Sequence record: NC_048792.1
DNA length: 64,000 nt
Strand: one strand, 5' to 3'
Shown here: positions 1 through 64,000 of the stretch, piece after piece
Layout: the number at the start of each line of letters is the position of its first letter
How positions within the stretch are numbered: the first letter of the stretch is position 1
Notes under the pieces: generated by a model
The model's input: the letters and a program-made list of their open reading frames with translations, nothing else
Told to the model about the DNA's origin: nothing
The model's database searches: none
Position numbers and translations under genes: made by a program

Positions 1-1
1 C

Positions 2-544
2 CACTCGGTTGTCGTTGTACTTCGCTGCTGCCGCGCCTGCCCCTAATAAGGCAATGCCGCCAGTAGGTAAAGTATCTGCCCGGAAAATCAAACCGTTAGT
101 TGTAAACAAGGCGTTACGGACGATTCTTTCATAGTCGTCAATACCATCTTTTTTAAGCATGATATCGACACGCTGGTCGGGAAGAAGGTTTTCACTTTCA
201 GCAAAGCTAAAGTTAATGCCAGTGGTTTTCATTTCAAAGGCATTAGCAAACATAGCTCTGACGTAGTGCTCACCTTTCATCCCCGTAGGATCATCTTCGT
301 AGAGATTCAGTGGGGAAGTGATTTCCAACCAACGTTCTATTTCAGCCGGTGAAGTTCTTAATTGAATGGGAAGCTGGTACAAGTCCAACCAACCTGTAAT
401 ATTTTTATCGGTGTCGAACAACTGTACCATGCAAAGGTGATACAGTTGGAAAATGTCATTCAAACGCATCCCTTTTAGGTTAACGTTCTGCCAGTCACCG
501 TAATTCCCCTTAGGGATAGCTTGCGCGGTCACTATCTGGTACAT
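2..544 (-). CDS. Virion structural protein, N-terminal part (runs off the window start)
   Basis: Not in the ORF track; translated by hand. ATG at 544 with RBS CAGGAG gives MYQIVTAQAIPKGNYGDWQNVNLKGMRLNDIF...RNALFTTNGLIF, open to position 2. Divergent from the fibre genes; resembles phiKZ-like baseplate-region proteins. Confidence 0.7.
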   Translation of the reverse strand, partial: MYQIVTAQAIPKGNYGDWQNVNLKGMRLNDIFQLYHLCMVQLFDTDKNITGWLDLYQLPIQLRTSPAEIERWLEITSPLNLYEDDPTGMKGEHYVRAMFANAFEMKTTGINFSFAESENLLPDQRVDIMLKKDGIDDYERIVRNALFTTNGLIFRADTLPTGGIALLGAGAAAAKYNDNRV

Positions 545-610
545 ACTTTCTCCTGTTTAGGCGACGCATTTGTATGTTACCCATCGGCCGATGGATGAAC
601 TGAGGCTAAT

Positions 611-2839
611 ATGAACAATACTAAGTATCAGTACGACTTTGATCCATACGGGACAAATCCCGAGAACAAGATCGTATCAGAACCACATACCATTACTGCC
701 GTTAATGGTACAGATTTTAACTTTGTCGTCCCACGCTTTGCTCCTTTTTTCCGAAGAGACATCGTTGTTCGTAACTCCTCTACCGGTGCAAGATTGCGTC
801 CTAACGTAGACTACTATTTCGGTTTCCGTTTCGACCAGATCCTGGTAAGTGGCAGTATGCAACCAGTCTATGGTGCGATCGTATTTAACGACCGTACTTT
901 GTCGGGTAATATCGAGATCGATTACCAGACTCTCGGTGGTGAATTCGTTCTGAGTGAGTCTCAAGTTCTTGAGATCCTCGCTAACAAACAGATCGACCCG
1001 CGCACGGTCACTTGGGGGTCTATCGTAGACTTGCCAACTGAGTTCCCGCCGATCCCTCACCGTGTTAACGCTGAAGACATGGTAGGGATGTCAGAGGTTG
1101 TTGCTTCTAACTACAACATTGCTGATGCTATCCGTGAAGGTAACGTCAAAGCGATGGAAGCGTTGATGGAGCACATCCAGGACCACAACAACCCGCACCA
1201 CATTACCCTGGCAGATCTGGGTATTGACCAGCTGGGTAACTTGGTACCTGCATCTAAAGAGCAAGCGGAAGGTGGTACGGATAATACCTACTACATGACC
1301 GCTCTCCGTACGAAGCAATTTACTAACGCGAACGTTATCCCGGTTATCGATGCCCACAAAGCAGACGACAGTAACCCGCATAACGTAACTGCGGCTCAAG
1401 TTGGTTTGGGTCTGGTTAACAACTGGCGTGCTGCCAACCAAAACGAAGCAGCTGCTGGCGTAGCCGATAACCTTTACATGGTACCGAGTACAACCACTAC
1501 GTTGGTACAGACTCTGGTTCCAGTTCTGATGCGTTCGCACACCGATCGCCAGGACAACCCGCACAATGTTACTGCAACCCAGGTAGGTTTGGGTAACGTA
1601 CCTAACTTCCCAATGGCCACGGAAGAGCAAGCAATTGGTGGTGTGAACCGAAATACGTTCATGTCTCCGTACTTGGTCAACCTGGCGCTGAAGAACGGCT
1701 CCGAACAACCGCTGATCGAACACATCAACAACCACAACAACCCTCACGAAGTTACAGCTGCTCAAGTAGGCCTGGACTTGGTGAACAACTACGCAATGGC
1801 TAACGCATCTGATGCAAACGCCATGACTCGTTCTGACCTGTATCTGTCTCCTCAGAACCTGGGTAGTTGGTGGAGTGCTGTTGCTCGTGTATATATCGAC
1901 CAGCAGATTGCCAATGGTCTGAACATGACCAAAGACGACGTGGGTCTGGGTCTGGTAGTTAACGCCGGTTTCGCAACCGACGCCGAAGCTATCGATCCGA
2001 GTAAAACCCAGGTCTACATGGATCCTAAGGGAACCAACCTGGCAATCCTTAATAAAGATCTGGTGAAAGCTTACAGTATCCAACCAGCTTACATGGATAC
2101 GTTGGCTAAAGGTTTCCCTGCGACGATGTTTGTTGCGACGATGCCTAACCTGTCGAGTGGTTTGAACAACACCTGGACAAGTACGTTGCGCACCATCAAG
2201 TCACCGTTTAACCGTGACTCCGCTGTCAGTGTCATTCTGTCTCCTTCTCCGGCGACTTATTATCAGCGTGCTTTCGTTGATGCAAGTAGCACCGGGATTC
2301 AACCAGGTTTCATCTTCGGTTATCAAGGAACAGATACCGACCCAGTTAAATACGCTGCGATCTTCTTTAAGAACAAAGCATGTTACCTGGGTACGTACGA
2401 AAACCAAAACTGGACTTACGGCCCAGACGTAGCCCTGGCTTCTCTGACCGGTACTTCGGTTCAAGTAACGTGTACAGTTTCAGGTAAGAATATCGCCGTG
2501 ACCGTAGGTACAACCACCGTCAACGTCGATATCTCTGCGCTGGTCTTCAATGCGACCAACTATACGTGGCGTGCAGGTTACGTGAACGTAGGTAGTGCGC
2601 CGACGGAGTTTACTCCTGTCTCCATGCCTGCCTTTACTGGGAAAATCGTTGATGTTATCGATTACCTGGATTACACGTTCAGTAACAACACCTGGACAGT
2701 AGTGGCTACTAACGATTCGCAAATGATCAGTAATGATCTGACTGCCGGTCGTCGTTGCTACAACTACGCTACCGGGGAGTGCTTCGCGGTGACTGCACCA
2801 GAAGAGTACTTCGCCATCACGCAACCTGTCTCTGTTTAA
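611..2839 (+). CDS. Baseplate/tail fibre protein with HxxxxxNPHxVTxxQVGL repeats (phiKZ gp130/gp131-like)
   Basis: 742 aa. N-terminus YDFDPYGTNPENKI...PRFAPFF is typical of phiKZ-like fibre/baseplate proteins. Four NPH repeats and a beta-rich C-terminus. RBS GAGG. Confidence 0.8.
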   Translation: MNNTKYQYDFDPYGTNPENKIVSEPHTITAVNGTDFNFVVPRFAPFFRRDIVVRNSSTGARLRPNVDYYFGFRFDQILVSGSMQPVYGAIVFNDRTLSGNIEIDYQTLGGEFVLSESQVLEILANKQIDPRTVTWGSIVDLPTEFPPIPHRVNAEDMVGMSEVVASNYNIADAIREGNVKAMEALMEHIQDHNNPHHITLADLGIDQLGNLVPASKEQAEGGTDNTYYMTALRTKQFTNANVIPVIDAHKADDSNPHNVTAAQVGLGLVNNWRAANQNEAAAGVADNLYMVPSTTTTLVQTLVPVLMRSHTDRQDNPHNVTATQVGLGNVPNFPMATEEQAIGGVNRNTFMSPYLVNLALKNGSEQPLIEHINNHNNPHEVTAAQVGLDLVNNYAMANASDANAMTRSDLYLSPQNLGSWWSAVARVYIDQQIANGLNMTKDDVGLGLVVNAGFATDAEAIDPSKTQVYMDPKGTNLAILNKDLVKAYSIQPAYMDTLAKGFPATMFVATMPNLSSGLNNTWTSTLRTIKSPFNRDSAVSVILSPSPATYYQRAFVDASSTGIQPGFIFGYQGTDTDPVKYAAIFFKNKACYLGTYENQNWTYGPDVALASLTGTSVQVTCTVSGKNIAVTVGTTTVNVDISALVFNATNYTWRAGYVNVGSAPTEFTPVSMPAFTGKIVDVIDYLDYTFSNNTWTVVATNDSQMISNDLTAGRRCYNYATGECFAVTAPEEYFAITQPVSV

Positions 2840-2850
2840 CGAGGTAAACA

Positions 2851-4203
2851 ATGTCTACGAACGTTGAAGTAGTTAAGTACCCGTATGACCCGACAGGTAA
2901 TGCGATTACTAACCGTATCATCAATGAACGCCGTACCGTTGGTCGTGAATACAACCGTGCATTAGCTCCATATGCCGGGCCGTACTATTCCGACTCGATG
3001 GTGGTGACTGATGCAATCACCGCCAAAGTTCTGGTTCGGGATTACGACTATAAGTTGCTTTATCCTGAACAAGAGGCTGAGCTCCGTATCGGTAAGCCTG
3101 TCTGTACCATGGTTCAGATTCTAAACCTGGATCACACCGATGTTAACCTGACTTATCAAGTTGTCGGTGGCCCGTACAGTACTTCCGTTAACGTGATTGG
3201 TAAACTCCTTAATGAGATTCAGCAGGACAACCGCCCAGTTCGCTGGGATGACATCCTGGGGAAACCAACTGAGTTCAACCCATCAAAACACCTGACCTCT
3301 GCAACCGACCTTTACGGTTTGGAATACGTGGTCATGTCGTTGGAAGATATCGTCCAGGCTATCTACCAAGGTGACGTCAGCTCCCACGATGTACTTTACG
3401 ATTACATTGAGCGAATCAAAAAGTATCTGGACGACAACCTGAATGACCTCCACAACATGGACAATGAGTTGGCTGCTCGTATTGAAGCCGTCAACGTCCG
3501 TGTCGATTCGACTAACCTCGATCTGAAGGCATTAGGTGATCGTACCGATAAACACATCGGGGATAAAGATAACCCGCACAATACCACCAAAGCACAAGTC
3601 GGTCTGGGGGCAGTGGAGAACTACCGTCCTGCGACTCAACCTGAAGCTGAGGCAGGTACTGCTAACGAAGTGGTCATGACAGCTCTGCGCACTTGGCAGG
3701 CGATCACTAAGTTTAACACCCTGAACATCGATCCTAAAATCAGTAGTCACATCGCTAACCGAAACAACCCACACGGTGTAACTGCCGCACAAGTTGGTTT
3801 AGGTGCAGTGGCTAACGTTCGTCAGGTTCAACAGGGCGGCGGTGTTAACATGCTGAATAACACGGTGCAGATCGGTTGGTCAGCTGGCGGTTTGATTGCT
3901 CAAGTTGATAGTACTCAATTGGGGCGCATCTATACCTCAAATAACCCCGATCCAGCAGTCGCATCTCACGCTAACCGTCGCGATAACCCACATGGAGTTA
4001 CGGCAGCCCAAGTTGGTTTAGGGAACGTTCCTAACTGGGGTGCAGCGAACGAAGGGACAGCAGCGGCCGGGTGGAGCAATAACACCTTTGCTTCCCCTCT
4101 ATCCATTCGTCGTTTCCACGAAGCCCAACGCACCATCAGTTGGAACGGTCCTGGTTCGACTAACGGATTTAGCGGCGACCATATCTGGTACCAGTTAGGT
4201 TAA
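2851..4203 (+). CDS. Tail fibre paralogue with NPH repeats and a QQGGG..IGW fibre segment
   Basis: 450 aa. Same N-terminal domain (YPYDPTG, APYAGPYY, WDDILGKPTEFNP) as the upstream gene, three NPH repeats, and a VQQGGGVNMLNNTVQIGW..VDSTQLG fibre motif. Ends GDHIWYQLG. Confidence 0.8.
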   Translation: MSTNVEVVKYPYDPTGNAITNRIINERRTVGREYNRALAPYAGPYYSDSMVVTDAITAKVLVRDYDYKLLYPEQEAELRIGKPVCTMVQILNLDHTDVNLTYQVVGGPYSTSVNVIGKLLNEIQQDNRPVRWDDILGKPTEFNPSKHLTSATDLYGLEYVVMSLEDIVQAIYQGDVSSHDVLYDYIERIKKYLDDNLNDLHNMDNELAARIEAVNVRVDSTNLDLKALGDRTDKHIGDKDNPHNTTKAQVGLGAVENYRPATQPEAEAGTANEVVMTALRTWQAITKFNTLNIDPKISSHIANRNNPHGVTAAQVGLGAVANVRQVQQGGGVNMLNNTVQIGWSAGGLIAQVDSTQLGRIYTSNNPDPAVASHANRRDNPHGVTAAQVGLGNVPNWGAANEGTAAAGWSNNTFASPLSIRRFHEAQRTISWNGPGSTNGFSGDHIWYQLG

Positions 4204-4214
4204 GCGAGGTAATC

Positions 4215-4742
4215 GTGCTTTACGTTAACTCAGGGGGCGCTTGGCGTCCCTGTAATAGAGCATACGTTAACAGTGGTGGTGCTTGGCGAAACGTCAAACA
4301 GATCTACACTAACACCAACGGTAAGTGGTGGCCTGTCTGGGATAAAGCCAATGCTCAGATGCCTATCTACAACCAAACCGTAATGGCTTGGGGTCGTGGT
4401 GGCGGGATGCCAGGGACTGTTTGGGGGAGTACTGTTTGCTACGCGGATTGGTGGCTGGAGATTTACCGCCCCATTATTGGGATTGTATTCTCCTTCAACA
4501 TTTCTAAGTGGCAAGGTTCTCTCCATGGTTCGGGTGGTAACTTTGGCATTGGAGAGAGCGATCCGGGCGTTCAATGGAAAGCGGATGACCGCACTGGTGA
4601 ACAACAATCTCCGGTAATGGGTTGTAACGTACAGCCAGGTCACGTGCTCCGTCTGTGGAACTACGGTAACTCTAACCAAGGTGACGGTAAGACGTATAGT
4701 TGGCTTCGGTTAGACCGAGTCATCTACGGAGATCCGCCGTAA
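4215..4742 (+). CDS. Small Trp/Gly-rich fibre-tip (adhesin-like) protein
   Basis: 175 aa, GTG start with RBS GAGG. Starts with duplicated YVNSGGAWR plus YTNTNGKWW; Gly-rich loops. Directly follows the fibre gene. Confidence 0.6.
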   Translation: MLYVNSGGAWRPCNRAYVNSGGAWRNVKQIYTNTNGKWWPVWDKANAQMPIYNQTVMAWGRGGGMPGTVWGSTVCYADWWLEIYRPIIGIVFSFNISKWQGSLHGSGGNFGIGESDPGVQWKADDRTGEQQSPVMGCNVQPGHVLRLWNYGNSNQGDGKTYSWLRLDRVIYGDPP

Positions 4743-4754
4743 AAAGAAAATAGC

Positions 4755-4776
4755 GGAGAGGGCGTTTGCCCTCTCC
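4755..4776. terminator. Hairpin between convergent genes
   Basis: GGAGAGGGC-GTTT-GCCCTCTCC perfect stem. Confidence 0.7.
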
Positions 4777-4787
4777 CTATGTTTGCA

Positions 4788-5777
4788 TTATCGCTTAGGT
4801 ACAGAAGTACCAGATTCGCCGGATCCGGTCTGGACGCCCTTATGTCCGTGGTACCGGAGTGTAATTCCGCCAGTGCTGGTTTCGAAGTCTTCGGCTTTCA
4901 CTACCTTCTCAACTTCCAGTGGCCCTTTCATCTTAGCTGTGAAGTCTCCGCTACTTGACTTCTCTTGGATAATGGGTCCATTGAGCGCAATCAGTCCGTT
5001 GAGGGAAATCTTGGTTGCGGTAAATTCAGCGTCATTAGCAACATTAAACTTAAGGCTATCAGCTGCCTCTAGATTAAAGTTGTTGCAAGAGATGTAGATA
5101 TTACCGCCAGCAACAATACCGATATCTTCCTCAGCATTCATTAGGAGATCTTTCTCTTTAATCTCAACTAACGTACCATCGGAGTTTACCATCCGTACTC
5201 GTTTCTCACGAGTATTCAGGTAGAGTTCTTGTCCCTGGTCATCGCCGATACTGATGAGTCCGTTACCGCCACTAATGTTAACATGATACTTAGCCACCTC
5301 TCCGTTAGCCTGTGACGTTGAGATAGTAATGCCCTTACCGTGTCCACTGATTTCCAGCATGTAATGAGTGTCGGGGTTAGGTGCTTCTCCGTTAGCGCTC
5401 AGGTTACCCGACACCATCAGTCGTTTAGTTTCACCACGACGAAGATTAATCTGGTCACCACGTTCACGCCAGTAATATTTATTCTGGTCAGCATAACGGA
5501 TTAATTCAACAACCTCACCACGTTGTACATCGGGTGCAGTTGTCCAGCTACTATCGGTTCCTCGCCACTCTGCTTCAATGACAGTATCTGTAAATGTTTT
5601 TACGTGAACGGGATTACCCCTACTGTCTTTACCTTCTATCTCCAGAGTCTGTGGATTAGAACGAATAGCACCTTGCATCCAGGGTGCGATCTCTACAGGC
5701 CACACCATGATGTTATTCGTTGTCAATGGTTTGTTCTCAGCAACGATACCGAAGAACTTAGATGCGATATCACTCAT
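4788..5777 (-). CDS. Baseplate central spike, gpV/gp5-like (phiKZ gp164-like position)
   Basis: 329 aa. N-terminal OB-like region (APDVQRGEVVEL), beta-repeat middle, and C-terminal HGH apex motif as in P2 gpV-type spikes. Confidence 0.75.
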   Translation of the reverse strand: MSDIASKFFGIVAENKPLTTNNIMVWPVEIAPWMQGAIRSNPQTLEIEGKDSRGNPVHVKTFTDTVIEAEWRGTDSSWTTAPDVQRGEVVELIRYADQNKYYWRERGDQINLRRGETKRLMVSGNLSANGEAPNPDTHYMLEISGHGKGITISTSQANGEVAKYHVNISGGNGLISIGDDQGQELYLNTREKRVRMVNSDGTLVEIKEKDLLMNAEEDIGIVAGGNIYISCNNFNLEAADSLKFNVANDAEFTATKISLNGLIALNGPIIQEKSSSGDFTAKMKGPLEVEKVVKAEDFETSTGGITLRYHGHKGVQTGSGESGTSVPKR

Positions 5778-5838
5778 GGTTTATTTCTACGCTCGATTGA
5801 ATTAGGTTGAAGACAATAGTTTAAACTGAGGAACTCTC

Positions 5839-8319
5839 GTGCTTAAATTGTTAGAAGTATCGATTAGTCATAACAAACGCTTTAAGTCTGGCTTGATCGA
5901 TCAAATCGTCTACACCCCCGAATCATCTTACCAGGTGATCGTTGGGCCGAATGGGGCAGGTAAGTCAGCACTCCTGGACGAATTGACATCATACCCTTCC
6001 CCTTCCGCTTCTTTCTACAAAAACGGGGAATCGCGTAGAAAATTACAACTTGACGGAGTCAACTACGAATGCGTGTCAGACTTCCGTTCAGGGAGTAAGC
6101 ATGAGTTCTGGAAAGAAGGCGTAAACCTTAATGAAGGCGGTACGCTGGTTGTTCAAAAGGACTTACTCGCCAAGCATTTGAACATCACTGAGCTGTCTCA
6201 TCAGATAGCTACAGATAAGCTCGTCTTATCTACCATGTCTCCAGCGAAGCGCCAAGAAGTCTTTAGTCAACTTATTAACCAAGACTTGACTCTAGCGTAT
6301 AGCCTGTTTAATAAGGCACGTACCAAACTCCGTGATGCCACCGGGGCAAAACGAATGTTGGAAGATTCACTGGTAAATAAGCAGACCATGAATCTCTCCG
6401 ATGAAGAGTACGAAATGCTTCAGGTTCGTTTAGCTGAGTACCAAGGGAAGGTTACTGAGTTACTGACGGACTACAGCGAGCAGAATGGGACGTCGATGAC
6501 AATTGACCAGATTATGGGTCAATGGATGCGGTTTACTGAGGGCGATTTAAAGAACTGGGGGAAATACCTTCCAGATAGTCCCATAGACGCAGCAGATGAA
6601 GCTGTGTTCAATCAGAAGATGGAAACGCTACGGTTATCGCTTAATCAGCTAAGAACGCAAGGAGCAGCGTTACAGGAAGAATATGACAACCTTGACGATA
6701 CTGTTAAACGTTTAGGGGATAGCTCGGCGGAGAACGTTGAGAAACTCCAAGACGAAAGGGACTACCATCTCAAACGTATCGCTCGTTTAGAACACTCAGC
6801 CGACAACTACATGTTCCGTCCTGACATCTATAGTCCTGAGATGAACTTTGGAGCAGCGAAGGAAGAACTCAAACGAGTCTTTACTCGTTGGTCTGATGCG
6901 CTCAGTTCCTTAACGCCCAACACGGAAGGTAAGTACACCAGAAACAATCTGGAAGAAATCCAACGTCGTATCCGTAACGGTAAAGAGTCGTATAACGCAT
7001 TAGTCTTCCAGCGGCAACGTGCAGAAGAGCAGTTGGAACACTTCACTAAAGGCGAACAGATCCATTGCCCGCAGTGTAGTTACCAATGGACTCCTGGTAC
7101 TAAGCCGGAAGATAAGCCTCGTTTAGTGGCTAAGATTAGTCAGTTGAACGAACAGATCGCTAAGGGTGACAAATACCTCTCAGAGCTCACTGCAACCGAG
7201 CAGGAGATCGTTGAGTGGAGTAACCTTTACCGTGAAGTTATCTCCTTGGAGAAAGGTTGTAGTGCAGCATCAGAGCTGTTTAATCAGATCCATCACGAGA
7301 TTAACATTTCCGAGCAGCCCGTAATGGCTGTGGGCATGGCTCACAACCTGATTGAAGATTTGGAACGCTTTGTAGAAATCGAGAACTCCCGCAAGGTCAT
7401 TCAGGAAACAGAAACTATCCTCCAGCGTCTGAGAGATAACAATGTTACCGGTGTTGATCAATTGAAGAAACGTATGGAACATCTTCGCGTACGTCTCTCC
7501 GATAATGCGGTAGAACAAGATAAACTCATTGTCGTTCTTAATGAAATGGAACAACAGGCGCGTCAAATTGCTCGCTTTAATGAGAAAGCTGGTGAACTGG
7601 AAGAGCGTTATGAACACCTGTGCACTGAAGGGTACCGGACAATCAATAACGTATTCAACCAAGTCCGTAAGATTCTCATTGCTGATCTACAAGGGCACAT
7701 CGGTACGATCAGTAAACAGCTCAATGATGTGAAGACTCTGCGTGACCAGATTGCCGACAACGAGAAACAGTTAGCTGAACAGCAACGACTCATTGTTGGA
7801 TATTCTAAGATCGTTGAGGATCTTTCTCCGAAGTCAGGGATTATTGCTGAGCAGATGTCAGAGTTCATTGAAACCTTTGTTGGTCAGATGAATGAAGTCA
7901 TCGCAGAGATCTGGACTTACCCGATGGAAATAATGATGGGTAAGCCGACGGACTCAGAATTGAGCTACGTGTTCCCTGTCTACCTTCCTGAGTCTGACTC
8001 TATCGTTCCGGATGTGAAAGAGACGTCAGATGGTCAGATTGGCATTATTGATTTTGCTTTCAAAGTCACCGCCATGATGTACCTTAATCAAGTTAATGTA
8101 CCTTTGCTACTTGACGAAGTTGACCGTCCTCTGCAACCTGCGCATAAAGCCAAACTGATTAACTTCATCAGTGGTTCAGTTGAAAACGAACGCTTCAGTC
8201 AAGTCTTCCTGATCTCTCACCACGAGGGTTCGCATGGAGCACTTCCATTCCCTGATATCATCGACTTCAACTACCGTGAACCTCGGGAAGAATCCAATAA
8301 GGTCATTAGCTTCCACTAG
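5839..8319 (+). CDS. sbcC: SbcC/Rad50-like SMC ATPase (phiKZ gp165-like)
   Basis: Walker A GPNGAGKS, long coiled coil with central CPQC hook, signature-like SDGQ, Walker B LLLDEVD, H-loop LISHH. Confidence 0.9.
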   Translation: MLKLLEVSISHNKRFKSGLIDQIVYTPESSYQVIVGPNGAGKSALLDELTSYPSPSASFYKNGESRRKLQLDGVNYECVSDFRSGSKHEFWKEGVNLNEGGTLVVQKDLLAKHLNITELSHQIATDKLVLSTMSPAKRQEVFSQLINQDLTLAYSLFNKARTKLRDATGAKRMLEDSLVNKQTMNLSDEEYEMLQVRLAEYQGKVTELLTDYSEQNGTSMTIDQIMGQWMRFTEGDLKNWGKYLPDSPIDAADEAVFNQKMETLRLSLNQLRTQGAALQEEYDNLDDTVKRLGDSSAENVEKLQDERDYHLKRIARLEHSADNYMFRPDIYSPEMNFGAAKEELKRVFTRWSDALSSLTPNTEGKYTRNNLEEIQRRIRNGKESYNALVFQRQRAEEQLEHFTKGEQIHCPQCSYQWTPGTKPEDKPRLVAKISQLNEQIAKGDKYLSELTATEQEIVEWSNLYREVISLEKGCSAASELFNQIHHEINISEQPVMAVGMAHNLIEDLERFVEIENSRKVIQETETILQRLRDNNVTGVDQLKKRMEHLRVRLSDNAVEQDKLIVVLNEMEQQARQIARFNEKAGELEERYEHLCTEGYRTINNVFNQVRKILIADLQGHIGTISKQLNDVKTLRDQIADNEKQLAEQQRLIVGYSKIVEDLSPKSGIIAEQMSEFIETFVGQMNEVIAEIWTYPMEIMMGKPTDSELSYVFPVYLPESDSIVPDVKETSDGQIGIIDFAFKVTAMMYLNQVNVPLLLDEVDRPLQPAHKAKLINFISGSVENERFSQVFLISHHEGSHGALPFPDIIDFNYREPREESNKVISFH

Positions 8320-8332
8320 GGAGTATGACTAG

Positions 8333-8494
8333 ATGGGTAAGATTAAACATCGCCTGCTACGCCTCGTGTTCTTCTTTGCTTTGGCGTACGTTACCGGACA
8401 TGCAGTCAGTACTGATTTTAATAACCCAGTGTTGATTGTATCGTTATTGATCTGTTGGTTGGGCGTATTCATCAACAACATTGTTAATGACTAA
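8333..8494 (+). CDS. Small two-TM membrane protein (53 aa)
   Basis: Not in the ORF track. MGKIKHRLLRLVFFFALAYVTGHAVSTDFNNPVLIVSLLICWLGVFINNIVND, with GGGAG upstream; fills the gap between sbcC and a hairpin. Confidence 0.6.
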   Translation: MGKIKHRLLRLVFFFALAYVTGHAVSTDFNNPVLIVSLLICWLGVFINNIVND

Positions 8495-8500
8495 CATAGC

Positions 8501-8522
8501 GCAGAGAGGTTTTCCTCTCTGC
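8501..8522 (+). terminator. Hairpin terminator
   Basis: GCAGAGAGG-TTTT-CCTCTCTGC. Confidence 0.65.
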
Positions 8523-8535
8523 CTATTCCCATTTA

Positions 8536-8571
8536 TTTTCAAACATATATCACTACTATGCAAGTGGATAA
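8536..8571 (+). promoter_or_regulatory. Putative early (vRNAP) promoter
   Basis: TTTTCAAACATATATCACTACTATGCAAGTGGATAA, 31/36 identical to 46078-46113. TATCAC resembles the phiKZ early TATTAC core. Confidence 0.7.
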
Positions 8572-8608
8572 CTTAAAGAGTATAAACATTTAATTATTGG
8601 AGAAAATT

Positions 8609-9238
8609 ATGCGTTCTATTAAGCAGCTCGAACCTCTGTTAAGAACTTACGGCAAAGTCGATCGTGGTGGTGCAACCAGCGTTCAACATCAAACCTTCTT
8701 CGTCCGCCCGGCGCCGCTGAACAGCGAAATCGATATCAGCGAAAACCTCTCTGACTTCACTACCCATCAAATGGATGGCTGGCGTAACCTGGAGTCGTTC
8801 CAGGACATGATCGATGTCATCGCTAAGACTTATGGCGATAACGTCGCCAGCAAAGTCCCAGCCGTCCCTATGTCCAATCTGTCGGAAGTGTACGATCGCT
8901 TCCTGGCCGAATCCGGTCTGCGCATGGTTCCAATCTTCGGTTTCTCCATGGAGATCCGTGATGCACAACCGTTCTCCCAAAACCTGTTCCACTTCATCGA
9001 AGGCATTCCGCCGGAAGTCTCCGAGAAACTGCTGAACGATGTTCGCGCCAAACTGGCTGAAGTTGACCTGCCGGGTGAAATGGTTAACCTGAACTTCATG
9101 GTTCAGGAAAGCTGCACGGTTATGGAACTGTACCGGATGATGACTTTCATCACCGTCCTGCTGAAAGAGTCGGCAAAAGAAACTCACTTCCTGCCAGGTC
9201 GTGCGGTGGGTACTTTCGCTTACATCTCTGCGGAGTAA
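8609..9238 (+). CDS. Hypothetical protein (putative early)
   Basis: ORF 8597-9238; ATG at 8609 has RBS GGAG. Codons look like highly expressed host genes (CCG, CTG, TTC). Confidence 0.8.
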   Translation: MRSIKQLEPLLRTYGKVDRGGATSVQHQTFFVRPAPLNSEIDISENLSDFTTHQMDGWRNLESFQDMIDVIAKTYGDNVASKVPAVPMSNLSEVYDRFLAESGLRMVPIFGFSMEIRDAQPFSQNLFHFIEGIPPEVSEKLLNDVRAKLAEVDLPGEMVNLNFMVQESCTVMELYRMMTFITVLLKESAKETHFLPGRAVGTFAYISAE

Positions 9239-9244
9239 TTCCAG

Positions 9245-9940
9245 ATGGAAACTAAAGAGTTAACTTTAGTAGAAAAGATGCAGCGCCGCCGTGATCTGAA
9301 AAATCAGTTGCGTGAGCTACTGGAAAATCGTAACCCTGCCGATGTTTACACGGTAGTAAAGCGTCAATTCGTGCTCGATGAAAATGGGGAAACCAAGTTA
9401 GTCGAACGTGAGGTGCAGACTACCAAGGCAGAGGAAGATCTCCGTCTTGAGATTGATAACCTTAAGGCCGAGATTAACCATTACTCCGGCGACCACTGGA
9501 TGAACCGCCAGCGCGTCAATGAACTGATTGCTAAGGCGAAAGTTCAGTACGATGAAGTTATCTCGAAGGGGATAACTGATGGTCTGATCGAAGTTAAAAG
9601 TTATGGTCTGATGTTCCTTTCAAATGGCGACGTTGCTTTCGGATCTACTCCTCGGTGGTCTACTGTGGAAATCGAAGAGCAGTTGAAAGAAGCCGCAGGT
9701 CTGTACCACAGGGAAGCGGCCGTACTGTACTCCAATTCCGGCGCAATGCACAGCGGCCAGAATAAAGGGTTTAGTACTCTGACCAAAGACCTCCGAGTCA
9801 TCGGCGCAGCCACAGGGAAAGATAAATCTCGCATCTTCCCTATCCACGACGAAGCACCGTTTATCCCAGGTAATCCAAAACCCCAGGGTAAAAACGATCT
9901 GCTTTCCAAATTAATCCGCCGTCGGGTTAACAACAAGTAA
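9245..9940 (+). CDS. Hypothetical protein, coiled-coil N-terminus
   Basis: 231 aa ORF, co-oriented and closely spaced. Confidence 0.75.
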   Translation: METKELTLVEKMQRRRDLKNQLRELLENRNPADVYTVVKRQFVLDENGETKLVEREVQTTKAEEDLRLEIDNLKAEINHYSGDHWMNRQRVNELIAKAKVQYDEVISKGITDGLIEVKSYGLMFLSNGDVAFGSTPRWSTVEIEEQLKEAAGLYHREAAVLYSNSGAMHSGQNKGFSTLTKDLRVIGAATGKDKSRIFPIHDEAPFIPGNPKPQGKNDLLSKLIRRRVNNK

Positions 9941-10015
9941 CTTGTAGTAAATAACGTCATTATCCGTAGTATGTACAAACTGTAAATCACTCAATCTCAA
10001 ATAGGAAATATCAAC

Positions 10016-10258
10016 ATGCAAATCGAACTGAACGAAGTACTGGCATCCAAAGTTGAAACTCTGGCAACTGCAACTGGCAAAGACGCACACGGCGTCGTAG
10101 AAGCTGCGATCGAAACTTTCGCCTGGACCACCACCGCAGAAGCCGCCGGCAAAACTGTTCTGGCTGCCAGTAAATCTGACGAAGGCACCTGGGTGGAAGA
10201 AGCGTTCCTGTCTGACGCTGACTTCCGTAAAGCTCCGGAAGCTGACGTAGCAGAATAA
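10016..10258 (+). CDS. Small protein, possible ribbon-helix-helix DNA binder
   Basis: 80 aa, RBS AGGA, strong codon bias. MQIEL-NEVLASKVETLATATG-KDAHGVVEAAIETF fits a strand-helix-helix pattern. Confidence 0.6.
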   Translation: MQIELNEVLASKVETLATATGKDAHGVVEAAIETFAWTTTAEAAGKTVLAASKSDEGTWVEEAFLSDADFRKAPEADVAE

Positions 10259-10286
10259 ACCAAACAAATCGGCGCGATGCGCTACG

Positions 10287-10312
10287 CTAGGATACCCTTC
10301 GGGGTATCCTAG
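10287..10312 (+). terminator. Intrinsic terminator
   Basis: CTAGGATACCC-TTCG-GGGTATCCTAG followed by a long T-rich run. Confidence 0.8.
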
Positions 10313-10357
10313 TACCTACTTCTTTTATCTTTTCTTTTTTTGTTAGAGGATAGCAAC

Positions 10358-11011
10358 ATGACCGTTATCACCAAAGAAGAACTCCTGTCCGAGATGAAGA
10401 CTCGCTTCTGTGAAGCTCTCGATTCTCTCTACGGTTTCCAACTCGTCATCGACGAAGAATACAACATCCTGGAGATGGCTACTCTCCAGCCATTAGTTAG
10501 CCCAACTACCCATAAAATCCTGGCGTTGATCAGCACCCAGATGATGGAAGAAGGTAAGTACGAAAACTTACCTAAAGACCCTGCTGATCTTTACAAACAA
10601 CTGGACGCTAAGTTAGGCGAAGGCTGGCGTTCTATCCCAGTAACTAACTTCAAGTCTGATCCGAACGACGTATTCGACTGGGGTCAGATTGCCTCGATCT
10701 ACATGGTAGGGAGTAACATCTCCTATCAGATCAACAGCTTCTTTGCTATCATGGCCGCTCTGGCACTTAACTACGAAATCATCGTTACCTTCAACGACGA
10801 AGGTCAGCCGAGCATCCAATTCCCGGATACTTTCTCTGAGATCAAATCGGTAGTTGATGAGATTGTTGCCATGTACGCCGATAAGCTGGCGGAACGTCGT
10901 ATCGAACTGGAAGCTGAGAACGAAGCTGTATTGAACAGAGTCCGCAGCGCCGTGACCATCGACCAAGATGCCGCCAACGCACCTGAGCTTGATCCAGCCA
11001 AACCAGAATAA
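10358..11011 (+). CDS. Hypothetical acidic protein
   Basis: ORF 10340-11011; ATG at 10358 follows GAGGA. Confidence 0.8.
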   Translation: MTVITKEELLSEMKTRFCEALDSLYGFQLVIDEEYNILEMATLQPLVSPTTHKILALISTQMMEEGKYENLPKDPADLYKQLDAKLGEGWRSIPVTNFKSDPNDVFDWGQIASIYMVGSNISYQINSFFAIMAALALNYEIIVTFNDEGQPSIQFPDTFSEIKSVVDEIVAMYADKLAERRIELEAENEAVLNRVRSAVTIDQDAANAPELDPAKPE

Positions 11012-11020
11012 CAAACATAG

Positions 11021-11044
11021 CCGGAGGACCTTACGGTCCTCCGG
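11021..11044. terminator. Hairpin between convergent genes
   Basis: CCGGAGGACC-TTAC-GGTCCTCCGG. Confidence 0.75.
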
Positions 11045-11051
11045 TTTATGA

Positions 11052-11660
11052 TCACTTCTTAGTCAACAGCTTTTGTAACTCTGCTACAGTTTGTCTCAGG
11101 GATGCATTGGCTTGTTGCTCTTGGAGTAACTGAGCGTAAGTCGATGTTCTGTTTTTGATAGCAGCTTGACGAGCCGCTTCCAGAGCATCGGCATCTTCTG
11201 GAGTAATAGCAGTAGTCGCAGGGATTTGATCCAGGTTCATCGTAGGCGTTACACCAAACGTATCGCTGATAACATTACCTACTTGTTCCAGTAAGAAATC
11301 AAACGAGACGTTCAGAGGAATCGGACCCAACTGAGCCGAGATAATCGCAATCCCATAGTTGGACATTGCAATCCCAGGATACTTCTCAATGTAGGTATCA
11401 GGAACCTGAATAACTGCACCGGCGTCACTCGAGAGTACGCACATTGTAGCATCGGCAGCTAAGTCTTCTTGGTACTTCTCCTGACTCAATCCCTTAGGTT
11501 GATAATGGACTTTGAAGATATCCACACCATCGAGAGAGATCATTTCTCGGAACTTGCGAAGAGCGATACAAGTGTAGAGAAGAGTAGGGTCAGCAGCCCA
11601 AGGGGACTTCAGACTCCAGATACCACGCATCGGTATCGAAGGCGTATTTTTCACTACCAT
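11052..11660 (-). CDS. Conserved phiKZ-like virion protein
   Basis: 202 aa with a C-terminal coiled coil; 3 bp from the upstream gene. Confidence 0.65.
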   Translation of the reverse strand: MVVKNTPSIPMRGIWSLKSPWAADPTLLYTCIALRKFREMISLDGVDIFKVHYQPKGLSQEKYQEDLAADATMCVLSSDAGAVIQVPDTYIEKYPGIAMSNYGIAIISAQLGPIPLNVSFDFLLEQVGNVISDTFGVTPTMNLDQIPATTAITPEDADALEAARQAAIKNRTSTYAQLLQEQQANASLRQTVAELQKLLTKK

Positions 11661-11663
11661 TTA

Positions 11664-12965
11664 TTAGTCCTTAGAGAACCCGTTTTTAATTGGTGCCAAA
11701 TACTGCACTGCGCCCACTGTTGTTGTGAGATAGTAGATGCCACCACGAACAGTACGGGTCATCCCAGTTGGAATGACACTGGTTGCTGTCGCTTTCTCTG
11801 CTGCTTTAAACAACGCGACCATGGCAATGATGAATTCGCGAGTAGCAGGAGGGATCTTACTGAACTCAGGGCTATCGGTAGAGATAGCGGCGTACTGAGG
11901 CCAGAGTGCGTCGAAGTTACTACCCACTGCGTAGTTGCGAATATGGCCGCAAGAGAGGAACGCGATGTTCTGGTAAGTTGAACCAGAGATACACGAGTTC
12001 TCCGCCACGTGTGCAGGATCGTAGCCAACGAAGTACTTAGCCGAATAAACCGGAATGTCCTTGACTGGTACAGTCGGGGAATACAACCCAGTTGATTCGA
12101 TCTGGTTAGGTAAGGAATACCGATCCCAGATAGGTACCAAGTAAAACTCAGTTGGAGTGAACAGGTCAGGTAGAACCTTTTCCCACTCGTCACGCCCGTA
12201 TTTCGAGTTACTTAAAATGTACTCACGCAGCGCATCTTTAATGTGGTCTAAGTTAGACCCGGCAAAGCCACGAATGATTGCAGTAAACGGGGCCAGGTAA
12301 CGCACTTCATCGTTGGTGCGATCTACCCAGGTAAAGTTACCCGTCCAAATTTCTGTTTGGGGTTGATCCCCTATTTTAGCCTGGATACGATCCGAGTGAC
12401 TTTTAACCGTAATCGCCTTCAGAATATCGAGTACGTCATTCCCGCTACCCATTAAAAGGTCGATATCATCGACTGGTGGGACGACGTCAATTTCGAAGTT
12501 CGGATATTCCGTACGGAAGTTGGCGTCAGCGTACCAAATATAGACCTCATTCTCTTCACCTGCGGTGGAGATGCGATATTGGATACTGCTTGGGAAATTA
12601 TAGTTGCGGTGAGTAACAATTTCACCTACACTACGGAATTCCGCAATGGTGGCGAACTGAGTATTCAACGCCTGAAGCAGACCGGTTGTATCTTTACCAA
12701 TGAGGCCCTGAATACTACGGGTATAAAGCCATTGGGATATTTGTAGGGTGATGCTGTAATACGCCAAGTTAAGGTCTACTTTCTGACCGTCCCGGCGTAC
12801 ATCGAAGGTCATCAGACTGACGTCAGGATAATCCTGAATTCGGTACAGACCTTTCTCGCTACTATACGTAGCGGAGTGAGCTGTAATCTCACCGACGGTG
12901 GACGTTTGTCCTGGGACGTTGTCGATGAAGTTAGCAATATTGACGAAGCCGTACAGTGTCAACAT
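11664..12965 (-). CDS. Virion structural protein (phiKZ gp157-like position)
   Basis: 433 aa, start MLTLYGF with RBS GGAG; synteny next to RNase H. Confidence 0.65.
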   Translation of the reverse strand: MLTLYGFVNIANFIDNVPGQTSTVGEITAHSATYSSEKGLYRIQDYPDVSLMTFDVRRDGQKVDLNLAYYSITLQISQWLYTRSIQGLIGKDTTGLLQALNTQFATIAEFRSVGEIVTHRNYNFPSSIQYRISTAGEENEVYIWYADANFRTEYPNFEIDVVPPVDDIDLLMGSGNDVLDILKAITVKSHSDRIQAKIGDQPQTEIWTGNFTWVDRTNDEVRYLAPFTAIIRGFAGSNLDHIKDALREYILSNSKYGRDEWEKVLPDLFTPTEFYLVPIWDRYSLPNQIESTGLYSPTVPVKDIPVYSAKYFVGYDPAHVAENSCISGSTYQNIAFLSCGHIRNYAVGSNFDALWPQYAAISTDSPEFSKIPPATREFIIAMVALFKAAEKATATSVIPTGMTRTVRGGIYYLTTTVGAVQYLAPIKNGFSKD

Positions 12966-13022
12966 ATCCAGTTTTCTCCAAAAATAAAATTATGATAATT
13001 TGCAACGCAGGAGGCTTCCGCC

Positions 13023-13454
13023 GTGAACCTTTTGATTTTGAGAATCATCCCGTACCTGTACTACTTCATTAGGGAGCAGTATAGAGCGGACGTGGAAGGG
13101 AGACCCCCAACCAAGAAGCAAAGGACGAAGTACCGTACGATCATCTCCGTACTGACCATTTTCATCATCGTAGCTGGCGTATACCTTGGGTATAACAAGT
13201 TCGTTGATCGCAACATGGTTTGCGTAGATGAAAGGAAAGTCGAAACCTTACCATCTTCGATTGGTGTTGTTTCTCGCGAAACGTACGAAAAAGATGTGCG
13301 ATTACTTATTCGGGAAAGTGTTGAGAAGGATTTCTTGAACGACAACCTCCGGGCCGAAGTCAAGAAGCTCTGCGACAAACATCCAACCGATTGTAACGAA
13401 AATACCCATCACATGATTGACCAGAGTAACAAAGTAAACCCGAACGGAAAGTAG
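13023..13454 (+). CDS. Single-pass membrane protein
   Basis: GTG start, RBS GGAGG. Basic stretch KKQRTKYR, then TM IISVLTIFIIVAGVYLGY, then a helical C-domain with three Cys. Confidence 0.7.
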   Translation: MNLLILRIIPYLYYFIREQYRADVEGRPPTKKQRTKYRTIISVLTIFIIVAGVYLGYNKFVDRNMVCVDERKVETLPSSIGVVSRETYEKDVRLLIRESVEKDFLNDNLRAEVKKLCDKHPTDCNENTHHMIDQSNKVNPNGK

Positions 13455-13510
13455 TAGTTAAAAAATACGATGGTTCCGGTTAGTTTGTAAATAATATCAG
13501 GAGCTATCGA

Positions 13511-15091
13511 ATGACTATCGACGACATCCAAGAGGGCCTTTGGGCACCGGGTGAATTTAACGCGGTGTTATACACCGATGGTGGCTCTAACCAGGATACT
13601 TTGTTATCGGGTTGGTCTATCCATGGTTACGTTTATCCGCTGGTAGAAGAGAAGAAGAACGAATTCACAAAGGCCAAAGGTGTCCCGAGTAACTACGGGT
13701 ATGTCGATGGCCGTACAACAACTCCTTCTCGTAATTTGGGTACTGATCGCACTTACAAAGGTTCGAAAGGTACCCCTTTATTTCCGTACCCGGTAAACCC
13801 GGACGCGGCACCAGTAGTACCAATGCATTACCTTGATTTCTACGGTGGGCAACATGCCACTACGAATAACTACGCAGAAATGACCGGGTTAATGGTCGCT
13901 CTGCAATTCATCGAAAAATTCCAACCTAAGCAAGCCTTCATCTTACCTGACTCAGAGTACGCTCTGAAAGGTCTGTTGGTCTGGCGCCAGGGTTGGGAAC
14001 GTAATGGTGGTAAGAACTCTAAAGGGATTATTACTCCTAACTGGGAATATTGGAAGCAGATCTACGAATTGTACGATCGTGTAGTAGCTGCCAATCATAC
14101 CGAGTTGTTCTTCACTCACGTATACGGCCACAGTGGCGATGCGGGTAACGAGAAAGCCGACTACAACGCTAACTGTGCGATGATCCTGCAGCGTGATGTT
14201 CCGGGCACTGCGAAGTTCCTGGTAAGTGATGCAAAAGGGTATATTCAGAAAACGAAAATAAGTAATCGTCTCTTAGAGCAACGTTGGTGGTATGCGACCA
14301 ACGATCGTGCTTCCAACAAATATGACTTCGACGAACGTCATTTTTACTTCTTCGGCAATCACGGGAAAGCTGAGGATGAGGAAGACCTGATCGGTAAATC
14401 GACCGCTACTGCTAAGGTATCGATTCTGCTAATGAAAGAGCCAGAGCCGGTACTGGAGTTATTAGGGGAGTTTCTGAAGAATCAGTTCTACGATGGCAGC
14501 AACGTGATGACATTGGGGTACTTGGAAAATATCCTTCAACCTGAACGTTACGCTAACTTGTTAACTCACGGGCAAGCTGTGCTGTGGGATGATAAGTCTC
14601 GCGATTTGCTGTCGACTCCGGATAAAGTACCCGTCCTTAAAGAGTTACGTCCAACGTATCTCGGATATACGCTGCTCGACAAGTTCGATGGTCTGGTAGG
14701 CGTACTGGAGAAATATCTGAAAGGTAACTCATCTGTGGTCGTTACTGACATTACGGATAAGTGCCTGGTTACAACGCAGGAAGGTAACAAGAAGCCGGTA
14801 ACTAAACCTACCGATGCTATCAACCCTCCGCATAAAGCGTTTACGGTCGAGCTGAATTATCTCATGGGAGGTAAGGAAGGCAAGACTAAGGTTAAACTCA
14901 AGTTGGGTCAAGATATCCCACTGCGTAATACCTTAAACGCAATTGGTACTTCGGAGACGAAAGTCTACGCAATTACCTGGCCAGTAGCACCGACCGCATT
15001 CCGTTATGGTACGATCGTAGAAGAGAACGGAGAGCTGTTATTCAGTTGCTCTTTAAGTTCCAATCTCTACGAGCTTACAGGCAAACTATGA
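13511..15091 (+). CDS. Ribonuclease H with C-terminal extension (phiKZ gp155-like)
   Basis: RNase HI motifs LYTDGG, TNNYAE, PDSEY, HVYGHSGDAGNEKAD. Confidence 0.9.
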   Translation: MTIDDIQEGLWAPGEFNAVLYTDGGSNQDTLLSGWSIHGYVYPLVEEKKNEFTKAKGVPSNYGYVDGRTTTPSRNLGTDRTYKGSKGTPLFPYPVNPDAAPVVPMHYLDFYGGQHATTNNYAEMTGLMVALQFIEKFQPKQAFILPDSEYALKGLLVWRQGWERNGGKNSKGIITPNWEYWKQIYELYDRVVAANHTELFFTHVYGHSGDAGNEKADYNANCAMILQRDVPGTAKFLVSDAKGYIQKTKISNRLLEQRWWYATNDRASNKYDFDERHFYFFGNHGKAEDEEDLIGKSTATAKVSILLMKEPEPVLELLGEFLKNQFYDGSNVMTLGYLENILQPERYANLLTHGQAVLWDDKSRDLLSTPDKVPVLKELRPTYLGYTLLDKFDGLVGVLEKYLKGNSSVVVTDITDKCLVTTQEGNKKPVTKPTDAINPPHKAFTVELNYLMGGKEGKTKVKLKLGQDIPLRNTLNAIGTSETKVYAITWPVAPTAFRYGTIVEENGELLFSCSLSSNLYELTGKL

Positions 15092-15468
15092 TCAAACTGT
15101 TGTTTTGTTTAATAGGTCGAAAGTATCTGAATGATAAGGGCCGGCGTATGCTGGTCCTCGGATCACTCTACGCAATTCTTCGTAAGAAGAAAAGTGTAAC
15201 GACCTCCATGGAAGAACTGAACGAGAAAATGAATATCGCGATCGATTGCCGCGGTCTTCAGTTAGCTGCGATCCTTCCCGAAATCCTTTGGGACAAAAGA
15301 AAACGCGAACGTTTGGAATCACTTCCTCCTGAAAGGCTGGTACGCTATTATTCACAGCTGCTGCCCACGTGGTTGAAATACGATCACCAAGGGAACAACT
15401 TTAATTTCGAGAATGATCTTCAACGGGTCACTGATCTCGCCTCAGCGAATCGTCATTTTGTTAGTTGA
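15088..15468 (+). CDS. Hypothetical protein
   Basis: ATGA overlap with the RNase H stop; begins MIKLLFCLIGRKY. Confidence 0.75.
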   Translation: MIKLLFCLIGRKYLNDKGRRMLVLGSLYAILRKKKSVTTSMEELNEKMNIAIDCRGLQLAAILPEILWDKRKRERLESLPPERLVRYYSQLLPTWLKYDHQGNNFNFENDLQRVTDLASANRHFVS

Positions 15469-15490
15469 TATCGAAAATAGAAAAAGGTAA

Positions 15491-15516
15491 CCCAGAGAGC
15501 CGTAAAGCTCTCTGGG
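15491..15516. terminator. Hairpin between convergent genes
   Basis: CCCAGAGAGC-CGTAAA-GCTCTCTGGG, with an A-run on one side and a T-rich run on the other. Confidence 0.75.
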
Positions 15517-15535
15517 CCCTTATTTGTTTTATTGC

Positions 15536-16405
15536 TTAGCGAGGCAGGACAGACAGTAGTTTTTTAGCTGTGTCATCCATTGCTTGTTTGTGGCTAGCGA
15601 AGCGAGTATAAACCGCTGCGTACAGCTCAACCATCTCTGCAACGTCGTAAGTAACTTCGGACAGTTCTTTGATGGATTTAGGATTGAAACGATACGGCAG
15701 GTTACTGTCTTTGATTTGGACAGCCAGGGTATCGAGCATCTTACCGATGTTATCGACAGATGCGTTCACCAGATCCATGTTAGAGCTGCTCAGACCTTCA
15801 CCCATGGCTTTGGTCAGGTTCATGGCTTCAATCGTGTCAGCGTTACGCTGAGCGCAATCGCCGTACTTACGAATAACGGTACGCTGGTTACCGGAAACAG
15901 GTTCAGCGATAGCTTTCAGCATACCTTGAACGTCAGCTTGTTTGATCGTAATGATCTTACCAACCGCGCTCATTTGCTCAGGGCTAGTAATCGCAGTAGC
16001 CAGGAACTTCTCGAACGGCTTCAGGTAGTTGTCGTACATGTTGATAGAGAACTCTACCGGATGACGATATGCATCCAGGTATTCCAGCCAGGTAACATCC
16101 AGGCCAGGGGTAACCGGTACACGTTGGTCGATGATATCGATATACGGTACGTTTGCCAAACGCTGCTGCAGTTTAGCAATGTTAGGATCACGAGTCGCCA
16201 GCACATCGGTCGCTTCCGGCTCGATATCCATGGAGAAGCTGCTCGAAACCTTTTTAAGGAAGTCACTGAACTTATTGATCAGTGGCATCAGAGGACGATG
16301 CAGAGCTAGTGCTTCATTAGACGGAGCTGTCATAGGGACAACCTTGACCAACTCGACCAAAGCGGCCTGCTCAGCTTTAATAAGAGAAAGGGAATGCTTT
16401 TTCAT
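15536..16405 (-). CDS. Virion (head) protein with probable propeptide (phiKZ gp153-like position)
   Basis: 289 aa helical protein. SNEAL near the N-terminus resembles the S/A/G-X-E protease sites. Located between RNase H and UvsX. Confidence 0.6.
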   Translation of the reverse strand: MKKHSLSLIKAEQAALVELVKVVPMTAPSNEALALHRPLMPLINKFSDFLKKVSSSFSMDIEPEATDVLATRDPNIAKLQQRLANVPYIDIIDQRVPVTPGLDVTWLEYLDAYRHPVEFSINMYDNYLKPFEKFLATAITSPEQMSAVGKIITIKQADVQGMLKAIAEPVSGNQRTVIRKYGDCAQRNADTIEAMNLTKAMGEGLSSSNMDLVNASVDNIGKMLDTLAVQIKDSNLPYRFNPKSIKELSEVTYDVAEMVELYAAVYTRFASHKQAMDDTAKKLLSVLPR

Positions 16406-16510
16406 GGAATAAACCTTTAGATCCGAAATGAAGGGACTTCAACATAAAAATAAATGTATCCCTCCATTAGAATGAACACAAGTTTCTTTATCGAACAGGA
16501 TTAATAACGA

Positions 16511-17935
16511 ATGAGTAATTTCAGCTTGAGTATCGGCGGCGTAGTCGGGAAGGACAAAGCTGCAGACGCTACAACACCTAAGTTAAACGTAGGGTGTCTG
16601 TTCGACCACTTCTCTGGTCGTTATACACCAGGTAAACACGGAGAGATGATCCTCAACGGCGGCTTCTCTTATATCAATGCTGTAGTAGGCGAGAACAACC
16701 AGTTCAAATCTACCCTGTCCGATTACTTCATGTTGAAGGCGCAGGAGAACTACTACGCGGCCACCAACAGTTTCTACTACGAGACTGAAGGTTCTAAAGA
16801 CGTATCCGGTCTGATGTACCGTGCGGCTCGCTGCCCACAGATCCAGGCCGAAGGTATGGAAGAGAACGATAAGTTCTTCTTCTCTAACATGCTGAAAATG
16901 TCCGGTAACGCATACTGGGACATTCGTAAGGAATACGGCGACGCTAAGACTGACAAGAAAAACAAAGTCAGTCAGTTGACCACTCCTTTCGTTAACGTGG
17001 ACGGTTCATCTATTACGATGTTCCCGCCAACGCTGGAAGAGATCGATAGCTGGTCGATGATGTCTTTTGACGCAATCGAACAGAAGTTCGGTGACGTTGA
17101 GATCGGCCACAAAGACAACAACATGATGTTCATGAACGACGGTCGATACAAGACTCAGATCATGATGCAGATGCCAAGTTTGAACGGCCGCCACTCTATG
17201 TTTACTTTCATGACCGCACACATCGGTTCTAAAGTGAACATGGATCCCAACTCTCCGCCGTCTAAGATCATGGCTGACCTGGCAGCAGGTAAAGGTCTGA
17301 AGAACGCCACAGAGAAGTTCACGTTCGTACCAAATAACATGTGGATGGTGCACAAACGTACTCCTCTGACTGACTCTAACCGCATTCCAATCTATGGTCG
17401 CGGTGAAGCTGGGTCTAAGGACGATAAAGACCTGGTGAAAGTATCGTGCATGAACCTGCGCGGTAAGTTCGGTCAATCGGGCGCGCCTTTCGAGCTGATC
17501 TTCTCTCAGACAGAAGGTCTGCAAGAGCACCTCACGCTGCTGCACTATCTGCGCGATACTAACAAATACTGGGGCATGGATTCTAACAACACCAACATGT
17601 CGTTGTTGATCTACCCGGAAGTGAAATTCACCCGTAATGCCGTACGCGATAAAATCGATGAAGACTACAAACTTCGTCGTGCTCTGGAGCTGACCGCTGG
17701 TATGTGCCAGATCAGTAACTTCATGTGGTATCTCGGTCCGCACGTTACTGTGCCGCCTACTGATATCATTGCGAAGGTGAAGGAGCAGGGATACGACATC
17801 AACGAACTGCTGGAAACTACTCGCGGTTATTGGCAGTTTGAAGAGATCAAGGAAGAGAAGCATTACCTGTCCGCACTTGACCTGATCAATATCGCTGCCG
17901 GTACTTACAAGCCGTATTGGATGAAGAAAAAATAA
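16511..17935 (+). CDS. uvsX: UvsX/RecA-like recombinase (phiKZ gp152-like)
   Basis: Variant P-loop GENNQFKST, YYETEGS, Walker B EEIDSWS, MTAHIG, NLRGKFGQSG. Confidence 0.85.
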   Translation: MSNFSLSIGGVVGKDKAADATTPKLNVGCLFDHFSGRYTPGKHGEMILNGGFSYINAVVGENNQFKSTLSDYFMLKAQENYYAATNSFYYETEGSKDVSGLMYRAARCPQIQAEGMEENDKFFFSNMLKMSGNAYWDIRKEYGDAKTDKKNKVSQLTTPFVNVDGSSITMFPPTLEEIDSWSMMSFDAIEQKFGDVEIGHKDNNMMFMNDGRYKTQIMMQMPSLNGRHSMFTFMTAHIGSKVNMDPNSPPSKIMADLAAGKGLKNATEKFTFVPNNMWMVHKRTPLTDSNRIPIYGRGEAGSKDDKDLVKVSCMNLRGKFGQSGAPFELIFSQTEGLQEHLTLLHYLRDTNKYWGMDSNNTNMSLLIYPEVKFTRNAVRDKIDEDYKLRRALELTAGMCQISNFMWYLGPHVTVPPTDIIAKVKEQGYDINELLETTRGYWQFEEIKEEKHYLSALDLINIAAGTYKPYWMKKK

Positions 17936-17950
17936 AGGAGAGCTAGTAAC

Positions 17951-18232
17951 ATGGTACGTCAAGAAGCACGCTTCCACATGGCCATGTTACTTGCGCAGTA
18001 TTCTAATCGGATTGCGAACCGCTTTGAAAGCTCGTTCGAACATCGTGAAAGAGTACGGTCAAGTAACAAAGCGGAAATGCTAGAGATCAACGAGTTCTGG
18101 TCAGGGGTACTCAAGAACGATTCCCCTGAAGCATCGCGATATTGCGAAACCCTTCCCGTTGATCGCGGTATTGACGTCTGGTTGGATAGCTTCAACTCCA
18201 AAGTGCTTACCTATATCTTACGATACTGGTAA
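17951..18232 (+). CDS. Hypothetical protein
   Basis: 93 aa, RBS AAGGAG. Confidence 0.75.
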   Translation: MVRQEARFHMAMLLAQYSNRIANRFESSFEHRERVRSSNKAEMLEINEFWSGVLKNDSPEASRYCETLPVDRGIDVWLDSFNSKVLTYILRYW

Positions 18233-18247
18233 CTGAGGGTCATCGAT

Positions 18248-18742
18248 GTGGCCAAATATAAAATCATGGTATCGGGTTGTAGGGGATACATCCGATACTA
18301 TCAATTCGCTAAGTTGATGGATAAGCTCCTGAAGCGCTTCCCTAAAGATGAAGTTATTATCATCGAAGGGGGCGCTAAGGGAACTGATTACTTAGCTTTC
18401 CTCTATGCTTTGCGTCGTGGTTATAAGTGTTTAACTTTTACCGCAGATTGGGACAACCTCGGTCCGAGTGCGGGATACATTCGTAATGCAGAGATGTTAG
18501 AGATCGCCACGCATTGTGCAACCTTCTGGGATGGCAAGAGTAAAGGAACTGCTCACGTTGTACAGAACGCACATCGTTATGACGTCGCACATCGCGCATT
18601 CACTATCGAGATTCCTAAAAATGAAAAACAGAGAAAAGGCAACAGCACTTGGCGTAAAGCTAATGGCAGAACTCTTTCCAAAATCCGGCAACGACACCAT
18701 GCTCAAAGCCGACCTGGAAAAGTTGAGCGACCAGCAGTTTGA
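18248..18742 (+). CDS. SLOG-family (YspA/DUF2493-like) protein
   Basis: IMVSGCRG, IIEGGAKGTD, ADWD..GPSAGYIRNAEM, FWDGKSKGT. Confidence 0.8.
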   Translation: MAKYKIMVSGCRGYIRYYQFAKLMDKLLKRFPKDEVIIIEGGAKGTDYLAFLYALRRGYKCLTFTADWDNLGPSAGYIRNAEMLEIATHCATFWDGKSKGTAHVVQNAHRYDVAHRAFTIEIPKNEKQRKGNSTWRKANGRTLSKIRQRHHAQSRPGKVERPAV

Positions 18743-19298
18743 AGAATTGATGGGACAGATCGCAGCCGGTCGCCCTGTTATTTCTGCAACGATTCCTAAC
18801 ATCTCAGGGATCACGCTGAACAACGCTCACTTCAAAGCGATCGGTGATAAATGGGGTGTGGAGTTCTTCCATCACCTGATTATGACTGACCCGGAGACTA
18901 ACCGTGAGTTCGTTACTCCGCTTCGGTACATGATCGTTCGTGAAGGTGTTGTTCGTCTCCAGCAGATGATCGAGGATAAACAATCTATCCCAGACGATAC
19001 TACTCATGTAGACGATTTGACTGGTCAGGTAACAGGGCCGTCCAAAGGTTCTAAGCTGTCCTTCGTGGAAACTAACAACCTGCGTGGCCGTGGCTTCCTT
19101 AAAGTCATTCTGGAAACGATCTCTGTTCGTGGCGGTGACGAAGCCGCTAACCTTAAGTTCGAAGAAGACATCGCTCTCACTGGTGAGGGTAGTGTAGAAG
19201 TAGCGAAAGAGTATGGTAGTGGTGTAACAGCTACTCGTAACTTTGCTACCATTCTTCGTGTTGCTCACCTGGATAACACGCTGGACAAAGGTTTATGA
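18621..19298 (+). CDS. rpoB: Virion RNA polymerase beta subunit, C-terminal part (phiKZ gp149-like)
   Basis: Likely start MKNREKAT at 18621. GPSKGSKLSFVETNNLRGRG and ETISVRGGD align with the beta C-terminal GGQRFGEMEV..LEAYG and EMLTVKSDD segments. Confidence 0.8.
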   Translation: MKNREKATALGVKLMAELFPKSGNDTMLKADLEKLSDQQFEELMGQIAAGRPVISATIPNISGITLNNAHFKAIGDKWGVEFFHHLIMTDPETNREFVTPLRYMIVREGVVRLQQMIEDKQSIPDDTTHVDDLTGQVTGPSKGSKLSFVETNNLRGRGFLKVILETISVRGGDEAANLKFEEDIALTGEGSVEVAKEYGSGVTATRNFATILRVAHLDNTLDKGL

Positions 19299-19774
19299 TC
19301 AAAGAACATTTAGAGTTGCTTGCCGGCCAGGTAAACGACTATCATGAGCGATACATGAGTCGTTATGGTAGTGACGAGCAGACGTTGAATCGCATCGCAG
19401 CTTTCGCTAGCCGGTTCTCTGCCATGTCCCATATTCACACCCTGACTACCAAAGAAAGCCTAACGGCAGTAGCCAAGGAAATGTTTGCTTACGAAGAGCT
19501 GACAGAATACGTGATGGGTATGCGGTACGCTGCACTGGCTATCTTTACCAAAGACGAACTCTTCGCTATCGCAGACTCGTATGCCGCCAGTATTTCAAAT
19601 GGCAGCTGGGGACGCACGGGTTCAATGGCTAGTCGCCCTAATCTATCGGTACTGCCGACAGACGATACGATCTGGCAGACAACCTACGAAGACGTCTCTA
19701 ACCTTTTCAGAGATAACATCTGGATCATTCCTCTGTTAACTCTGGGGCTAGTGGAGATCTGGAAGGAGATCTAA
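19295..19774 (+). CDS. Conserved hypothetical (phiKZ gp148-like position)
   Basis: 159 aa, ATGA overlap with the upstream gene. Confidence 0.7.
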   Translation: MIKEHLELLAGQVNDYHERYMSRYGSDEQTLNRIAAFASRFSAMSHIHTLTTKESLTAVAKEMFAYEELTEYVMGMRYAALAIFTKDELFAIADSYAASISNGSWGRTGSMASRPNLSVLPTDDTIWQTTYEDVSNLFRDNIWIIPLLTLGLVEIWKEI

Positions 19775-20475
19775 TGGATCGCGTTAAGATACTACTCAGT
19801 ATGGACGATCTCTTTGATACTCGACTTTCAACGGCATTGCGGTTGAATCAGAAGAAGGGTATTAACCTGATTAAAAACGGATATGGACGCCGGCGTGGTG
19901 ACTGGGTAATTTGGGAAGGTCTGGGGATTACTGAAGACCAGTGGCGAGCAGCTTACGCTAATCGCGATAACGAAACGCTTAAACGTTCAATCCGTTCTAA
20001 GTTAGTTAACGTTATACTGGAAGTTGCACTGGATGCAGATAAAGGGCCAAGGAACGAGATTTCAAAATCCAATATGGAGATTGTAATTAACGAGTGGCCT
20101 TATTCCATGACGTCGAAAGTGAAAGCAGACTTCGTTAAGATGTTCTCTCACTTAGTTCCGCCAAATATCCCTGTCGGATTTATTAGAAGAGCCCCAAAGT
20201 TACTTACGCCAAAGTTTGTAACTGAGAGCTTCACCCACTTCATCAACTACGACATGATCAATTGGATTGATCTTCATTTGCAAACGGAAGAAGATTGCAA
20301 CATGTTGAAACTGGAGTTGATTGGACCTCAGCTGTTCCAGTGTAAGCCGGACGTAGAAGACTTCGCTTTGTTTAAGGGTGTTATTGATGACGTTCACCGA
20401 TTGGCTGAGCAATATGTTAGCCCGTCCATGTCAGTGCGCTATATTAGCACTGAGTACTTCAACACGCCGTTTTAA
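19774..20475 (+). CDS. Conserved hypothetical, possible HAD-like fold (phiKZ gp147-like position)
   Basis: 233 aa, TAATG overlap; starts ILLSMDDLFDTR. Confidence 0.65.
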   Translation: MDRVKILLSMDDLFDTRLSTALRLNQKKGINLIKNGYGRRRGDWVIWEGLGITEDQWRAAYANRDNETLKRSIRSKLVNVILEVALDADKGPRNEISKSNMEIVINEWPYSMTSKVKADFVKMFSHLVPPNIPVGFIRRAPKLLTPKFVTESFTHFINYDMINWIDLHLQTEEDCNMLKLELIGPQLFQCKPDVEDFALFKGVIDDVHRLAEQYVSPSMSVRYISTEYFNTPF

Positions 20476-20482
20476 CGTCATA

Positions 20483-20506
20483 GGTGGAGGGAAGTTACCC
20501 TCCACC
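20483..20506. terminator. Hairpin between convergent genes
   Basis: GGTGGAGGG-AAGTTA-CCCTCCACC. Confidence 0.7.
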
Positions 20507-20510
20507 CTTG

Positions 20511-21035
20511 TTAGCCTTTACGCAGGTCTTCGTGAGCGTTTTCCATACGTTCAAAGAACTCGGAGGAACTTTCCTCTTTCTTATCGATGACCAATTCAGA
20601 GTCATCAATATCGTCAAACTCGGCTGCCATGTTCAGGGAGAAGACTTTATCGTCTCGAGTAGGCTTACCTGCATACATCGACTCGATTGGAGTTTCGCCA
20701 CGTACAACGCGAGTAGACATCTCTTCCAGCAAGTGAGCAATACGCTCGTCGTTCTCGTTGGCTTTGTCAGCCACCTGAATACGTTTCTTGCCGATGACCT
20801 GTTTATCGATACCGTCGAGCAGTTTACTGAGGCTGTTGATAGAGTCTTTATCCGTAGGGACTTTACCATCCGTCACCAACTGATTTACCGCCATCATACG
20901 GATACTCTGCGTAAACTCTAAACGATCATCGTCGTTACCAGGGAAACCCTCAGCGACACGAGAAGATTGGAATTCCCCTTCCTTCACCTCTTCGAAGGTT
21001 TCAACCTTTTCATATCCAGACATAGTCAGCTCCAT
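20511..21035 (-). CDS. Hypothetical acidic protein
   Basis: 174 aa ORF; may start at the Met at 21023. Confidence 0.75.
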   Translation of the reverse strand: MELTMSGYEKVETFEEVKEGEFQSSRVAEGFPGNDDDRLEFTQSIRMMAVNQLVTDGKVPTDKDSINSLSKLLDGIDKQVIGKKRIQVADKANENDERIAHLLEEMSTRVVRGETPIESMYAGKPTRDDKVFSLNMAAEFDDIDDSELVIDKKEESSSEFFERMENAHEDLRKG

Positions 21036-21040
21036 TTTTA

Positions 21041-21063
21041 TTTAAACATATATTACATTAATG
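21041..21063 (+). promoter_or_regulatory. Putative early promoter
   Basis: TTTAAACATATATTACATTAATG. Shares AAACATATAT with 8541 and has an exact TATTAC core. Confidence 0.6.
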
Positions 21064-21097
21064 ATAGGCATATTAAATCTAAAGCGAGGAAACTGTT

Positions 21098-21610
21098 ATG
21101 TTTTCGTTCATCAACGAGTTCATGCGTAAACGTAAGGTGAAGAAGGCCTTGTCACTGCTGAGCTCCCCAGAAGGAGAAATTGAATTTGAACCAGAAACTA
21201 TCCGTGTTGTATTTGAAGCTGTATCCGCTACACTCGATGAGTCACAAAACGGGTTAAGCATTTATGGCACCCTTATCCAGATGCACCATGAACCTGAGTT
21301 CTTGCTGGAGAAGTTGGCTGTTGCTAACGACGCAATTCTCAATGCAGAAGAGTTCGAGCACTTCAGTCGACTGAGTAAGTTCAACAAGTTTGAGCTCAGA
21401 ACATGGCTTGTGGATAGTGAAAAGAACCGTCTTGATTATTATGCTTTTATTAAGGCGATAACAACGATGGTGCAGGTCAACGTAGAATATTTAGATGAGG
21501 TAAAAGACCGAGTCAATAAAGTTCGCTATCGCGTGTATCTTGATTTATTATACACAATTCATTGCGATTGTTTAACGTTGGCTGAACTGCACTTACGTAA
21601 ATACGGTTAA
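21098..21610 (+). CDS. Hypothetical protein
   Basis: 170 aa, RBS GAGG. Confidence 0.75.
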   Translation: MFSFINEFMRKRKVKKALSLLSSPEGEIEFEPETIRVVFEAVSATLDESQNGLSIYGTLIQMHHEPEFLLEKLAVANDAILNAEEFEHFSRLSKFNKFELRTWLVDSEKNRLDYYAFIKAITTMVQVNVEYLDEVKDRVNKVRYRVYLDLLYTIHCDCLTLAELHLRKYG

Positions 21611-21628
21611 TTTTAAAAGGTATTATAC

Positions 21629-22387
21629 ATGCGTCCTGGACTGCCCCTCCGGTTTCGCACGGCTGAAGAAACTCACCGGATCTCTGACCATGAATACAGC
21701 GGACCAATGAATCTGCTGGCGTTGATGTTCAGGAAGGTCAAAGGTGATCTCGCGATTAACTCAGCTATGTGGTCTAACCTCATGAACCGGTATCTTAAAG
21801 ATCCCCGTAATGAGGTGACACAAACATCTCGTGGTCGTTCATCTGAACGGTCTAACCTTAATCGTGGTTTGACTCACCCTGAGATGTCCATCAAGGTTTT
21901 CATAAAGGGATTGAGAGTGCTGAATCCAAAGCACTTGAAGTTCACTATCCTCTTAGTTCATTTGGACGGGTCTAAGACCTCCCATAAAGTTGAGATGGAT
22001 CCAGAAGACCTGTACCAGCATTACCACAATGAAAAATACCCAACGCGTTTAAACGTACTTCATCAGTTGTTCCTTGATATCCGTAAGACGGTAACGCCGA
22101 CTGAGGAAGATTGGAATCGCGCCATGAAATCCTATCTGGAAGACCCCGGTAATGATTTCGATGATAAAAACAAGTTGCGTAGTAGTGAGAGGTCGAATGT
22201 CAATCGCGGGCTAAATAACCCAGACATGTCCTCTAAAATCTTTACCAAGGGTTTGAAGGTTATTAACCCGGCCCAGATTTACTTCACGTTGGAACTCGAA
22301 TTCCCCGGCGAACAGATTACTCACCACGAAGTAAGAATGGAAGGTAATCATCTGTACATCGCAGGTGGTGACGAGCAGGACGACTGA
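21629..22387 (+). CDS. Hypothetical protein with an internally duplicated domain
   Basis: RSSERSNLNRGLTHPEMSIKVFIKGLRVLNP recurs as RSSERSNVNRGLNNPDMSSKIFTKGLKVINP. Confidence 0.8.
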   Translation: MRPGLPLRFRTAEETHRISDHEYSGPMNLLALMFRKVKGDLAINSAMWSNLMNRYLKDPRNEVTQTSRGRSSERSNLNRGLTHPEMSIKVFIKGLRVLNPKHLKFTILLVHLDGSKTSHKVEMDPEDLYQHYHNEKYPTRLNVLHQLFLDIRKTVTPTEEDWNRAMKSYLEDPGNDFDDKNKLRSSERSNVNRGLNNPDMSSKIFTKGLKVINPAQIYFTLELEFPGEQITHHEVRMEGNHLYIAGGDEQDD

Positions 22388-22395
22388 GAAATACA

Positions 22396-22415
22396 AGAGG
22401 GGCGAAAGCCTCTCT
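22396..22415 (+). terminator. Hairpin terminator
   Basis: AGAGGGGC-GAAA-GCCTCTCT followed by TTATT. Confidence 0.65.
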
Positions 22416-22476
22416 TTATTCTGTCCTTTATTGGATTGAACTCGTTTCCTATGCACTTACAACGAGGACTATTCCG

Positions 22477-22731
22477 ATGGCTAAAGCTTTCAATACCAAA
22501 GCCTTAATGGATGATGTTTACGCGCAAGTGGATTCTTTCATGGAAACTAACCCTACGAAAGCCGACACTGCAGAATTCATGGAAAGAATCGTTAAACAAA
22601 TCATGTCTACTCTAGCCAGTCGTGAAGAGAAGATTAAGGCAATCGCTGATACGTTCAGTCACGCATTAGCGCAACGACAAAAGGCAACAGGGTTCCGAGG
22701 TTTCATCACTCGGTTATTATCAAGGGAGTAA
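22477..22731 (+). CDS. Hypothetical protein
   Basis: 84 aa, RBS GAGG, preceded by TTCCTATG at 22446. Confidence 0.75.
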   Translation: MAKAFNTKALMDDVYAQVDSFMETNPTKADTAEFMERIVKQIMSTLASREEKIKAIADTFSHALAQRQKATGFRGFITRLLSRE

Positions 22732-22734
22732 ATA

Positions 22735-23805
22735 ATGGCCCTTAGCATAGACGCTTTCAAAAATACGGTAAAGGATAGTGCGGGTGAAGTCAGGGATACA
22801 GTCCAGACATCTTCCTCCATCTTTTCCACATCAGTAAACGACAGTATGGTGGCCGTCGACGGCTACGGTAAAACCCAAGAGCAAGTTCTCAGTAACATGC
22901 GCAATGGTATCTTGGATCGACTGGGCGCAACCAAAGACTGGTTGTTGAACACGAAGATCTTTGACCTGGGGTCGTTGAATGATGCCTTGACTTCGGCTAA
23001 AGGAATCAAGGATGACGCGACGGCGTTAACTAAACAGCTGTCGGATGAGATTGGTACTAACATCAATAGCATCCGTGGGATTAGCGATAATGTTATCTCT
23101 ACAGCTACCAGTACACTAAACGAAATCAACCAGTCAGTAAACGATACGTTCAGTACTATCAATGGCGTGAAGTATGACGTCACTGCCGGTACTTACGGTA
23201 ACGTCGTTAATGACTTCATCAACTCAGTTAACCGTTTGCTGTACGATGGTAAACAAACCTACGAAAATATCGTGGATAAGTTTGCCAATGATTCTCTGAA
23301 AGGAAGTATCCTTGAGAACTCATCTTCTCTGGGATTGACCAACATCATCGATGGCGTTTACCAATCAGATCCAGGTAACCCTATCCTGATGCGGTCATTG
23401 TCTAACGGGCTTGAAGAAGCTCTGTTGACAGGCGACATTCGGACGATCAATTCCATCGTCCATAACCTGGGCGCCAATTACGTCATGGTAAGGCACCCTA
23501 ACATCATTCGGGATATTCTGACCAACTATACTTATCCGGTAGGCACAACGCCTAACGAGTATAAGGCTGAGGCTGATGTTCTCATTGATACGCTCAACTT
23601 CCTCAATCCAGATTGGAACAAAGCAGTCGGAGCACCTTACCTGAATCGTAACATCTCGGTCTTCCGTGATGCATCGACGAAAGCAAAGGCGGTATTGATT
23701 TCAAGACCTGAGTACGCGTACCAGATTAAAATTGCTGATCGCTACCCATCCCAAGATATCAATTCGATTGCACGCACAATGTACCCAATGGGTGCTTTTA
23801 GTTAA
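22735..23805 (+). CDS. Virion structural protein (phiKZ gp139-like)
   Basis: 356 aa, Ser/Thr/Asn-rich helical N-half, RBS GGGAG. Confidence 0.6.
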   Translation: MALSIDAFKNTVKDSAGEVRDTVQTSSSIFSTSVNDSMVAVDGYGKTQEQVLSNMRNGILDRLGATKDWLLNTKIFDLGSLNDALTSAKGIKDDATALTKQLSDEIGTNINSIRGISDNVISTATSTLNEINQSVNDTFSTINGVKYDVTAGTYGNVVNDFINSVNRLLYDGKQTYENIVDKFANDSLKGSILENSSSLGLTNIIDGVYQSDPGNPILMRSLSNGLEEALLTGDIRTINSIVHNLGANYVMVRHPNIIRDILTNYTYPVGTTPNEYKAEADVLIDTLNFLNPDWNKAVGAPYLNRNISVFRDASTKAKAVLISRPEYAYQIKIADRYPSQDINSIARTMYPMGAFS

Positions 23806-23810
23806 TAGAT

Positions 23811-23834
23811 CCCTCCTCCTGTTTGGGAGGAGGG
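23811..23834 (+). terminator. Hairpin
   Basis: CCCTCCTCC-TGTTTG-GGAGGAGGG followed by CTATG. Confidence 0.6.
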
Positions 23835-23867
23835 CTATGTCGAGTTATTACCTAAAAGGAGTTATTC

Positions 23868-24464
23868 ATGAAAGCTTTTGAAGATTTAACTAATAAGCAA
23901 TACGGTCGTTTAACTGTAGTTGGATTGTCAGGTATGTCAGGACACTCCAGATGGAAGTGTATCTGCTCCTGTGGCGTTATTACTTATTCATGCACCGGTA
24001 ACTTGGTTTCCGGTAGAAAACAGTCCTGTGGCTGTCTGAAGGTCGAGAAAGCCCGTGCTCAGCATAAAGGCACCGGTAAAAAGAAAAACGGAGATTATAC
24101 TTGGACTGCCTGGTATAACCTCATCTATAACCGCACCTTCAACGCCGCAGAAGGTAACGGTATTGAGCAGGTCGATCCTCGTTGGTTGGAGTATCAAAAC
24201 TTCAAAGAAGATTTAGGCGAGAAGCCAGGTAAAGGATATTACTTGCATCGCATCGACGCTAATAAACCTTACAACAAGGATAACTGTAAGTGGAGTAAGA
24301 TGCCTACCGGTAAACGTAAAGTCTTTTACTACAATACCAAACACAAGCACCCGGATACCAATGAAACGGTGGCACAACTTTCCCGTAGACTAGATATCTC
24401 TACTGGAACCATTTACGGCAGACTCCGCCGCGGGTTGTCAATTTTAGAAGCAATTGAAAAGTAA
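23868..24464 (+). CDS. HNH-type homing-endonuclease-like protein (Zn ribbon + HNH-like + HTH)
   Basis: DLTNKQYGRLTV..WKCICSCG..GNLVSG..SCGC, then LHRIDANKPYNKDNCKW, then HTH TVAQLSRRLDISTGTIYGRL. Confidence 0.8.
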   Translation: MKAFEDLTNKQYGRLTVVGLSGMSGHSRWKCICSCGVITYSCTGNLVSGRKQSCGCLKVEKARAQHKGTGKKKNGDYTWTAWYNLIYNRTFNAAEGNGIEQVDPRWLEYQNFKEDLGEKPGKGYYLHRIDANKPYNKDNCKWSKMPTGKRKVFYYNTKHKHPDTNETVAQLSRRLDISTGTIYGRLRRGLSILEAIEK

Positions 24465-24476
24465 AAGGAGAAAGTC

Positions 24477-24872
24477 ATGGAACCAGGTGTTATCACTGTC
24501 CATTATAACACGTTGGAAGATGGCGATCAGAAGGTCTTGTTCAAACCGATCGATTCTTTGTTGAGTATCAAGGAAGGGTGCGAATATGTAGTCGCGTCCA
24601 TTGTCTGCGACGATTCTGATCGTGGAGGGATTTGTGGCGTATTCCGGATTGATGAGCGTAAGAACTTCCCTACCAAGTATTGCGTAAACTACATCCACAG
24701 ACACCTTATCGAAAAGGTCGTTCAGGGTGCAGGGGAAGATGCTCAACTGGCGTGCTTCTACTTAAAGATACTCAGCCGCATTGGCGACACAATTCACGTC
24801 GTCGACTATTTCGGTGAAGAGAAGTTTTTCACCATTCGTCCAGAAGGCCTTTATAAACCATCCATTCATTGA
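24477..24872 (+). CDS. Hypothetical protein
   Basis: 131 aa, RBS AAGGAG. Confidence 0.7.
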   Translation: MEPGVITVHYNTLEDGDQKVLFKPIDSLLSIKEGCEYVVASIVCDDSDRGGICGVFRIDERKNFPTKYCVNYIHRHLIEKVVQGAGEDAQLACFYLKILSRIGDTIHVVDYFGEEKFFTIRPEGLYKPSIH

Positions 24873-25327
24873 TAGGGGGAGTCGTGAATAGTTTCGTAGC
24901 AGATATTTTAAAGAAATCCAATAAACTCCAACAAGAGAAATTCAACGATAAAGTCGCACGTTCATCTTACGTTGAGTGGAGTAAGTTACTCGACAAGTTC
25001 TCGAAGGAGACACACAAGCCTTGGTTGGAATCCTACGATATCTTCTTAATGGATAACGGAGAGCCGCCAAGTAATCACTACAGACTAGCTCGTCTGGATA
25101 ACCAACGTCCATTCGAACCAGGGAACGTTATCTGGATCGGACCTAAAGGCGCACAGTACAGTAAGAACCGTCCTTACAGTCACCGTAGTAATTCTAAACG
25201 GGTTGAGTGGGAAGGTGTTCTCTATACCGTTCCTGAATTCGCCGCCAAGTTCGGTTTATCTGCGCATACCGTCTATTGGCGTATGCGTCACTGGCCTAAG
25301 AAAGATTGGGCTGGTCGTGTCTCCTGA
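24869..25327 (+). CDS. Degenerate HNH-like + HTH protein
   Basis: LARLDNQRPFEPGNVIW, then WEGVLYTVPEFAAKFGLSAHTVYWRM. True start may be the GTG after GGGGGAG. Confidence 0.7.
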   Translation: MIGGVVNSFVADILKKSNKLQQEKFNDKVARSSYVEWSKLLDKFSKETHKPWLESYDIFLMDNGEPPSNHYRLARLDNQRPFEPGNVIWIGPKGAQYSKNRPYSHRSNSKRVEWEGVLYTVPEFAAKFGLSAHTVYWRMRHWPKKDWAGRVS

Positions 25328-25338
25328 AAAGGGGACAC

Positions 25339-25365
25339 AAAGAAAGGGCATTGCGCCCTTTCTTT
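25339..25365. terminator. Bidirectional terminator
   Basis: AAAGAAAGGGC-ATTGC-GCCCTTTCTTT plus a T-run, between convergent blocks. Confidence 0.8.
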
Positions 25366-25376
25366 TTTTTGTGTTT

Positions 25377-27545
25377 TTACAGACCACGATCGGTTCGTGA
25401 CAACGCAGAAAGCAAAGACCCTACTCGGTTACCCGAGAAGATGGTGTTCACTACGTTGCTGTACGAGAAGAACTTATCAAATGCTGCCAGGTTACGGTTC
25501 CAGTTACGTTTGAAACGACTTAGCATGTAGACCTGAGTCTGCAAGTCCAGGCTAGAGAGAACGCTCGTATAAGACCCGTAGGAAGAATCCTGAGGGAAGA
25601 GCATACGACTCCAGTTGGTTGGGTCGAAACTACGCAGACCGAACGCCTCGTTCATTGGCATCGACATTACTGAAGAAAGATCGGTAATAGTCAATCGAAC
25701 ATCTACGCCCAGGTATTCGCCGTTCTGAGTCCAAGGCATATTAGACGTAGCACGAGTAATATCTACCGCAGTGATCATCCCTAACGGAATAGAACACCGA
25801 CCTTGGCAATAGAACTCACCAATGAATGGTTGACCGTAAGTAGCAGCACCCGTTGCACGAGGCAGAACACCGCAAAGCAACATGACCAGTGGTAAGATCT
25901 CATTCTGGAAACGAACCACGTTGTCAGCGCACCACGCCCTCAGAGGAATCGTAATCGACATCTGGTTAAACGTAGCACTAGACGTATCGTAGTGTTTAGG
26001 GATATCAGCAAATGCGTTACCTGCCAGTACACCCAACCCGGAGATATGCAAGGAGTCAGCAACACCCGAGACAATATCCTTCATCGTATCCATGATCATC
26101 CCAATACCTGGAATGTCAGAGAAGTTACCGTCGGCAAATTTGAAGCGCATGGAGCGAGCACGTTCAGACGTGGAGTTGATTGCGGATTCCAAATCGGAAG
26201 CACGTACGGAGTTACTGAAACTTTCGTTAGCCGATTGACGTCCATCGATACGGAAACTCACCCACTGCGTACCATCGTGCTGTGCAGCCTTAAAGGTAGC
26301 CCAGGCACGTTCTAAAGTATCGCTTGAGAAGTAGTCCTTAACAGACTCATAAGCTGCCTCAATGCTGTTCCCTAACGATTCCATCATACCTGGATCATTG
26401 ACCGGGTTTCCGTTCTCGTCAGTTGCAGTTACCGGAGCTGTAGTATCGATAGTTGCCTCACCGGCGCTAGTAGGAGCAGCAGTGTTAGCTGTTGTGTCCC
26501 CACTAGCGCCGCCAGTAGAAACAGTAACAACCGGACGAAGCTGACCATCGGATTCCTTAAAGTAGGCATCCAGGAAATCTTCAGTAGTTGCGTACTCTTT
26601 ACGACGAGCTCGACCCAGTGTCGCACTAGCGCCACCGAATGTCATCCAGTTATAGATGGCACCCACTACGCCATTACCGTTGCTCTGGTTATTAGCAGCA
26701 ATCTGGTTAACTGCGTTATGCCAAGCATCTGCATAGGCCTGAGCACGAGAAGCCACAGCGTATACGTCGATACCTGTCAGGCCTTCACTACGGTAGACCG
26801 GAGGAATCATAGCGTCGTATGCTTGACGTTCCCTTGCACCTACTTGGAAAGCGTTCTTAGCAGCCGCTTCGAGGCTACTTGTACCGGGGTCAGTTGCCAT
26901 CCCCGCAGTACCGTTTAGGTCAGCGGTGTTAGCCAACTGCAGCCATGCGTCAGCAGGCTGAGCAACCATGTCCAGGTTAGTACCGATGGTGTTAGCGAAG
27001 TCGTTAACATATTTCCAGTACAAACCCATTTCAGGCTTCAGGTAATAGAACTTAGTCGAAACTGTACCGGAGAACCATTTCAGTGCTGAGAAAGTAAGGA
27101 TGTACGGAACAAACCTTACAGAGAATGCCCAGCCCAATGCTTTACCGATCAAAGTACCGATACTCTGACCACGACCAGTACGAACCAGTCGAGAATCGTC
27201 CGAGCTATAGAAGTTCGAGAAGAACGAGCTCAGGGAGTTAAAGATTGGAATACCGAAGCGCATGTGTAACAACACTGCGTTGTCATCGATATTCTCAGAA
27301 TAGAAGTGCCCCATCCCTTCGCCGATATCCACATAGCGTTTAAGGATCGGGTCGCCGTGGTTACAATACTGCGGCGGAGCATTGATGGCAAAGTTACCAC
27401 CCATGGTTGTATCGGTGTACTTGTAATAGGCACTGGTGAATGTGCGATAATACATATCGTCCTCTTCGATAGCACCTTCAGGGAGTAACAATCCCTGTCG
27501 TATCCAATCGCTATCGCTGATAACGTCGCTATTAACTTGGGCCAT
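25377..27545 (-). CDS. Baseplate/tail structural protein (phiKZ gp182-like)
   Basis: Likely start MAQVNSD at 27545; about 720 aa, directly downstream of the tape measure gene. Confidence 0.7.
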   Translation of the reverse strand: MAQVNSDVISDSDWIRQGLLLPEGAIEEDDMYYRTFTSAYYKYTDTTMGGNFAINAPPQYCNHGDPILKRYVDIGEGMGHFYSENIDDNAVLLHMRFGIPIFNSLSSFFSNFYSSDDSRLVRTGRGQSIGTLIGKALGWAFSVRFVPYILTFSALKWFSGTVSTKFYYLKPEMGLYWKYVNDFANTIGTNLDMVAQPADAWLQLANTADLNGTAGMATDPGTSSLEAAAKNAFQVGARERQAYDAMIPPVYRSEGLTGIDVYAVASRAQAYADAWHNAVNQIAANNQSNGNGVVGAIYNWMTFGGASATLGRARRKEYATTEDFLDAYFKESDGQLRPVVTVSTGGASGDTTANTAAPTSAGEATIDTTAPVTATDENGNPVNDPGMMESLGNSIEAAYESVKDYFSSDTLERAWATFKAAQHDGTQWVSFRIDGRQSANESFSNSVRASDLESAINSTSERARSMRFKFADGNFSDIPGIGMIMDTMKDIVSGVADSLHISGLGVLAGNAFADIPKHYDTSSATFNQMSITIPLRAWCADNVVRFQNEILPLVMLLCGVLPRATGAATYGQPFIGEFYCQGRCSIPLGMITAVDITRATSNMPWTQNGEYLGVDVRLTITDLSSVMSMPMNEAFGLRSFDPTNWSRMLFPQDSSYGSYTSVLSSLDLQTQVYMLSRFKRNWNRNLAAFDKFFSYSNVVNTIFSGNRVGSLLSALSRTDRGL

Positions 27546-27569
27546 TTTAAGTCCTCGATGAAAAAAGGT

Positions 27570-27591
27570 GGGAGAGGAGTTACCCTCTCCC
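27570..27591 (-). terminator. Terminator after the tape measure gene
   Basis: On the minus strand GGGAGAGG-GTAACT-CCTCTCCC followed by ACCTTTTTT. Confidence 0.65.
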
Positions 27592-27601
27592 AATTATTAG
27601 A

Positions 27602-30600
27602 CTATCGTGTCACTCGGGTATCGAACGGCAAACCGCCAGTCTTCTCTGGCATCCCTCCAGAAGTCGATGTCCGACGAAGTAAATCATCGGTATCAGAGTT
27701 CTTGGAGTTAGCCGGGATGTCTTCACCTTGAGTCTTACTTCCTTTTAAGTGCTTAAGGAGAGCATTGAGAATACCTGTGGTGTTTTCGCTGGTCAGTTTC
27801 TGATAAGTGAGTGAATCCTTCATAAAATCAACAGAGCTCATCTCACTCTTCGTTTTCTCCCTCACGACTTCTTGTCTACGAGTGACAGAGCTGCGTTGGA
27901 GTTCACGACTTTCATTACGCTGATCTTGCGCTGCAGCAATCTCCGGAGCCACAGTACTCGGTGCAGTGATAGTTGGAACCGTATCAGTAGAACCGGTAAA
28001 GTTAGGCGTACCCAACGTACTACCTTTAGGCAAGGCACCTTTAGGATCGAACGGGGTAGGAGTTGATGCAGTAGCACCAGGGGTAGTTGGTGTTTCAGCA
28101 GGGAGAGCCGGAGTAGTTGGCGTACCACCTACGTTACGATCGCCCGCTTCGGAAGCAGCACGATTAGACAGAGCGTTAGCTTCATCCACGTACTGACCAC
28201 CATTACGGTTCAGATAACCGGACAGACTTCTCCGGAAATCACCGACCGTTCTAACACCGTTAAAGATCTCCGGGTTAGCCTTAGATACCTTATCGTAGTC
28301 GGTCATCGCCTGACGAATATCCGTATCGTCAGATTTACTTAGCATCTTACGTGCACCGCCCGTTCCTAGGAAGTGAGCAGCGTAGAGGTCTTCTGCAGTC
28401 AATGGACGACCAATGCTACCTAAAGCTTCTTGGTTCTTACGCATGTACTCAGCTGTGGCTAACATGTTAGCACGAGGATCCATCTGAGTAGCGTTAGGGT
28501 TAACTCCGTACTTCTTAACCAGAGTAGGGAGTATTTCCTTCCAAGTCGAGTCGATGAACTGACCGAAACCTGCGGCACTGGACTTAGGGTTTTTGGCAGC
28601 CGGGTTAAACCTCGACTCCTGTGCAACCATCGCAGCAAGAGCACCGGCATCCACACCTACCATCCGAGCAGCAGCCACGATGAGATCGCGGTTCTCTGCC
28701 CAACCTCTGCCCTGGGACTGAGGAAGGTCATTTACGCTACCGCCAGTACCTGTACCATGTTGCAACTCATTACCGTAGATACCTGAAGTCCCAGCGTTCT
28801 CGAACGACGTGCCCGTAGTACCGTAACTGGTTGAGTACGAGTTAGTGTTACCACCTTGAGCGGATCCACTGTACTTGCCAGAAACAGCAATCTGGTTTTG
28901 CAACGCCATCTTAATCGCTTGACCCGTCTTAGTGTCGTCAAGTTTCTTACCGTCAAAGGTAGTCTTGTCGATCTCTTTCTGGGTACGGACTTTCTCTTGA
29001 TAAACTTCTTTCTTAGACTGATCCCTCAACGAGTCGAGGTTATCGTTCACGGAACTGGAATCCGCATTCATCCGACGACCTGGCCATGGAGACGCCAGTA
29101 CTTGCCAGACAGAATACGTATTACCATTGAACTCAGTCTTAGCGCCAACCAGGAAGTTAGCAATCTTCAAGAGATCAGTAGACTTAAGCGTTTTCCAAGA
29201 ATCAATAGGAGATGTCTGTGGAGAAATCTTTTTAGCCTGAGCGCAGAAGTTCAAGAAGGCCGGTAAGAAACGATGCTGGAACCAAGTCATCCAGTTAGTC
29301 TTCGCTTCCTTATCTGCGGTGTTGATACCAAACCGAGGTGCCCACAATGCGAAGGTTTTATCCATGTCACCATTGAAGGTAGCTTGGAACTTAGCATTGT
29401 ACTGAACCTGTTTAATCAGCTCGGATTCCATTACCAGCAGCAAGTTGACGTCTTCTTTCACTAATTGATTAAGACCATACGTTTTTACACGGATAGAACT
29501 GAGGTCATCAATTCGGTTAGAGATTTGGATCATCTCGTCTTGCTGGACGTTACCCGTGATACCGCCAGGAATACTGACTTTATCACCTGGGCTGTAGAAC
29601 AGATCAGTTGATGGGTTAATGGCACGGTCATCTTGCTGTTGCATATTGCGCAGGGCATTCTGAACAGGAGTGATCGGCTTAGTCGCAAACGTACTCTTAG
29701 CTTGGTCGACAGATTTCTTCGACTGGTACGCCTTCTCTTGCTGGGAATATTTCTCGATAACGATATCGCGGTATTTAGCCGGATAGCCAGAGCCTACAAC
29801 AGAACGCTTACCAGGGAACGGTGAGGCGGAGATGTTGTAAGGTGAGTTTTCACCAGAACTTTCGATAAAGGTTTCCCTTGCGAACTGTGGTCGTTGTCCA
29901 GGTTCGAGGAAGTCAGCATCAGTCAACTTAGCTTTAGGATCCATCTTACGGAGTACCGTAAGGTTCTTAGAGAACACCGGAACAAAGCGTTTGTTGTACC
30001 AACGCATCCACTCTACGACCTGACGTTGGTTTTGCAACTCAATACCGAACGACTCGAGGAGAGACTCGAACTCAAGAGAGCCAATACGAACACCGCCGTT
30101 AGGCATGACCGTCGTTTTCTTGAGTACAGCTTCTTCTAACGCCAAGATCTTACCGCGAGATTCACCATCGTTAACATCGGCACCATATTGAGCAATGCGA
30201 TAGTCACGAAGTGGAGTCATGCGGTTACTGTACATCTGCCAACCTTTATAGATCAGGTAACCTGTACCTGCTACAGCAGCGGCAATAGCCAGACCAGGAG
30301 CAGAGACTAATCCACCGAGTGCAGCTGCACCCATACGGAGAACTGTACCTGCGCCACCTAATGCAAAGCGACCTGCTGCCAATGCACCGCGGCCAGCCAA
30401 ACGACCAACCTTACCTAAGAGACGACCACCACGACGAAGGATACCGCCTTTACGGCCACCACCCGCCAAGTCACCGATGTCACCTAGAGCATCAGCACCT
30501 TTACGAAGTGCCAACCATTTAGGTAGGTCTTTGATCCAACCTGCGAATTTACCCAGACCAGAACGAATACCGCCGATGGCAGCACCGATACCAGACAGAG

Positions 30601-33600
30601 CCATCCAGATAAGTTTAGACCAGCCGCCCTCAGTCTTAGCAGCAACCTTCTCAGCTTTGGCTACGTCTGCAGCTTTCCCGCCGTTATCTTTCAAACGGTT
30701 TAACCAGCTACCTGCACGAGCACTTAAACGTTCCCTGATGTCATTAGCACGGTCGATAGAGTTCTTACCGACATTACGCGCCCAACCAGTCAGTTTGGAA
30801 AGCGCACCTTGACCACCGCTACGCAGATCCTCTACGCTATCGCCCAACCCTTCCAAAGGATTCTGTCCAGTGAATTGGTTAGCTAACAGACGGTAGATAC
30901 GTTTCAGCCAGAAGGTTTGTTTATCGGTACCTTTACCGCCACGACGACCAATACCAGTAATTGCACCCAGGGCATTACCCGCCATGTTTACAACACCGTT
31001 AGCCGCTCTCCATGGAAGACTCAGGAGATCTTTGCCAATACGGAACGCAGTACCAACACCACCGGTAATTAACGCCCCTACGGTACCGTAGCCGCTACGG
31101 ATAGGTTTACCCGAACGATCTACAATCCCCTTCTCGCGAATCTCACTATCGAGCAGTACAGGACGCAATTGACGGGTAGTAGGATCCATCTCACCGATGT
31201 CGCCAACAATATCCCTTGGACTACGAACAATCTTGCCTGTAGCGATTTGATAGTATTCACCAGCATTCAGCTTAGAGCTGTAAAGCCGGGGAGCCTTCTC
31301 GCCTGCTACGTAAACATCAGGCATTCTGCTCAGCAGTCGTTTGGCCGTATTAAGGAAACCGCGCGCAACACCAGTAGCCATCCTGAAAGGAGCACCTGTT
31401 GCGTTGTGGATACCAGCAACCACTTTACCTACTGTACCAAAGATATTGGCAGAGAGGCGTTTACCGTCCTTATTGAACAGACCTTGTTTGACATCGTCCG
31501 CACTCAGAACTTGTGTTTGCTCAACGGTATCAAATACCGGGCCAGTGATATCCTTAATAGAGGAAATAACTTTACCGGAGTTCTGATCAATGTACCGACC
31601 AGTCCCGAAGCCTTCCTTACTGATGACCTTTTTAAATCCTTGAGCACCTTGGATGTAAACGTCACTGAACCGATCGCGAGCACGACCAATTACACCAGTC
31701 AATCCACCGGTGAGAACGTTCATGGCAGTACGACCTACCGCCATAGCAGGAGAGATCGATTTGCGCAGAGCGGCATTGAATGCACGGAAAGGTAATCCGG
31801 TAGCGTTCCATACTGCTTTGTGCCCACGCCATGCTGTACTGAGAGCACGTCTCCACCAAGGACCACGAGCAGCGCTCGAAGTAGAGGAACTCGTACCTTC
31901 TCCACCACCGCCTGAACCACCGCCCATACCGCCAGCGGCGATGATAGACCGGATAGCTTCAACGTTGTCAGCCAACGAACCTACAGCGTGATGTGTGAAC
32001 TCTTGTTGGATACCCAACTGAGCCAACAACTTAGCCGTTTGTTCTTCAATGGCAGAAACTACCCCGTTACCTTTCTCAGCTTGTCGACGACGAGTGAGGT
32101 CAAGTATCGAATTGTTGTCAACCCGAGCAGAATAGTTAATAGAACTAGGTCCAGGATAATTACGAAGCTGGCTAAAACGAGCAGCACCAAGAGGCCCAGT
32201 GTTTCCAGAAAGCAACGACGAAATAGATGGAGCTTGTGACGGAGATCCTGATAAACCGCCTTCACCATTTTCAACCCCTTCATTATCAGTACGATTACCG
32301 TAGTAGTCAGGATTGATATCCCAACGACCGTTACGGAACTTAACTGCGCCTGTTGCAATTAATGCTTCGATTCCACCGGTACTCGCCAACGCATGTGCAC
32401 GGTTATAAATCCCAACGGTTTGGTTTGAACCGTAGTTGAATAACCCAGCATCACGGTTAAGGTTTTGGTTACGACCAGAGAAGATGTTAGTCGAATAACG
32501 ACCATCATTACCCTGAGTCATCCCGTAGCGCTCTACGAGGAGTTTACGCCACGTATCCTTATCGGCTTCGGACATACCGGAAACGTTTAAGTTCATGAGC
32601 TTGTTAGGGTTGAACGCAGCACTGGTTCTGCCCCGACGCATCAGCTCACGAATAATAGCGTCCCTACCTTGAGGACTCAACGAATCGTTAGGGTCAATCG
32701 ACTTCAATAAAGAAGACATGGTACGACGCTGACGTTCGATCTCATCTTTACCGATGAGAGAATTATGCGTGTCTTCTACGGACTCGTTAAATGTCGTGAA
32801 TGTACCACGTTGTTGATTGTAAACGACACGAGGAGTATTTTTATCTCCAGTACGGATACCATCGATACTATGTAATATCCGCGAGAGGTAGCCTGGAATA
32901 ATCTCTTCCAGAGCACGGAGTTTACGATCTTCAAAGCCGATCGCACTATCCTTCAGTCCATTGAGTCCAGTTGCTCTTACGGTTCCCTGGTCACGGTACC
33001 CTGAACGCAATACATCTTTCAGGAGATTCGTTACCGGGGAATGCCAACGGCCGTATGATTGACCGCTACTACCGTATTCGGAAAGCAGACGTTCACGGTT
33101 ATTGAAGAGATAGTTAGCCTGCTGGAATATGCCGTCTGTCCTTTTAAGGAAACGGTTATTACGAACACGACGACCTAACCAACGGCCACCACGCAGAGCT
33201 GCTTGGTTACCGACCGCACCTGCTGCGAATTCCAATGGATCAATACCCATGGACTCCAACAGCTCACGCTGCATCTCCATCCCTTCCAGACCGCTGTTAG
33301 CAGTCTCTAAACCATATTGGAAGTTTTGGATCTGACGAGATACCGCGCTCTTAGCACGGTTAGTGATGTTGGTGCGGTAGTTACGTGTCCACTCACCAAT
33401 GGTCTGGTTGATCTTGCCAAAGACACCTTCACGCGCATAACGCATGTACTCTTCACTCTGACGTTGTTTAACAACTTCAGGTAAGCCGGTGTTCTTGACT
33501 ACGTCACGTAACAGGTTAGACGTTTCAATCGCAGACTTCTGCGCTACGTCCAATGTCGCACGAGAAACCATGAGCTGACGAATACGGAGCTCTAACGATT

Positions 33601-34243
33601 TCTTTTGATACGCACGCTGGACATTGAATGTATACGCGGTTTGTTTACTGAGTTCGTTCTGGATACCGAAAAGGCTATCCGCAACTACTTGACGATATTT
33701 CAGTTCACTGAGACGATCAATTGTCTTATCCGCTTGATCTTGTAAGCGATCGTTTTCCTGGTTAGCGAAAACTTCTTCCAAGACACGAGAAGCAACAGCA
33801 TCTTCTACGTTAATGTTATTTAGCGAATAAGGGTTCTGTTTATTCTCCTGTCCCCATTTAGCCAAGCGCTTGTTGAATGGGTTCTTAGGGAACAATCGGT
33901 TTAGTGACCGAGCAGCAGCTTTGAATTCACGTACAGCAGACCCTGCTTCTCTTCGTACGTCGGTCAGTAATTCTTTGGTACCTAACGCCGCACGGTCTGC
34001 GTTTTCCAAAGTGACTGAGAAAGAGGGAGGTAACGCACCTTTGAGGATTTCCCTCGCCATGGTAGTCGTTAGCGTACTCTTACCCATTTCGCGAAGTACA
34101 GTTTTACCTACGCGAATTGTCGGGTTACGATCCCTGCTTTTATTGTCAGGCTGCAGGTCATTATAGTTGAGGTCATTGCCCCAACTTTCCTCGAAGTCGT
34201 ATTCGTTAGCACGACCGAGATCAACCTTTTCTTTTTTAGCCAT
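27602..34243 (-). CDS. Tape measure protein with lytic transglycosylase domain (phiKZ gp181-like)
   Basis: 2213 aa with Gly/Ala-rich helical segments. SLT motifs AQESRFNP, SAAGFGQF, LYAAHFLG. Confidence 0.9.
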   Translation of the reverse strand: MAKKEKVDLGRANEYDFEESWGNDLNYNDLQPDNKSRDRNPTIRVGKTVLREMGKSTLTTTMAREILKGALPPSFSVTLENADRAALGTKELLTDVRREAGSAVREFKAAARSLNRLFPKNPFNKRLAKWGQENKQNPYSLNNINVEDAVASRVLEEVFANQENDRLQDQADKTIDRLSELKYRQVVADSLFGIQNELSKQTAYTFNVQRAYQKKSLELRIRQLMVSRATLDVAQKSAIETSNLLRDVVKNTGLPEVVKQRQSEEYMRYAREGVFGKINQTIGEWTRNYRTNITNRAKSAVSRQIQNFQYGLETANSGLEGMEMQRELLESMGIDPLEFAAGAVGNQAALRGGRWLGRRVRNNRFLKRTDGIFQQANYLFNNRERLLSEYGSSGQSYGRWHSPVTNLLKDVLRSGYRDQGTVRATGLNGLKDSAIGFEDRKLRALEEIIPGYLSRILHSIDGIRTGDKNTPRVVYNQQRGTFTTFNESVEDTHNSLIGKDEIERQRRTMSSLLKSIDPNDSLSPQGRDAIIRELMRRGRTSAAFNPNKLMNLNVSGMSEADKDTWRKLLVERYGMTQGNDGRYSTNIFSGRNQNLNRDAGLFNYGSNQTVGIYNRAHALASTGGIEALIATGAVKFRNGRWDINPDYYGNRTDNEGVENGEGGLSGSPSQAPSISSLLSGNTGPLGAARFSQLRNYPGPSSINYSARVDNNSILDLTRRRQAEKGNGVVSAIEEQTAKLLAQLGIQQEFTHHAVGSLADNVEAIRSIIAAGGMGGGSGGGGEGTSSSTSSAARGPWWRRALSTAWRGHKAVWNATGLPFRAFNAALRKSISPAMAVGRTAMNVLTGGLTGVIGRARDRFSDVYIQGAQGFKKVISKEGFGTGRYIDQNSGKVISSIKDITGPVFDTVEQTQVLSADDVKQGLFNKDGKRLSANIFGTVGKVVAGIHNATGAPFRMATGVARGFLNTAKRLLSRMPDVYVAGEKAPRLYSSKLNAGEYYQIATGKIVRSPRDIVGDIGEMDPTTRQLRPVLLDSEIREKGIVDRSGKPIRSGYGTVGALITGGVGTAFRIGKDLLSLPWRAANGVVNMAGNALGAITGIGRRGGKGTDKQTFWLKRIYRLLANQFTGQNPLEGLGDSVEDLRSGGQGALSKLTGWARNVGKNSIDRANDIRERLSARAGSWLNRLKDNGGKAADVAKAEKVAAKTEGGWSKLIWMALSGIGAAIGGIRSGLGKFAGWIKDLPKWLALRKGADALGDIGDLAGGGRKGGILRRGGRLLGKVGRLAGRGALAAGRFALGGAGTVLRMGAAALGGLVSAPGLAIAAAVAGTGYLIYKGWQMYSNRMTPLRDYRIAQYGADVNDGESRGKILALEEAVLKKTTVMPNGGVRIGSLEFESLLESFGIELQNQRQVVEWMRWYNKRFVPVFSKNLTVLRKMDPKAKLTDADFLEPGQRPQFARETFIESSGENSPYNISASPFPGKRSVVGSGYPAKYRDIVIEKYSQQEKAYQSKKSVDQAKSTFATKPITPVQNALRNMQQQDDRAINPSTDLFYSPGDKVSIPGGITGNVQQDEMIQISNRIDDLSSIRVKTYGLNQLVKEDVNLLLVMESELIKQVQYNAKFQATFNGDMDKTFALWAPRFGINTADKEAKTNWMTWFQHRFLPAFLNFCAQAKKISPQTSPIDSWKTLKSTDLLKIANFLVGAKTEFNGNTYSVWQVLASPWPGRRMNADSSSVNDNLDSLRDQSKKEVYQEKVRTQKEIDKTTFDGKKLDDTKTGQAIKMALQNQIAVSGKYSGSAQGGNTNSYSTSYGTTGTSFENAGTSGIYGNELQHGTGTGGSVNDLPQSQGRGWAENRDLIVAAARMVGVDAGALAAMVAQESRFNPAAKNPKSSAAGFGQFIDSTWKEILPTLVKKYGVNPNATQMDPRANMLATAEYMRKNQEALGSIGRPLTAEDLYAAHFLGTGGARKMLSKSDDTDIRQAMTDYDKVSKANPEIFNGVRTVGDFRRSLSGYLNRNGGQYVDEANALSNRAASEAGDRNVGGTPTTPALPAETPTTPGATASTPTPFDPKGALPKGSTLGTPNFTGSTDTVPTITAPSTVAPEIAAAQDQRNESRELQRSSVTRRQEVVREKTKSEMSSVDFMKDSLTYQKLTSENTTGILNALLKHLKGSKTQGEDIPANSKNSDTDDLLRRTSTSGGMPEKTGGLPFDTRVTR

Positions 34244-34287
34244 TACACTACCTTTATTAACTAAAGTTTGAGAGGAGCACGTTTACC

Positions 34288-35925
34288 ATGCGTCTCAATG
34301 AAATGCCTTTTAACATTTTCATTATGGACGTTACTCCAGAACTTATTCGTTCCATGCGAGCAACGACCACAACTGAAATTTTCGAAACGGGCACACGTAA
34401 CTTCAACCGGGACGGTTTGTTTAGCGTAGAGACTTACGGTACGCTAGGTAGCCCAGAACGTGACGGAAGATTCAGCTATATTAATTTAAACACGTCCATT
34501 TTCCACCCTTTGATTTACAAACGTTTGGGGACATTGAAACGTCTCTATACCGAAATTATCGAAGGTACTCGTTACGCGATATTTGACGAAGAGAAAAAAG
34601 ACTTCATCCCAGCCGATGAGACGGTTGGTGAAACAGGCTTTGCTTTCTTCGTTAAACATTTCCCTAACCTCGTTATAGAGGAAGGCGATTCTGAGATCCG
34701 TAACCTTCGCGTTCGCTTGATTAACGAAAACCGTAATAAAGCAATGCTCGAACGCATCTTGGTGATGCCGGCAGGTTTACGTGACCTGATTGTTGAACCG
34801 GGCACAGGAAGAACCTCAGAAGACGAGATCAACAAATTCTACCGTGCAATGATTTCCATCGCTAACGGTATCTCCGGTTCATCCACCAACCGCAATGACC
34901 CAATCATCAACTATTCTCGTCTGAGTTTACAACGTAACTTCAACGAGATCTTTGAGTACGTCTTTAACATGATTAAAGGCAAGAAGGGGTTTGCGTTGTC
35001 CAAGTGGGCATCTCGTAAAATCCTGAACGGTACCGCTAACGTAATCACGCCGATGAACGTAGGTACTGATCGCCTGGGCTCTAACCGTACTCCAGTCATC
35101 AACGACGTCCAGCTCGGTCTGTATCAAGTAATTAAAGCAGTACTTCCTAAGACACGTTACTTCATTCGTAACGGTTGGGTTGGCCAGGTATTCTCCGGTA
35201 ACACCGAAGATGAAGTTCGCTTGACCGATCCTAAGACACTGCGCGCAGTATTCGTAAAACCTTCTCCAGAGTCCGTCACTCGTTGGACGACTAAAGAGGG
35301 TATCGATGCAGAGATTACCCGGTACAAGATCCTAGGTTTCCGTCAGCGTCCAATTATGGTCGATGGCTACTACCTTGGTCTGCTTTATGCTGGCCCACAA
35401 GGTTGGCGTTTCTTTGCAGATATTAATGAGCTACCTCAAGGGTTCGACAAAAAGTATGTCTACCCTATTAACATGACCTCTCTTTATTATCTGAGCGGTT
35501 ATCGTGAGTGGCACAAAATGGCCGGTATCGTTACCCGTTATCCGGTAACTGGCCCAGGCTCTACTTACATAGGAAACATCTATTGTAAGACAACTCAGAA
35601 GACGCAATCTCTCCCTGAGTTGGACGAAAGCTGGCATCGCCTTGGTCCGGACTTCATTGCCAATGAGTTCCCAGACCAGTCGCAAAAAGCGACTCACTAT
35701 ATGACCCTCAGTCCACACCCGTCACGTATCGCCCCGCTGGGCGCGGACTATGACGGTGACCGTTGTACTTTCACTGCAGTGTACGGTCGTGATTCTCTGG
35801 AAGAGTACGAACTCATCAAGAGTAAGAAAGAGTGGTACGTATCTGCTCGAGGTAGCCTGGCACTTTCTGCTGACGTAGATAACCTCGACTTGGTACTCCG
35901 TAATATCACTGGCGGGCCGAAATAA
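34288..35925 (+). CDS. rpoC: Virion RNA polymerase beta' subunit with the catalytic motif (phiKZ gp180-like)
   Basis: DGLFSVETYG, MPAGLRD, KGKKG, RYPV, and catalytic LGADYDGD. Confidence 0.92.
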   Translation: MRLNEMPFNIFIMDVTPELIRSMRATTTTEIFETGTRNFNRDGLFSVETYGTLGSPERDGRFSYINLNTSIFHPLIYKRLGTLKRLYTEIIEGTRYAIFDEEKKDFIPADETVGETGFAFFVKHFPNLVIEEGDSEIRNLRVRLINENRNKAMLERILVMPAGLRDLIVEPGTGRTSEDEINKFYRAMISIANGISGSSTNRNDPIINYSRLSLQRNFNEIFEYVFNMIKGKKGFALSKWASRKILNGTANVITPMNVGTDRLGSNRTPVINDVQLGLYQVIKAVLPKTRYFIRNGWVGQVFSGNTEDEVRLTDPKTLRAVFVKPSPESVTRWTTKEGIDAEITRYKILGFRQRPIMVDGYYLGLLYAGPQGWRFFADINELPQGFDKKYVYPINMTSLYYLSGYREWHKMAGIVTRYPVTGPGSTYIGNIYCKTTQKTQSLPELDESWHRLGPDFIANEFPDQSQKATHYMTLSPHPSRIAPLGADYDGDRCTFTAVYGRDSLEEYELIKSKKEWYVSARGSLALSADVDNLDLVLRNITGGPK

Positions 35926-35954
35926 ATTAATTACTCTTAGGAGTGTCTCTGACA

Positions 35955-38900
35955 ATGAGTAACATTACTTATCCCGAACTCTATCAACGATTCGGTATAC
36001 GTTCTACTTCGGGGTTAACTACCCCGAAACTGTTTAATCTGGAGAACTTCAAACTCCCTCGTGGAGCGATCGTTCACTACCTGCCTCAGTCGGTTTCCGA
36101 TTTAGGCCCGGACGATCAGTTCTTCCCGATTATCAATGAACGTCTTCGTCCCTACGTAGACCAGGTTACCGATATGACCTCCCATGAAGGCGCTCCTCGC
36201 CGTCGTGGCGCCTTTAACGTAGAGAACCTGAAGCGCCAGTGGCTGATTCGTAATCGTCGCTACAGACGCGTTACAGACATCGCCAGAGCGTTAGACGATC
36301 GTCAAACTGCAATCGTTGTTAACTACGCTTTGATCCCGATGCAATGGAAATACCAACCGATCCCAATGGCCCGGTGGTTCCGTTTCCAAAACCTGATGAA
36401 GACGTTTGCTGACCGTGTCAAATATTTCGGCGAACAGTCTAGTCGTCCCCAGTTCCTCTTCCTTACTCTGCCGGATGTATTACCGTCACGTCAATACCTG
36501 AACGTCTCGGTTGAAGCCTACGATGTAATTCAGGATGCGCGTCAGGCTCAGCAAAGTAATCTGCAGAGCCAACAAGGCGATACTATCGCACGGTACTACG
36601 ATAACCTCTATCCCGGTATCATGACTGGCCAGGGTACTGCGTTCTCCAACGAGGCGTTTGATGCCAGTGCGTTAGGTTGGGGTGATGAACCTGCGTTCGA
36701 GTCCTTTGATGAATCTTCACTCTCAATGGGCGATGACGATCCGATCGTAGCAGTTGAGTCGATGAACCGTATTCGCCTGGGTTACTTCCAAGATGACGCG
36801 TCTCTGTTCCTTTCTGATCTTTGGAAGTGGATGTCAGAGAACCGTGATGAATCCATCCTGGGTTCCATCCCAAGTAACGCATTGAAGAACCTTAACCTGG
36901 TTGTCATGCGTAACGGTAAGTTCAGCCTGCTCTCCTTCGATAAACTTGACCAATGGGTTAAGTCGGAAGAGAACGAGCGCGGTATCGGTTTCGGTTCAAT
37001 GTCTCAGACGATGGATCGCTACTTGCAGAACATCGTAACGACGACTTCGGTATCCGACAAAATCACTGTTGAAGAAGAAGTTGTAGAAACAGGTGAAGCC
37101 GAAGTCAGTGACATTAAAGTCCCTGAACCACAACCTGGCGACCCGAATGTAGATGTCAGCGTTGGCGACAAAGGCGAAAGTGACATCGCACGTCTTCGTC
37201 GTAGCGCTCAGCGTGTAACCAAAACTCCTCGTGAGATTTTGGCAACTAAGCGCAGCGAAACGCCAATTCAAAATACCGACGTCACGGCGACCACGAGTTT
37301 CCAGCCAGAGGAAACGACTGTTGTAGTAGACAAGCCTACTCCGGGTAAATCGGAAGAGGAAGTCATCGATACCAACAACCCGTTGATCAAACCGGTTGAA
37401 AAACGTTCTCGTGATCTCCTGAGTAAAGGACTTATCTCGGGTAACGAGTTTAAACGTCATGTACGCCTCGCTAACAGCTTCAAGAGTATCAAAGCACCAT
37501 TCGGTGAAGGTACACTGGAAGACTTCATGAAGATCCCTCACGAGCAACTGTGGGACTTTAAAGCGAAAGAGATTCCGGACATCCCTCACGTGGTCGATAA
37601 GACCATGTTGAAGTCTACCTTACTGAACTACGACCAAGATTACATCAGTAATGTCTTCCAGAAAGATGTTGCAAACATGGTCGTCAGTTTACAGAAGGCA
37701 GGTCTGGCAATTACGGATTATCGCGTCGAGAAGAAATCCGATGCGTTGAACGACCTCTACGACTACACGATTAAAGTCGTGCCGGTCTATGGTAGTCCTT
37801 CTACTATCCGCTTCCAATTACCGGCAGTGGATAAGAATGGTAAGTATCGCGTGAATGGCACTAAGTACTTCATGCGTAAACTTAAGTTCGATAAACCAAT
37901 CCGTAAGATCTCTCCGAGCATCGTGGCGTTGTCTACGTACTACGGTAAGCTCTTCGTTGAGCGCTCTTCGCGTGCAAGTGAAGATTTGGGCCATGTCCTT
38001 GTTGACCTGATCGAAAGGTCTAGTCAGCTCGACGTCCCTACCGTTACCGATTTGGTACTGGGCAATACATTCACGGAAGATCAGGACGTACCGCGCGAAT
38101 ATTCCGCATTGGCAAAAGAGTTCGTCTCCTTTGTACTGAATGGAATCCTGTTTACATTCGACTACCCTAACCTGGCGAATAACTACACGGAAGACGTCGT
38201 AGTGGCAGCTAAGGCGAAGGGCTGGGTTCCAGTTGGTCGCAAAGGTAAAGAGTTCATCTTCATGAATAATGAAGGTAAGCTCGTCGACGCTAAAGGTAAT
38301 GTGTTAGGTTCTATCAACGAGATGTTGGGATTACCTGATGAGAAACTTCCGGTTGAGCAAGTGATCGTTAAGATCATGGGCGAAGAGATTCCGATGGCTG
38401 CGATCCTCATGTATCACATGGGCATCACTAAGTTGATGAACACTCTCCCAGTAAAACCAGAGCGTCGTGTTAAAGGCACTCGCGTCGAGCCTGTCCCAGG
38501 TACGTTCGAGTTAGTCTTTGCTGATGAAGTTTGGCGCTTCCCTGTCCACGGTGGTAATAGTAGTCTGATTTGGGCTTCCCTCCAACGTTGGAAGAAATAC
38601 CTCCGTAGCTTCTCTGTACAAGAGCTGGACAATCCGGACACCTTTAACCTGCTGTTCGGTATGGCTAACCTGAGTGCGCGTTACGTGCGTGAGATCGACA
38701 ACATCAATGCGTTGTTCTTAGATCCTATCGCTATTGACGTACTGCGCGATATGAAAGAACCGACCGAGTTGAACGACCTGTTCATCAAGGCAGCTTTCTA
38801 TCTGGTGACCGATAACTATCCGAGTGATATTTCCTCAGACGGTTCTCTGTTCCGTGGTTACGAACGTATGCCTGGCGAAGTCTACCGTACTTTGTCCAAC

Positions 38901-40466
38901 GCGTATCGTTCTTACGCCAGTCAGCCTGTTAGTTCCCGTGCAACTATCGATATCCCGCCGTTTGAAGTATTGGCGGCAATCCAACGTGACCCATCCGTCG
39001 CCATCGTTGAGGATTCTAACCCAATCCACAACCTTAAAGAGAAAGAGAACGTAACTTACTCGGGTACAGGCGGTCGGTCTAAACGTGCAATGGTTCGTCG
39101 TACTCGTGCGTTCCATAAATCGGATATCGGTATTCGTGCAGAGGCATCGGTGGATAACGGTGACGTAGGGATTAACACATTCCTTACCGCTAACCCTAAC
39201 CTGACCTCGCTTCGTGGTACAGCAGTTCCAACTGTTGATCCGGATCCGAAGAACGGTGTCGGTAACCTTCTGAGTACGTCAGCGCTCGTAGCTCCATTTG
39301 CGACGTATGACGATCCGAAGCGTGTGTCGTTCATCTCTATTCAGCAATCCCACGTTATCGCCTCTAGTGATGCAATGGTTTCTCCTATCCGTACTGGGTA
39401 CGAGCAAGTCATGGCTCACCGTGTCGACGATACATTCGCTACCGCGGCTAAAGGCCCAGGGGTGGTGACAGAGAAAGGCCCTAACTACATGGTCGTAAAA
39501 TACGACGATGAGAAATTAGGTGAGGAGCGTATCCAATTAGGTCGTCGCTTCGGTGTGGTAACTGGTCACGTTGTTCCACACGCTGTAGTATCTGAACTGG
39601 AAGTGGGTAAGCGAGTAGTAGAAGGTGAGATCGTAAGTTACCATCCTGGGTTCTTCCAGCGCGACTGGCGTGACCCGACTCAGGTGCTGTGGAAGTCAGG
39701 TACTCTGGCCAACATCGCACTGATGGAAAACAACTCGACCTTTGAGGATGCGAGTTTGATCTCCGAATCACTCTCTAAACGTCTGCACACGCCGACTAGC
39801 CATACGCGTACTATCTTGGTTAACTTTAACCAGGGTATTCGTAATCTGGTAGCGGTTGGCGAACATGTAGATAATGAAACGGTTCTCGGCTACATTGAGG
39901 ATGAGGTTTCTTCTGCGAGTGATTTGTTCGACGAGTCCACTTTGGAAGCATTGAAACGTTTGGGTTCTCCAGCTCCGCGTGCTAAGTATGTAGGAGATAT
40001 CGAGAAAATCGAGGTAATCTATTTCGGTGAGAAGGAAGACATGTCTCCTTCATTACGGAAAATTGCGGATTACTACGATAACCAACGCGCCAAGCTTTCT
40101 AAGGCTTTGGGTGGTACAGAAGCGAAGACTGGGCAGATTTTCACGCCTACGCGATTGGACGGTCTCTCTATTGAGATTGATATGATGGCGATTCGTATCT
40201 ACATTACCCATGACCGCTCTATGGGTGACGGGGACAAGATCGTGGTGGGTAACCAGAAAAAGTCCGTGGTGTCTGGAGTGTTCACTGGTAAGTGCCGTAC
40301 TGTCGGCCCAGTGATTCCTGGCGATAAACCATGGGACGTTGATCTCCAGTTCTCGTACAAGTCCGTGAACGCTCGTATCGTAAACTCAGCGATGATGTCG
40401 GGGATGGTTAACATCCTTCTCCAACACATTGCCACTGCGATGCTAAACGCTTACAACGAAGAGTAG
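35955..40466 (+). CDS. rpoB: Virion RNA polymerase beta subunit, large part (phiKZ gp178-like)
   Basis: About 1500 aa. GTGGRS, YDDPKRVSFISIQQSH, MENNSTFEDASLISES, GDGDKIVVGNQKKSVVS. Confidence 0.92.
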   Translation: MSNITYPELYQRFGIRSTSGLTTPKLFNLENFKLPRGAIVHYLPQSVSDLGPDDQFFPIINERLRPYVDQVTDMTSHEGAPRRRGAFNVENLKRQWLIRNRRYRRVTDIARALDDRQTAIVVNYALIPMQWKYQPIPMARWFRFQNLMKTFADRVKYFGEQSSRPQFLFLTLPDVLPSRQYLNVSVEAYDVIQDARQAQQSNLQSQQGDTIARYYDNLYPGIMTGQGTAFSNEAFDASALGWGDEPAFESFDESSLSMGDDDPIVAVESMNRIRLGYFQDDASLFLSDLWKWMSENRDESILGSIPSNALKNLNLVVMRNGKFSLLSFDKLDQWVKSEENERGIGFGSMSQTMDRYLQNIVTTTSVSDKITVEEEVVETGEAEVSDIKVPEPQPGDPNVDVSVGDKGESDIARLRRSAQRVTKTPREILATKRSETPIQNTDVTATTSFQPEETTVVVDKPTPGKSEEEVIDTNNPLIKPVEKRSRDLLSKGLISGNEFKRHVRLANSFKSIKAPFGEGTLEDFMKIPHEQLWDFKAKEIPDIPHVVDKTMLKSTLLNYDQDYISNVFQKDVANMVVSLQKAGLAITDYRVEKKSDALNDLYDYTIKVVPVYGSPSTIRFQLPAVDKNGKYRVNGTKYFMRKLKFDKPIRKISPSIVALSTYYGKLFVERSSRASEDLGHVLVDLIERSSQLDVPTVTDLVLGNTFTEDQDVPREYSALAKEFVSFVLNGILFTFDYPNLANNYTEDVVVAAKAKGWVPVGRKGKEFIFMNNEGKLVDAKGNVLGSINEMLGLPDEKLPVEQVIVKIMGEEIPMAAILMYHMGITKLMNTLPVKPERRVKGTRVEPVPGTFELVFADEVWRFPVHGGNSSLIWASLQRWKKYLRSFSVQELDNPDTFNLLFGMANLSARYVREIDNINALFLDPIAIDVLRDMKEPTELNDLFIKAAFYLVTDNYPSDISSDGSLFRGYERMPGEVYRTLSNAYRSYASQPVSSRATIDIPPFEVLAAIQRDPSVAIVEDSNPIHNLKEKENVTYSGTGGRSKRAMVRRTRAFHKSDIGIRAEASVDNGDVGINTFLTANPNLTSLRGTAVPTVDPDPKNGVGNLLSTSALVAPFATYDDPKRVSFISIQQSHVIASSDAMVSPIRTGYEQVMAHRVDDTFATAAKGPGVVTEKGPNYMVVKYDDEKLGEERIQLGRRFGVVTGHVVPHAVVSELEVGKRVVEGEIVSYHPGFFQRDWRDPTQVLWKSGTLANIALMENNSTFEDASLISESLSKRLHTPTSHTRTILVNFNQGIRNLVAVGEHVDNETVLGYIEDEVSSASDLFDESTLEALKRLGSPAPRAKYVGDIEKIEVIYFGEKEDMSPSLRKIADYYDNQRAKLSKALGGTEAKTGQIFTPTRLDGLSIEIDMMAIRIYITHDRSMGDGDKIVVGNQKKSVVSGVFTGKCRTVGPVIPGDKPWDVDLQFSYKSVNARIVNSAMMSGMVNILLQHIATAMLNAYNEE

Positions 40467-40483
40467 TCAGTAGTTACGTAGCC

Positions 40484-40507
40484 GCTGGGTAGGGGCCCCT
40501 ACCCAGC
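40484..40507 (+). terminator. Terminator
   Basis: GCTGGGTAGG-GGCC-CCTACCCAGC followed by TTACTTTTT. Confidence 0.75.
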
Positions 40508-40534
40508 TTACTTTTTGATGGAAGGTTTCAAAAC

Positions 40535-40720
40535 ATGAACGACAATCAGGCAGTTACCGTCCTGTCATTGGCGAATATCCTCGAGGCTGGGAAGCGTGTA
40601 CTGAAGAACGCGAAAAGCGAAGACTTCATTATCCCAGAAGGCGCTAACGTTGAGGAAGACTTGGCCGCTGCAATTGCTAGCGAAGTCCGTAATCAGAAAA
40701 TTGACCAGGGGATTGCGTAA
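40535..40720 (+). CDS. Small hypothetical protein
   Basis: 61 aa; TAATG coupling to the next gene. Confidence 0.65.
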   Translation: MNDNQAVTVLSLANILEAGKRVLKNAKSEDFIIPEGANVEEDLAAAIASEVRNQKIDQGIA

Positions 40721-42201
40721 TGCTCAGTAATAAATCAGTAGAACTGGCTCAGATGATTGTAAGCAACGAATGTGCTTGCGTAACTCCTCGCCCTAACTCT
40801 ATCCTGGAAGAAGCTGTCGTTAACTCGGCACCTGTTCTTCAGACCGAAGGCCCTTCGCTGGAATCCTTCGCCCAAGAAATGATCGTTGCCTCAGCGCGTG
40901 AAGCTGACGGGTTCGATCTCCACGACGCAGCAATCTCTGACGTCGTTGCTACCGTCGGCCCCGCTCTGGTTCGTCAGATCAAATATGTACGTGACGTTGT
41001 CGTCCCGTTCATCACTGAAACCTCTGCGACCCTGATGGATAAAGTTCAGGAATCTGAACCACTGGAATACGAAATTGTTCCTGTCGGTATCGGTGACCTG
41101 AGCACTCTGCCAGTAGTTGCTGAACTGTTCGGTAAAATGAACAGTAACGTACCTTTTGCTCGTCTGATCAAAGACGCCCCGGCTAAGACCGATGCAGAGC
41201 TCATCAATGCCCTGCGTACCGGTTTACCTGAGCTGGACGATGCAATGGCAGCCACCATCGCTAAATACGGCCACAGCCGCATTGTGGAAATGTACGAAGC
41301 CTTCTTCCGCGGTACCTTTAACCAGGCCAACGACGAAGTCTCTCGCGGCATCTACAACATGATCGTCAAGTCTGGCGACGGCTATCGCTTCTCTCTGGTT
41401 AACCCAGGTATCGTTGACCTGGCCATCGTTGGGTATTTCCTGATCGATAGCTTCATGGACAACGTAATCCCAGGCACCGGCATGTCGCTGGATCAGTACA
41501 AAGGCGTTATCCAGGGGATGAAACTCTCCATGGGTCAACAGATCCAAAACCTGATCCGTAACTTCACTGACGACGTTAAACGTCAACGTCTGATCATCCG
41601 TTGGGCGGACCAGCGCGGTATCGTTACCGATGCGAGCAAAGCGCGTATCCTGGTTAACGAAATCGTTTACACCAATGCCCTGGCTCAGGACGTTACTCCT
41701 GAAATCATCATTGGCGGCATGATGGATCCTCGTGGTGCTAAGATGGACTTGCAGTCCTTCATCACCAACGCACGTTTCTATCAAGGCCTGTGGGAACAAC
41801 TGGATAAGTCTCGCAACGACTTCGTTGAGAAAGGATTCCAGCTGCGCCTGAAAAATATCATCGCCCCGGTTATCGAACAGAAACTCCAAGCGCTGCCGAA
41901 CGATTATCTGCCAGACGGCTACGATCGTACCGCCCGCGTTAAAGCTATCCTCGATAACCTGAACGCAAGTGGCCTGAACGCTTATGGCGATTGGGACATG
42001 GCCGGCGTACCTAACCTGTTCTACCTGGTTAAGAACATCGCCACCACCGGTATCTTTAACTTCATTGATACCCGTTCCATCATCGATATCATCGAACGCG
42101 ATATCGAAGAGGGCGAAGAAAAGCCGGAGTACGCAGCTTATCGTGCAGCTGTTATCTACCTGGCTAAATGGCTGGTATCCCAGTTCGACGTCACCGCGTA
42201 A
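40720..42201 (+). CDS. Abundant structural/head-associated protein (phiKZ gp177-like position)
   Basis: 493 aa with strong codon bias; SLE/ARE possible protease sites; lies in the gp178-gp175 syntenic block. Confidence 0.6.
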   Translation: MLSNKSVELAQMIVSNECACVTPRPNSILEEAVVNSAPVLQTEGPSLESFAQEMIVASAREADGFDLHDAAISDVVATVGPALVRQIKYVRDVVVPFITETSATLMDKVQESEPLEYEIVPVGIGDLSTLPVVAELFGKMNSNVPFARLIKDAPAKTDAELINALRTGLPELDDAMAATIAKYGHSRIVEMYEAFFRGTFNQANDEVSRGIYNMIVKSGDGYRFSLVNPGIVDLAIVGYFLIDSFMDNVIPGTGMSLDQYKGVIQGMKLSMGQQIQNLIRNFTDDVKRQRLIIRWADQRGIVTDASKARILVNEIVYTNALAQDVTPEIIIGGMMDPRGAKMDLQSFITNARFYQGLWEQLDKSRNDFVEKGFQLRLKNIIAPVIEQKLQALPNDYLPDGYDRTARVKAILDNLNASGLNAYGDWDMAGVPNLFYLVKNIATTGIFNFIDTRSIIDIIERDIEEGEEKPEYAAYRAAVIYLAKWLVSQFDVTA

Positions 42202-42210
42202 GGAGAGCCA

Positions 42211-42936
42211 ATGGATATCTCTGCATTAAAGCGTAATGCAGATGCTGTCAAGGCTACACTCGAAGAAACTAAACAAGGCAGCCTGGTCACTAAGACCGGC
42301 TGCCGTATTCAGATTCAAGAGTCGTTTCGTTCTAAGAAGCTGATTTCCATGGGTATTGAAACCCTGATCGTTGGCTTCTTTACAATGATTAACCCGGACG
42401 GCAGTTACGCAGTTACGACTACCCCAAGTATGTTCCGTACCAAACCTGCTTCGATCAAGACAGTTGAGATCAAAGGCGTTTCTTATTACGAGCTGACCTA
42501 CAAGCCTGGACAAACTGTCTTTGCTTCCCTGGATCTGCTGAAAGACAACACCTTGCTGTATTATCTGTTCGAAGAAGTATTGGCGCGCGGACGTATCCCT
42601 TGGTTTATGTCGTACACCGACCTCTCCAACTTCTTTACCCTGTCCCCGTACTATACCGGGACGCATCTGGTGGCCACACCGTCTATCGGTGAAATGATCG
42701 TAGCGCAGATCGCCCGCCAGGACAGTAACCGTCGTTTACCTTTGCGTCAAAGCGTGAAGAAGTATTCTGACGTTTACACGATTCCTTATTCATGGATTCC
42801 ATTGCGTAACGTAGTGGATGGTTCTACGGATACCACGACCAAGATCTCCGGTAGTTATACCGCAGATGGTCTGGATTCGGCGATTGTTAACCCTAACACG
42901 GTAATTCAACCGATCGAAGCGATCCTGAGGACGTAA
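42211..42936 (+). CDS. Conserved hypothetical (phiKZ gp176-like position)
   Basis: 241 aa, RBS AAGGAG. Confidence 0.65.
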   Translation: MDISALKRNADAVKATLEETKQGSLVTKTGCRIQIQESFRSKKLISMGIETLIVGFFTMINPDGSYAVTTTPSMFRTKPASIKTVEIKGVSYYELTYKPGQTVFASLDLLKDNTLLYYLFEEVLARGRIPWFMSYTDLSNFFTLSPYYTGTHLVATPSIGEMIVAQIARQDSNRRLPLRQSVKKYSDVYTIPYSWIPLRNVVDGSTDTTTKISGSYTADGLDSAIVNPNTVIQPIEAILRT

Positions 42937-42938
42937 CC

Positions 42939-43652
42939 ATGGACATCGAACTCGGGTTAATGGAGTACTTACTTAAGTTTCCTCCGTATGTCATTGAAGG
43001 TCTGGAGATTGACAAGTCGAATCCGGTCTTGCTCCACATCTCCCCAAACCCGAATATTCGAGAGTTCGTTCCTCGTCCAATTCAGCGGACGATGAAAGGA
43101 GAAGATGAATACGTCCCTCGTGTTTGCACGGGGGTCGGTTTACTGGATTGCCTACGCGGCTATGCCGTAGCGATTAACGACTTCCTTAAAAAAGAAGCCA
43201 CTTGTGCAGGTGACGATGATTGGCTAGGTGGTTACACCATTTACGCCATCCCTAACGAGGTCGCTTTAAAGCCTAGTCCGCGTATGGCTCCTATCTCGAA
43301 GTGGTGTGAGGAAAGGTGGTTGGTTCCTTACGAGGGCCCTAACCAACCGTATATCCCCGAAGTCGTAGGGAAGTTCTTTATCAACGATGTTAAGTTGGAA
43401 GAGGACAGAACTATTGTAACCGAGTTATTCTTACACGTCGAAAAGGAACCGATGATCTTTGATCGTCATCTGACGTTATTTCCCGGTTATTGGAGAATCG
43501 TTATTCCTCACCTTAACTCGTATTTCGAGGAGAGGTTTAAACGATCTGGTGTTGAAGTCAGTAAGTTGGATTCTAAAGAATTCACTGTCTCCAAGCAGAG
43601 CAAGGCGCATTTACTTTCCTATGACGTTAATTCATTTATAAAGCGCTGGTGA
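42939..43652 (+). CDS. Hypothetical protein, possible ADP-ribosyltransferase-like fold
   Basis: LLHIS..FVPR..EDEYVPRVCTG..LLDCLRG..YTIYAI. The ORF is solid; the fold is speculative. Confidence 0.55.
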   Translation: MDIELGLMEYLLKFPPYVIEGLEIDKSNPVLLHISPNPNIREFVPRPIQRTMKGEDEYVPRVCTGVGLLDCLRGYAVAINDFLKKEATCAGDDDWLGGYTIYAIPNEVALKPSPRMAPISKWCEERWLVPYEGPNQPYIPEVVGKFFINDVKLEEDRTIVTELFLHVEKEPMIFDRHLTLFPGYWRIVIPHLNSYFEERFKRSGVEVSKLDSKEFTVSKQSKAHLLSYDVNSFIKRW

Positions 43653-43659
43653 AGAAATC

Positions 43660-44409
43660 ATGGGATCTGTATTTGAAGTAACTGCCTTGAAAGGGGTAAA
43701 CAAGGTAGGGGAGATCAAGCGCCTGGACAATAACTATCTCGAAGTTATTCTGGGTGCTCTGGAGTTCCCTAACAGTATTGGCGCAGTCTACGACATGGAT
43801 CGTGCTATGCGGTTCTTCGAACCAGGTAGTATTTTCCAGCGCCGTATCGTACAGGGCTTCCTTCGTGGTGAATTAGGTCACCCGAAAGAATATAACTGCC
43901 GCGACTACCGTCAGTATGTGGAACGCATCCACACCATTGACGAAGGTAACTGGGCTATCCATATTCGTAAAGTAACTATCGTTCCTGGCTATCGTTTACC
44001 GAACGGTCAGGTTGTTACTGCGATTATCGGTGAAGTCTGTCCGACGGGCGTACATGCACCGGTTGTTGAACGTATCCTGGCTAACCCAGATGAGAATCTG
44101 GCATTCAGCATTCGTTCGATGGCCACTGACCGTATCGTAGGCGGTAAACGTCGTAAATATCTGGACAACGTGATTACGTTTGACGTGGTTAACGAACCGG
44201 GTATCTCGATCGCTACCAAATACAATGCACCTGCATGTGAATCTATGGACCTGGCAGCAGTGTTCCCTGAGATTATTCGTAGCATGGTTAATGACACTGA
44301 GAAAGAAGTTGCTCTGGAAAGTTCTTTGGGGCAGACCGTTGAAGCTATCCGTGCCATTGATCGCCGCGAATACGTGCGCAATCATTCGAGTGCCATTACT
44401 CGTTGGTAA
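43660..44409 (+). CDS. Prohead (head maturation) protease (phiKZ gp175-like)
   Basis: GELGHP, AFSIRS, TFDVVNEPGI motifs of the T4 gp21/phiKZ gp175 family. Confidence 0.88.
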   Translation: MGSVFEVTALKGVNKVGEIKRLDNNYLEVILGALEFPNSIGAVYDMDRAMRFFEPGSIFQRRIVQGFLRGELGHPKEYNCRDYRQYVERIHTIDEGNWAIHIRKVTIVPGYRLPNGQVVTAIIGEVCPTGVHAPVVERILANPDENLAFSIRSMATDRIVGGKRRKYLDNVITFDVVNEPGISIATKYNAPACESMDLAAVFPEIIRSMVNDTEKEVALESSLGQTVEAIRAIDRREYVRNHSSAITRW

Positions 44410-44420
44410 AGCAAAATAGG

Positions 44421-44442
44421 GAGAGAGGCGTTTGCCTCTCTC
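44421..44442 (+). terminator. Terminator
   Basis: GAGAGAGGC-GTTT-GCCTCTCTC followed by TTTTT. Confidence 0.8.
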
Positions 44443-44505
44443 TTTTTGTTTGTTGTTTCGGCAAATTATATAGAGCCTAGCGCCTACCAATAAAGGAACC
44501 TTTAC

Positions 44506-45201
44506 ATGGCCATTGAAGCAGGTATTTACGATGACCCTAAATTACCTTGTGTAATCCAGGCTATCAACCCAGCAGCACCCTGGACAAAGACACCGCGCGT
44601 CGTGGACTTTGTCGGAGAAACAAAACCCTGGAAATCGATCCCTATCATTTCTTGGGTAATTCAATATCGTGAAGTTGACTTCCGTAAGAAGTTGGCTGAC
44701 TACTTAGTTGCACAGAACAAATTCGGTGATCCAGTACTCGTTCGTAAAGCTATCATGGACTTACCGGATAACTCAGTGAACTCTACTCTGGGTAATATCT
44801 TCTACGGCGTTACAACGCTCGCTGCGGGCATGTTACGTCCGAGGCTGGATAACCAGATGACTACGAGTGCCCCTGCCACGTATCAGCTCTGGTTGGCTTA
44901 TTACATGGCAGAGATGTTCGCCGCAGAACTGGAAGGCAAGGACGATAACGAATCCCGTTACCGTCGTAAAGAAATGCTCTCCACTCGTGAAGTTGTAGGT
45001 TACACAATGCGACAAGCACTGACCCGTAACCCTAACATTAACTGGGGTAATAAAGTTATCTTAGACGCTACCGATGCTATCGAGGTTCGCGATACACTCT
45101 ATTGCAACCGCGCAGCACTGGACGTCTATTTGAGCAGAGGCGGTACGTTGAACACCTTAGGCGCAGATTGGCTGACTAAAGGGACTAACCCTACCGTATA
45201 A
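44506..45201 (+). CDS. Hypothetical protein
   Basis: 231 aa, RBS AAGGA. Confidence 0.75.
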   Translation: MAIEAGIYDDPKLPCVIQAINPAAPWTKTPRVVDFVGETKPWKSIPIISWVIQYREVDFRKKLADYLVAQNKFGDPVLVRKAIMDLPDNSVNSTLGNIFYGVTTLAAGMLRPRLDNQMTTSAPATYQLWLAYYMAEMFAAELEGKDDNESRYRRKEMLSTREVVGYTMRQALTRNPNINWGNKVILDATDAIEVRDTLYCNRAALDVYLSRGGTLNTLGADWLTKGTNPTV

Positions 45202-45205
45202 AGAG

Positions 45206-45223
45206 GAGGGACTTCGGTCCCTC
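45206..45223 (+). terminator. Terminator
   Basis: GAGGGAC-TTCG-GTCCCTC followed by TTTTATTTTTT. Confidence 0.8.
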
Positions 45224-45282
45224 TTTTATTTTTTACAGTTACTCCACTGGTATGTGGAACTACCAAAAAGGTTGGACTAAAG

Positions 45283-46068
45283 ATGATTGAGAACAAAATG
45301 GTTCAGACACTTAACGATCCTCGTTCTGGTCTGAATAACTCTCAAAAGAAACTGGCTGTTGCTAACTCGGTTAAAAGTGTAGCCGAGCAAGTTCTGGGTG
45401 GCGTCTATAACTACGCAGTACTGATCGCAGCATTGACTGATGAGAAATTCAACGTCAACCCTAAGATTCGTATCGTTGCCAAGGGTGACGTTAGCGATTA
45501 TCAGGTCGACGAAGACGGAGAGGATTCCGTTATCCTTTCGGTTAACCCTAAGTTGCTGAACCTGGCTAACTTGGCGGACTTCAAAGTAGCGGTTGGTGCT
45601 GCTATGAAGAAAACCCAGGGACTGAATCCTACCGAAGCTCTGCGTACTACCGGTACCATGATTACTGCTTACAGTAACTCACTGGTTATGGATTACAACG
45701 AAGCTAAGGAAGATGTTCGTGACCAGATGTTCGCTTCTCTGGCTACTAACGTCTTCAACTATCTGCGTAACTACACGCCGGATGTTATCTCTAACATTGC
45801 CGACGCCACGGTATTTAAAGATACCTGGGTAACTGCAGGTAAGAAGTATCAGCACGAAGAGAACGACGTAAACGGCTTGGTTAATCGCTGTACGTTTGCT
45901 CTGTTCGAAATCATCTACGGTATCCTGGCAGCAGATGCACGCATCTTCTACGGCCATTATAAAACCGTAGCGGCAGCAACAGACCGTACTCAAAACGGCG
46001 GGATTGATATTCGTACTGGGACTGACGAATTCATCACGACTTATCTGATGCTCTGCCTGCGCGACTAA
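45283..46068 (+). CDS. Hypothetical protein
   Basis: 261 aa, preceded by GGTATG at about 45249. Confidence 0.75.
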   Translation: MIENKMVQTLNDPRSGLNNSQKKLAVANSVKSVAEQVLGGVYNYAVLIAALTDEKFNVNPKIRIVAKGDVSDYQVDEDGEDSVILSVNPKLLNLANLADFKVAVGAAMKKTQGLNPTEALRTTGTMITAYSNSLVMDYNEAKEDVRDQMFASLATNVFNYLRNYTPDVISNIADATVFKDTWVTAGKKYQHEENDVNGLVNRCTFALFEIIYGILAADARIFYGHYKTVAAATDRTQNGGIDIRTGTDEFITTYLMLCLRD

Positions 46069-46077
46069 ATCAAAATA

Positions 46078-46113
46078 ATTTCAAGTATATATCACTACTT
46101 TGCAAGCGGATAA
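46078..46113 (+). promoter_or_regulatory. Putative early (vRNAP) promoter
   Basis: ATTTCAAGTATATATCACTACTTTGCAAGCGGATAA, 31/36 identical to 8536-8571. Confidence 0.7.
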
Positions 46114-46175
46114 TAGAGTGCACTTTCTTATCCGCTATTTTACCTTTCGATAAAAATCCATATGGAGTTAAAACA

Positions 46176-46631
46176 ATGTCTGACGTTAAAGCAAAAGAAG
46201 TAACCCTGGAAATCTCTGCCGACATCCGTACTCTGGCTGACAAGCTGAAAGAGAACATGACTATCAGCGAACACGGCGTAATGACCGTCGCAGAAAATTC
46301 CTTCCTGGACAACGCACCGAAAGAAGTGAAAGAGCACTTCGCATCCGTCCAAAACTACGAAAGCGCTTTCGCAACTTCTCTGATGCTGGCCGGCGGCGAA
46401 AACGCCATCGACTTCCTGAAGTCCAACAAAGAAGTGAAACGCGTTGCCGGCGTAGTCGCCACTGGTAATACCCAGATGGCGTTCAACTACACCGCACCAA
46501 CCGGCCGTAAGCAAGACGGCACCATGAAAGATCCTTCCATCAGCACCGTGTATCGTCGCAAAGAGCACGAAGATCACACGGCGGTTCGCCAGGCGCTGAC
46601 TGAGAAGACCCGCACGACTCTGTTCGATTAA
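46176..46631 (+). CDS. Hypothetical protein (putative early, highly expressed)
   Basis: 151 aa, RBS GGAG, host-optimal codons. Confidence 0.8.
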   Translation: MSDVKAKEVTLEISADIRTLADKLKENMTISEHGVMTVAENSFLDNAPKEVKEHFASVQNYESAFATSLMLAGGENAIDFLKSNKEVKRVAGVVATGNTQMAFNYTAPTGRKQDGTMKDPSISTVYRRKEHEDHTAVRQALTEKTRTTLFD

Positions 46632-46657
46632 TCGAAACAGATCGGCGTTGAAACAAA

Positions 46658-46679
46658 CGGGAGGGGATTACCTCTCCCG
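46658..46679 (+). terminator. Hairpin
   Basis: CGGGAGGGG-ATTA-CCTCTCCCG. Confidence 0.55.
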
Positions 46680-46719
46680 ATAATTCTCCAGAAACAAAAA
46701 AAGACTGAGGTCTATTGTC

Positions 46720-47292
46720 ATGACGACTACCAATACCATCATCGATAAAGCAGTAGAAGAAGCAAAGAACCTGGGTAAGGAAGTTCGCCAATCTCTGCTG
46801 GGTAACGTTAACGGTAACGACTTCGTTGCTATCGACCAAACGTATCCAACGATGATCGAAACTGATGCCACTCCGGCAACGCGCCGCGTAAACCGCGAAA
46901 AGCATCAGGAGTACCTGGATCGCGTAAGTAAGATGATCCTGACTCACTCCCTGTTCCTCGGCCTGGGCATCGAGCCTCCTACCGGTCACGCGCTGAAGAA
47001 AGAGCTGGCAGCTGAGCTGGCTACCGAATGCAACGCAACCTTCACCAAACAAGCCAGCGCCGAACACGGCGAGATCTATTCGACTACAGTCGAACTGGAA
47101 GATGCGCAATACCGCTTCCTGGAAACCGATCTGTGGCTGGCATACCTGCGCGCGATCCACTTCGCCGTAACCCGTAACGATCCGGATCTGACCGAAATCA
47201 TCAACCGCAAGCTGGCGGCTGAAAACGGCCTGAACGATGCCGAATGGCTGGATGCTGCTTATAAAGCAGACGAAGCTAAAAAGGCTGGTTAA
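46720..47292 (+). CDS. Hypothetical protein (putative early)
   Basis: 190 aa, RBS GAGG, GC-rich host-like codons. Confidence 0.8.
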   Translation: MTTTNTIIDKAVEEAKNLGKEVRQSLLGNVNGNDFVAIDQTYPTMIETDATPATRRVNREKHQEYLDRVSKMILTHSLFLGLGIEPPTGHALKKELAAELATECNATFTKQASAEHGEIYSTTVELEDAQYRFLETDLWLAYLRAIHFAVTRNDPDLTEIINRKLAAENGLNDAEWLDAAYKADEAKKAG

Positions 47293-47340
47293 TCCAATAG
47301 ACGGAGGGGAGCAAAAGCTCCTCTCCCCTATAACTGAATT

Positions 47341-47452
47341 TTACTGAGTAAGCAGACTTAGTCAGTAATGTTTGGAGAAAAGTCGAAAGACCTTTAGGGT
47401 ACCTTCGGGTATCAGAGAGGGGTCCAAGGAATCGGGCCCCTCTCTATTTTTT
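47341..47452 (+). ncRNA. Candidate small structured RNA
   Basis: Gene-free stretch with four consecutive hairpins, including GAAA and C-TTCG-G tetraloops, ending in a strong terminator. Confidence 0.3.
47414..47452 (+). terminator. Intrinsic terminator
   Basis: AGAGAGGGGTCC-N8-GGGCCCCTCTCT followed by ATTTTTTT. Confidence 0.8.
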
Positions 47453-47517
47453 TGCTGCTTTTCTTTTTTTTGTCTTTTTTTACAATGTTCTGAGATGTCT
47501 ATAGGAGGAATTTTTGG

Positions 47518-47943
47518 ATGACTCAGATATTAGAAGTTTTTACAGGAAGAATTCAGGATTGGAGAGAATGGCATAATAGCGACGTCCTCTTCTATGACAT
47601 TACTCTGAAATCTGGCGACAGAGTATTTGCACCATCGGCCGAACTGCTCTATCCGTATAAGCAAGGCTTAATTAACTCCAGGGAATATGGTGAGATTTAC
47701 TATCGACTATTACGACAACGCTACAGGAAAGACCCTGAGCCTTTCGAGTGGTTGATTAGACAGCGACGGATTGCATTAACCTGCTACTGCGGACATGGTA
47801 AGTTCTGCCATCGCCACTTGCTGAAAAGACCCCTTCGTAAACTATGTGAAAAAGAAGGGATACTCTTTATTGATCGCGGAGAACCACAATGGCAGTCACC
47901 ACTCGTCGACCCGGAGAACCGGGAACGGAGAAGCGGAAGGTAA
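47518..47943 (+). CDS. DUF488-like protein
   Basis: FAPSAELL..Y.. and LTCYCGHGKFCHRHLL motifs; RBS AGGAGG. Confidence 0.65.
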   Translation: MTQILEVFTGRIQDWREWHNSDVLFYDITLKSGDRVFAPSAELLYPYKQGLINSREYGEIYYRLLRQRYRKDPEPFEWLIRQRRIALTCYCGHGKFCHRHLLKRPLRKLCEKEGILFIDRGEPQWQSPLVDPENRERRSGR

Positions 47944-48455
47944 ATGAAGAACGTGAACGTTTGAAGGATACGATTAAAGTTAATCCTGTCCTGTTCATGG
48001 AACATTTGCGTATGTCGGAAACACTCAAACCTTTGTGTGAGTTATACGACACCAACGTAAGTCAACTGACCCATGTGGTACATGAGTTATTCATGCATAC
48101 ACCTCGGCAGATGATGGAACCTACCCGAAGACTCTGTCTGACCAATCGACGTATTACTGAAGGTGAGTACCGCGAGATCCCCAACTTGAAAACGGACAGT
48201 GAGTTTGGGCGTGCAGTAGAAGATCTGTTCCCTGGCTTTAAATATCTGGCAGGGAAAGCGGCAAAAAATAAAGATGAGATCTACGACGTATACGGTTATC
48301 GTAGCGATAACGTATTGTTCGTTGCACTGGAGCGCCCTGACTCTTCTTTATTGGGTACTTGTTATATATCGGCTTACGGGAAAGTCAAAGCTAAACAGAC
48401 CCGTCCTTTAAGCTTCCCTAAGAAAGCATTCGAAGACTTGTTTGGCATCTGTTAA
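47889..48455 (+). CDS. Hypothetical protein
   Basis: 188 aa ORF overlapping the upstream gene by 55 nt; start uncertain. Confidence 0.7.
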   Translation: MAVTTRRPGEPGTEKRKVNEERERLKDTIKVNPVLFMEHLRMSETLKPLCELYDTNVSQLTHVVHELFMHTPRQMMEPTRRLCLTNRRITEGEYREIPNLKTDSEFGRAVEDLFPGFKYLAGKAAKNKDEIYDVYGYRSDNVLFVALERPDSSLLGTCYISAYGKVKAKQTRPLSFPKKAFEDLFGIC

Positions 48456-48499
48456 TTCTATGAGCTGAACTAAAAGTTTTATTTCAATGGAGTTTACCC

Positions 48500-49066
48500 A
48501 TGTACGTTGAGTTATTCGGACGCCCTAAATTTGAGATCCTTGCTGATCTCATCACTGTACAGAACAACGTGACCCCAGCACTGAACGCCAGCTACCTGAC
48601 GTTTGGCGACGTTAAAGGCGCAACTGTTCCTGGTACTGAAGAACGCGTGAGCGTTCCTGTAACCGGTCGTAGCCCTTATAGCGGTCAACGTGTGTTCACG
48701 TATACCCGTATCGATCTGAACAAACTGCTGGGCGCCCAGGGCCCTTCCCTGATCCTGCCAGAGACAGCCAACACCGTAACGGATCTGCTGCCGCTGATTC
48801 AGACCAAATACAAAATCTACATCGATGAAGTTGACGTAGCTAACGCAACTGAACTTCTGCCGTTCATCCCGGAAGGCGAAACTGCGGTCGTCACTGTACA
48901 GACTAAAGCAGGTACGGATTACAACTCCCACGTCTGGAGCGGTAACCTGGACATCACCATCACCGGCGGCATGAAAATGCCACGCGGCGCAATCCTTACC
49001 GAATCTGGTAAAGCGATTACGACCGAGAACGATAAGTTCATCGTCACTGAACAAGGCGGTAATTAA
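48500..49066 (+). CDS. Virion/tail-associated protein, possible tailspike adaptor
   Basis: 188 aa. FTYTRIDL motif seen in jumbo-phage tail proteins; C-terminal ILTESGKAITTENDKFIVTE. Heads the tailspike array. Confidence 0.6.
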   Translation: MYVELFGRPKFEILADLITVQNNVTPALNASYLTFGDVKGATVPGTEERVSVPVTGRSPYSGQRVFTYTRIDLNKLLGAQGPSLILPETANTVTDLLPLIQTKYKIYIDEVDVANATELLPFIPEGETAVVTVQTKAGTDYNSHVWSGNLDITITGGMKMPRGAILTESGKAITTENDKFIVTEQGGN

Positions 49067-49077
49067 TCGCATAGTTG

Positions 49078-49106
49078 CTCTCCCGGACCTTCATGGTCTG
49101 GGGGAG
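49078..49106 (+). terminator. Hairpin
   Basis: CTCTCCCGGACC-TTCAT-GGTCTGGGGGAG (with G-U pairs), followed by TCTATGTTCATATG. Confidence 0.55.
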
Positions 49107-49171
49107 TCTATGTTCATATGTAATTCTTTCTTTTTTGACACGAAACCCCAGTCTCGACGCTAGAGGTATTA

Positions 49172-51388
49172 ATGGCTAACTCAAGCTTAGGCAATCGTAT
49201 TTCGGAACTCCCACGTTCTACGAGATCGATCAACGATGCCGACTTAACCCCGATTTCTCAAATCAAAACCAACAATCCGGAAACCGTAGCGGCAACCGTC
49301 GGTGACATTCGTGCCACCTTGGATTTTGATAATGCTTATAATTCCATCCCAGAAGGCCTGGCAGGGACTTTCCCTGAAGAGCGCTTCTATGTTTACACCG
49401 ATAACTCAAAACGCTTTGTAAACGGCTACATCAACAAAAACGGCGTATCTGAAGTTATCCTCGACAAATCAGGTCAACCTCGTCGCTGGGCTACCCCGCT
49501 CTATATGCTCGCTATCGGTGAGCAATCTATCACAGTAGCTTCTGTTGACCAGATGCGTATCATGGCTCCGCAAGTTGACGGCCAAGTCGTACGTATGCGT
49601 AACTTCCGCCAGGGTAACGTTCAGTACAAAAACGGTGGCGATTGGGTTTACGACGCTAACGACAAAACCACCAAAGACGACGGCGTGATGTGTGTTGTTA
49701 CCAACACCGGCGAACGTTTCAAGCGTGACATCTCTAGCGGCTCTATCGAAACCGATTGGTTCTTCGACCCGGTAATGGATATCGCAGACTATAGTCTGAC
49801 GCTGAACAAAGCCGCTGAGTGGGTGGAAGTAAAAGGTACTGAGTGGTGGCAGACCTGGTTACCAAGCACCCCAGCTTACATTACCATGGTAGGTCCTGGC
49901 GGTGTTCGTACCTGTAAGAAACCAGTATGGCTCCGTATGTGGGCCGTGAGCTGGGACTTCCGTGGTACTTTGCTGGACTTCACTGGAGGTGCTGTCGGTC
50001 AGACCAACGTCTCCGTAGTCTACGGTCACCGTAACTCTACACTGAGCAATCTGCGCATGTTATCCAGCGTAGCGTTGAAGCAGAAGGGTATCAACGTCTC
50101 AACGACTTCCGGTAACATTCACGGTCTGTCCGCAGCGTTCCTGAACTTCAACAACATCTCAATCAACCGTCACGACATTGCTTGGGATCTGGGCGATAAC
50201 TGCTACCTGAACAACTGGTTCCAGTGCACCACCCAAGGTTGTCGTCTGCCAATCAACGCGCCTAAGTCCGCAAACGCCGGTGAAACTCTGGTATGGACTA
50301 AGTGTATCTTCGGTGACGGTATTGGTCCTTACCTGAACACAGGTATGTCGATGACCTTCCACGGTTGTTCCTTTGACTACTCCGGTTACAAAACCGAAGC
50401 TGATCAATTGGCTAACGCCGAGAAAGAAGGTTTGTTCAATATCGATAACTGTACTGTCATCATGTATGGTTGCGGTAACGAATACGGTAACTTGAACAGT
50501 CGCTGGACTGGGCCGGTGTGGAGAGGTTCTGGTATTATCAAGCTTTACGAGTGCCAGTGGATTCTGACTCAATCGAGCACTGTTGAGCCAAAAGAAACTA
50601 CCCCGCACTTGGTCCACAACTACTACTTCGAAGATACCTCTGCCGACTTGTCGTCTAAGGTCTATCTGGAAGGGTTCTACGTCCCTAACCCGGACCTGAA
50701 CCGTTTCTCTGGTAGTTGGACTAATGGCTGCTTCATCAAAGTCACTGAGTCTTACCCAGGCCGTTATAAGGACATGTGGCGTAACTACACGTTGGGTAAG
50801 GGGGCTAACATGTTAATCTCCCCTAATCCTAACAACGTTGGTTATTTGACTATCAACCGTTCTCGTTGCGTTGGCGGCACTGTAATTTCTCCTACTGAGA
50901 CTTCACTGTTCAAAGTGTCTACTAACGGCAACAAGTTAGTAATCACCAGTTCGGATACTACCAAAGCACCTAAAACCTTAAGTTTCTACACTCATGGTAA
51001 AGCGGGTAACTGGTACGGCTCTCGATTAACGGTTACTGGTAATCGGGCAATGCCAGATGTACGTGTCGGTACGAACTGCTTCGGCGTAGTAGGTTACGTA
51101 GCTCAGGATAACAGCATCACTTCGTTGGGCGAGCAACGCCAGACCTGGACTAACTCGCTGCAGGGTATTACAACCACAGCACAATCTACTCCGGGTATGC
51201 GCATGACTCAGTTAGGCACTACTGAATATCTGCCGCTTTGTCCTCCAGGTACCGAATGGGTTCGTGTCTCTATTGAGATGACTAACTTTGGCATCTCAGC
51301 AGGAGAAGAACCTGCGGTATTGGAAATCACCGACTTCTACGCTTGTGAAGTAGGTATCTGTCGCGACACCAACCACCGCGTTTGGTAA
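49172..51388 (+). CDS. Tailspike/depolymerase 1
   Basis: 738 aa. Shared anchor (RISELP..DNAYNSIPEGLAGT..FYVY), KDDG module, and a beta-helix-like Asn/Cys ladder body. Confidence 0.8.
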   Translation: MANSSLGNRISELPRSTRSINDADLTPISQIKTNNPETVAATVGDIRATLDFDNAYNSIPEGLAGTFPEERFYVYTDNSKRFVNGYINKNGVSEVILDKSGQPRRWATPLYMLAIGEQSITVASVDQMRIMAPQVDGQVVRMRNFRQGNVQYKNGGDWVYDANDKTTKDDGVMCVVTNTGERFKRDISSGSIETDWFFDPVMDIADYSLTLNKAAEWVEVKGTEWWQTWLPSTPAYITMVGPGGVRTCKKPVWLRMWAVSWDFRGTLLDFTGGAVGQTNVSVVYGHRNSTLSNLRMLSSVALKQKGINVSTTSGNIHGLSAAFLNFNNISINRHDIAWDLGDNCYLNNWFQCTTQGCRLPINAPKSANAGETLVWTKCIFGDGIGPYLNTGMSMTFHGCSFDYSGYKTEADQLANAEKEGLFNIDNCTVIMYGCGNEYGNLNSRWTGPVWRGSGIIKLYECQWILTQSSTVEPKETTPHLVHNYYFEDTSADLSSKVYLEGFYVPNPDLNRFSGSWTNGCFIKVTESYPGRYKDMWRNYTLGKGANMLISPNPNNVGYLTINRSRCVGGTVISPTETSLFKVSTNGNKLVITSSDTTKAPKTLSFYTHGKAGNWYGSRLTVTGNRAMPDVRVGTNCFGVVGYVAQDNSITSLGEQRQTWTNSLQGITTTAQSTPGMRMTQLGTTEYLPLCPPGTEWVRVSIEMTNFGISAGEEPAVLEITDFYACEVGICRDTNHRVW

Positions 51389-51394
51389 AACAGA

Positions 51395-51435
51395 GGAGAG
51401 GGCTTCGGCCCTCTCCTTATATCGTTTCCTATGAA
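51395..51435 (+). promoter_or_regulatory. Hairpin plus TTCCTATGAA putative late promoter
   Basis: GGAGAGGGC-TTCG-GCCCTCTCC at 51395-51416; TTCCTATGAA at 51426-51435. Confidence 0.6.
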
Positions 51436-51464
51436 ATCTAAACAGACTTTGTAAGGTAAATAAA

Positions 51465-53885
51465 ATGGTTGATCAGGTTAAAATATCTGAGCTAGGTAAG
51501 GCTACCGTTGTACGGGAAAGTGATGCTATCCCGCTGAATAATACAACCACGCGAGGTTTGCCGATTACCAGACAGGCTGATATTACCAATATTCGTTCTG
51601 CAATATTGTTCAATGACGCATTCAACAGTATCGAAGAAGGATTAGATATTACTAATAACGGCGACTCTTTCTACGTCTATAACGATGCAGATAAGTTAAC
51701 AGTTGCTCGGTATTTGAAAATAAACGACGTCGCCAGTCCTGTTGTTGGTGAAGACGGGAAACAGATTATAGAGGGCACGGGTATCGCACTTAAGACTATA
51801 GGTGACCTAGGCGGCCCGTTTGGTTTCGGAGTTGTTGGACGAGTAGACTCCTACGATTCATTGCGTAATTTAGTACCTACTAAAGAGGGTCAGGTAGTTT
51901 ACCTCAACGGATTTCATTCCGGTAGCCATTTAGGCGGGGGTGCATTTATATCCTCGCTAACCTACTCAGTCGATGACGGTGGTACGGTCGCATCTGTCAG
52001 TAATGGTAATTACTCATGGAAACGTCTGTTAGGTAATGAAATAAACTTAGAGATGTTCGGCGCAGTCGGTGATGGCGTAAATGTAGATAATGACTCGATA
52101 GACAATGCTTTGGCGTTTTGTAAGCTCAACGGAAAAAGTGATAATAACATCATTGTTAAGTTGACTAGAAACTACAGGGTAAATAAGTCTTTTGAGTTGA
52201 CAAGCTTTACATCCATCATCGGTCCAGGGGAAATCTTTATTGACTCCCAAGACCTTACTCTGATATTATTCACCGGATCAGACTTAGAGTCACTTCTTAT
52301 TCAAGGGTTGATTATCAGCAGGGCTGTCGATAAACCGGCTACTATGTGGAGTAAGGGCGCAACTGCTATCCAGTTGACTCGGGTAAAAGACTTGACTATT
52401 CGGGACAACGATATCTCGTTACAAACCGACGCTATCTCGGTAAGTAACTCCGACCGAGTCCTGATTGAAAACAACAAAACGCACGAATTAGGCGAAGAAG
52501 GTATTGCCATCCGTAGCAGCCGTAACTTTATTGTCAGAGGTAACCACGTCTTCCACCATCACGGAGATGGGATTTTAATGAAGACGGGTAACATCGAGTG
52601 CCACGATGGTCAGATAGTAGATAACTTCGTTTATGATGGTCTGATCGATCCAGTTGCCGCTGTCGGTCAACGCGGCGGTGGTATAACTCTTAATGACGAA
52701 AATATTAACGGTGCCGGCGGATCTAGTACCACGATGGACGGATTAGTCGTTTCTCGTAATACCTGTCGTAATTTGAGCTATGGTATAGCGTTCAATAACT
52801 TAACCAGCGCGGTTATCCAAGGTAACATCATTACTGGCGTCACGCGATTCGGTTTAGTTATTGATACCACGCCATTCAATAACCCTGCACTTAACCCAGT
52901 ATTACGTTTCTCAGTAAGTGGCAACATCCTAAAGGATATTGGCGAGGTTGGTATCGGGTTCCGTTCAAACCGTGGCATTACGGTAGATTATGTTAGTGTA
53001 ACAGGTAACGTAATTGAGAATGCCGGCTACAAGACTAATGGCGATTTCCCATCGTTAGACATCGGTACCGGTACTGTAACTGGGAATACAGTAGTCAATG
53101 GTAGAGTAGCTATCATGGCCTCCGGGAACGCGTTAATTAACGCTAACCAATTTATCGGATCTCCGTTTACTTCCCCAGGCGCTAACTCGGTATGGATAAA
53201 ATTATCTGAATCGGTGACCTTCAGTAACAACTTAGTGAAGGATACCAATATGGGTCATATTCGGATGTCAGCAACTAAGAATATGATCTTCACTAACAAC
53301 AACATCGATACAGCGAGTACGTACGGTGTTCTGGCGTTCGTCACTTCCGGGCTACCTTACGGTCATTCCATGTTCCGAGATAATATTTATATTACCAAGG
53401 CCCCTTCGGTATGTAACTTTACCATCGGTGCTGACTCTATCAGGTCCTTAGGGTTGAGTAGGGCTGAGTTTGGTAACAACGACTACATGTACGACTCGAC
53501 TTTATCTTCCCTGGTTAACTACAAAAAGGGCGATCGCATTTCCTTAGTTGCCCCAGAGGGAGGAGCGAGTACTTACGTAGTTATCGATGAAACTGGTAAA
53601 AAGGCCGCTGTTGAGTTCACTCCGTATTACGTCAAGTCTAATACGTTTACTCAATCGGTACCGGCCAACGGGACTGCGGTGATCGTGGCACAAGATTCAA
53701 AAGTTAAAGGTACCTGGGCCGTCGGTAAAGTTTGGTGTTCGGTCAATCGTAATGGTGTAATGATTCAGTGCGATTGCACCAAGGATGGGGAAGTAACGAT
53801 TCGATTTGTTAACACGACTGCTGCTACAGTGACGTTGACTAACGCAGTTGTTACACTAGAATGTTTTGAGATGCCTAACATTTAA
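51465..53885 (+). CDS. Tailspike/depolymerase 2 (right-handed beta-helix)
   Basis: 806 aa. KISEL anchor, GGGAF..DDGG..WKR module, MFGAVGDG beta-helix start, many GN-x-repeat rungs, and a C-terminal beta-sandwich. Confidence 0.88.
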   Translation: MVDQVKISELGKATVVRESDAIPLNNTTTRGLPITRQADITNIRSAILFNDAFNSIEEGLDITNNGDSFYVYNDADKLTVARYLKINDVASPVVGEDGKQIIEGTGIALKTIGDLGGPFGFGVVGRVDSYDSLRNLVPTKEGQVVYLNGFHSGSHLGGGAFISSLTYSVDDGGTVASVSNGNYSWKRLLGNEINLEMFGAVGDGVNVDNDSIDNALAFCKLNGKSDNNIIVKLTRNYRVNKSFELTSFTSIIGPGEIFIDSQDLTLILFTGSDLESLLIQGLIISRAVDKPATMWSKGATAIQLTRVKDLTIRDNDISLQTDAISVSNSDRVLIENNKTHELGEEGIAIRSSRNFIVRGNHVFHHHGDGILMKTGNIECHDGQIVDNFVYDGLIDPVAAVGQRGGGITLNDENINGAGGSSTTMDGLVVSRNTCRNLSYGIAFNNLTSAVIQGNIITGVTRFGLVIDTTPFNNPALNPVLRFSVSGNILKDIGEVGIGFRSNRGITVDYVSVTGNVIENAGYKTNGDFPSLDIGTGTVTGNTVVNGRVAIMASGNALINANQFIGSPFTSPGANSVWIKLSESVTFSNNLVKDTNMGHIRMSATKNMIFTNNNIDTASTYGVLAFVTSGLPYGHSMFRDNIYITKAPSVCNFTIGADSIRSLGLSRAEFGNNDYMYDSTLSSLVNYKKGDRISLVAPEGGASTYVVIDETGKKAAVEFTPYYVKSNTFTQSVPANGTAVIVAQDSKVKGTWAVGKVWCSVNRNGVMIQCDCTKDGEVTIRFVNTTAATVTLTNAVVTLECFEMPNI

Positions 53886-53888
53886 CGA

Positions 53889-53923
53889 TCATACGGCCAG
53901 GGGTTTCCCTGGCCTATGTTTGT
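53889..53923 (+). repeat. 35-bp direct repeat, copy 1 (contains hairpin)
   Basis: TCATACGGCCAGGGGTTTCCCTGGCCTATGTTTGT, identical to 56096-56130. Confidence 0.95.
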
Positions 53924-53962
53924 CGTTCCTATGAAATAACTCAATTGGAAAAGGGCCATGAC

Positions 53963-56095
53963 ATGCCAGTCTCCCCAATGAAATTTACTAAGATCTCCGA
54001 CTTACCTAAAAAGGAAGTTATGGAGAACGATCAGTTTATCATCAATACCAACGACACTAAGTTGGATCAAACTAGCGTAGCTTCTCTCTACGATATTCGT
54101 GAGGGTGTCTACTTCAGTAACGCAGCTAACACTATCGCCGAAGGTTTAGCTTCCGTAGACGATAACGAGATGTTCTTTGTTTACGACACCGCGGCTAAGT
54201 TCTCCGTTCTTCAGTACATGAGAGTTCGTAACCAGGCATCGCCCGTCATTGGTTCCGATGGCAAACAACGCCGCTTCCCTACTTATCTTTCCATGCTGAA
54301 CGTAACTGCTATCTCTGAGACGTCCGGTTACGATATCATTGGTAAGGTTGACAATTTCTCCGCGCTGCGTTCTATCAAACCTACCTACACAGGCCAACGT
54401 GTTATCCTGGCTGGGTATTTCTCTGGTAGCTCTTTGGGATCCGGGGAATTTGTGGGGTACGCAGGGACAGCTAACGATGATGGCGGTACTACTGCCTCAG
54501 GTGATGGCTTTTATTGGAAGCGGAACAAGACTGCCTTTACGCTCGAAGATTTCGGTGGCGGTCAAGTAGACGATACTGAAGCAATGCGTGCATCTCAGAA
54601 AGCACAAGTAGGCCCTATTACCCTCTCCCCAGGTAAAACCTATTATTACTCATCCCCGGTAAAACATTATTCTAAAGCCGGCTGGATTGGTAACGGTGCT
54701 TCTATCGTATTCAGAGGGACAGGTAACCGAATTCCGTTTATCTCTTCTCCGACTACAGCCGCTGGCGTTGATAACGACCGCGCAAACGGAAGTACTGCCG
54801 TAACTGGAGCTATCTTTAAAGACCTGACTATTGACGTCAACTATGTCGATACTACGGGTGCATTAGGCTTTGAGTTTGGCGAGAACACGTTAGACAACTG
54901 GACGAATTGCGTCTTTACTAACGTGACATTCAAGAACGGTAAGTTCGATAACTTGGGGCTGCAGAATAACTCCACCGATAACCAGTTTATCCGCTGTACT
55001 TTCATTAACGCAGGTGAAGACTCGGTTACTGTACGCGGCGGTTGTCTCCGTAATGAGTTTGTTGAATGTGATGTTGTCAATAGCGCCCAGGTAGCTCACC
55101 GAGACGGAACCTTCTACGGAGACGGTATCGTCAACAAAGGTCGTGATACCTTGATCAAAAGCTGTCGCTTCATCAATATCGGTAATGGTAAGAAAGGCGC
55201 GGGTATTGCGAATAACGCTGAAGATACCAAGAACGCTGACGAAGCTAGTAACGGTACTTACCTCAACAACTATTTCATTAACTGTTATGGCGGTTTTGGT
55301 TTCGGTACGGTTAACCCAGACTTCATCGCAGCAGGTGATTTGATTAAAGGTATCAAGGCTATCGGAAACGTATTTGTAAATACGCTTCGCACCGTGATAG
55401 GTATTCGTGATCTTTACCAACCGGTTCTGTTGGATAACGTTATCCTTACCCAGACCACCGGTAACGTAACCACGATTGAGATTACCAACTGCACCAACTT
55501 CCAAATGACCGGTCGTGTTACAGATGCCGCTGGCTCCGCTATTACGATTACGTCTTCCTCGGGTAAAGTTGATTTGGTGGCGGATAATGTCTCCACGACC
55601 AAGACACTCAACGGGGTGGTTATTACCGACAGTAATCGGATTACGGGCAGTATCCGTTTGATCAATGCTCAACGCCGCGGCTGTACTTTCTCTAACTGTA
55701 ACAACATGGACTTAGACCTCTACGTTGAGTCGCCTGCACAGGACGCGCTGGAAGCAGTTGGCTGTCGTTACTCTAACTTAGATGTTAAGTTGGTGAACGT
55801 CCCTGAACACGGTATGACATTGAACGGCGTTGTTGAAAGTAATATCAAGTTCAACATCAATGATGCAGGAGTTAAAACTCCATCTGCATTTTATCCGATC
55901 CGGTTACTGGGTGTACGTAACAGTATCCTCAGCGGGGTATCGTCTTCGGCTAATGCGAATAAACCACTTTACGATATTACATCCGATGCTAATAACGTAA
56001 ACGTATTAATCGCCAATAGTCGTCTTGGAGCGGGTACTACGGGTAAAGTACAGGTTGGTCAAGGGTCTACTATTACCCAGAACAATATCATCTAG
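53963..56095 (+). CDS. Tailspike/depolymerase 3 (beta-helix)
   Basis: ORF 53945-56095; ATG at 53963 has RBS AAGGG. KISDLP anchor, GSGEF..DDGG..YWKR, EDFGG, beta-helix repeats. Confidence 0.88.
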   Translation: MPVSPMKFTKISDLPKKEVMENDQFIINTNDTKLDQTSVASLYDIREGVYFSNAANTIAEGLASVDDNEMFFVYDTAAKFSVLQYMRVRNQASPVIGSDGKQRRFPTYLSMLNVTAISETSGYDIIGKVDNFSALRSIKPTYTGQRVILAGYFSGSSLGSGEFVGYAGTANDDGGTTASGDGFYWKRNKTAFTLEDFGGGQVDDTEAMRASQKAQVGPITLSPGKTYYYSSPVKHYSKAGWIGNGASIVFRGTGNRIPFISSPTTAAGVDNDRANGSTAVTGAIFKDLTIDVNYVDTTGALGFEFGENTLDNWTNCVFTNVTFKNGKFDNLGLQNNSTDNQFIRCTFINAGEDSVTVRGGCLRNEFVECDVVNSAQVAHRDGTFYGDGIVNKGRDTLIKSCRFINIGNGKKGAGIANNAEDTKNADEASNGTYLNNYFINCYGGFGFGTVNPDFIAAGDLIKGIKAIGNVFVNTLRTVIGIRDLYQPVLLDNVILTQTTGNVTTIEITNCTNFQMTGRVTDAAGSAITITSSSGKVDLVADNVSTTKTLNGVVITDSNRITGSIRLINAQRRGCTFSNCNNMDLDLYVESPAQDALEAVGCRYSNLDVKLVNVPEHGMTLNGVVESNIKFNINDAGVKTPSAFYPIRLLGVRNSILSGVSSSANANKPLYDITSDANNVNVLIANSRLGAGTTGKVQVGQGSTITQNNII

Positions 56096-56130
56096 TCATA
56101 CGGCCAGGGGTTTCCCTGGCCTATGTTTGT
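56096..56130 (+). repeat. 35-bp direct repeat, copy 2
   Basis: Identical to 53889-53923; begins immediately after the TSP3 stop codon. Confidence 0.95.
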
Positions 56131-56170
56131 TCATATGACAGTTTCCTAAAACAATCAGGATAAGTATACA

Positions 56171-58246
56171 ATGGCCGATAAATCACCAGTTAAAATATCT
56201 CAGTTACCCGAGCCTACCGGGACTGGGATTAACGATAGCGACATCTTCGCGGCATCCCGTATAACGGGAGCAGATAAGTTAGAGACTCAACGTATCACTG
56301 TCAGCGAATTGCGTAAGCTGATGGATTACGGTAATGCATTCTCTGACTTGAACGCAGCTATTGCAGCAACCGTTAAAGATCAACAGTTTTACGTATTCGT
56401 TGATGACTCGAAAGAGTTCGTTTACCGTTACGTGAACATGGGCGGAATTGCTTCCCCAGTTTTAAGTGCCGATGGTACACCTGTTAAAGAACCAACTAAA
56501 AACTTACTGCGTAATCTTGGCGATATTAAAAGTCAAGATGGTTTCGGTTTAGTTGGGGCAGTGACCTCTTTCGATGCCCTGCGTAAGTTAACACCTCGTG
56601 CTGCCGGCTGGCGAGTCTATCTTGCAGGTTATTACGAAGGGACTACTTTAGGTTCCGGATTCTTCGTTTCTAAATCTGGTGTAGCTACTGATGACCAAGG
56701 TGTCATTGCCGTTGTTAACGGTAGCTATTATTGGGAACGTGTACTGGAAACTAACGAAAGTATCCCAATGGATTATTACGGTATCCGTCCTGGTGATGAT
56801 ATTTCCGATAAACTCAACTTTGCAGTTATTGCAGCTAAAGTTCGGAATATCGTAGATATCTCTTTGCCAGGGACACCTTTCGACAAACCATTCATCCTTT
56901 CTAAAAAAGTAGATATCGATCTCACCGATGGAAAGGTCATCTTTATTAAAGGTGCATGTAACAAGATCGGTACAATCATTCAACATAGGTTCGATGGAAC
57001 CGCATTCTATTTCCACCGCAACCATGTGTCCAGTAAGAACTTCTGGAACACTGGCGGTATTGAGAATGTTACAATCACCTGCCATACTGACTATCAACAG
57101 ACAGCAACTGCGGCTGCAATCCAGATTTCAGATACCTGGGGCTTTATTGTAAACCGTGTTCGTATCCTTAACTTCAAAGCCGGCAACGGTATCGTCGTTA
57201 AGAATGAGACAGCATGGACTGAAGGGACTAAGATCACCGACGTCGATATTCGAGCCACTCAAAACGGCGTGCTGTTTACCAGGGATGTAACCAACGATAA
57301 GAACACCAACTCGTTCTTCGGTACTTACTTCAATCAATATAGTTTCCAGGCCGGTACTGGTAAGGCTGGGACTTCAGCTATTCGCGTAGGTGACGCAGCT
57401 ACCGATGCCGCTAACAAAACTTGTGTCCTCTACGGTTCTGAAATTCAGTTCCGCTATTGGGCAGAAGGTGGCGGCGCTAACTTCGGACTGATGGTTTCTA
57501 GTAGTGGCCAGGTTACATCAGGCAACACGCTAATTATCCCAGATGGCGTTGGGCTAAGTGCTAATGATACTATCACCGCTACTCCGCTTAAATGTATCGC
57601 AGTACGTGGTAATGGGACCTACCTGAACAACACGACAATCGAACCTTACCAGGGGAGAATGAACTGCTTCAAGGTTAAGGATATTAACTTTGCACTGGAA
57701 GCTCTGCTCAGTTTTGAGAAAGGCGTCGGCGTCAACAGTACCTTGTTCAAAGGCCGTCCAGTTATCGATCCTAAAGGCCTGCGGTTCTATACCTACCAAG
57801 AGTTCACCGGGGATGAAATCAAAGATGGATTCTCAGTTGGGATGACTAACCTTCCGGTAGGTACTCGTCTACGTGTTGTGTTACGCTACTCTACTACCGA
57901 CAATGATGATAACAGCCGTATATCTTCGTACATCGTTTCTGTTGGTGGTGCTGGTATGTTCACTACAGTAGCTCCGGAGAATATCGCTATTCTTAATAAT
58001 GTCACAACGACTAAGTCAGCAGTTAGTGGGACGGATGTTGTTACTGATGTAGGGATTAACGATGGGCGTTCACGCCTTAACGATTGGGTGGATACTGCGA
58101 CAAGTCCACGCGTCGTTAACGGTAACGCAACGCAGACTAACAAAGACGGCTACGGAACCAACGCACGTAACTTCCGCATCGTTGTACCAGCTAACCCGGC
58201 TGCTACAGCTACCCTGAAACTGGGTGTTGAAGTGGAATTCATTTAA
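56171..58246 (+). CDS. Tailspike/depolymerase 4
   Basis: 691 aa. KISQLP anchor, GSGFF..DDQG..YWER, DYYGIRPGD, beta-helix-like body. Confidence 0.85.
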   Translation: MADKSPVKISQLPEPTGTGINDSDIFAASRITGADKLETQRITVSELRKLMDYGNAFSDLNAAIAATVKDQQFYVFVDDSKEFVYRYVNMGGIASPVLSADGTPVKEPTKNLLRNLGDIKSQDGFGLVGAVTSFDALRKLTPRAAGWRVYLAGYYEGTTLGSGFFVSKSGVATDDQGVIAVVNGSYYWERVLETNESIPMDYYGIRPGDDISDKLNFAVIAAKVRNIVDISLPGTPFDKPFILSKKVDIDLTDGKVIFIKGACNKIGTIIQHRFDGTAFYFHRNHVSSKNFWNTGGIENVTITCHTDYQQTATAAAIQISDTWGFIVNRVRILNFKAGNGIVVKNETAWTEGTKITDVDIRATQNGVLFTRDVTNDKNTNSFFGTYFNQYSFQAGTGKAGTSAIRVGDAATDAANKTCVLYGSEIQFRYWAEGGGANFGLMVSSSGQVTSGNTLIIPDGVGLSANDTITATPLKCIAVRGNGTYLNNTTIEPYQGRMNCFKVKDINFALEALLSFEKGVGVNSTLFKGRPVIDPKGLRFYTYQEFTGDEIKDGFSVGMTNLPVGTRLRVVLRYSTTDNDDNSRISSYIVSVGGAGMFTTVAPENIAILNNVTTTKSAVSGTDVVTDVGINDGRSRLNDWVDTATSPRVVNGNATQTNKDGYGTNARNFRIVVPANPAATATLKLGVEVEFI

Positions 58247-58254
58247 TAAAACCA

Positions 58255-58296
58255 GAGGAGGGGAAACCCTCCTCTTTTATTTTGGGTTCCTATGAA
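58255..58296 (+). promoter_or_regulatory. Terminator hairpin plus TTCCTATGAA putative late promoter
   Basis: GAGGAGGG-GAAA-CCCTCCTC then TTTTATTTT; TTCCTATGAA at 58287-58296. Confidence 0.6.
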
Positions 58297-58326
58297 TATT
58301 TACACAATATCATGAGGCTTACGTCC

Positions 58327-61300
58327 ATGTCAGATAACGATTTACAATTGCGCATTACCGAGTTGCCGAAGTTAGACCACTTCGACTCCAACTCTGTTCT
58401 CCCTGCGGTAGGGCGTAGTCAAGGCGCTAAAATGACAGGTAAAGTTAACTTCCGTGAAATGCGGAGTTACTTCGATTTGTCAAACGCCTACGAAACTATT
58501 AAGGACGGTGTCGATGCCACTAAGCTAGGTGATACGTTCTTCGTCTACTCTGATGGCACCAAAGTATTCGCCAACGAATACCAGAACATCGGTGGTGCCG
58601 CTACCCCAATCCAAGATCCCAAAGAAGGGGTCATCTATTACCCAACGCGTATGGGTATTGTAGGTAGTCTGGCTGCCGGTGCTACCGTAGGTAGCTTTGA
58701 TGAACTCCGTAACACTCGCCCGTTAAAAGAGGGCGTTAGCATTTATCTCAGTAGCTATTATAAAGGCCTTAATAAAGGTGGCGGTGAGTTTATTGGTTAT
58801 TACGGTAAACGTGCCGACGATGGCGGCATGGTAGCCGGTGACGGGAATAACTACTACTGGGTACGTAACGCTAACTTCGTCACTCCGGAAATGTTTGGTG
58901 CTTACGGTGCCCCTGAAAAAGATGACTCCGCTGCTATAGAAGGGGCACTGAACTCAGGATTAGATGTCCAGTTCGACGGTAGCGCTACTTATATCGTCAA
59001 CCGTACTCTTGTCCTGAAGTCAATCAAGTGGCAACAGTTCATCGACGGTAACGGAGCTTGGATCAAGTATTCCGATAAATCCCGTGGGTTTATTAACGAG
59101 ATTGACGCCAATGGTGTTACTCAGCGTTACACGAAGTTCCGTAGCTTCTTCAACTTAAATCTCCAGGGCCCTGCTACCAAGAACTCTAAGTGGAACGACG
59201 TTAACCAGTGCGATGCTCTCTGCATTAGCTACGGTGTAGTTGAAAACTGTAACTTCTACGGCTGGTCTAACGCCCTGCGTGGTTTCGGTGAAGCCTACGT
59301 AAACAACTGCTTTGGCGACGACCTTCGTACAGCAATGTTCTCTTGCTACGATCCAGGGTATAACGAAATCATTAACAGCTCGGTTGGTTGGTGTTCTGGT
59401 GACGCGATCATCCTTAAAGGCGGTTCAGGTAAAGCTCACAACGTCGATATCGTCTACGCAGGATGTATTGACAAAAACAACGAAGACGGCGCTACGGCTC
59501 TCCCAGGTTGTATCGTGTCATGTGGCGCAGATGGAGCCGGATCTCAAAACATCCAGATCTCCAACATCAGCTGCCAATACTTCGGTTGTGCCGGTCTGAA
59601 CATCCAAGGTGACGGCGTAACGGTTTCAGGTGACATGAACCTAGGCTCTATCTACGAAGATAACTTCCAGTATGCTAACCAAGCGGCTGCTTTGTGGATC
59701 GGCGCTAAGAACTTCACCATCGGTAACTTGCACTTTAACAAAGTACACGTTGGTGTAGGGATCAACGGTAACTGCGCGAATGGTTCGATTGGTAAGATTC
59801 GGATCATGAGCAAAACCAACCTGGCAGGATCTACTCTGTTCTCGGCAACAGATGGCCCTAACTCCCAGATCACCAAAGTTATCGTGGACGCAATTGACTT
59901 CCTCGGCGCCTCTACGATTAACAACGACGTTTACATCAACACCGATGGTCTGTATCTGAAATCGTTCTATATCCAATCCTTGAACAACCTTCAAGGCGGT
60001 TATACGGTTTCTCTGCGTAAGAACGCCCGTATTGGTAAAATGATTCTGGCGGCTACGACTTCAGCAAGTACAAGTCCGGTAATGCTCATCGAGAGCGATT
60101 CTGTCATCGATGAACTGGAGTTCCGTCGTAACTTCGGTACCGCATTGGTAGTTGAGAATAATGCTCGCCCGGCGATCAAGCGTCTTTCCTTCCAGTACAA
60201 ACAAGGTATTGCTGCACCGTTCATTATTAAAGGTGACGGTACCATGACCTTGAACTGGGGTGACGTCGATATGTTCGGTCCGAGTGTGGCTCGTCCTCAG
60301 ATCGCTGGTAAGCTCGTAATGAACTCTTACCAAGGCCCTACGTTCCGTCCGTTTGATGCAGCCGTATATGCAGGCGTTTCTGTACCTAATCGCGTGTTCC
60401 AGGGTATAGAAGAAATGCGTATGGTAGGTCCGTCCAAAGAAGGTGACACCGCTTACCTTTCTGGTTATTACCTTAACAGTACCAGTACATTAGGTAGCGG
60501 TACTTTCATCGGACACATTGGCGCTGCTCCTGTGGCAGACGACAAAGGTTGTTTGATCGTAGGTAACGGTTACTGGTGGGAACGTATCGTGGCTGGCCCT
60601 CTGGATGTATTCATGTTCGGGGCTAAAGGCGACTTTAACGTAACCACCCAATCTGGTACGGATGACTCGGATTCATTCATCAGCACTATTGCCGCTGCCA
60701 TTCGTTTAAACTACCGTGACGTATTGGTCCCTGCCGGTTACAACTACTACCTGACTAAAACCATCAACCCAGGTGGTGTAGGTTATCGCGGTAATAAAGG
60801 CGTTGCTATCCGCGGCGGGTCTACCGCCAACACGAATATCTTCTTCAACCCAGCTACCAATGGAACTGCATGTTTTGAGATTCTCGGTGGTTCAGGTATT
60901 CACTCAGGACGCGAAGTTTCTGGTTTTACGATTCAGCCCGTTAACAGTAAACTTTACACTGGTGTTGGTATTCGTTACGCCGGCTGTTGCTTCGTAAGGC
61001 CTGCTAACTTCAATATCATCATGAAGTTCGATATAGCACTTCACTTACTGAACGACCAAGGCCCAGGGGTATTTACCGAATACAACAACTTCTTTAACTG
61101 GCGTCTGCACCGTTCACACGTTGATGTCCTGTTCGAAGTTAACGGTGGCGATAACTCGTTCCACGGTAACAGCTTCTACGAAAGTCAGATTCAGGTTAAA
61201 ACGAATCAGAACTTGGGTGACGGTAACACCGACGTAGGTATCGGTATTGAGTTAAGGGGCGTAACCGCACCAGCATACTGGTACGATGCTAAGGTATTTG

Positions 61301-62370
61301 TTGATATCTTCGGCGGCCCAGGTGCTATCGGGATGAAACTTACCCGTGCTAACACTGACCACTTGATCGGAGGTATCAATGGCGAAGGTGATTTGATCTT
61401 CCAGAGCACCGATACCTCTGCTTTCGAGTTGGCGGGTGATCTGCGCAGTATTGGTAAGGTAACCTGGGATGTGGCCGCCGAACCAACCACGGGTCGAGCT
61501 GCTGTCTACATCTTCAATAACCGAATCAGTAACGAATCCAACTTCACCTCCCCACGGATGAATGGACTTAGTCCGAGACTTTTGAATCCTTCTCTGGCCG
61601 ATAGAACGGACAACGGGTCAGTTCCTGCTATATTCCGTGCAACTAAGTTAGACTATGACAGTATCTGTAACGCGGTGATTGGGTTGGCAAATAACCGCCA
61701 CCTTTGGGGTTATATTCCACCTAACGGTAACCTGCAGAGTTTCGTACCTGGCGCAGCGCTATCGTTCGATGGCACCTCGTTTACTAGCTACAGTGATTCG
61801 TTTATTATCGGGACCCAGAACAGAACCTTCTCCATTAATGGCACTGCTCTGTTCCCGTCTACTACAGGTAGCTTAACCCTTGGTCAGTCTCAATATCGCT
61901 GGAGTAGTATCTACCTCAATAACTTCGACATTGATTCAAATGGGATTAACCCGGTAGTAACTAATGCGATGTCAATTGGTAGTACGAGTAAGATCTTCAA
62001 GGATATCTATCTCCAAAATGCTCCAACTGTTGTTTCCGATGAAAAGGATAAGGATGAAGTTTCCGAAATCCCTCCTGAGGTTATTGCTGCATGGGGTAAA
62101 ATAAACTTCTCTCAATGGAAAATGAAAACGGCCATTGACGAGAAGGGAGAGAAAGCCAGATTGCACGTTGGTGTAATCGCGCAAGATATACAGAAGGCTT
62201 TCCAGGAAGCTAATTTGGATGCCACGGATTACGGTATCTTAATTATCGAGAAAGACGAAGACGAGAACGAACAATGGATGGTTCGCATGGATGAGTGCCT
62301 TGTACTAGAGGCCGCTTACCAGCGTAGTCGTTTGGATGAGATTGAGAAATTACTTAAAGGTAAGAAATAG
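58327..62370 (+). CDS. Tailspike 5: two tandem depolymerase modules plus a C-terminal S74-type intramolecular chaperone
   Basis: ATG at 58327 (RBS GAGG). The DDG..W-R..FGA module occurs twice. C-terminus VSDEKDK..ARLHVGVIAQD..YGIL..VRMDECL followed by a coiled coil. Confidence 0.85.
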   Translation: MSDNDLQLRITELPKLDHFDSNSVLPAVGRSQGAKMTGKVNFREMRSYFDLSNAYETIKDGVDATKLGDTFFVYSDGTKVFANEYQNIGGAATPIQDPKEGVIYYPTRMGIVGSLAAGATVGSFDELRNTRPLKEGVSIYLSSYYKGLNKGGGEFIGYYGKRADDGGMVAGDGNNYYWVRNANFVTPEMFGAYGAPEKDDSAAIEGALNSGLDVQFDGSATYIVNRTLVLKSIKWQQFIDGNGAWIKYSDKSRGFINEIDANGVTQRYTKFRSFFNLNLQGPATKNSKWNDVNQCDALCISYGVVENCNFYGWSNALRGFGEAYVNNCFGDDLRTAMFSCYDPGYNEIINSSVGWCSGDAIILKGGSGKAHNVDIVYAGCIDKNNEDGATALPGCIVSCGADGAGSQNIQISNISCQYFGCAGLNIQGDGVTVSGDMNLGSIYEDNFQYANQAAALWIGAKNFTIGNLHFNKVHVGVGINGNCANGSIGKIRIMSKTNLAGSTLFSATDGPNSQITKVIVDAIDFLGASTINNDVYINTDGLYLKSFYIQSLNNLQGGYTVSLRKNARIGKMILAATTSASTSPVMLIESDSVIDELEFRRNFGTALVVENNARPAIKRLSFQYKQGIAAPFIIKGDGTMTLNWGDVDMFGPSVARPQIAGKLVMNSYQGPTFRPFDAAVYAGVSVPNRVFQGIEEMRMVGPSKEGDTAYLSGYYLNSTSTLGSGTFIGHIGAAPVADDKGCLIVGNGYWWERIVAGPLDVFMFGAKGDFNVTTQSGTDDSDSFISTIAAAIRLNYRDVLVPAGYNYYLTKTINPGGVGYRGNKGVAIRGGSTANTNIFFNPATNGTACFEILGGSGIHSGREVSGFTIQPVNSKLYTGVGIRYAGCCFVRPANFNIIMKFDIALHLLNDQGPGVFTEYNNFFNWRLHRSHVDVLFEVNGGDNSFHGNSFYESQIQVKTNQNLGDGNTDVGIGIELRGVTAPAYWYDAKVFVDIFGGPGAIGMKLTRANTDHLIGGINGEGDLIFQSTDTSAFELAGDLRSIGKVTWDVAAEPTTGRAAVYIFNNRISNESNFTSPRMNGLSPRLLNPSLADRTDNGSVPAIFRATKLDYDSICNAVIGLANNRHLWGYIPPNGNLQSFVPGAALSFDGTSFTSYSDSFIIGTQNRTFSINGTALFPSTTGSLTLGQSQYRWSSIYLNNFDIDSNGINPVVTNAMSIGSTSKIFKDIYLQNAPTVVSDEKDKDEVSEIPPEVIAAWGKINFSQWKMKTAIDEKGEKARLHVGVIAQDIQKAFQEANLDATDYGILIIEKDEDENEQWMVRMDECLVLEAAYQRSRLDEIEKLLKGKK

Positions 62371-62377
62371 ACATAGC

Positions 62378-62415
62378 GCGGAGGGGAAACCCTCCGCCTA
62401 TTTTGTTCCTATGAA
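62378..62415 (+). promoter_or_regulatory. Hairpin plus TTCCTATGAA putative late promoter
   Basis: GCGGAGGG-GAAA-CCCTCCGC; TTCCTATGAA at 62406-62415. Confidence 0.6.
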
Positions 62416-62445
62416 ACATTACTCTCTTATACTAGGTGCAAACCC

Positions 62446-64000
62446 ATGGCCGATAATTTCAGCGGTATTAAGATTAGTCAGTTAGACGATCCTAATCGTA
62501 TTAACGACAACGATATCATCCCGTTCACTAACGATGACATGGGCGATAAACAAACACGTAAAATAAAGTTAAGTGCCCTACGTGATCAGCTCAATTACGA
62601 TAACGCTTTCCTAACCGTGCAGGAAGGTTTAGCCAACACTATCCCAGGACAGATCTTCCACGTATACGTTGACGACACTCAGTTAGAAGTCTACGCGTAC
62701 CTTAACAGTAATGGTGCAGCAGAGATCGTCCAAGATGCGCAGGGTAATCCTTTTAAAGGACAAACCGCCAAAGCGCTGGACTTCATTCGTGGTGAGTTAG
62801 GACTTACCATGATCGGTCACGTAAGTTCCTTTGCACGACTGCGCGAAATCAAACCTCCTTTCGAAGGTGCTATTGTAGAACTTCTGGGTTGGAACGAGGG
62901 CTCCACTTACGGCGGTGGTCGTTTCCAAGGCAATCTGTCTACGGGAGCTGACGACAACGGTATTGTTGCGGCAGGCGACGGTTTCCACTGGCGTCGCATT
63001 AATGTCGACGAAGGCATTAACCCAGAGTGGTTCGGTTACGTGAATGGTTCAGGTAATGACGTATCCACTACGTTGAAACAAGCCATTGCTCAGGCGGTTA
63101 ACCTGAAACGTCCTGTTGTATTCCGCGATGGGGCTCAAATGAGTCTAGCGGTAGCAGGGATTGAAATTCCAGTAGGCGTTGATCTTACTGTGGCTAACGG
63201 TGGGAGAGCTTACTTTGAAATCACTCACGAAATCGAAACAACCGGACAGTTCCTTGTCAAAAGTAAAAACCGAATCTCCGGACTTGTCTTCAACTACCCG
63301 AAACAAACGAAAGACATCAATGCTAAGCCGATTGTGCGTTACGGACCTATTTTTGTCGGTGCTGGATTTTATTCTTCTTTCACGGGAATAAACGTAGGTA
63401 ACGCATACTACGGATTTAAGATCGGCGGTAATGACGAAGGCTCCGCATCGTACATCACGATGAAAGACATTAACGGCGCCCCTATCTATCGTGGAATTTC
63501 ACTTGACCGCGTTCTGGACATCCCTCGTATTTCTGATATCCATTGGAACTACAACATGTACCTGAACTCCGATCAGGACTACGCACCATCTCTGAAACAG
63601 TGGATCCATGAGAATGGTGAGGCGTTCCATTTTGGTCGTGTTGACTTTGCTGAGGTACAACGTATCTTTGCATTCGGGTACAGTAAAGGTATCTTCCTGA
63701 GAGGTGAGCGTTATGCGGGGAGCGCTGATTCCATTCGCTTCACGGGTTGCGATATGGACATCTGTGTTAACCCTATCTACGCTCAGAACTTTAGTGGTCA
63801 GTTAGTTATTCGTAACGGTAAGTTCACGGGTAACGGTAATAACCTGAATGGGTTGACTGCGCCGGCTAACGGTTGTTTCAACTACTTCCAACGCGTGTCT
63901 CCGTATGCACGAGTCATCTTGGATTCAGTTACCATGAACAACTACGACCGCGATGCTATTCGTACGGGTAACGACACGATCATCAGTAACAGTAAGATCT
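62446..64000 (+). CDS. Tailspike/depolymerase 6, truncated by the window end
   Basis: Not in the ORF track; translated by hand: MADNFSGIKISQLDD..YDNAFLTVQEGLANT..FHVY..GGGRF..ADDNG..HWRR..PEWFG, open to 64000. Confidence 0.88.
   Translation, partial: MADNFSGIKISQLDDPNRINDNDIIPFTNDDMGDKQTRKIKLSALRDQLNYDNAFLTVQEGLANTIPGQIFHVYVDDTQLEVYAYLNSNGAAEIVQDAQGNPFKGQTAKALDFIRGELGLTMIGHVSSFARLREIKPPFEGAIVELLGWNEGSTYGGGRFQGNLSTGADDNGIVAAGDGFHWRRINVDEGINPEWFGYVNGSGNDVSTTLKQAIAQAVNLKRPVVFRDGAQMSLAVAGIEIPVGVDLTVANGGRAYFEITHEIETTGQFLVKSKNRISGLVFNYPKQTKDINAKPIVRYGPIFVGAGFYSSFTGINVGNAYYGFKIGGNDEGSASYITMKDINGAPIYRGISLDRVLDIPRISDIHWNYNMYLNSDQDYAPSLKQWIHENGEAFHFGRVDFAEVQRIFAFGYSKGIFLRGERYAGSADSIRFTGCDMDICVNPIYAQNFSGQLVIRNGKFTGNGNNLNGLTAPANGCFNYFQRVSPYARVILDSVTMNNYDRDAIRTGNDTIISNSKI

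Follow-up and report, generated by a model that had tools for sequence, protein, structure and literature searches.

Six consecutive genes at one end of a 64-kb stretch of record NC_048792.1, hereafter the window, code for proteins which begin alike and continue with unrelated sequences. What holds such proteins on the virion, and which part of them is exchanged between phages? The window corresponds to bases 124001-188000 of Serratia phage Moabite (MK994515, 100% identity), a published phiKZ-like jumbo phage. Its host is Serratia marcescens and not Klebsiella, the host of the jumbo phages cited in the initial annotation, and several bodies (gp192, gp193 and gp195 body A) have their nearest relatives in tailspikes of other, unrelated Serratia phages. 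The Moabite annotation places a virion RNAP and a prohead protease near these clustered paralogous genes. This genome is publicly available, and so is its 'tail fiber' annotation; tails are not mentioned in the announcement, and we have found no further paper on the Moabite spikes.

The open reading frames are found where they had been placed initially, the last one being cut by the end of the window (Table 1). At least six members had been expected: Extension past 64 kb gives an array of eight tandem spike genes in the whole genome, gp191 to gp198, with gp197 and gp198 directly beyond the window. We consider, with a probability of about 75%, that these eight genes are the receptor-binding arsenal of a S. 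marcescens jumbo myophage, docked in parallel through a common N-terminal domain (module 1) and carrying swappable units formed by a second domain (module 2) and the body. The genes would be transcribed separately, each one coding for a presumably trimeric tailspike with a module 1 docking domain, a short helix, a module 2 capping the body, and a distinct body which would recognise or degrade a polysaccharide. Module 1 would fix each spike to the virion, most likely at the periphery of the baseplate. Spikes would dock independently and in parallel, with no branching primary fibre, and their different bodies would provide each particle with several glycan specificities, for Serratia capsule or O-antigen. 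The repertoire would evolve by exchange of cassettes, with module 2 plus body as the unit: The 5' border would be the end of module 1 and the 3' border the intergenic hairpin, while the anchor would stay with the phage backbone.

Table 1. Features of the spike array, in positions of the window.
Feature	Position	Strand	Basis or remark
gp190, 188-aa conserved virion protein (DUF7941)	48500..49066	+	Pfam DUF7941, 2.5e-11; adjoins the array upstream
gp191 (spike 1), 738 aa	49172..51388	+	module HMM matches
gp191 module 1; module 2; body	49172-49501; 49502-49816; 49817-51385	+	
gp192 (spike 2), 806 aa	51465..53885	+	
gp192 module 1; module 2; beta-helix body	51465-51791; 51792-52115; 52116-53882	+	
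gp193 (spike 3), 710 aa	53963..56095	+	module matches
gp193 module 1; module 2; body	53963-54295; 54299-54601; 54602-56092	+	
gp194 (spike 4), 691 aa	56171..58246	+	
gp194 module 1; module 2; body	56171-56509; 56510-56824; 56825-58243	+	
gp195 (spike 5), 1347 aa, double-bodied	58327..62370	+	
gp195 module 1; module 2; body A	58327-58650; 58651-58953; 58954-60372	+	
gp195 second module 2; body B; Peptidase_S74 chaperone	60373-60693; 60694-62034; from 62035	+	
gp196 (spike 6), 731 aa	62446..64000	+	module matches; window stops at aa 518; complete gene at L001 20447-22642
gp196 module 1; module 2; body	62446-62769; 62770-63090; after that	+	
GC-rich hairpin	51393..51418	+	immediately 3' of the spike 1 stop
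Equivalent hairpins	53895-53914; 56102-56121; 58254-58275; 62378-62397		
12-nt conserved motif with TATG	53925..53936	+	intergenic alignment
Further copies of the 12-nt motif	49112; 51425; 56129; 58286; 62405		

All eight paralogues start with module 1 (about 110 aa), followed by module 2 (about 90 aa) and the body. As initially proposed, the N-termini are common and the bodies unrelated: Pairwise BLASTP gives 26-41% identity over the N-terminal 160-240 aa (E 1e-11 to 1e-35), and no matches among the bodies of the six genes in the window. The motifs suggested for the two modules hold in relaxed form, since [KR]I[ST][EQD]L, F[YFH]V[YF] and the module 2 motif ([SN]x..[LM]R...P) are found in all eight spikes, but only four of the six genes in the window have KIS[EQD]L in its strict form. 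According to HMM matches, module 2 starts at aa 106-114 in every Moabite spike, immediately past module 1 and with no insert. The claim that no spike has any extra scaffold is thus correct between the modules, but gp195 has a second module 2 (matches at aa 109-209 and aa 683-789) and two bodies.

The two modules had been taken together as a two-part anchor, an assignment which has to be narrowed: As an anchor specific to this lineage only module 1 qualifies. The second module is a widespread, generic small beta-domain found ahead of the beta-helix in many tailspikes. Both sequence profiles and Foldseek detect its resemblance to the domain just before the beta-helix in Depo32, DpK2, CBA120 TSP2/TSP4, WceF and K2-2 TSP, and the matches to 6w4q, 5w6p and 5w6h are restricted to module 2. 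It travels with the body in cassette exchanges, and is absent from 42 of 109 module 1 proteins (39%).

Module 1 is the extreme N-terminus in 109 of the 112 full-length representatives found among 1.84 billion proteins. A tblastn search with aa 1-115 of gp194 detects it in 23 phage records, with 3-8 copies each, all of them Moabitevirus or phiKp24-like Klebsiella phages (FBKp24 included). It is also present at the N-terminus of P2-like prophage spikes; no phage record outside the two groups was found with either gp194 or a P2-like prophage spike as tblastn query. AF2 models of gp194 (aa 1-220 and aa 1-122, pLDDT about 83) are monomers, the native state being probably a trimer. They show a beta-hairpin, two short helices and a small beta-meander (about aa 1-108), and a short helix between the modules (about aa 110-121). 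Foldseek with aa 1-122 gives no PDB match (best E 0.9), including gp10-like and CBA120 N-terminal domains, and against BFVD both modules are matched only in Moabitevirus and phiKp24-like proteins.

Comparison of related phages shows that anchors are kept while bodies are replaced. Anchors at the same position are 92-100% identical across Moabitevirus, compared with 25-42% for paralogous anchors. The same pattern is found in the Klebsiella clade, with 72-94% at their own position and about 40-50% for the second best. For gp194, comparison with 2050HW, Kodama, BUCT660 and ParM-25 gives 95% identity in the anchor and 42% in module 2, followed by an unrelated body; at the DNA level homology ends at about aa 97. 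Spike 4 of Totoro is a fusion of the position 4 anchor with a gp197 segment, from aa 95 to the end. This recurring junction (about aa 95-97) agrees with the boundary of module 1 at aa 93 in those P2-like prophage spikes which have no module 2. Other junctions are found elsewhere: gp192 is replaced from about aa 30-35 on in most relatives, Kodama and BUCT660 differ from gp195 by a swap of the distal cassette only (from about aa 707, starting at the second module 2), and BUCT660 joins the N-terminal half of gp196 to the body that Kodama has at position 8. On their 3' side, exchanged cassettes end at the intergenic hairpins.

Such positional conservation might also mean that docking is not equivalent, each of the eight anchors being fitted to its own site on a fixed scaffold of distinct sockets. 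We give this explanation somewhat less than an even chance. The distance between paralogous anchors, compared with their identity at the same position in both clades, is what it predicts, but recombination downstream of the anchor alone would also produce it. In addition, Moabite and phiKp24 anchors have no resolvable one-to-one orthology (28-44% throughout), even though the neighbouring gp190 is 70% conserved, and bodies have moved between positions: The gp197 body is found behind a position 4 anchor in Totoro, and the Kodama position 8 body behind a position 6 anchor in BUCT660. Anchor divergence and position-specific orthology are compatible with separate sites or with a single type of site.

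Every gene comes with a hairpin of its own and with a TATG motif. A scan for terminator-like structures gives 22, with 13.9 expected, and the top five are located 5-10 nt past stop codons; two of these hairpins are annotated as terminators in GenBank. Each spike start codon is preceded, at a distance of 30-60 nt, by a conserved 12-nt motif with TATG. With up to two mismatches allowed, this motif has twelve matches in the window; six of them, all on the + strand, are located in the six short spacers. The core of phiKZ late promoters is T(-3)ATG(+1) (PMC7598289), and the motif may be considered late-promoter-like. These late-type linkers are common to all eight spike genes.

The bodies themselves are diverse. 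The gp192 body matches Pfam Beta_helix (1.1e-19, 71 bits, gathering cut-off 25.9), NosD (3e-15) and Glyco_hydro_28 (2.1e-5, 24.2 bits, gathering cut-off 22.9). Tailspikes of phiMAM1, 2050H1 and Eta, all Serratia phages, share 38% identity with it. The other bodies, those of gp191 and gp193 among them, have no Pfam match even at E<=1. In gp195, body A resembles tail spikes from phages of Serratia, Klebsiella and Stenotrophomonas, with 25-35% identity. Body B is found as the sole body of a 784-aa spike (P0008, 60% identity); its family aligns with PDB 7y5s over about 570 positions (E 2.7e-92), with S74 at the end. This structure was deposited as 'phage tail fiber', and we assume that it may come from Klebsiella phage Kp7. 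The Peptidase_S74 domain of gp195 (PF13884, aa 1237-1296, E 3.9e-12, 46.7 bits, cut-off 22) also matches PDB 3gw6, 3gud and 6eu4. The similarity to 7y5s and to endosialidase-type S74 chaperones differs in one respect: within one polypeptide, gp195 carries the whole unit C-terminal to a first, complete spike body. For the gp193 body, identity is about 40% with proteins of three Ackermannviridae phages of Serratia (phiMAM1, 2050H1 and 3M). The gp194 body has 22-27% identity with tail fibre/spike proteins of Klebsiella phages, and the gp196 body 41% with a protein from Acinetobacter phage ABPH49 and 33% with a Klebsiella tail spike. The gp191 body is highly conserved (95-100% within Moabitevirus, 83% in Totoro); its only outside relative is in Stenotrophomonas jumbo phage BUCTxx100 (29.5%), and it has no sequence match in PDB. 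Neither solved nor named relatives were found for the gp191, gp194 and gp196 bodies.

The proposal that all bodies are beta-helices has a direct basis only in gp192, from Pfam, while in gp195 body B it is supported by homology to the solved tail fibre 7y5s; elsewhere this fold is suggested by homology to annotated tailspikes and by depositors' notes. By the same matches (Beta_helix/GH28 in gp192, 7y5s, annotated tailspikes), the bodies are putative capsule depolymerases with distinct specificities. They could instead be fibres which bind without degrading, as no match to a catalytic family or solved structure is found for five of the seven bodies in the window (gp191, gp193, gp194, gp195 body A and gp196) and phiKp24 gives no visible halo. 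We consider this quite unlikely: gp192 does match GH28/Beta_helix, module 2 is typical of enzymatic tailspikes, and 11 of the 14 phiKp24 receptor-binding proteins (RBPs) are confirmed depolymerases (DepoCatalog 2026, PMC13385381). The array had been suggested as a source of new specificities, which is plausible, since its bodies lack close characterised relatives.

The initial comparison with Klebsiella jumbo phages is correct for phiKp24, with true homology in module 1, but is only an analogy for phiK64-1/RaK2. Phage phiKp24 (vB_KpM_FBKp24, Maaswegvirus) has hyperbranched tail fibres located at the baseplate (Ouyang 2022, PMC9700779). Both are phiKZ-like jumbo myophages with syntenic clusters, flanked by the gp190/gp314 homologue and by the gp210-211/gp294-295 pair, and in both anchors are kept and bodies exchanged. 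A homologous module 1 is found by HMM in phiKp24 gp301, 306, 307, 308, 309, 310 and 312 (E 1e-23 to 1e-32): seven spikes, compared with eight in Moabite, whose host is Serratia. Module 2 is present in all Moabite spikes and only in some phiKp24 fibres. Two of these fibres have inserts of about 200 aa (reported as T4gp10-like) which no Moabite spike has, gp301 after module 1 and gp306 between modules 1 and 2; module 2 of gp306 is located at about aa 320-410. The phiKp24 fibres have been studied experimentally; the Moabite spikes are predicted from the genome sequence.

In the model proposed for phiKp24, gp306 is a primary fibre with T4gp10-like docking domains (PMC9700779). A hierarchical assembly of this kind in Moabite, with one or two spikes on the baseplate, the rest on them, and the shared N-terminus as a connector between spikes, seems unlikely to us. 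Branching has been demonstrated for CBA120, the long gp195 could present a lateral surface, gp200 has no module 1 and would need a carrier, and in eight module 1 representatives the two modules are separated by an insert of 100-200 aa. Nevertheless, none of the eight Moabite spikes has such an insert, and a primary fibre with a long N-terminal T4gp10-like part was not found among them. Their aa 1-122 region, as modelled in gp194, does not match the domains used for branching. In phiKp24 itself the same module 1 is found not only on the supposed primary fibre (gp306) and the secondary one (gp301) but also on five further fibres, four of which belong to the G3 set of that paper. The number of module 1 spikes also differs among phages: four in Totoro, six clear ones in 2050HW and BUCT660, and up to eight. 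Variable copy number and the lack of inserts in Moabite argue for parallel docking.

Other known systems are more distant. CBA120 (Ackermannviridae, TSP1-4; PDB 5w6p, 6w4q, 5w6h) also has several tailspikes per virion, the domain directly before the TSP2/TSP4 beta-helix is homologous to module 2, and Serratia Ackermannviridae have spikes related to some of the Moabite bodies (gp192, gp193 and gp195 body A). Its assembly, however, uses gp10-like domains of TSP2 and TSP4, and module 1 has neither sequence nor fold similarity to any CBA120 N-terminal domain. phiK64-1/RaK2 (Alcyoneusvirus) carry many capsule-specific spikes in one jumbo virion, but belong to an unrelated lineage: Two tblastn queries detected no module 1 homologue, and Alcyoneusvirus is absent both among the 23 module 1 records and among those with the flanking backbone. 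In the Klebsiella podophages KP32/K11/KP34, too, the N-terminal element used for attachment is conserved and the enzymatic bodies can be exchanged; RBP1 has a branching domain and RBP2 a conserved peptide (PMC13352976). They have two RBPs in a defined hierarchy, whereas Moabite has eight spikes with a full folded anchor domain.

Some other proteins would be attached differently. In gp200 only about 13 aa precede module 2, which resembles a peptide-docked secondary RBP of the KP32/K11/KP34 type, and gp210 and gp211 have DUF7941 N-termini; these three must attach otherwise, so some hierarchy is possible. The absence of an anchor in gp200 might also suggest that some members are neck or head appendages, or enzymes freed at lysis, and not receptor-binding proteins of the baseplate. 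GenBank does name gp191 'neck protein', and in P2-like prophages the module 1 spike gene is immediately 3' of the portal gene, apart from the tail genes. We find this very improbable: The 'neck' label comes from an HHpred match of the body to the phi29 gp12 beta-helix and does not reflect location, electron microscopy of phiKp24 and relatives places a complex fibre apparatus at the baseplate, and the linkers of all eight genes are of the same late type.

A candidate for the docking partner is gp190. It shares 70% identity with phiKp24 gp314, itself located beside the phiKp24 array, and its homologues are found in exactly the 23 phage records with module 1, although these genomes share ancestry, which confounds co-occurrence.

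In summary, the Moabite array is the Serratia counterpart of the many-spiked Klebsiella phage phiKp24, and not a new kind of system. As a tentative proposal, with the odds against it, module 1 is predicted to be an undescribed portable virion-docking domain, used to dock up to eight spikes in parallel on a phiKZ-type baseplate with gp190 as possible partner, which may have been traded between lytic jumbo phages and temperate P2-like phages infecting one group of hosts. If this is true, the hierarchical model of phiKp24, in which gp306 is the only primary fibre, would have to be revised, since the same anchor is found on gp306, gp301 and five more fibres.

Bases 30000-64000 of the window are 100% identical (megablast) to Serratia phage Moabite (MK994515.1), in whose record the window covers bases 124001-188000. 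Moabite is a phiKZ-like jumbo myophage of the genus Moabitevirus, with a genome of 273,933 bp and Serratia marcescens D1 as isolation host. The genes of the array are labelled in GenBank as 'neck protein' (gp191) and 'tail fiber protein' (gp192-gp196). The initial annotation counted at least six members; two more are found just outside the window, which gives an array of eight genes, gp191-gp198. In an all-against-all BLASTP comparison, the first 160-240 residues are common to the eight proteins (26-41% identity, E 1e-11 to 1e-35). Beyond this region, the six in-window proteins have no matches among themselves, as expected from the unrelated bodies described at the outset. The motifs first proposed for these genes are genuine: the strict form KIS[EQD]L is found in four of the six genes, a relaxed form and the module-2 motif in all eight. 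Module 1, the N-terminal domain, is absent from gp200, gp210 and gp211, downstream genes which are likewise annotated as tail fibres.

Location of the spike genes and of other features discussed in the text. Positions are those of the window, unless a locus is named: L001 is a locus which reaches past the window, L011 and L013 are metagenome/SRA contigs.
Feature	Location	Strand
RNA polymerase beta subunit gene (virion)	35955-40466	
gp190	48500-49066	
gp191 (spike ORF 1)	49172-51388	+
gp192 (spike ORF 2)	51465-53885	+
Hairpin after gp192	53895-53914	
gp193 (spike ORF 3)	53963-56095	+
Hairpin after gp193	56102-56121	
gp194 (spike ORF 4)	56171-58246	+
gp195 (spike ORF 5)	58327-62370	+
gp196 (spike ORF 6)	62446 to past window end	+
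gp200	L001 27341-29158	
gp210, gp211	L001 32310-36438	
P2-like module-1 spike	L011 4519-6615	
P2-like module-1 spike	L013 10001-12001	

A characteristic feature of these arrays is that anchors are kept and bodies are exchanged. Moabitevirus anchors at the same position are 92-100% identical across isolates, compared with 25-42% identity to their paralogues. At position 4, identity is 95% in the anchor and 42% in module 2, with an unrelated body. Nearly the whole gene is replaced at positions 2 and 8; at position 5 the difference is limited to the distal half, in Kodama and BUCT660. Bodies also change place: position 4 of Totoro bears the body of Moabite position 7, and position 6 of BUCT660 is fused to the body of Kodama position 8. 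DNA homology ends at about aa 97 of gp194, begins at aa 95 of gp197 (in the comparison with Totoro), ends in gp195 at about aa 707, where the second module 2 of this protein begins, and returns at the intergenic hairpins. Such junctions indicate that the exchange unit is module 2 together with the body, and that the anchor is module 1 alone. The same situation is found in the Klebsiella clade: Anchors have one clear partner (72-94%, second best about 40-50%), and the protein beyond the anchor is often unrelated.

Two arrays deserve a separate comment. That of ParM-25 (ON375847), a Pectobacterium phage whose recorded isolation host is Pectobacterium aroidearum, has the same eight positions as Kodama and about 95-98% DNA identity to the Serratia phage arrays over shared cassettes, a repertoire which seems to be at odds with the recorded host. 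In 2050HW (MF285618), the annotation splits each of positions 2, 7 and 8 into two ORFs, with a single ORF in its relatives; the splits may be genuine disruptions of the genes or may stem from sequencing errors in an older assembly.

The initial annotation considered both modules as a shared two-part anchor. Module 1 keeps this role, module 2 does not. The profile of the N-terminal region matches solved tailspikes through its second half only, always just before the beta-helix: Depo32 (7vyv, 7vz3), DpK2 (7lzj), WceF (6tgf), TSP2 and TSP4 of CBA120, the K2-2 TSP and others. Foldseek agrees with the profile on module 2, using an AlphaFold2 model of gp194 aa 1-220 (pLDDT 83). It follows that module 2 is not an anchor specific to this lineage but a domain found widely in front of beta-helices. 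Module 1 is small, a single domain of about 108 aa. Its model, a monomer like all our AlphaFold2 anchor models, covers aa 1-122 (pLDDT 82.7) and shows a beta-hairpin, two short helices, four short strands and, after these, a helix at aa 110-121. A fold search of the PDB with module 1 gave no match (best E 0.9, probability <0.2), and its matches in BFVD are confined to proteins of Moabitevirus and phiKp24-like phages.

By tblastn, module 1 is found in 23 phage records with 3-8 copies each, which correspond to Moabitevirus isolates and to Klebsiella jumbo phages similar to phiKp24. Among 1.84 billion representative proteins, a profile search detected it in only 134. It forms the extreme N-terminus in 109 of the 112 representatives of at least 450 aa; 67 of these 109 proteins contain module 2 and 42 lack it. 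Eight representatives have an insert of 100-200 aa between both modules, and four are double-bodied. The long proteins P0122, P0126 and P0134 gave weak profile matches in multiple stretches, and their Pfam content is unrelated or absent, so we have discarded them as noise.

Module 1 (aa 1-93, without module 2) was also found, unexpectedly, at the head of 666-698-aa spikes of P2-like prophages. The spike gene comes right after the portal gene, and the two loci also encode GPO, the P2 capsid protein, gpL/R/S, Ogr, GPA, Cox and an integrase. The body of one of these spikes shares 36-43% identity with Serratia siphophage tailspikes. Jumbo phages are thus not the only carriers of the anchor. Another case is L010, a 144-kb phiKZ-like metagenomic contig, where a 730 aa module-1 spike (P0093) is alone among non-structural genes; a second module-1 ORF lies about 10 kb away on the opposite strand. 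Members of this family thus need not occur in a tandem array.

The best-supported reading of these results is that Moabite would carry eight trimeric tailspikes, each held on the virion through module 1 and displaying its own glycan-specific body, and that the set would diversify through cassette exchange at a fixed junction. The spikes might dock in parallel or hierarchically, one on another. In the published model of phiKp24, gp306 is the primary fibre and gp301 a secondary one (PMC9700779). Module 1 heads gp301, gp306, gp307, gp308, gp309, gp310 and gp312 of this phage, so that 'primary' gp306 and secondary gp301 both begin with it. Three observations favour parallel docking: 'Primary' and 'peripheral' fibres of phiKp24 bear the same anchor, the number of module-1 spikes differs between isolates (4 to 8), and in all Moabite spikes module 2 follows module 1 with nothing inserted, the sense in which the initial annotation was right about the lack of a long N-terminal scaffold. 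The eight anchors may all use the same kind of site, or each may have its own. Moabite and phiKp24 anchors show 28-44% identity throughout, with no one-to-one orthologues apparent, which fits either case.

Some neighbouring genes may be related to docking. The product of gp190 (188 aa, DUF7941), immediately upstream of the array, is 70% identical to phiKp24 gp314, which likewise flanks the array of that phage. It is found in exactly the 23 phage records which contain module 1, all of them genomes of one clade. The DUF7941 N-terminus is common to gp190, which consists of that domain only, and to gp210 and gp211, which are conserved in phiKp24. For gp190, a role as an anchor of a second class or as a platform for docking is possible. 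A ninth spike-like protein, gp200, has module 2 at aa 14-96 and no module 1, a layout also found in phiKp24 gp303 and gp304; its body and that of gp191 share 27% identity. Taken together, gp190, gp200, gp210 and gp211 are candidates for a docking platform or for differently attached spikes. We have rejected gp199 as a split-off module 1. A conserved companion chaperone or adaptor among the small ORFs beside the spikes (gp199, the 99-aa and 252-aa ORFs of the P2-like loci, and phiKp24 gp302, gp305 and gp311) was also dropped: They are similar neither to each other nor to gp188-190.

The spacers of the array are also alike. A GC-rich hairpin is found within 5-10 nt after every spike stop codon. 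The five intergenic hairpins resemble each other, those after gp192 and gp193 being identical 20-nt sequences, and it is at these hairpins that exchanged cassettes have their 3' ends; the hairpins may have a double role, as terminators and as linkers for recombination. A conserved 12-nt motif containing TATG, followed by a Shine-Dalgarno sequence, precedes each spike start codon except that of gp197, which is separated from gp196 by only 12 nt. The window contains 12 matches to this motif, 6 of them in six short spacers. In phiKZ, the core of late promoters is a TATG which overlaps the start site (PMC7598289). A scan for sigma-70 promoters found 17, below the 22 expected by chance, as is to be expected because the phage employs its own RNA polymerases. 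With a hairpin and a TATG motif around its genes, the array resembles a series of late cassettes, each monocistronic, joined by uniform linkers.

The gene for the virion RNA polymerase beta subunit is a single continuous 4512-nt gene in the Moabite annotation. At that place, 2050HW, Kodama, Totoro, ParM-25 and Haymo have an HNH endonuclease gene between two RNAP-beta ORFs; BUCT660 has the two ORFs as well, with no endonuclease annotated. Such a pattern suggests a mobile insertion which is missing from Moabite.

The bodies have different relatives. That of gp192, with Pfam hits to Beta_helix, NosD and GH28, shares 38% identity with tailspikes of the Serratia phages phiMAM1, 2050H1 and Eta, that of gp193 shares 40% with proteins from Ackermannviridae phages of Serratia, and that of gp194 shows 22-27% identity to Klebsiella phage fibres and spikes. 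The gp196 body shares 41% identity with a protein from an Acinetobacter phage and 33% with a Klebsiella tail spike. Relatives of the gp191 body are limited to its own genus, one Stenotrophomonas jumbo phage and its paralogue gp200. A striking case is gp195, a double-bodied spike with the order anchor, module 2, body A, second module 2, body B and a terminal Peptidase_S74 chaperone. Body B is found alone in a 784-aa spike, and its family matches PDB 7y5s (E 2.7e-92). Several Serratia phages have tail spikes homologous to body A (25-35% identity); these homologues are what suggests a beta-helix fold for it, as hhalign of shallow profiles against the gp192 body gave a probability of 0.2. Single-sequence phmmer searches of the PDB with the gp191 and gp192 bodies found nothing, shallow family profiles of gp191, gp194 and gp196 matched PDB entries through module 2 only, and Pfam at E<=1 gave no further body domains. 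When compared by sequence with characterised enzymes, a check already suggested by the initial annotation, no Moabite body has a close match. They are probably uncharacterised enzymes acting on surface polysaccharides of S. marcescens.

The Moabite genome is public and annotated, and the system is not new in kind. On the basis of anchor homology and synteny, the array is the same system as the 'hyperbranched' fibres of phiKp24, where 11 of 14 receptor-binding proteins are confirmed depolymerases (PMC13385381). Moabite differs in its host, in the lack of fibres with a long N-terminus and in the presence of module 2 on every spike. For phiK64-1/RaK2 there is only an analogy, and module 2 is the only part which CBA120 has in common with the Moabite spikes. 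No paper analysing gp191-gp198 was found in the literature searched; within it, the anchor defined as a single domain without a fold match in the PDB, the junction at which bodies are repeatedly exchanged and the occurrence of the anchor in P2-like prophages may be new.

To our knowledge, multi-spike jumbo phages have the broadest range among phages of capsulated enterobacteria, the mounting of a dozen different spikes on one baseplate has so far been modelled rather than seen, and very few depolymerases for S. marcescens surface polysaccharides have been described. This locus and its relatives add an anchor reduced to one domain of ~108 aa, shared by the 'primary' and 'peripheral' fibres of phiKp24, and a natural exchange of bodies at one recurrent junction. 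The single-domain anchor, the junction and the sharing with phiKp24 provide a concrete target for structural work on existing virions.

Follow-up and report, generated by a model that had tools for sequence, protein, structure and literature searches.

Positions 58327-62370 (+ strand) of the 64,000-nucleotide stretch of NC_048792.1 analyzed here (the window) correspond, with a 100% match, to gp221 of the jumbo Serratia phage Moabite (YP_009849289). The gene, which we describe as that of a two-module tailspike, consists of one uninterrupted open reading frame (ORF) of 1347 aa that extends from an ATG at 58327 to a stop codon at 62368-62370, and it is preceded by a GAGG ribosome-binding site (RBS; 58314-58317, +) that lies 10 nt 5' of the ATG and is annotated in NC_048792. 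Two terminator-like hairpins, both detected by scanning and annotated in the same record, flank the gene on the + strand. The first (58254-58275) belongs to the upstream spike gene gp222 and bounds the gp221 transcription/translation unit on its 5' side, and the second (62378-62397) lies 3' of gp221. The original prediction had described a protein about twice the length of its neighbors, with no internal stop, RBS gap or second anchor, and this description is borne out by our results. The neighboring spikes measure 691-806 aa, as against 1347 aa for gp221; the frame is single throughout 58327-62370; no convincing internal RBS is apparent, and the promoter/terminator scan returned no + strand terminator near the module junction (nothing beyond chance); and the only internal copy of N-terminal sequence aligns exclusively to the necks of the paralogous spikes.

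Read from its N-terminus, gp221 comprises an anchor (aa 1-117), a first neck (119-192), a first beta-helix (193-688), a second neck (689-766), a second beta-helix with its C-terminal domains (767-1236) and a Peptidase_S74 domain (1237-1347), all of which are given below with their + strand coordinates. The anchor (58327-58677) was delimited by alignment to the paralogous spikes gp218-gp225 (BLASTP, 25-36% identity). It aligns with the N-termini of eight paralogs, divergence beginning past the neck, and the Moabite spike cluster as a whole contains about nine paralogs with this same anchor. Confidence in the anchor is low in the AF2 monomer model (pLDDT <50), and no Pfam match to a T4gp10-like spike-docking domain was obtained in gp221.

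A repeated neck domain and two different beta-helices

gp221 contains an internal repeat, in which aa 125-194 and aa 695-768 share 44% identity (BLASTP E 2e-7). Both copies match the same positions of PHROG 4250, annotated as 'EPS depolymerase' (E 2e-15 and 6e-12), and both match PDB entry 6TGF at about residues 170-250 of WceF (E 2e-10 and 0.009). Together with a neck profile, these comparisons define a first neck/connection domain at 58681-58902 (aa 119-192; PF27114, Phage_tail_beta) and an internal second copy at 60391-60624 (aa 689-766), which appears as a small beta domain in the structural model. The original prediction, which had a whole module recurring at about 58690-58900 and about 60390-60630, thus agrees closely with the borders that we obtain, and what it termed a DDGG module corresponds to the neck/connection domain as found in WceF and Depo32 (PF27114). 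This domain has been named the neck in WceF, where it spans residues 166-229 (PMC7949094), and the connection domain in Depo32 (PMC10581125). In both positions within gp221 a beta domain of ~70 aa stands directly before the capping helix of a beta-helix and carries the sequence match to the family. A Pfam scan of the whole protein and of its split halves, run with a profile set without PF27114, returned Peptidase_S74 alone; the PF27114 assignment rests on precomputed matches in gp221 orthologs and on the PHROG and PDB comparisons.

For structural analysis, gp221 was modeled as two overlapping halves (AF2 monomers). Both halves form right-handed beta-helices with a barrel pLDDT of 80-98, both match tailspike depolymerases in the PDB and in BFVD, and Foldseek probabilities of 1.00 link the gp221 barrels to many solved tailspikes. 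The first receptor-binding module (58903-60390, aa 193-688) was identified from the AF2 model, from Foldseek and from stand-alone homologs as a right-handed parallel beta-helix with a native C-terminal end. Its pLDDT lies mostly between 80 and 95, and its Foldseek matches include Depo32, CBA120 TSP2, DpK2 and WceF, with Depo32 (7VZ3/7VYV) and DpK2 (7LZJ) at the top. The stand-alone homologs, which comprise spikes of Tsm2, HS106, phiMAM1 and BUCTxx100 and a Serratia quinivorans protein, all stop at the equivalent of gp221 aa 694-696, at the very onset of the second neck, and the junction within gp221 coincides with a native C-terminus.

The second receptor-binding module (60625-61827, aa 767-1167) combines a beta-helix with a C-terminal beta domain and is of the Kp7 gp51/KP32 gp37 type according to PDB, Foldseek and tblastn comparisons. 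Its model has a pLDDT >90, and the similarity to PDB entry 7Y5S is extensive both in sequence (phmmer E 2e-44 across aa 75-622 of the second half) and in fold (Foldseek E 7e-21, TMt 0.75). In tblastn searches, KP32 gp37 shows 36% identity over 86% of the half and Serratia phage 3M 41%, and the resemblance to the Kp7 gp51/KP32 gp37 family runs throughout barrel, stalk and chaperone. The fiber-like stalk itself (61828-62034, aa 1168-1236) aligns with the tailspike C-termini of 6EU4 and 9VVR; its pLDDT falls below 50, a low monomer-model confidence that is expected for an intertwined trimeric segment.

The protein ends in a C-terminal intramolecular chaperone of the Peptidase_S74 type (62035-62367, aa 1237-1347), for which Pfam PF13884 gives an E-value of 4e-12 and a score of 46.7 bits (gathering cutoff, 22) at aa 1237-1296, and which also matches 3GW6 and 3GUD. 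A Ser-Asp pair occupies aa 1237/1238 and is, by analogy with the S74 family, presumably the site of self-cleavage. The original prediction of two different beta-helices followed by an S74-type chaperone is therefore upheld. Taken together, these results support the view that a single gp221 chain combines one anchor, two complete and different modules (each a neck and a beta-helix) that meet precisely at the second neck, and one terminal S74 chaperone. The homologs 7Y5S, 6TGF (WceF, PMC7949094) and 7VZ3 (Depo32, PMC10581125) are trimers, and by analogy gp221 is most likely a homotrimer.

Relatives of the two modules and exchange of the distal half

The two-neck layout is not confined to Moabite. 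The same 4044-nt ORF is found in Moabite (two records), Haymo, 2050HW (two records) and vB_ParM-25, and a 3855-nt ortholog with two necks occurs in BUCT660, Yaphecito and Kodama. To these nine phage records can be added at least three metagenomic proteins (P0047, P0048 and P0051), the last of which retains the two-module layout at 33% identity. Proteins with two necks are nonetheless rare in a set of 1.84 billion representatives, as judged from the best 150 of the 900 neck-bearing representatives, which were inspected. Exact-word searches of the open-access literature, which may miss an earlier account, returned no description of a tandem, dual or two-beta-helix tailspike layout.

The halves also exist as separate genes in other phages, where the original prediction had proposed to look for them. 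BUCTxx100 carries both gp221 modules as separate genes, and each module has stand-alone relatives elsewhere. Those of the second half are found as stand-alone spikes behind four other anchors (P22-type, TSP1/Gp66-type, T7-type and PF27114-type), and the closest of them (59% identity) is encoded by a stand-alone gene located, in a related metagenomic phage, beside the gene for the long spike. Serratia chromosomes likewise carry homologs of the gp221 barrels, and one of these homologs is itself a tandem of two barrels.

Comparison of the orthologs reveals that the distal module of the two-neck spike comes in two unrelated versions, here termed A and B. The 5' exchange boundary falls at the start of the second neck (gene nt about 2050-2100; 60376-60426), where identity to type-A orthologs drops from about 95% to about 50%, and the 3' boundary lies at the gp221 stop, with homology to the type-A phages resuming within about 50 nt. 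An unrelated barrel has thus replaced the distal one while the proximal barrel has stayed about 95% identical, which suggests that the two behave as independent specificity units. With a breakpoint at the start of the second neck and with each module standing alone elsewhere, the earlier proposal that stacking at the DDGG module gave rise to the spike is supported. A two-way exchange between gp222 and the distal half of type A was also considered and rejected, as BLASTP similarity is found at the level of the neck only.

Moabite and 2050HW differ at 67 nt in the first half and at 1 nt in the 1992 nt of the second, a pattern which indicates that the type-B distal half has been transferred recently. 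Synonymous and nonsynonymous codon changes number, respectively, 78 and 11 in the first half and 61 and 10 in the type-A second half, and these ratios point to purifying selection on both. The type-B second half shows almost no divergence within the genus and selection on it is therefore judged from distant homologs only.

Possible functions of the two barrels and alternative readings

The best overall explanation for these observations, to which we assign a probability of roughly 70%, is that gp221 is a single-chain tailspike with two receptor-binding/depolymerase modules in series. Within this reading, the architecture and the cassette exchange are very probably correct as described, and the case for two barrels that are both active, and on different glycans, comes close to even odds. 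Candidate catalytic residues are suggested by acidic positions in both barrels. In the first, D359, D402 and D534 are shared with stand-alone spikes from phages of Serratia, Klebsiella and Stenotrophomonas and with a homolog on a Serratia chromosome; in the second, acidic columns (E918, E1020, D1092 and others) persist in 35 or more of 38 sequences. Indirect support for the dual specificity proposed in the original prediction (two capsule types, or capsule and then LPS/colanic acid) comes from these acidic positions, from purifying selection and from the relationship of the second module to spikes that degrade capsule. Dual glycan specificity is accordingly plausible, and the naming of colanic acid or LPS as a substrate would be a guess.

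It might be argued that one barrel is enzymatic and that the other, most likely the first, is a rigid spacer or binding-only shaft that places the distal depolymerase further out. Reach could matter in a cluster crowded by about nine spikes on the same anchor, and purifying selection is equally expected for a purely structural barrel. Nonetheless, the first beta-helix retains D359, D402 and D534 in common with stand-alone spikes and the chromosomal homolog, and the stand-alone relatives of the first beta-helix constitute the sole receptor-binding part of their proteins, so that we regard this possibility as unlikely. Rather less probable is that both barrels act on one polysaccharide, either on two linkages or by binding and cleaving, which would provide one host specificity with higher processivity. 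Nothing links the two barrels to different substrates, and single spikes with two activities are known, such as the Salmonella phage epsilon15 tailspike, which is both an esterase and an endorhamnosidase on one glycan (bioRxiv 10.64898/2026.07.31.742079). A shared glycan is, however, difficult to reconcile with the swapping in of an unrelated distal barrel beside a nearly unchanged proximal one and with the fact that each barrel has stand-alone relatives of its own.

The ORF could also yield two products if an internal start near Met698/Met700, or proteolysis at aa 674-686, freed a possibly soluble second module and left a virion spike of ordinary length. Two Met codons do lie at the start of the second neck and AF2 confidence does dip at aa 674-686, but no Shine-Dalgarno-like motif is suitably placed upstream of Met698/Met700, whereas the true start has its GAGG, and no internal terminator or promoter signal is seen near the junction. 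Moreover, the in-frame fusion is kept down to 33% identity, which would be unexpected if co-expression sufficed, and a freed second module would carry a neck and no anchor, all of which makes this reading very improbable. As to an artificial joining of two adjacent spike genes during assembly or annotation, a flaw at the junction that the original prediction had allowed for, the doubled length and the repeated motif are the only points in its favor, and the presence of the two-neck layout in nine phage records and in P0047, P0048 and P0051 reduces its likelihood to practically nil.

Under the preferred reading of two modules in series, the spike would present, from the virion outward, the common anchor, the first neck and beta-helix, the second neck without any linker, the second beta-helix, the stalk and the S74 domain. 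The S74 chaperone would act as the C-terminal nucleus of trimer folding and would afterwards release itself by cleavage at Ser1237-Asp1238. Each unit of neck and helix is, on this reading, a mobile cassette, for which the internal neck serves both as a structural adaptor, restarting one trimeric spike where another ends, and as the patch of homology at which the distal cassette is swapped. The barrels may then address different Serratia surface glycans, which could be those of alternative host types or, alternatively, an outer layer for the distal barrel and an inner one for the proximal. The fullest version of this model, in which a trimeric spike at one position on the virion reads two Serratia glycans (those of two alternative serotypes, or an outer and then an inner layer) with two active barrels, the neck is a universal 'restart' adaptor through which phages can extend or re-tip their spikes by recombination, and the chromosomal tandem-barrel relatives are built on the same principle, is put forward tentatively, with somewhat less assurance than the activity of both barrels itself.

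Comparison with known systems

Phages that target capsule or LPS normally widen their host range through the addition of separate spike proteins. The gp221 spike represents a second route, in which complete receptor modules are stacked covalently at a defined neck junction and the distal module is naturally exchanged. If both barrels work, one gene can no longer be equated with one specificity, and genome-based counts of spike repertoires would change accordingly; the role of the neck domain would extend beyond the linking of anchor and barrel, and gp221 would offer a natural structural template for the joining of two trimeric beta-helices. The Serratia chromosomal homologs, with their tandem-barrel representative, bear on the exchange of parts between phage spikes and WceF/AmsF-type glycanases.

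Among characterized proteins, the type I tail fiber gp51 of Klebsiella phage Kp7 (7Y5S) and the capsule depolymerase KP32 gp37 share both sequence and fold with gp221 over aa about 760-1300, including the succession of beta-helix, stalk and S74 end, but in those proteins a single module follows an anchor of the T7 or another type, whereas that of gp221 lies behind a second neck, at the tip of a further complete beta-helix. Both necks of gp221 match the neck of Pantoea stewartii WceF (6TGF), a representative of the AmsF-type glycanases, and both barrels have its fold; WceF, however, is an enzyme of bacteria that plays no part in a virion and combines a P22-like head domain with a single neck and a single barrel. 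The Klebsiella K2 depolymerases Depo32 and DpK2 present the same order of anchor, neck and beta-helix, but their single barrel is followed by a carbohydrate-binding module and they possess no second neck, second barrel or S74 domain. With the endosialidase-type chaperones (3GW6, 3GUD) gp221 has in common an S74 domain with the Ser-Asp pair at the expected cleavage position, the difference being that the gp221 chaperone must serve a two-barrel chain; the type-A orthologs have no S74 domain. The epsilon15 tailspike likewise has two enzymatic sites in one spike, those of gp221 being putative, yet there an esterase 'petal' sits beside one beta-helix, while gp221 stacks two beta-helices, each with its neck. 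Finally, the CBA120 tailspikes TSP1-4 and the hyperbranched fibers of phiKp24 and Alcyoneusvirus endow one virion with several glycan specificities, as predicted for Moabite, and the gp221 anchor resembles the N-termini of phiKp24-type spikes (33-35% identity). In those phages the specificities reside in separate docked proteins, whereas gp221 appears to add one covalently, within the same polypeptide.

An uninterrupted gene with a repeated neck

The tailspike gene gp221 (window 58327-62370, + strand) is identical over 4044 nt to its counterpart in Serratia phage Moabite (MK994515 / NC_048792; nucleotide comparison), where it is annotated as 'tail protein'. Moabite is a jumbo phage of 274 kb in the genus Moabitevirus, and the same ORF is found in Haymo, 2050HW and vB_ParM-25 at 98.3-100% identity. 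The gene lies among about nine spike-like genes in a row, gp225 to gp216. As originally predicted, the ORF list and translation reveal a single open frame without a stop, and the product, at 1347 aa, is roughly twice as long as its neighbours (691-806 aa). The frame starts with an ATG at 58327 downstream of a GAGG site.

The claimed recurrence of a module within this protein is borne out by BLASTP, which aligns aa 125-194 with 695-768 at 44% identity (E 2e-7), and by two independent libraries in which the copies fall on one and the same stretch of a reference: PHROG 4250 (E 2e-15 and 6e-12) and PDB 6TGF (E 2e-10 and 0.009). A profile built from five window-encoded copies places these necks at aa 119-192 and 689-766, within a few bases at most of the positions first proposed. 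The neck corresponds to Pfam PF27114 Phage_tail_beta, which precomputed annotations assign to the orthologs and to all spikes on one related contig; the repeated module is a small beta domain linking anchor and barrel, not a catalytic motif. In an alignment of the paralogs gp218-gp225, all carry an anchor and then a neck at unchanged positions, and the internal copy of gp221 matches only their neck. Hence gp221 has no second anchor, in agreement with the initial reading. Across gp225-gp216 (window 49172-62370; L004:18120-26831) one anchor type and the neck are shared before the sequences diverge; gp225 is annotated as 'neck protein', yet its N-terminus is that of the other spikes.

Two barrels and their stand-alone relatives

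To model the folds, gp221 was split into two overlapping AlphaFold2 models. The first (aa 1-780; mean pLDDT 72) has an anchor below 50, neck 1 at about 85, barrel 1 mostly at 80-95, a linker (674-686) below 50 and neck 2 at 60-74. The second (aa 660-1347; mean pLDDT 80) has barrel 2 mostly above 90, a stalk of low pLDDT ahead of the chaperone, and a helical chaperone. The anticipated Peptidase_S74 domain lies at aa 1237-1296 and scores over the Pfam threshold. Foldseek matched half 2 best to Kp7 gp51 (7Y5S; E 7e-21, TMt 0.75) in the PDB, followed by Depo32, CBA120 TSP2, WceF and DpK2, and half 1 to Depo32, CBA120 TSP2, DpK2 and WceF (E 4e-9 to 1e-7); a BFVD search matched the 2050HW ortholog and further phage spikes. 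On the basis of these models and matches, both halves are tailspike-type right-handed beta-helices. They are distinct from each other, as the original prediction held; self-comparison detected no significant similarity beyond the neck.

Each half was also found as a separate gene elsewhere. Stand-alone relatives of barrel 1 occur in Serratia phages Tsm2 (673 aa) and phiMAM1 (987 aa), Klebsiella phage HS106 (635 aa), Stenotrophomonas phage BUCTxx100 (614 aa) and the Serratia quinivorans chromosome (519 aa; L008:10001-11560, CAMIRA010000002.1). Their alignments to gp221 begin at about aa 180 and stop at aa 694-696, where neck 2 starts; no spacer separates module 1 from neck 2, and the junction is the native end of a complete spike. 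Half 2 has some 40 stand-alone relatives (619-917 aa, 29-59% identity), preceded by P22 Head_binding, TSP1/Gp66 Tail_spike_N, T7 tail-fibre or PF27114-type N-termini; the best matches in phage records are Serratia phage 3M (41%), KKP 3708 (36%), KP32 gp37 (36%) and Kp7 (28%). The closest relative, P0005 (784 aa), matches at 59% identity and 98% coverage. This stand-alone spike has an anchor and a neck of its own; its gene lies directly upstream of that for P0048, a long spike with two necks, on a metagenomic contig of 99.8 kb that is syntenic with the Moabite spike cluster. In BUCTxx100, a single cluster holds separate genes related to either half.

Related barrels are also encoded on bacterial chromosomes. 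The S. quinivorans protein, in non-phage surroundings, shares 38-42% identity with the long spikes' barrel 1 (aa 184-689 in gp221) and ends where the phage module ends. A 1047-aa S. marcescens protein (P0018; L007:10001-13144, WMCE01000002.1), whose 90%-identity cluster comprises 469 sequences from S. marcescens, S. ureilytica and S. nevei, is a tandem of two beta-helices flanked by non-phage genes. Identity is 33% between its aa 28-462 and the gp224 barrel (compare window 51465-53885), and 42% between its aa 520-1028 and gp221 barrel 2 (compare window 60613-62133). The protein lacks an anchor, a neck and an S74 domain, and it looks like a host-side WceF-like relative made from two spike barrels.

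Rarity of the layout and exchange of the distal cassette

By BLASTP, the long orthologs fall into two types: type B (1347 aa, with S74), in Moabite, Haymo, 2050HW and ParM-25, and type A (1273-1285 aa, without S74), in BUCT660, Yaphecito, Kodama, P0047 and P0048. Full-length identity among type-A proteins is 42-66%, and a further ortholog (P0051, 1342 aa) retains two necks at only 33-36% identity; the fusion is therefore old. The neck profile yielded 900 matches (E <= 0.001) among 1.84 billion representative proteins. Within the best 150, which are enriched for two-copy proteins because the ordering was by total score, two full necks were seen only in the long-spike orthologs P0045, P0046, P0048 and P0051 and in the unrelated P0194; P0047, from an earlier search, also has two. 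The long proteins P0104 and P0112 have a single neck leading directly into a type-A-like barrel. P0194 (Logan metagenome, 1036 aa; necks at aa 37-111 and 493-566), which matches a single PDB sequence, the tail fibre 5W5P of an Acinetobacter phage, may be an independent instance of stacked modules.

At the nucleotide level, Moabite and type A are about 95% identical up to gene nt ~2050 and about 50% or less from ~2100 to the stop, with identity back to 98-100% within 50 nt past it. Cassette type does not track the assigned species: BUCT660 (A) and 2050HW (B) are placed in one, Yaphecito (A) and Moabite (B) in the other. Between Moabite and 2050HW, half 1 has 67 nucleotide differences and half 2 a single one in 1992 nt; cassette B therefore moved recently between lineages. 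The vB_ParM-25 gene (ON375847.1 24547-28590; 98.3% nucleotide identity), recorded on Pectobacterium aroidearum, encodes a half 2 that is 100% identical at the protein level to that of the Serratia phages, the recorded host belonging to another family. In the slot after the long spike, BUCT660 carries a 1001-aa spike (L001:9928-12933) in place of the 731-aa gp220 of Moabite (L004:18120-20315); its first 221 aa are as in gp220 and its barrel is 24-36% identical to the type-A distal module, a second case of module exchange in the cluster. In the 2050HW record, the gp224 and gp219 orthologs each carry the annotation of a pair of CDSs rather than a single one (L014:2396-4661; L014:15328-17518).

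Proposed architecture and alternatives

The gp221 chain most likely forms a trimer, in which the S74 chaperone would nucleate C-terminal folding and then, judging from its family, be cut off at Ser1237/Asp1238. The product would be a long coaxial spike running from anchor through neck 1, barrel 1, neck 2 and barrel 2 to the stalk. On such a spike, it is the distal barrel that would first contact the outermost glycan, and the proximal one could serve for a second glycan or another host type. The neck would act both as a trimer-forming adaptor, able to start one barrel atop the end of another, and as a conserved sequence patch providing a 5' boundary for recombination, the 3' boundary being the conserved region just past the stop, around the terminator. 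Terminator-like hairpins flank gp221 at 58254-58275 and 62378-62397 and have one stem-loop core in common, GGAGGGGAAACCCTCC; such terminators, repeated between spike genes, could offer extra recombination homology at cassette borders.

In half 1, synonymous codon differences outnumber nonsynonymous ones by 56:8 (Moabite vs 2050HW) and 78:11 (Moabite vs BUCT660); in type-A half 2 the ratio is 61:10 (BUCT660 vs Yaphecito). Acidic residues including D359, D402 and D534 of barrel 1 are kept in at least 8 of 9 homologues; in barrel 2, E918, E1020 and D1092 are invariant in all 38, and several further positions are acidic in at least 35. These data fit two working enzymes, without proving so. We regard it as somewhat unlikely that one barrel is a spacer rather than an enzyme, as rather doubtful that the two barrels share the same glycan, and as highly improbable that the ORF yields two products; a scan of the gene found no terminator-like hairpin on its + strand. 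An assembly artefact is ruled out by independent genomes with the same layout.

Each part of gp221 belongs to an already known kind. Exact-word matching in open-access text found no description of two complete neck and barrel modules in one tailspike chain, nor of replacement of the distal module in such a spike. KP32, CBA120 and phiKp24 achieve multiple specificities through separate proteins, and the epsilon15 tailspike through a side domain (bioRxiv 10.64898/2026.07.31.742079), whereas gp221 carries a second neck and barrel module within a single chain.
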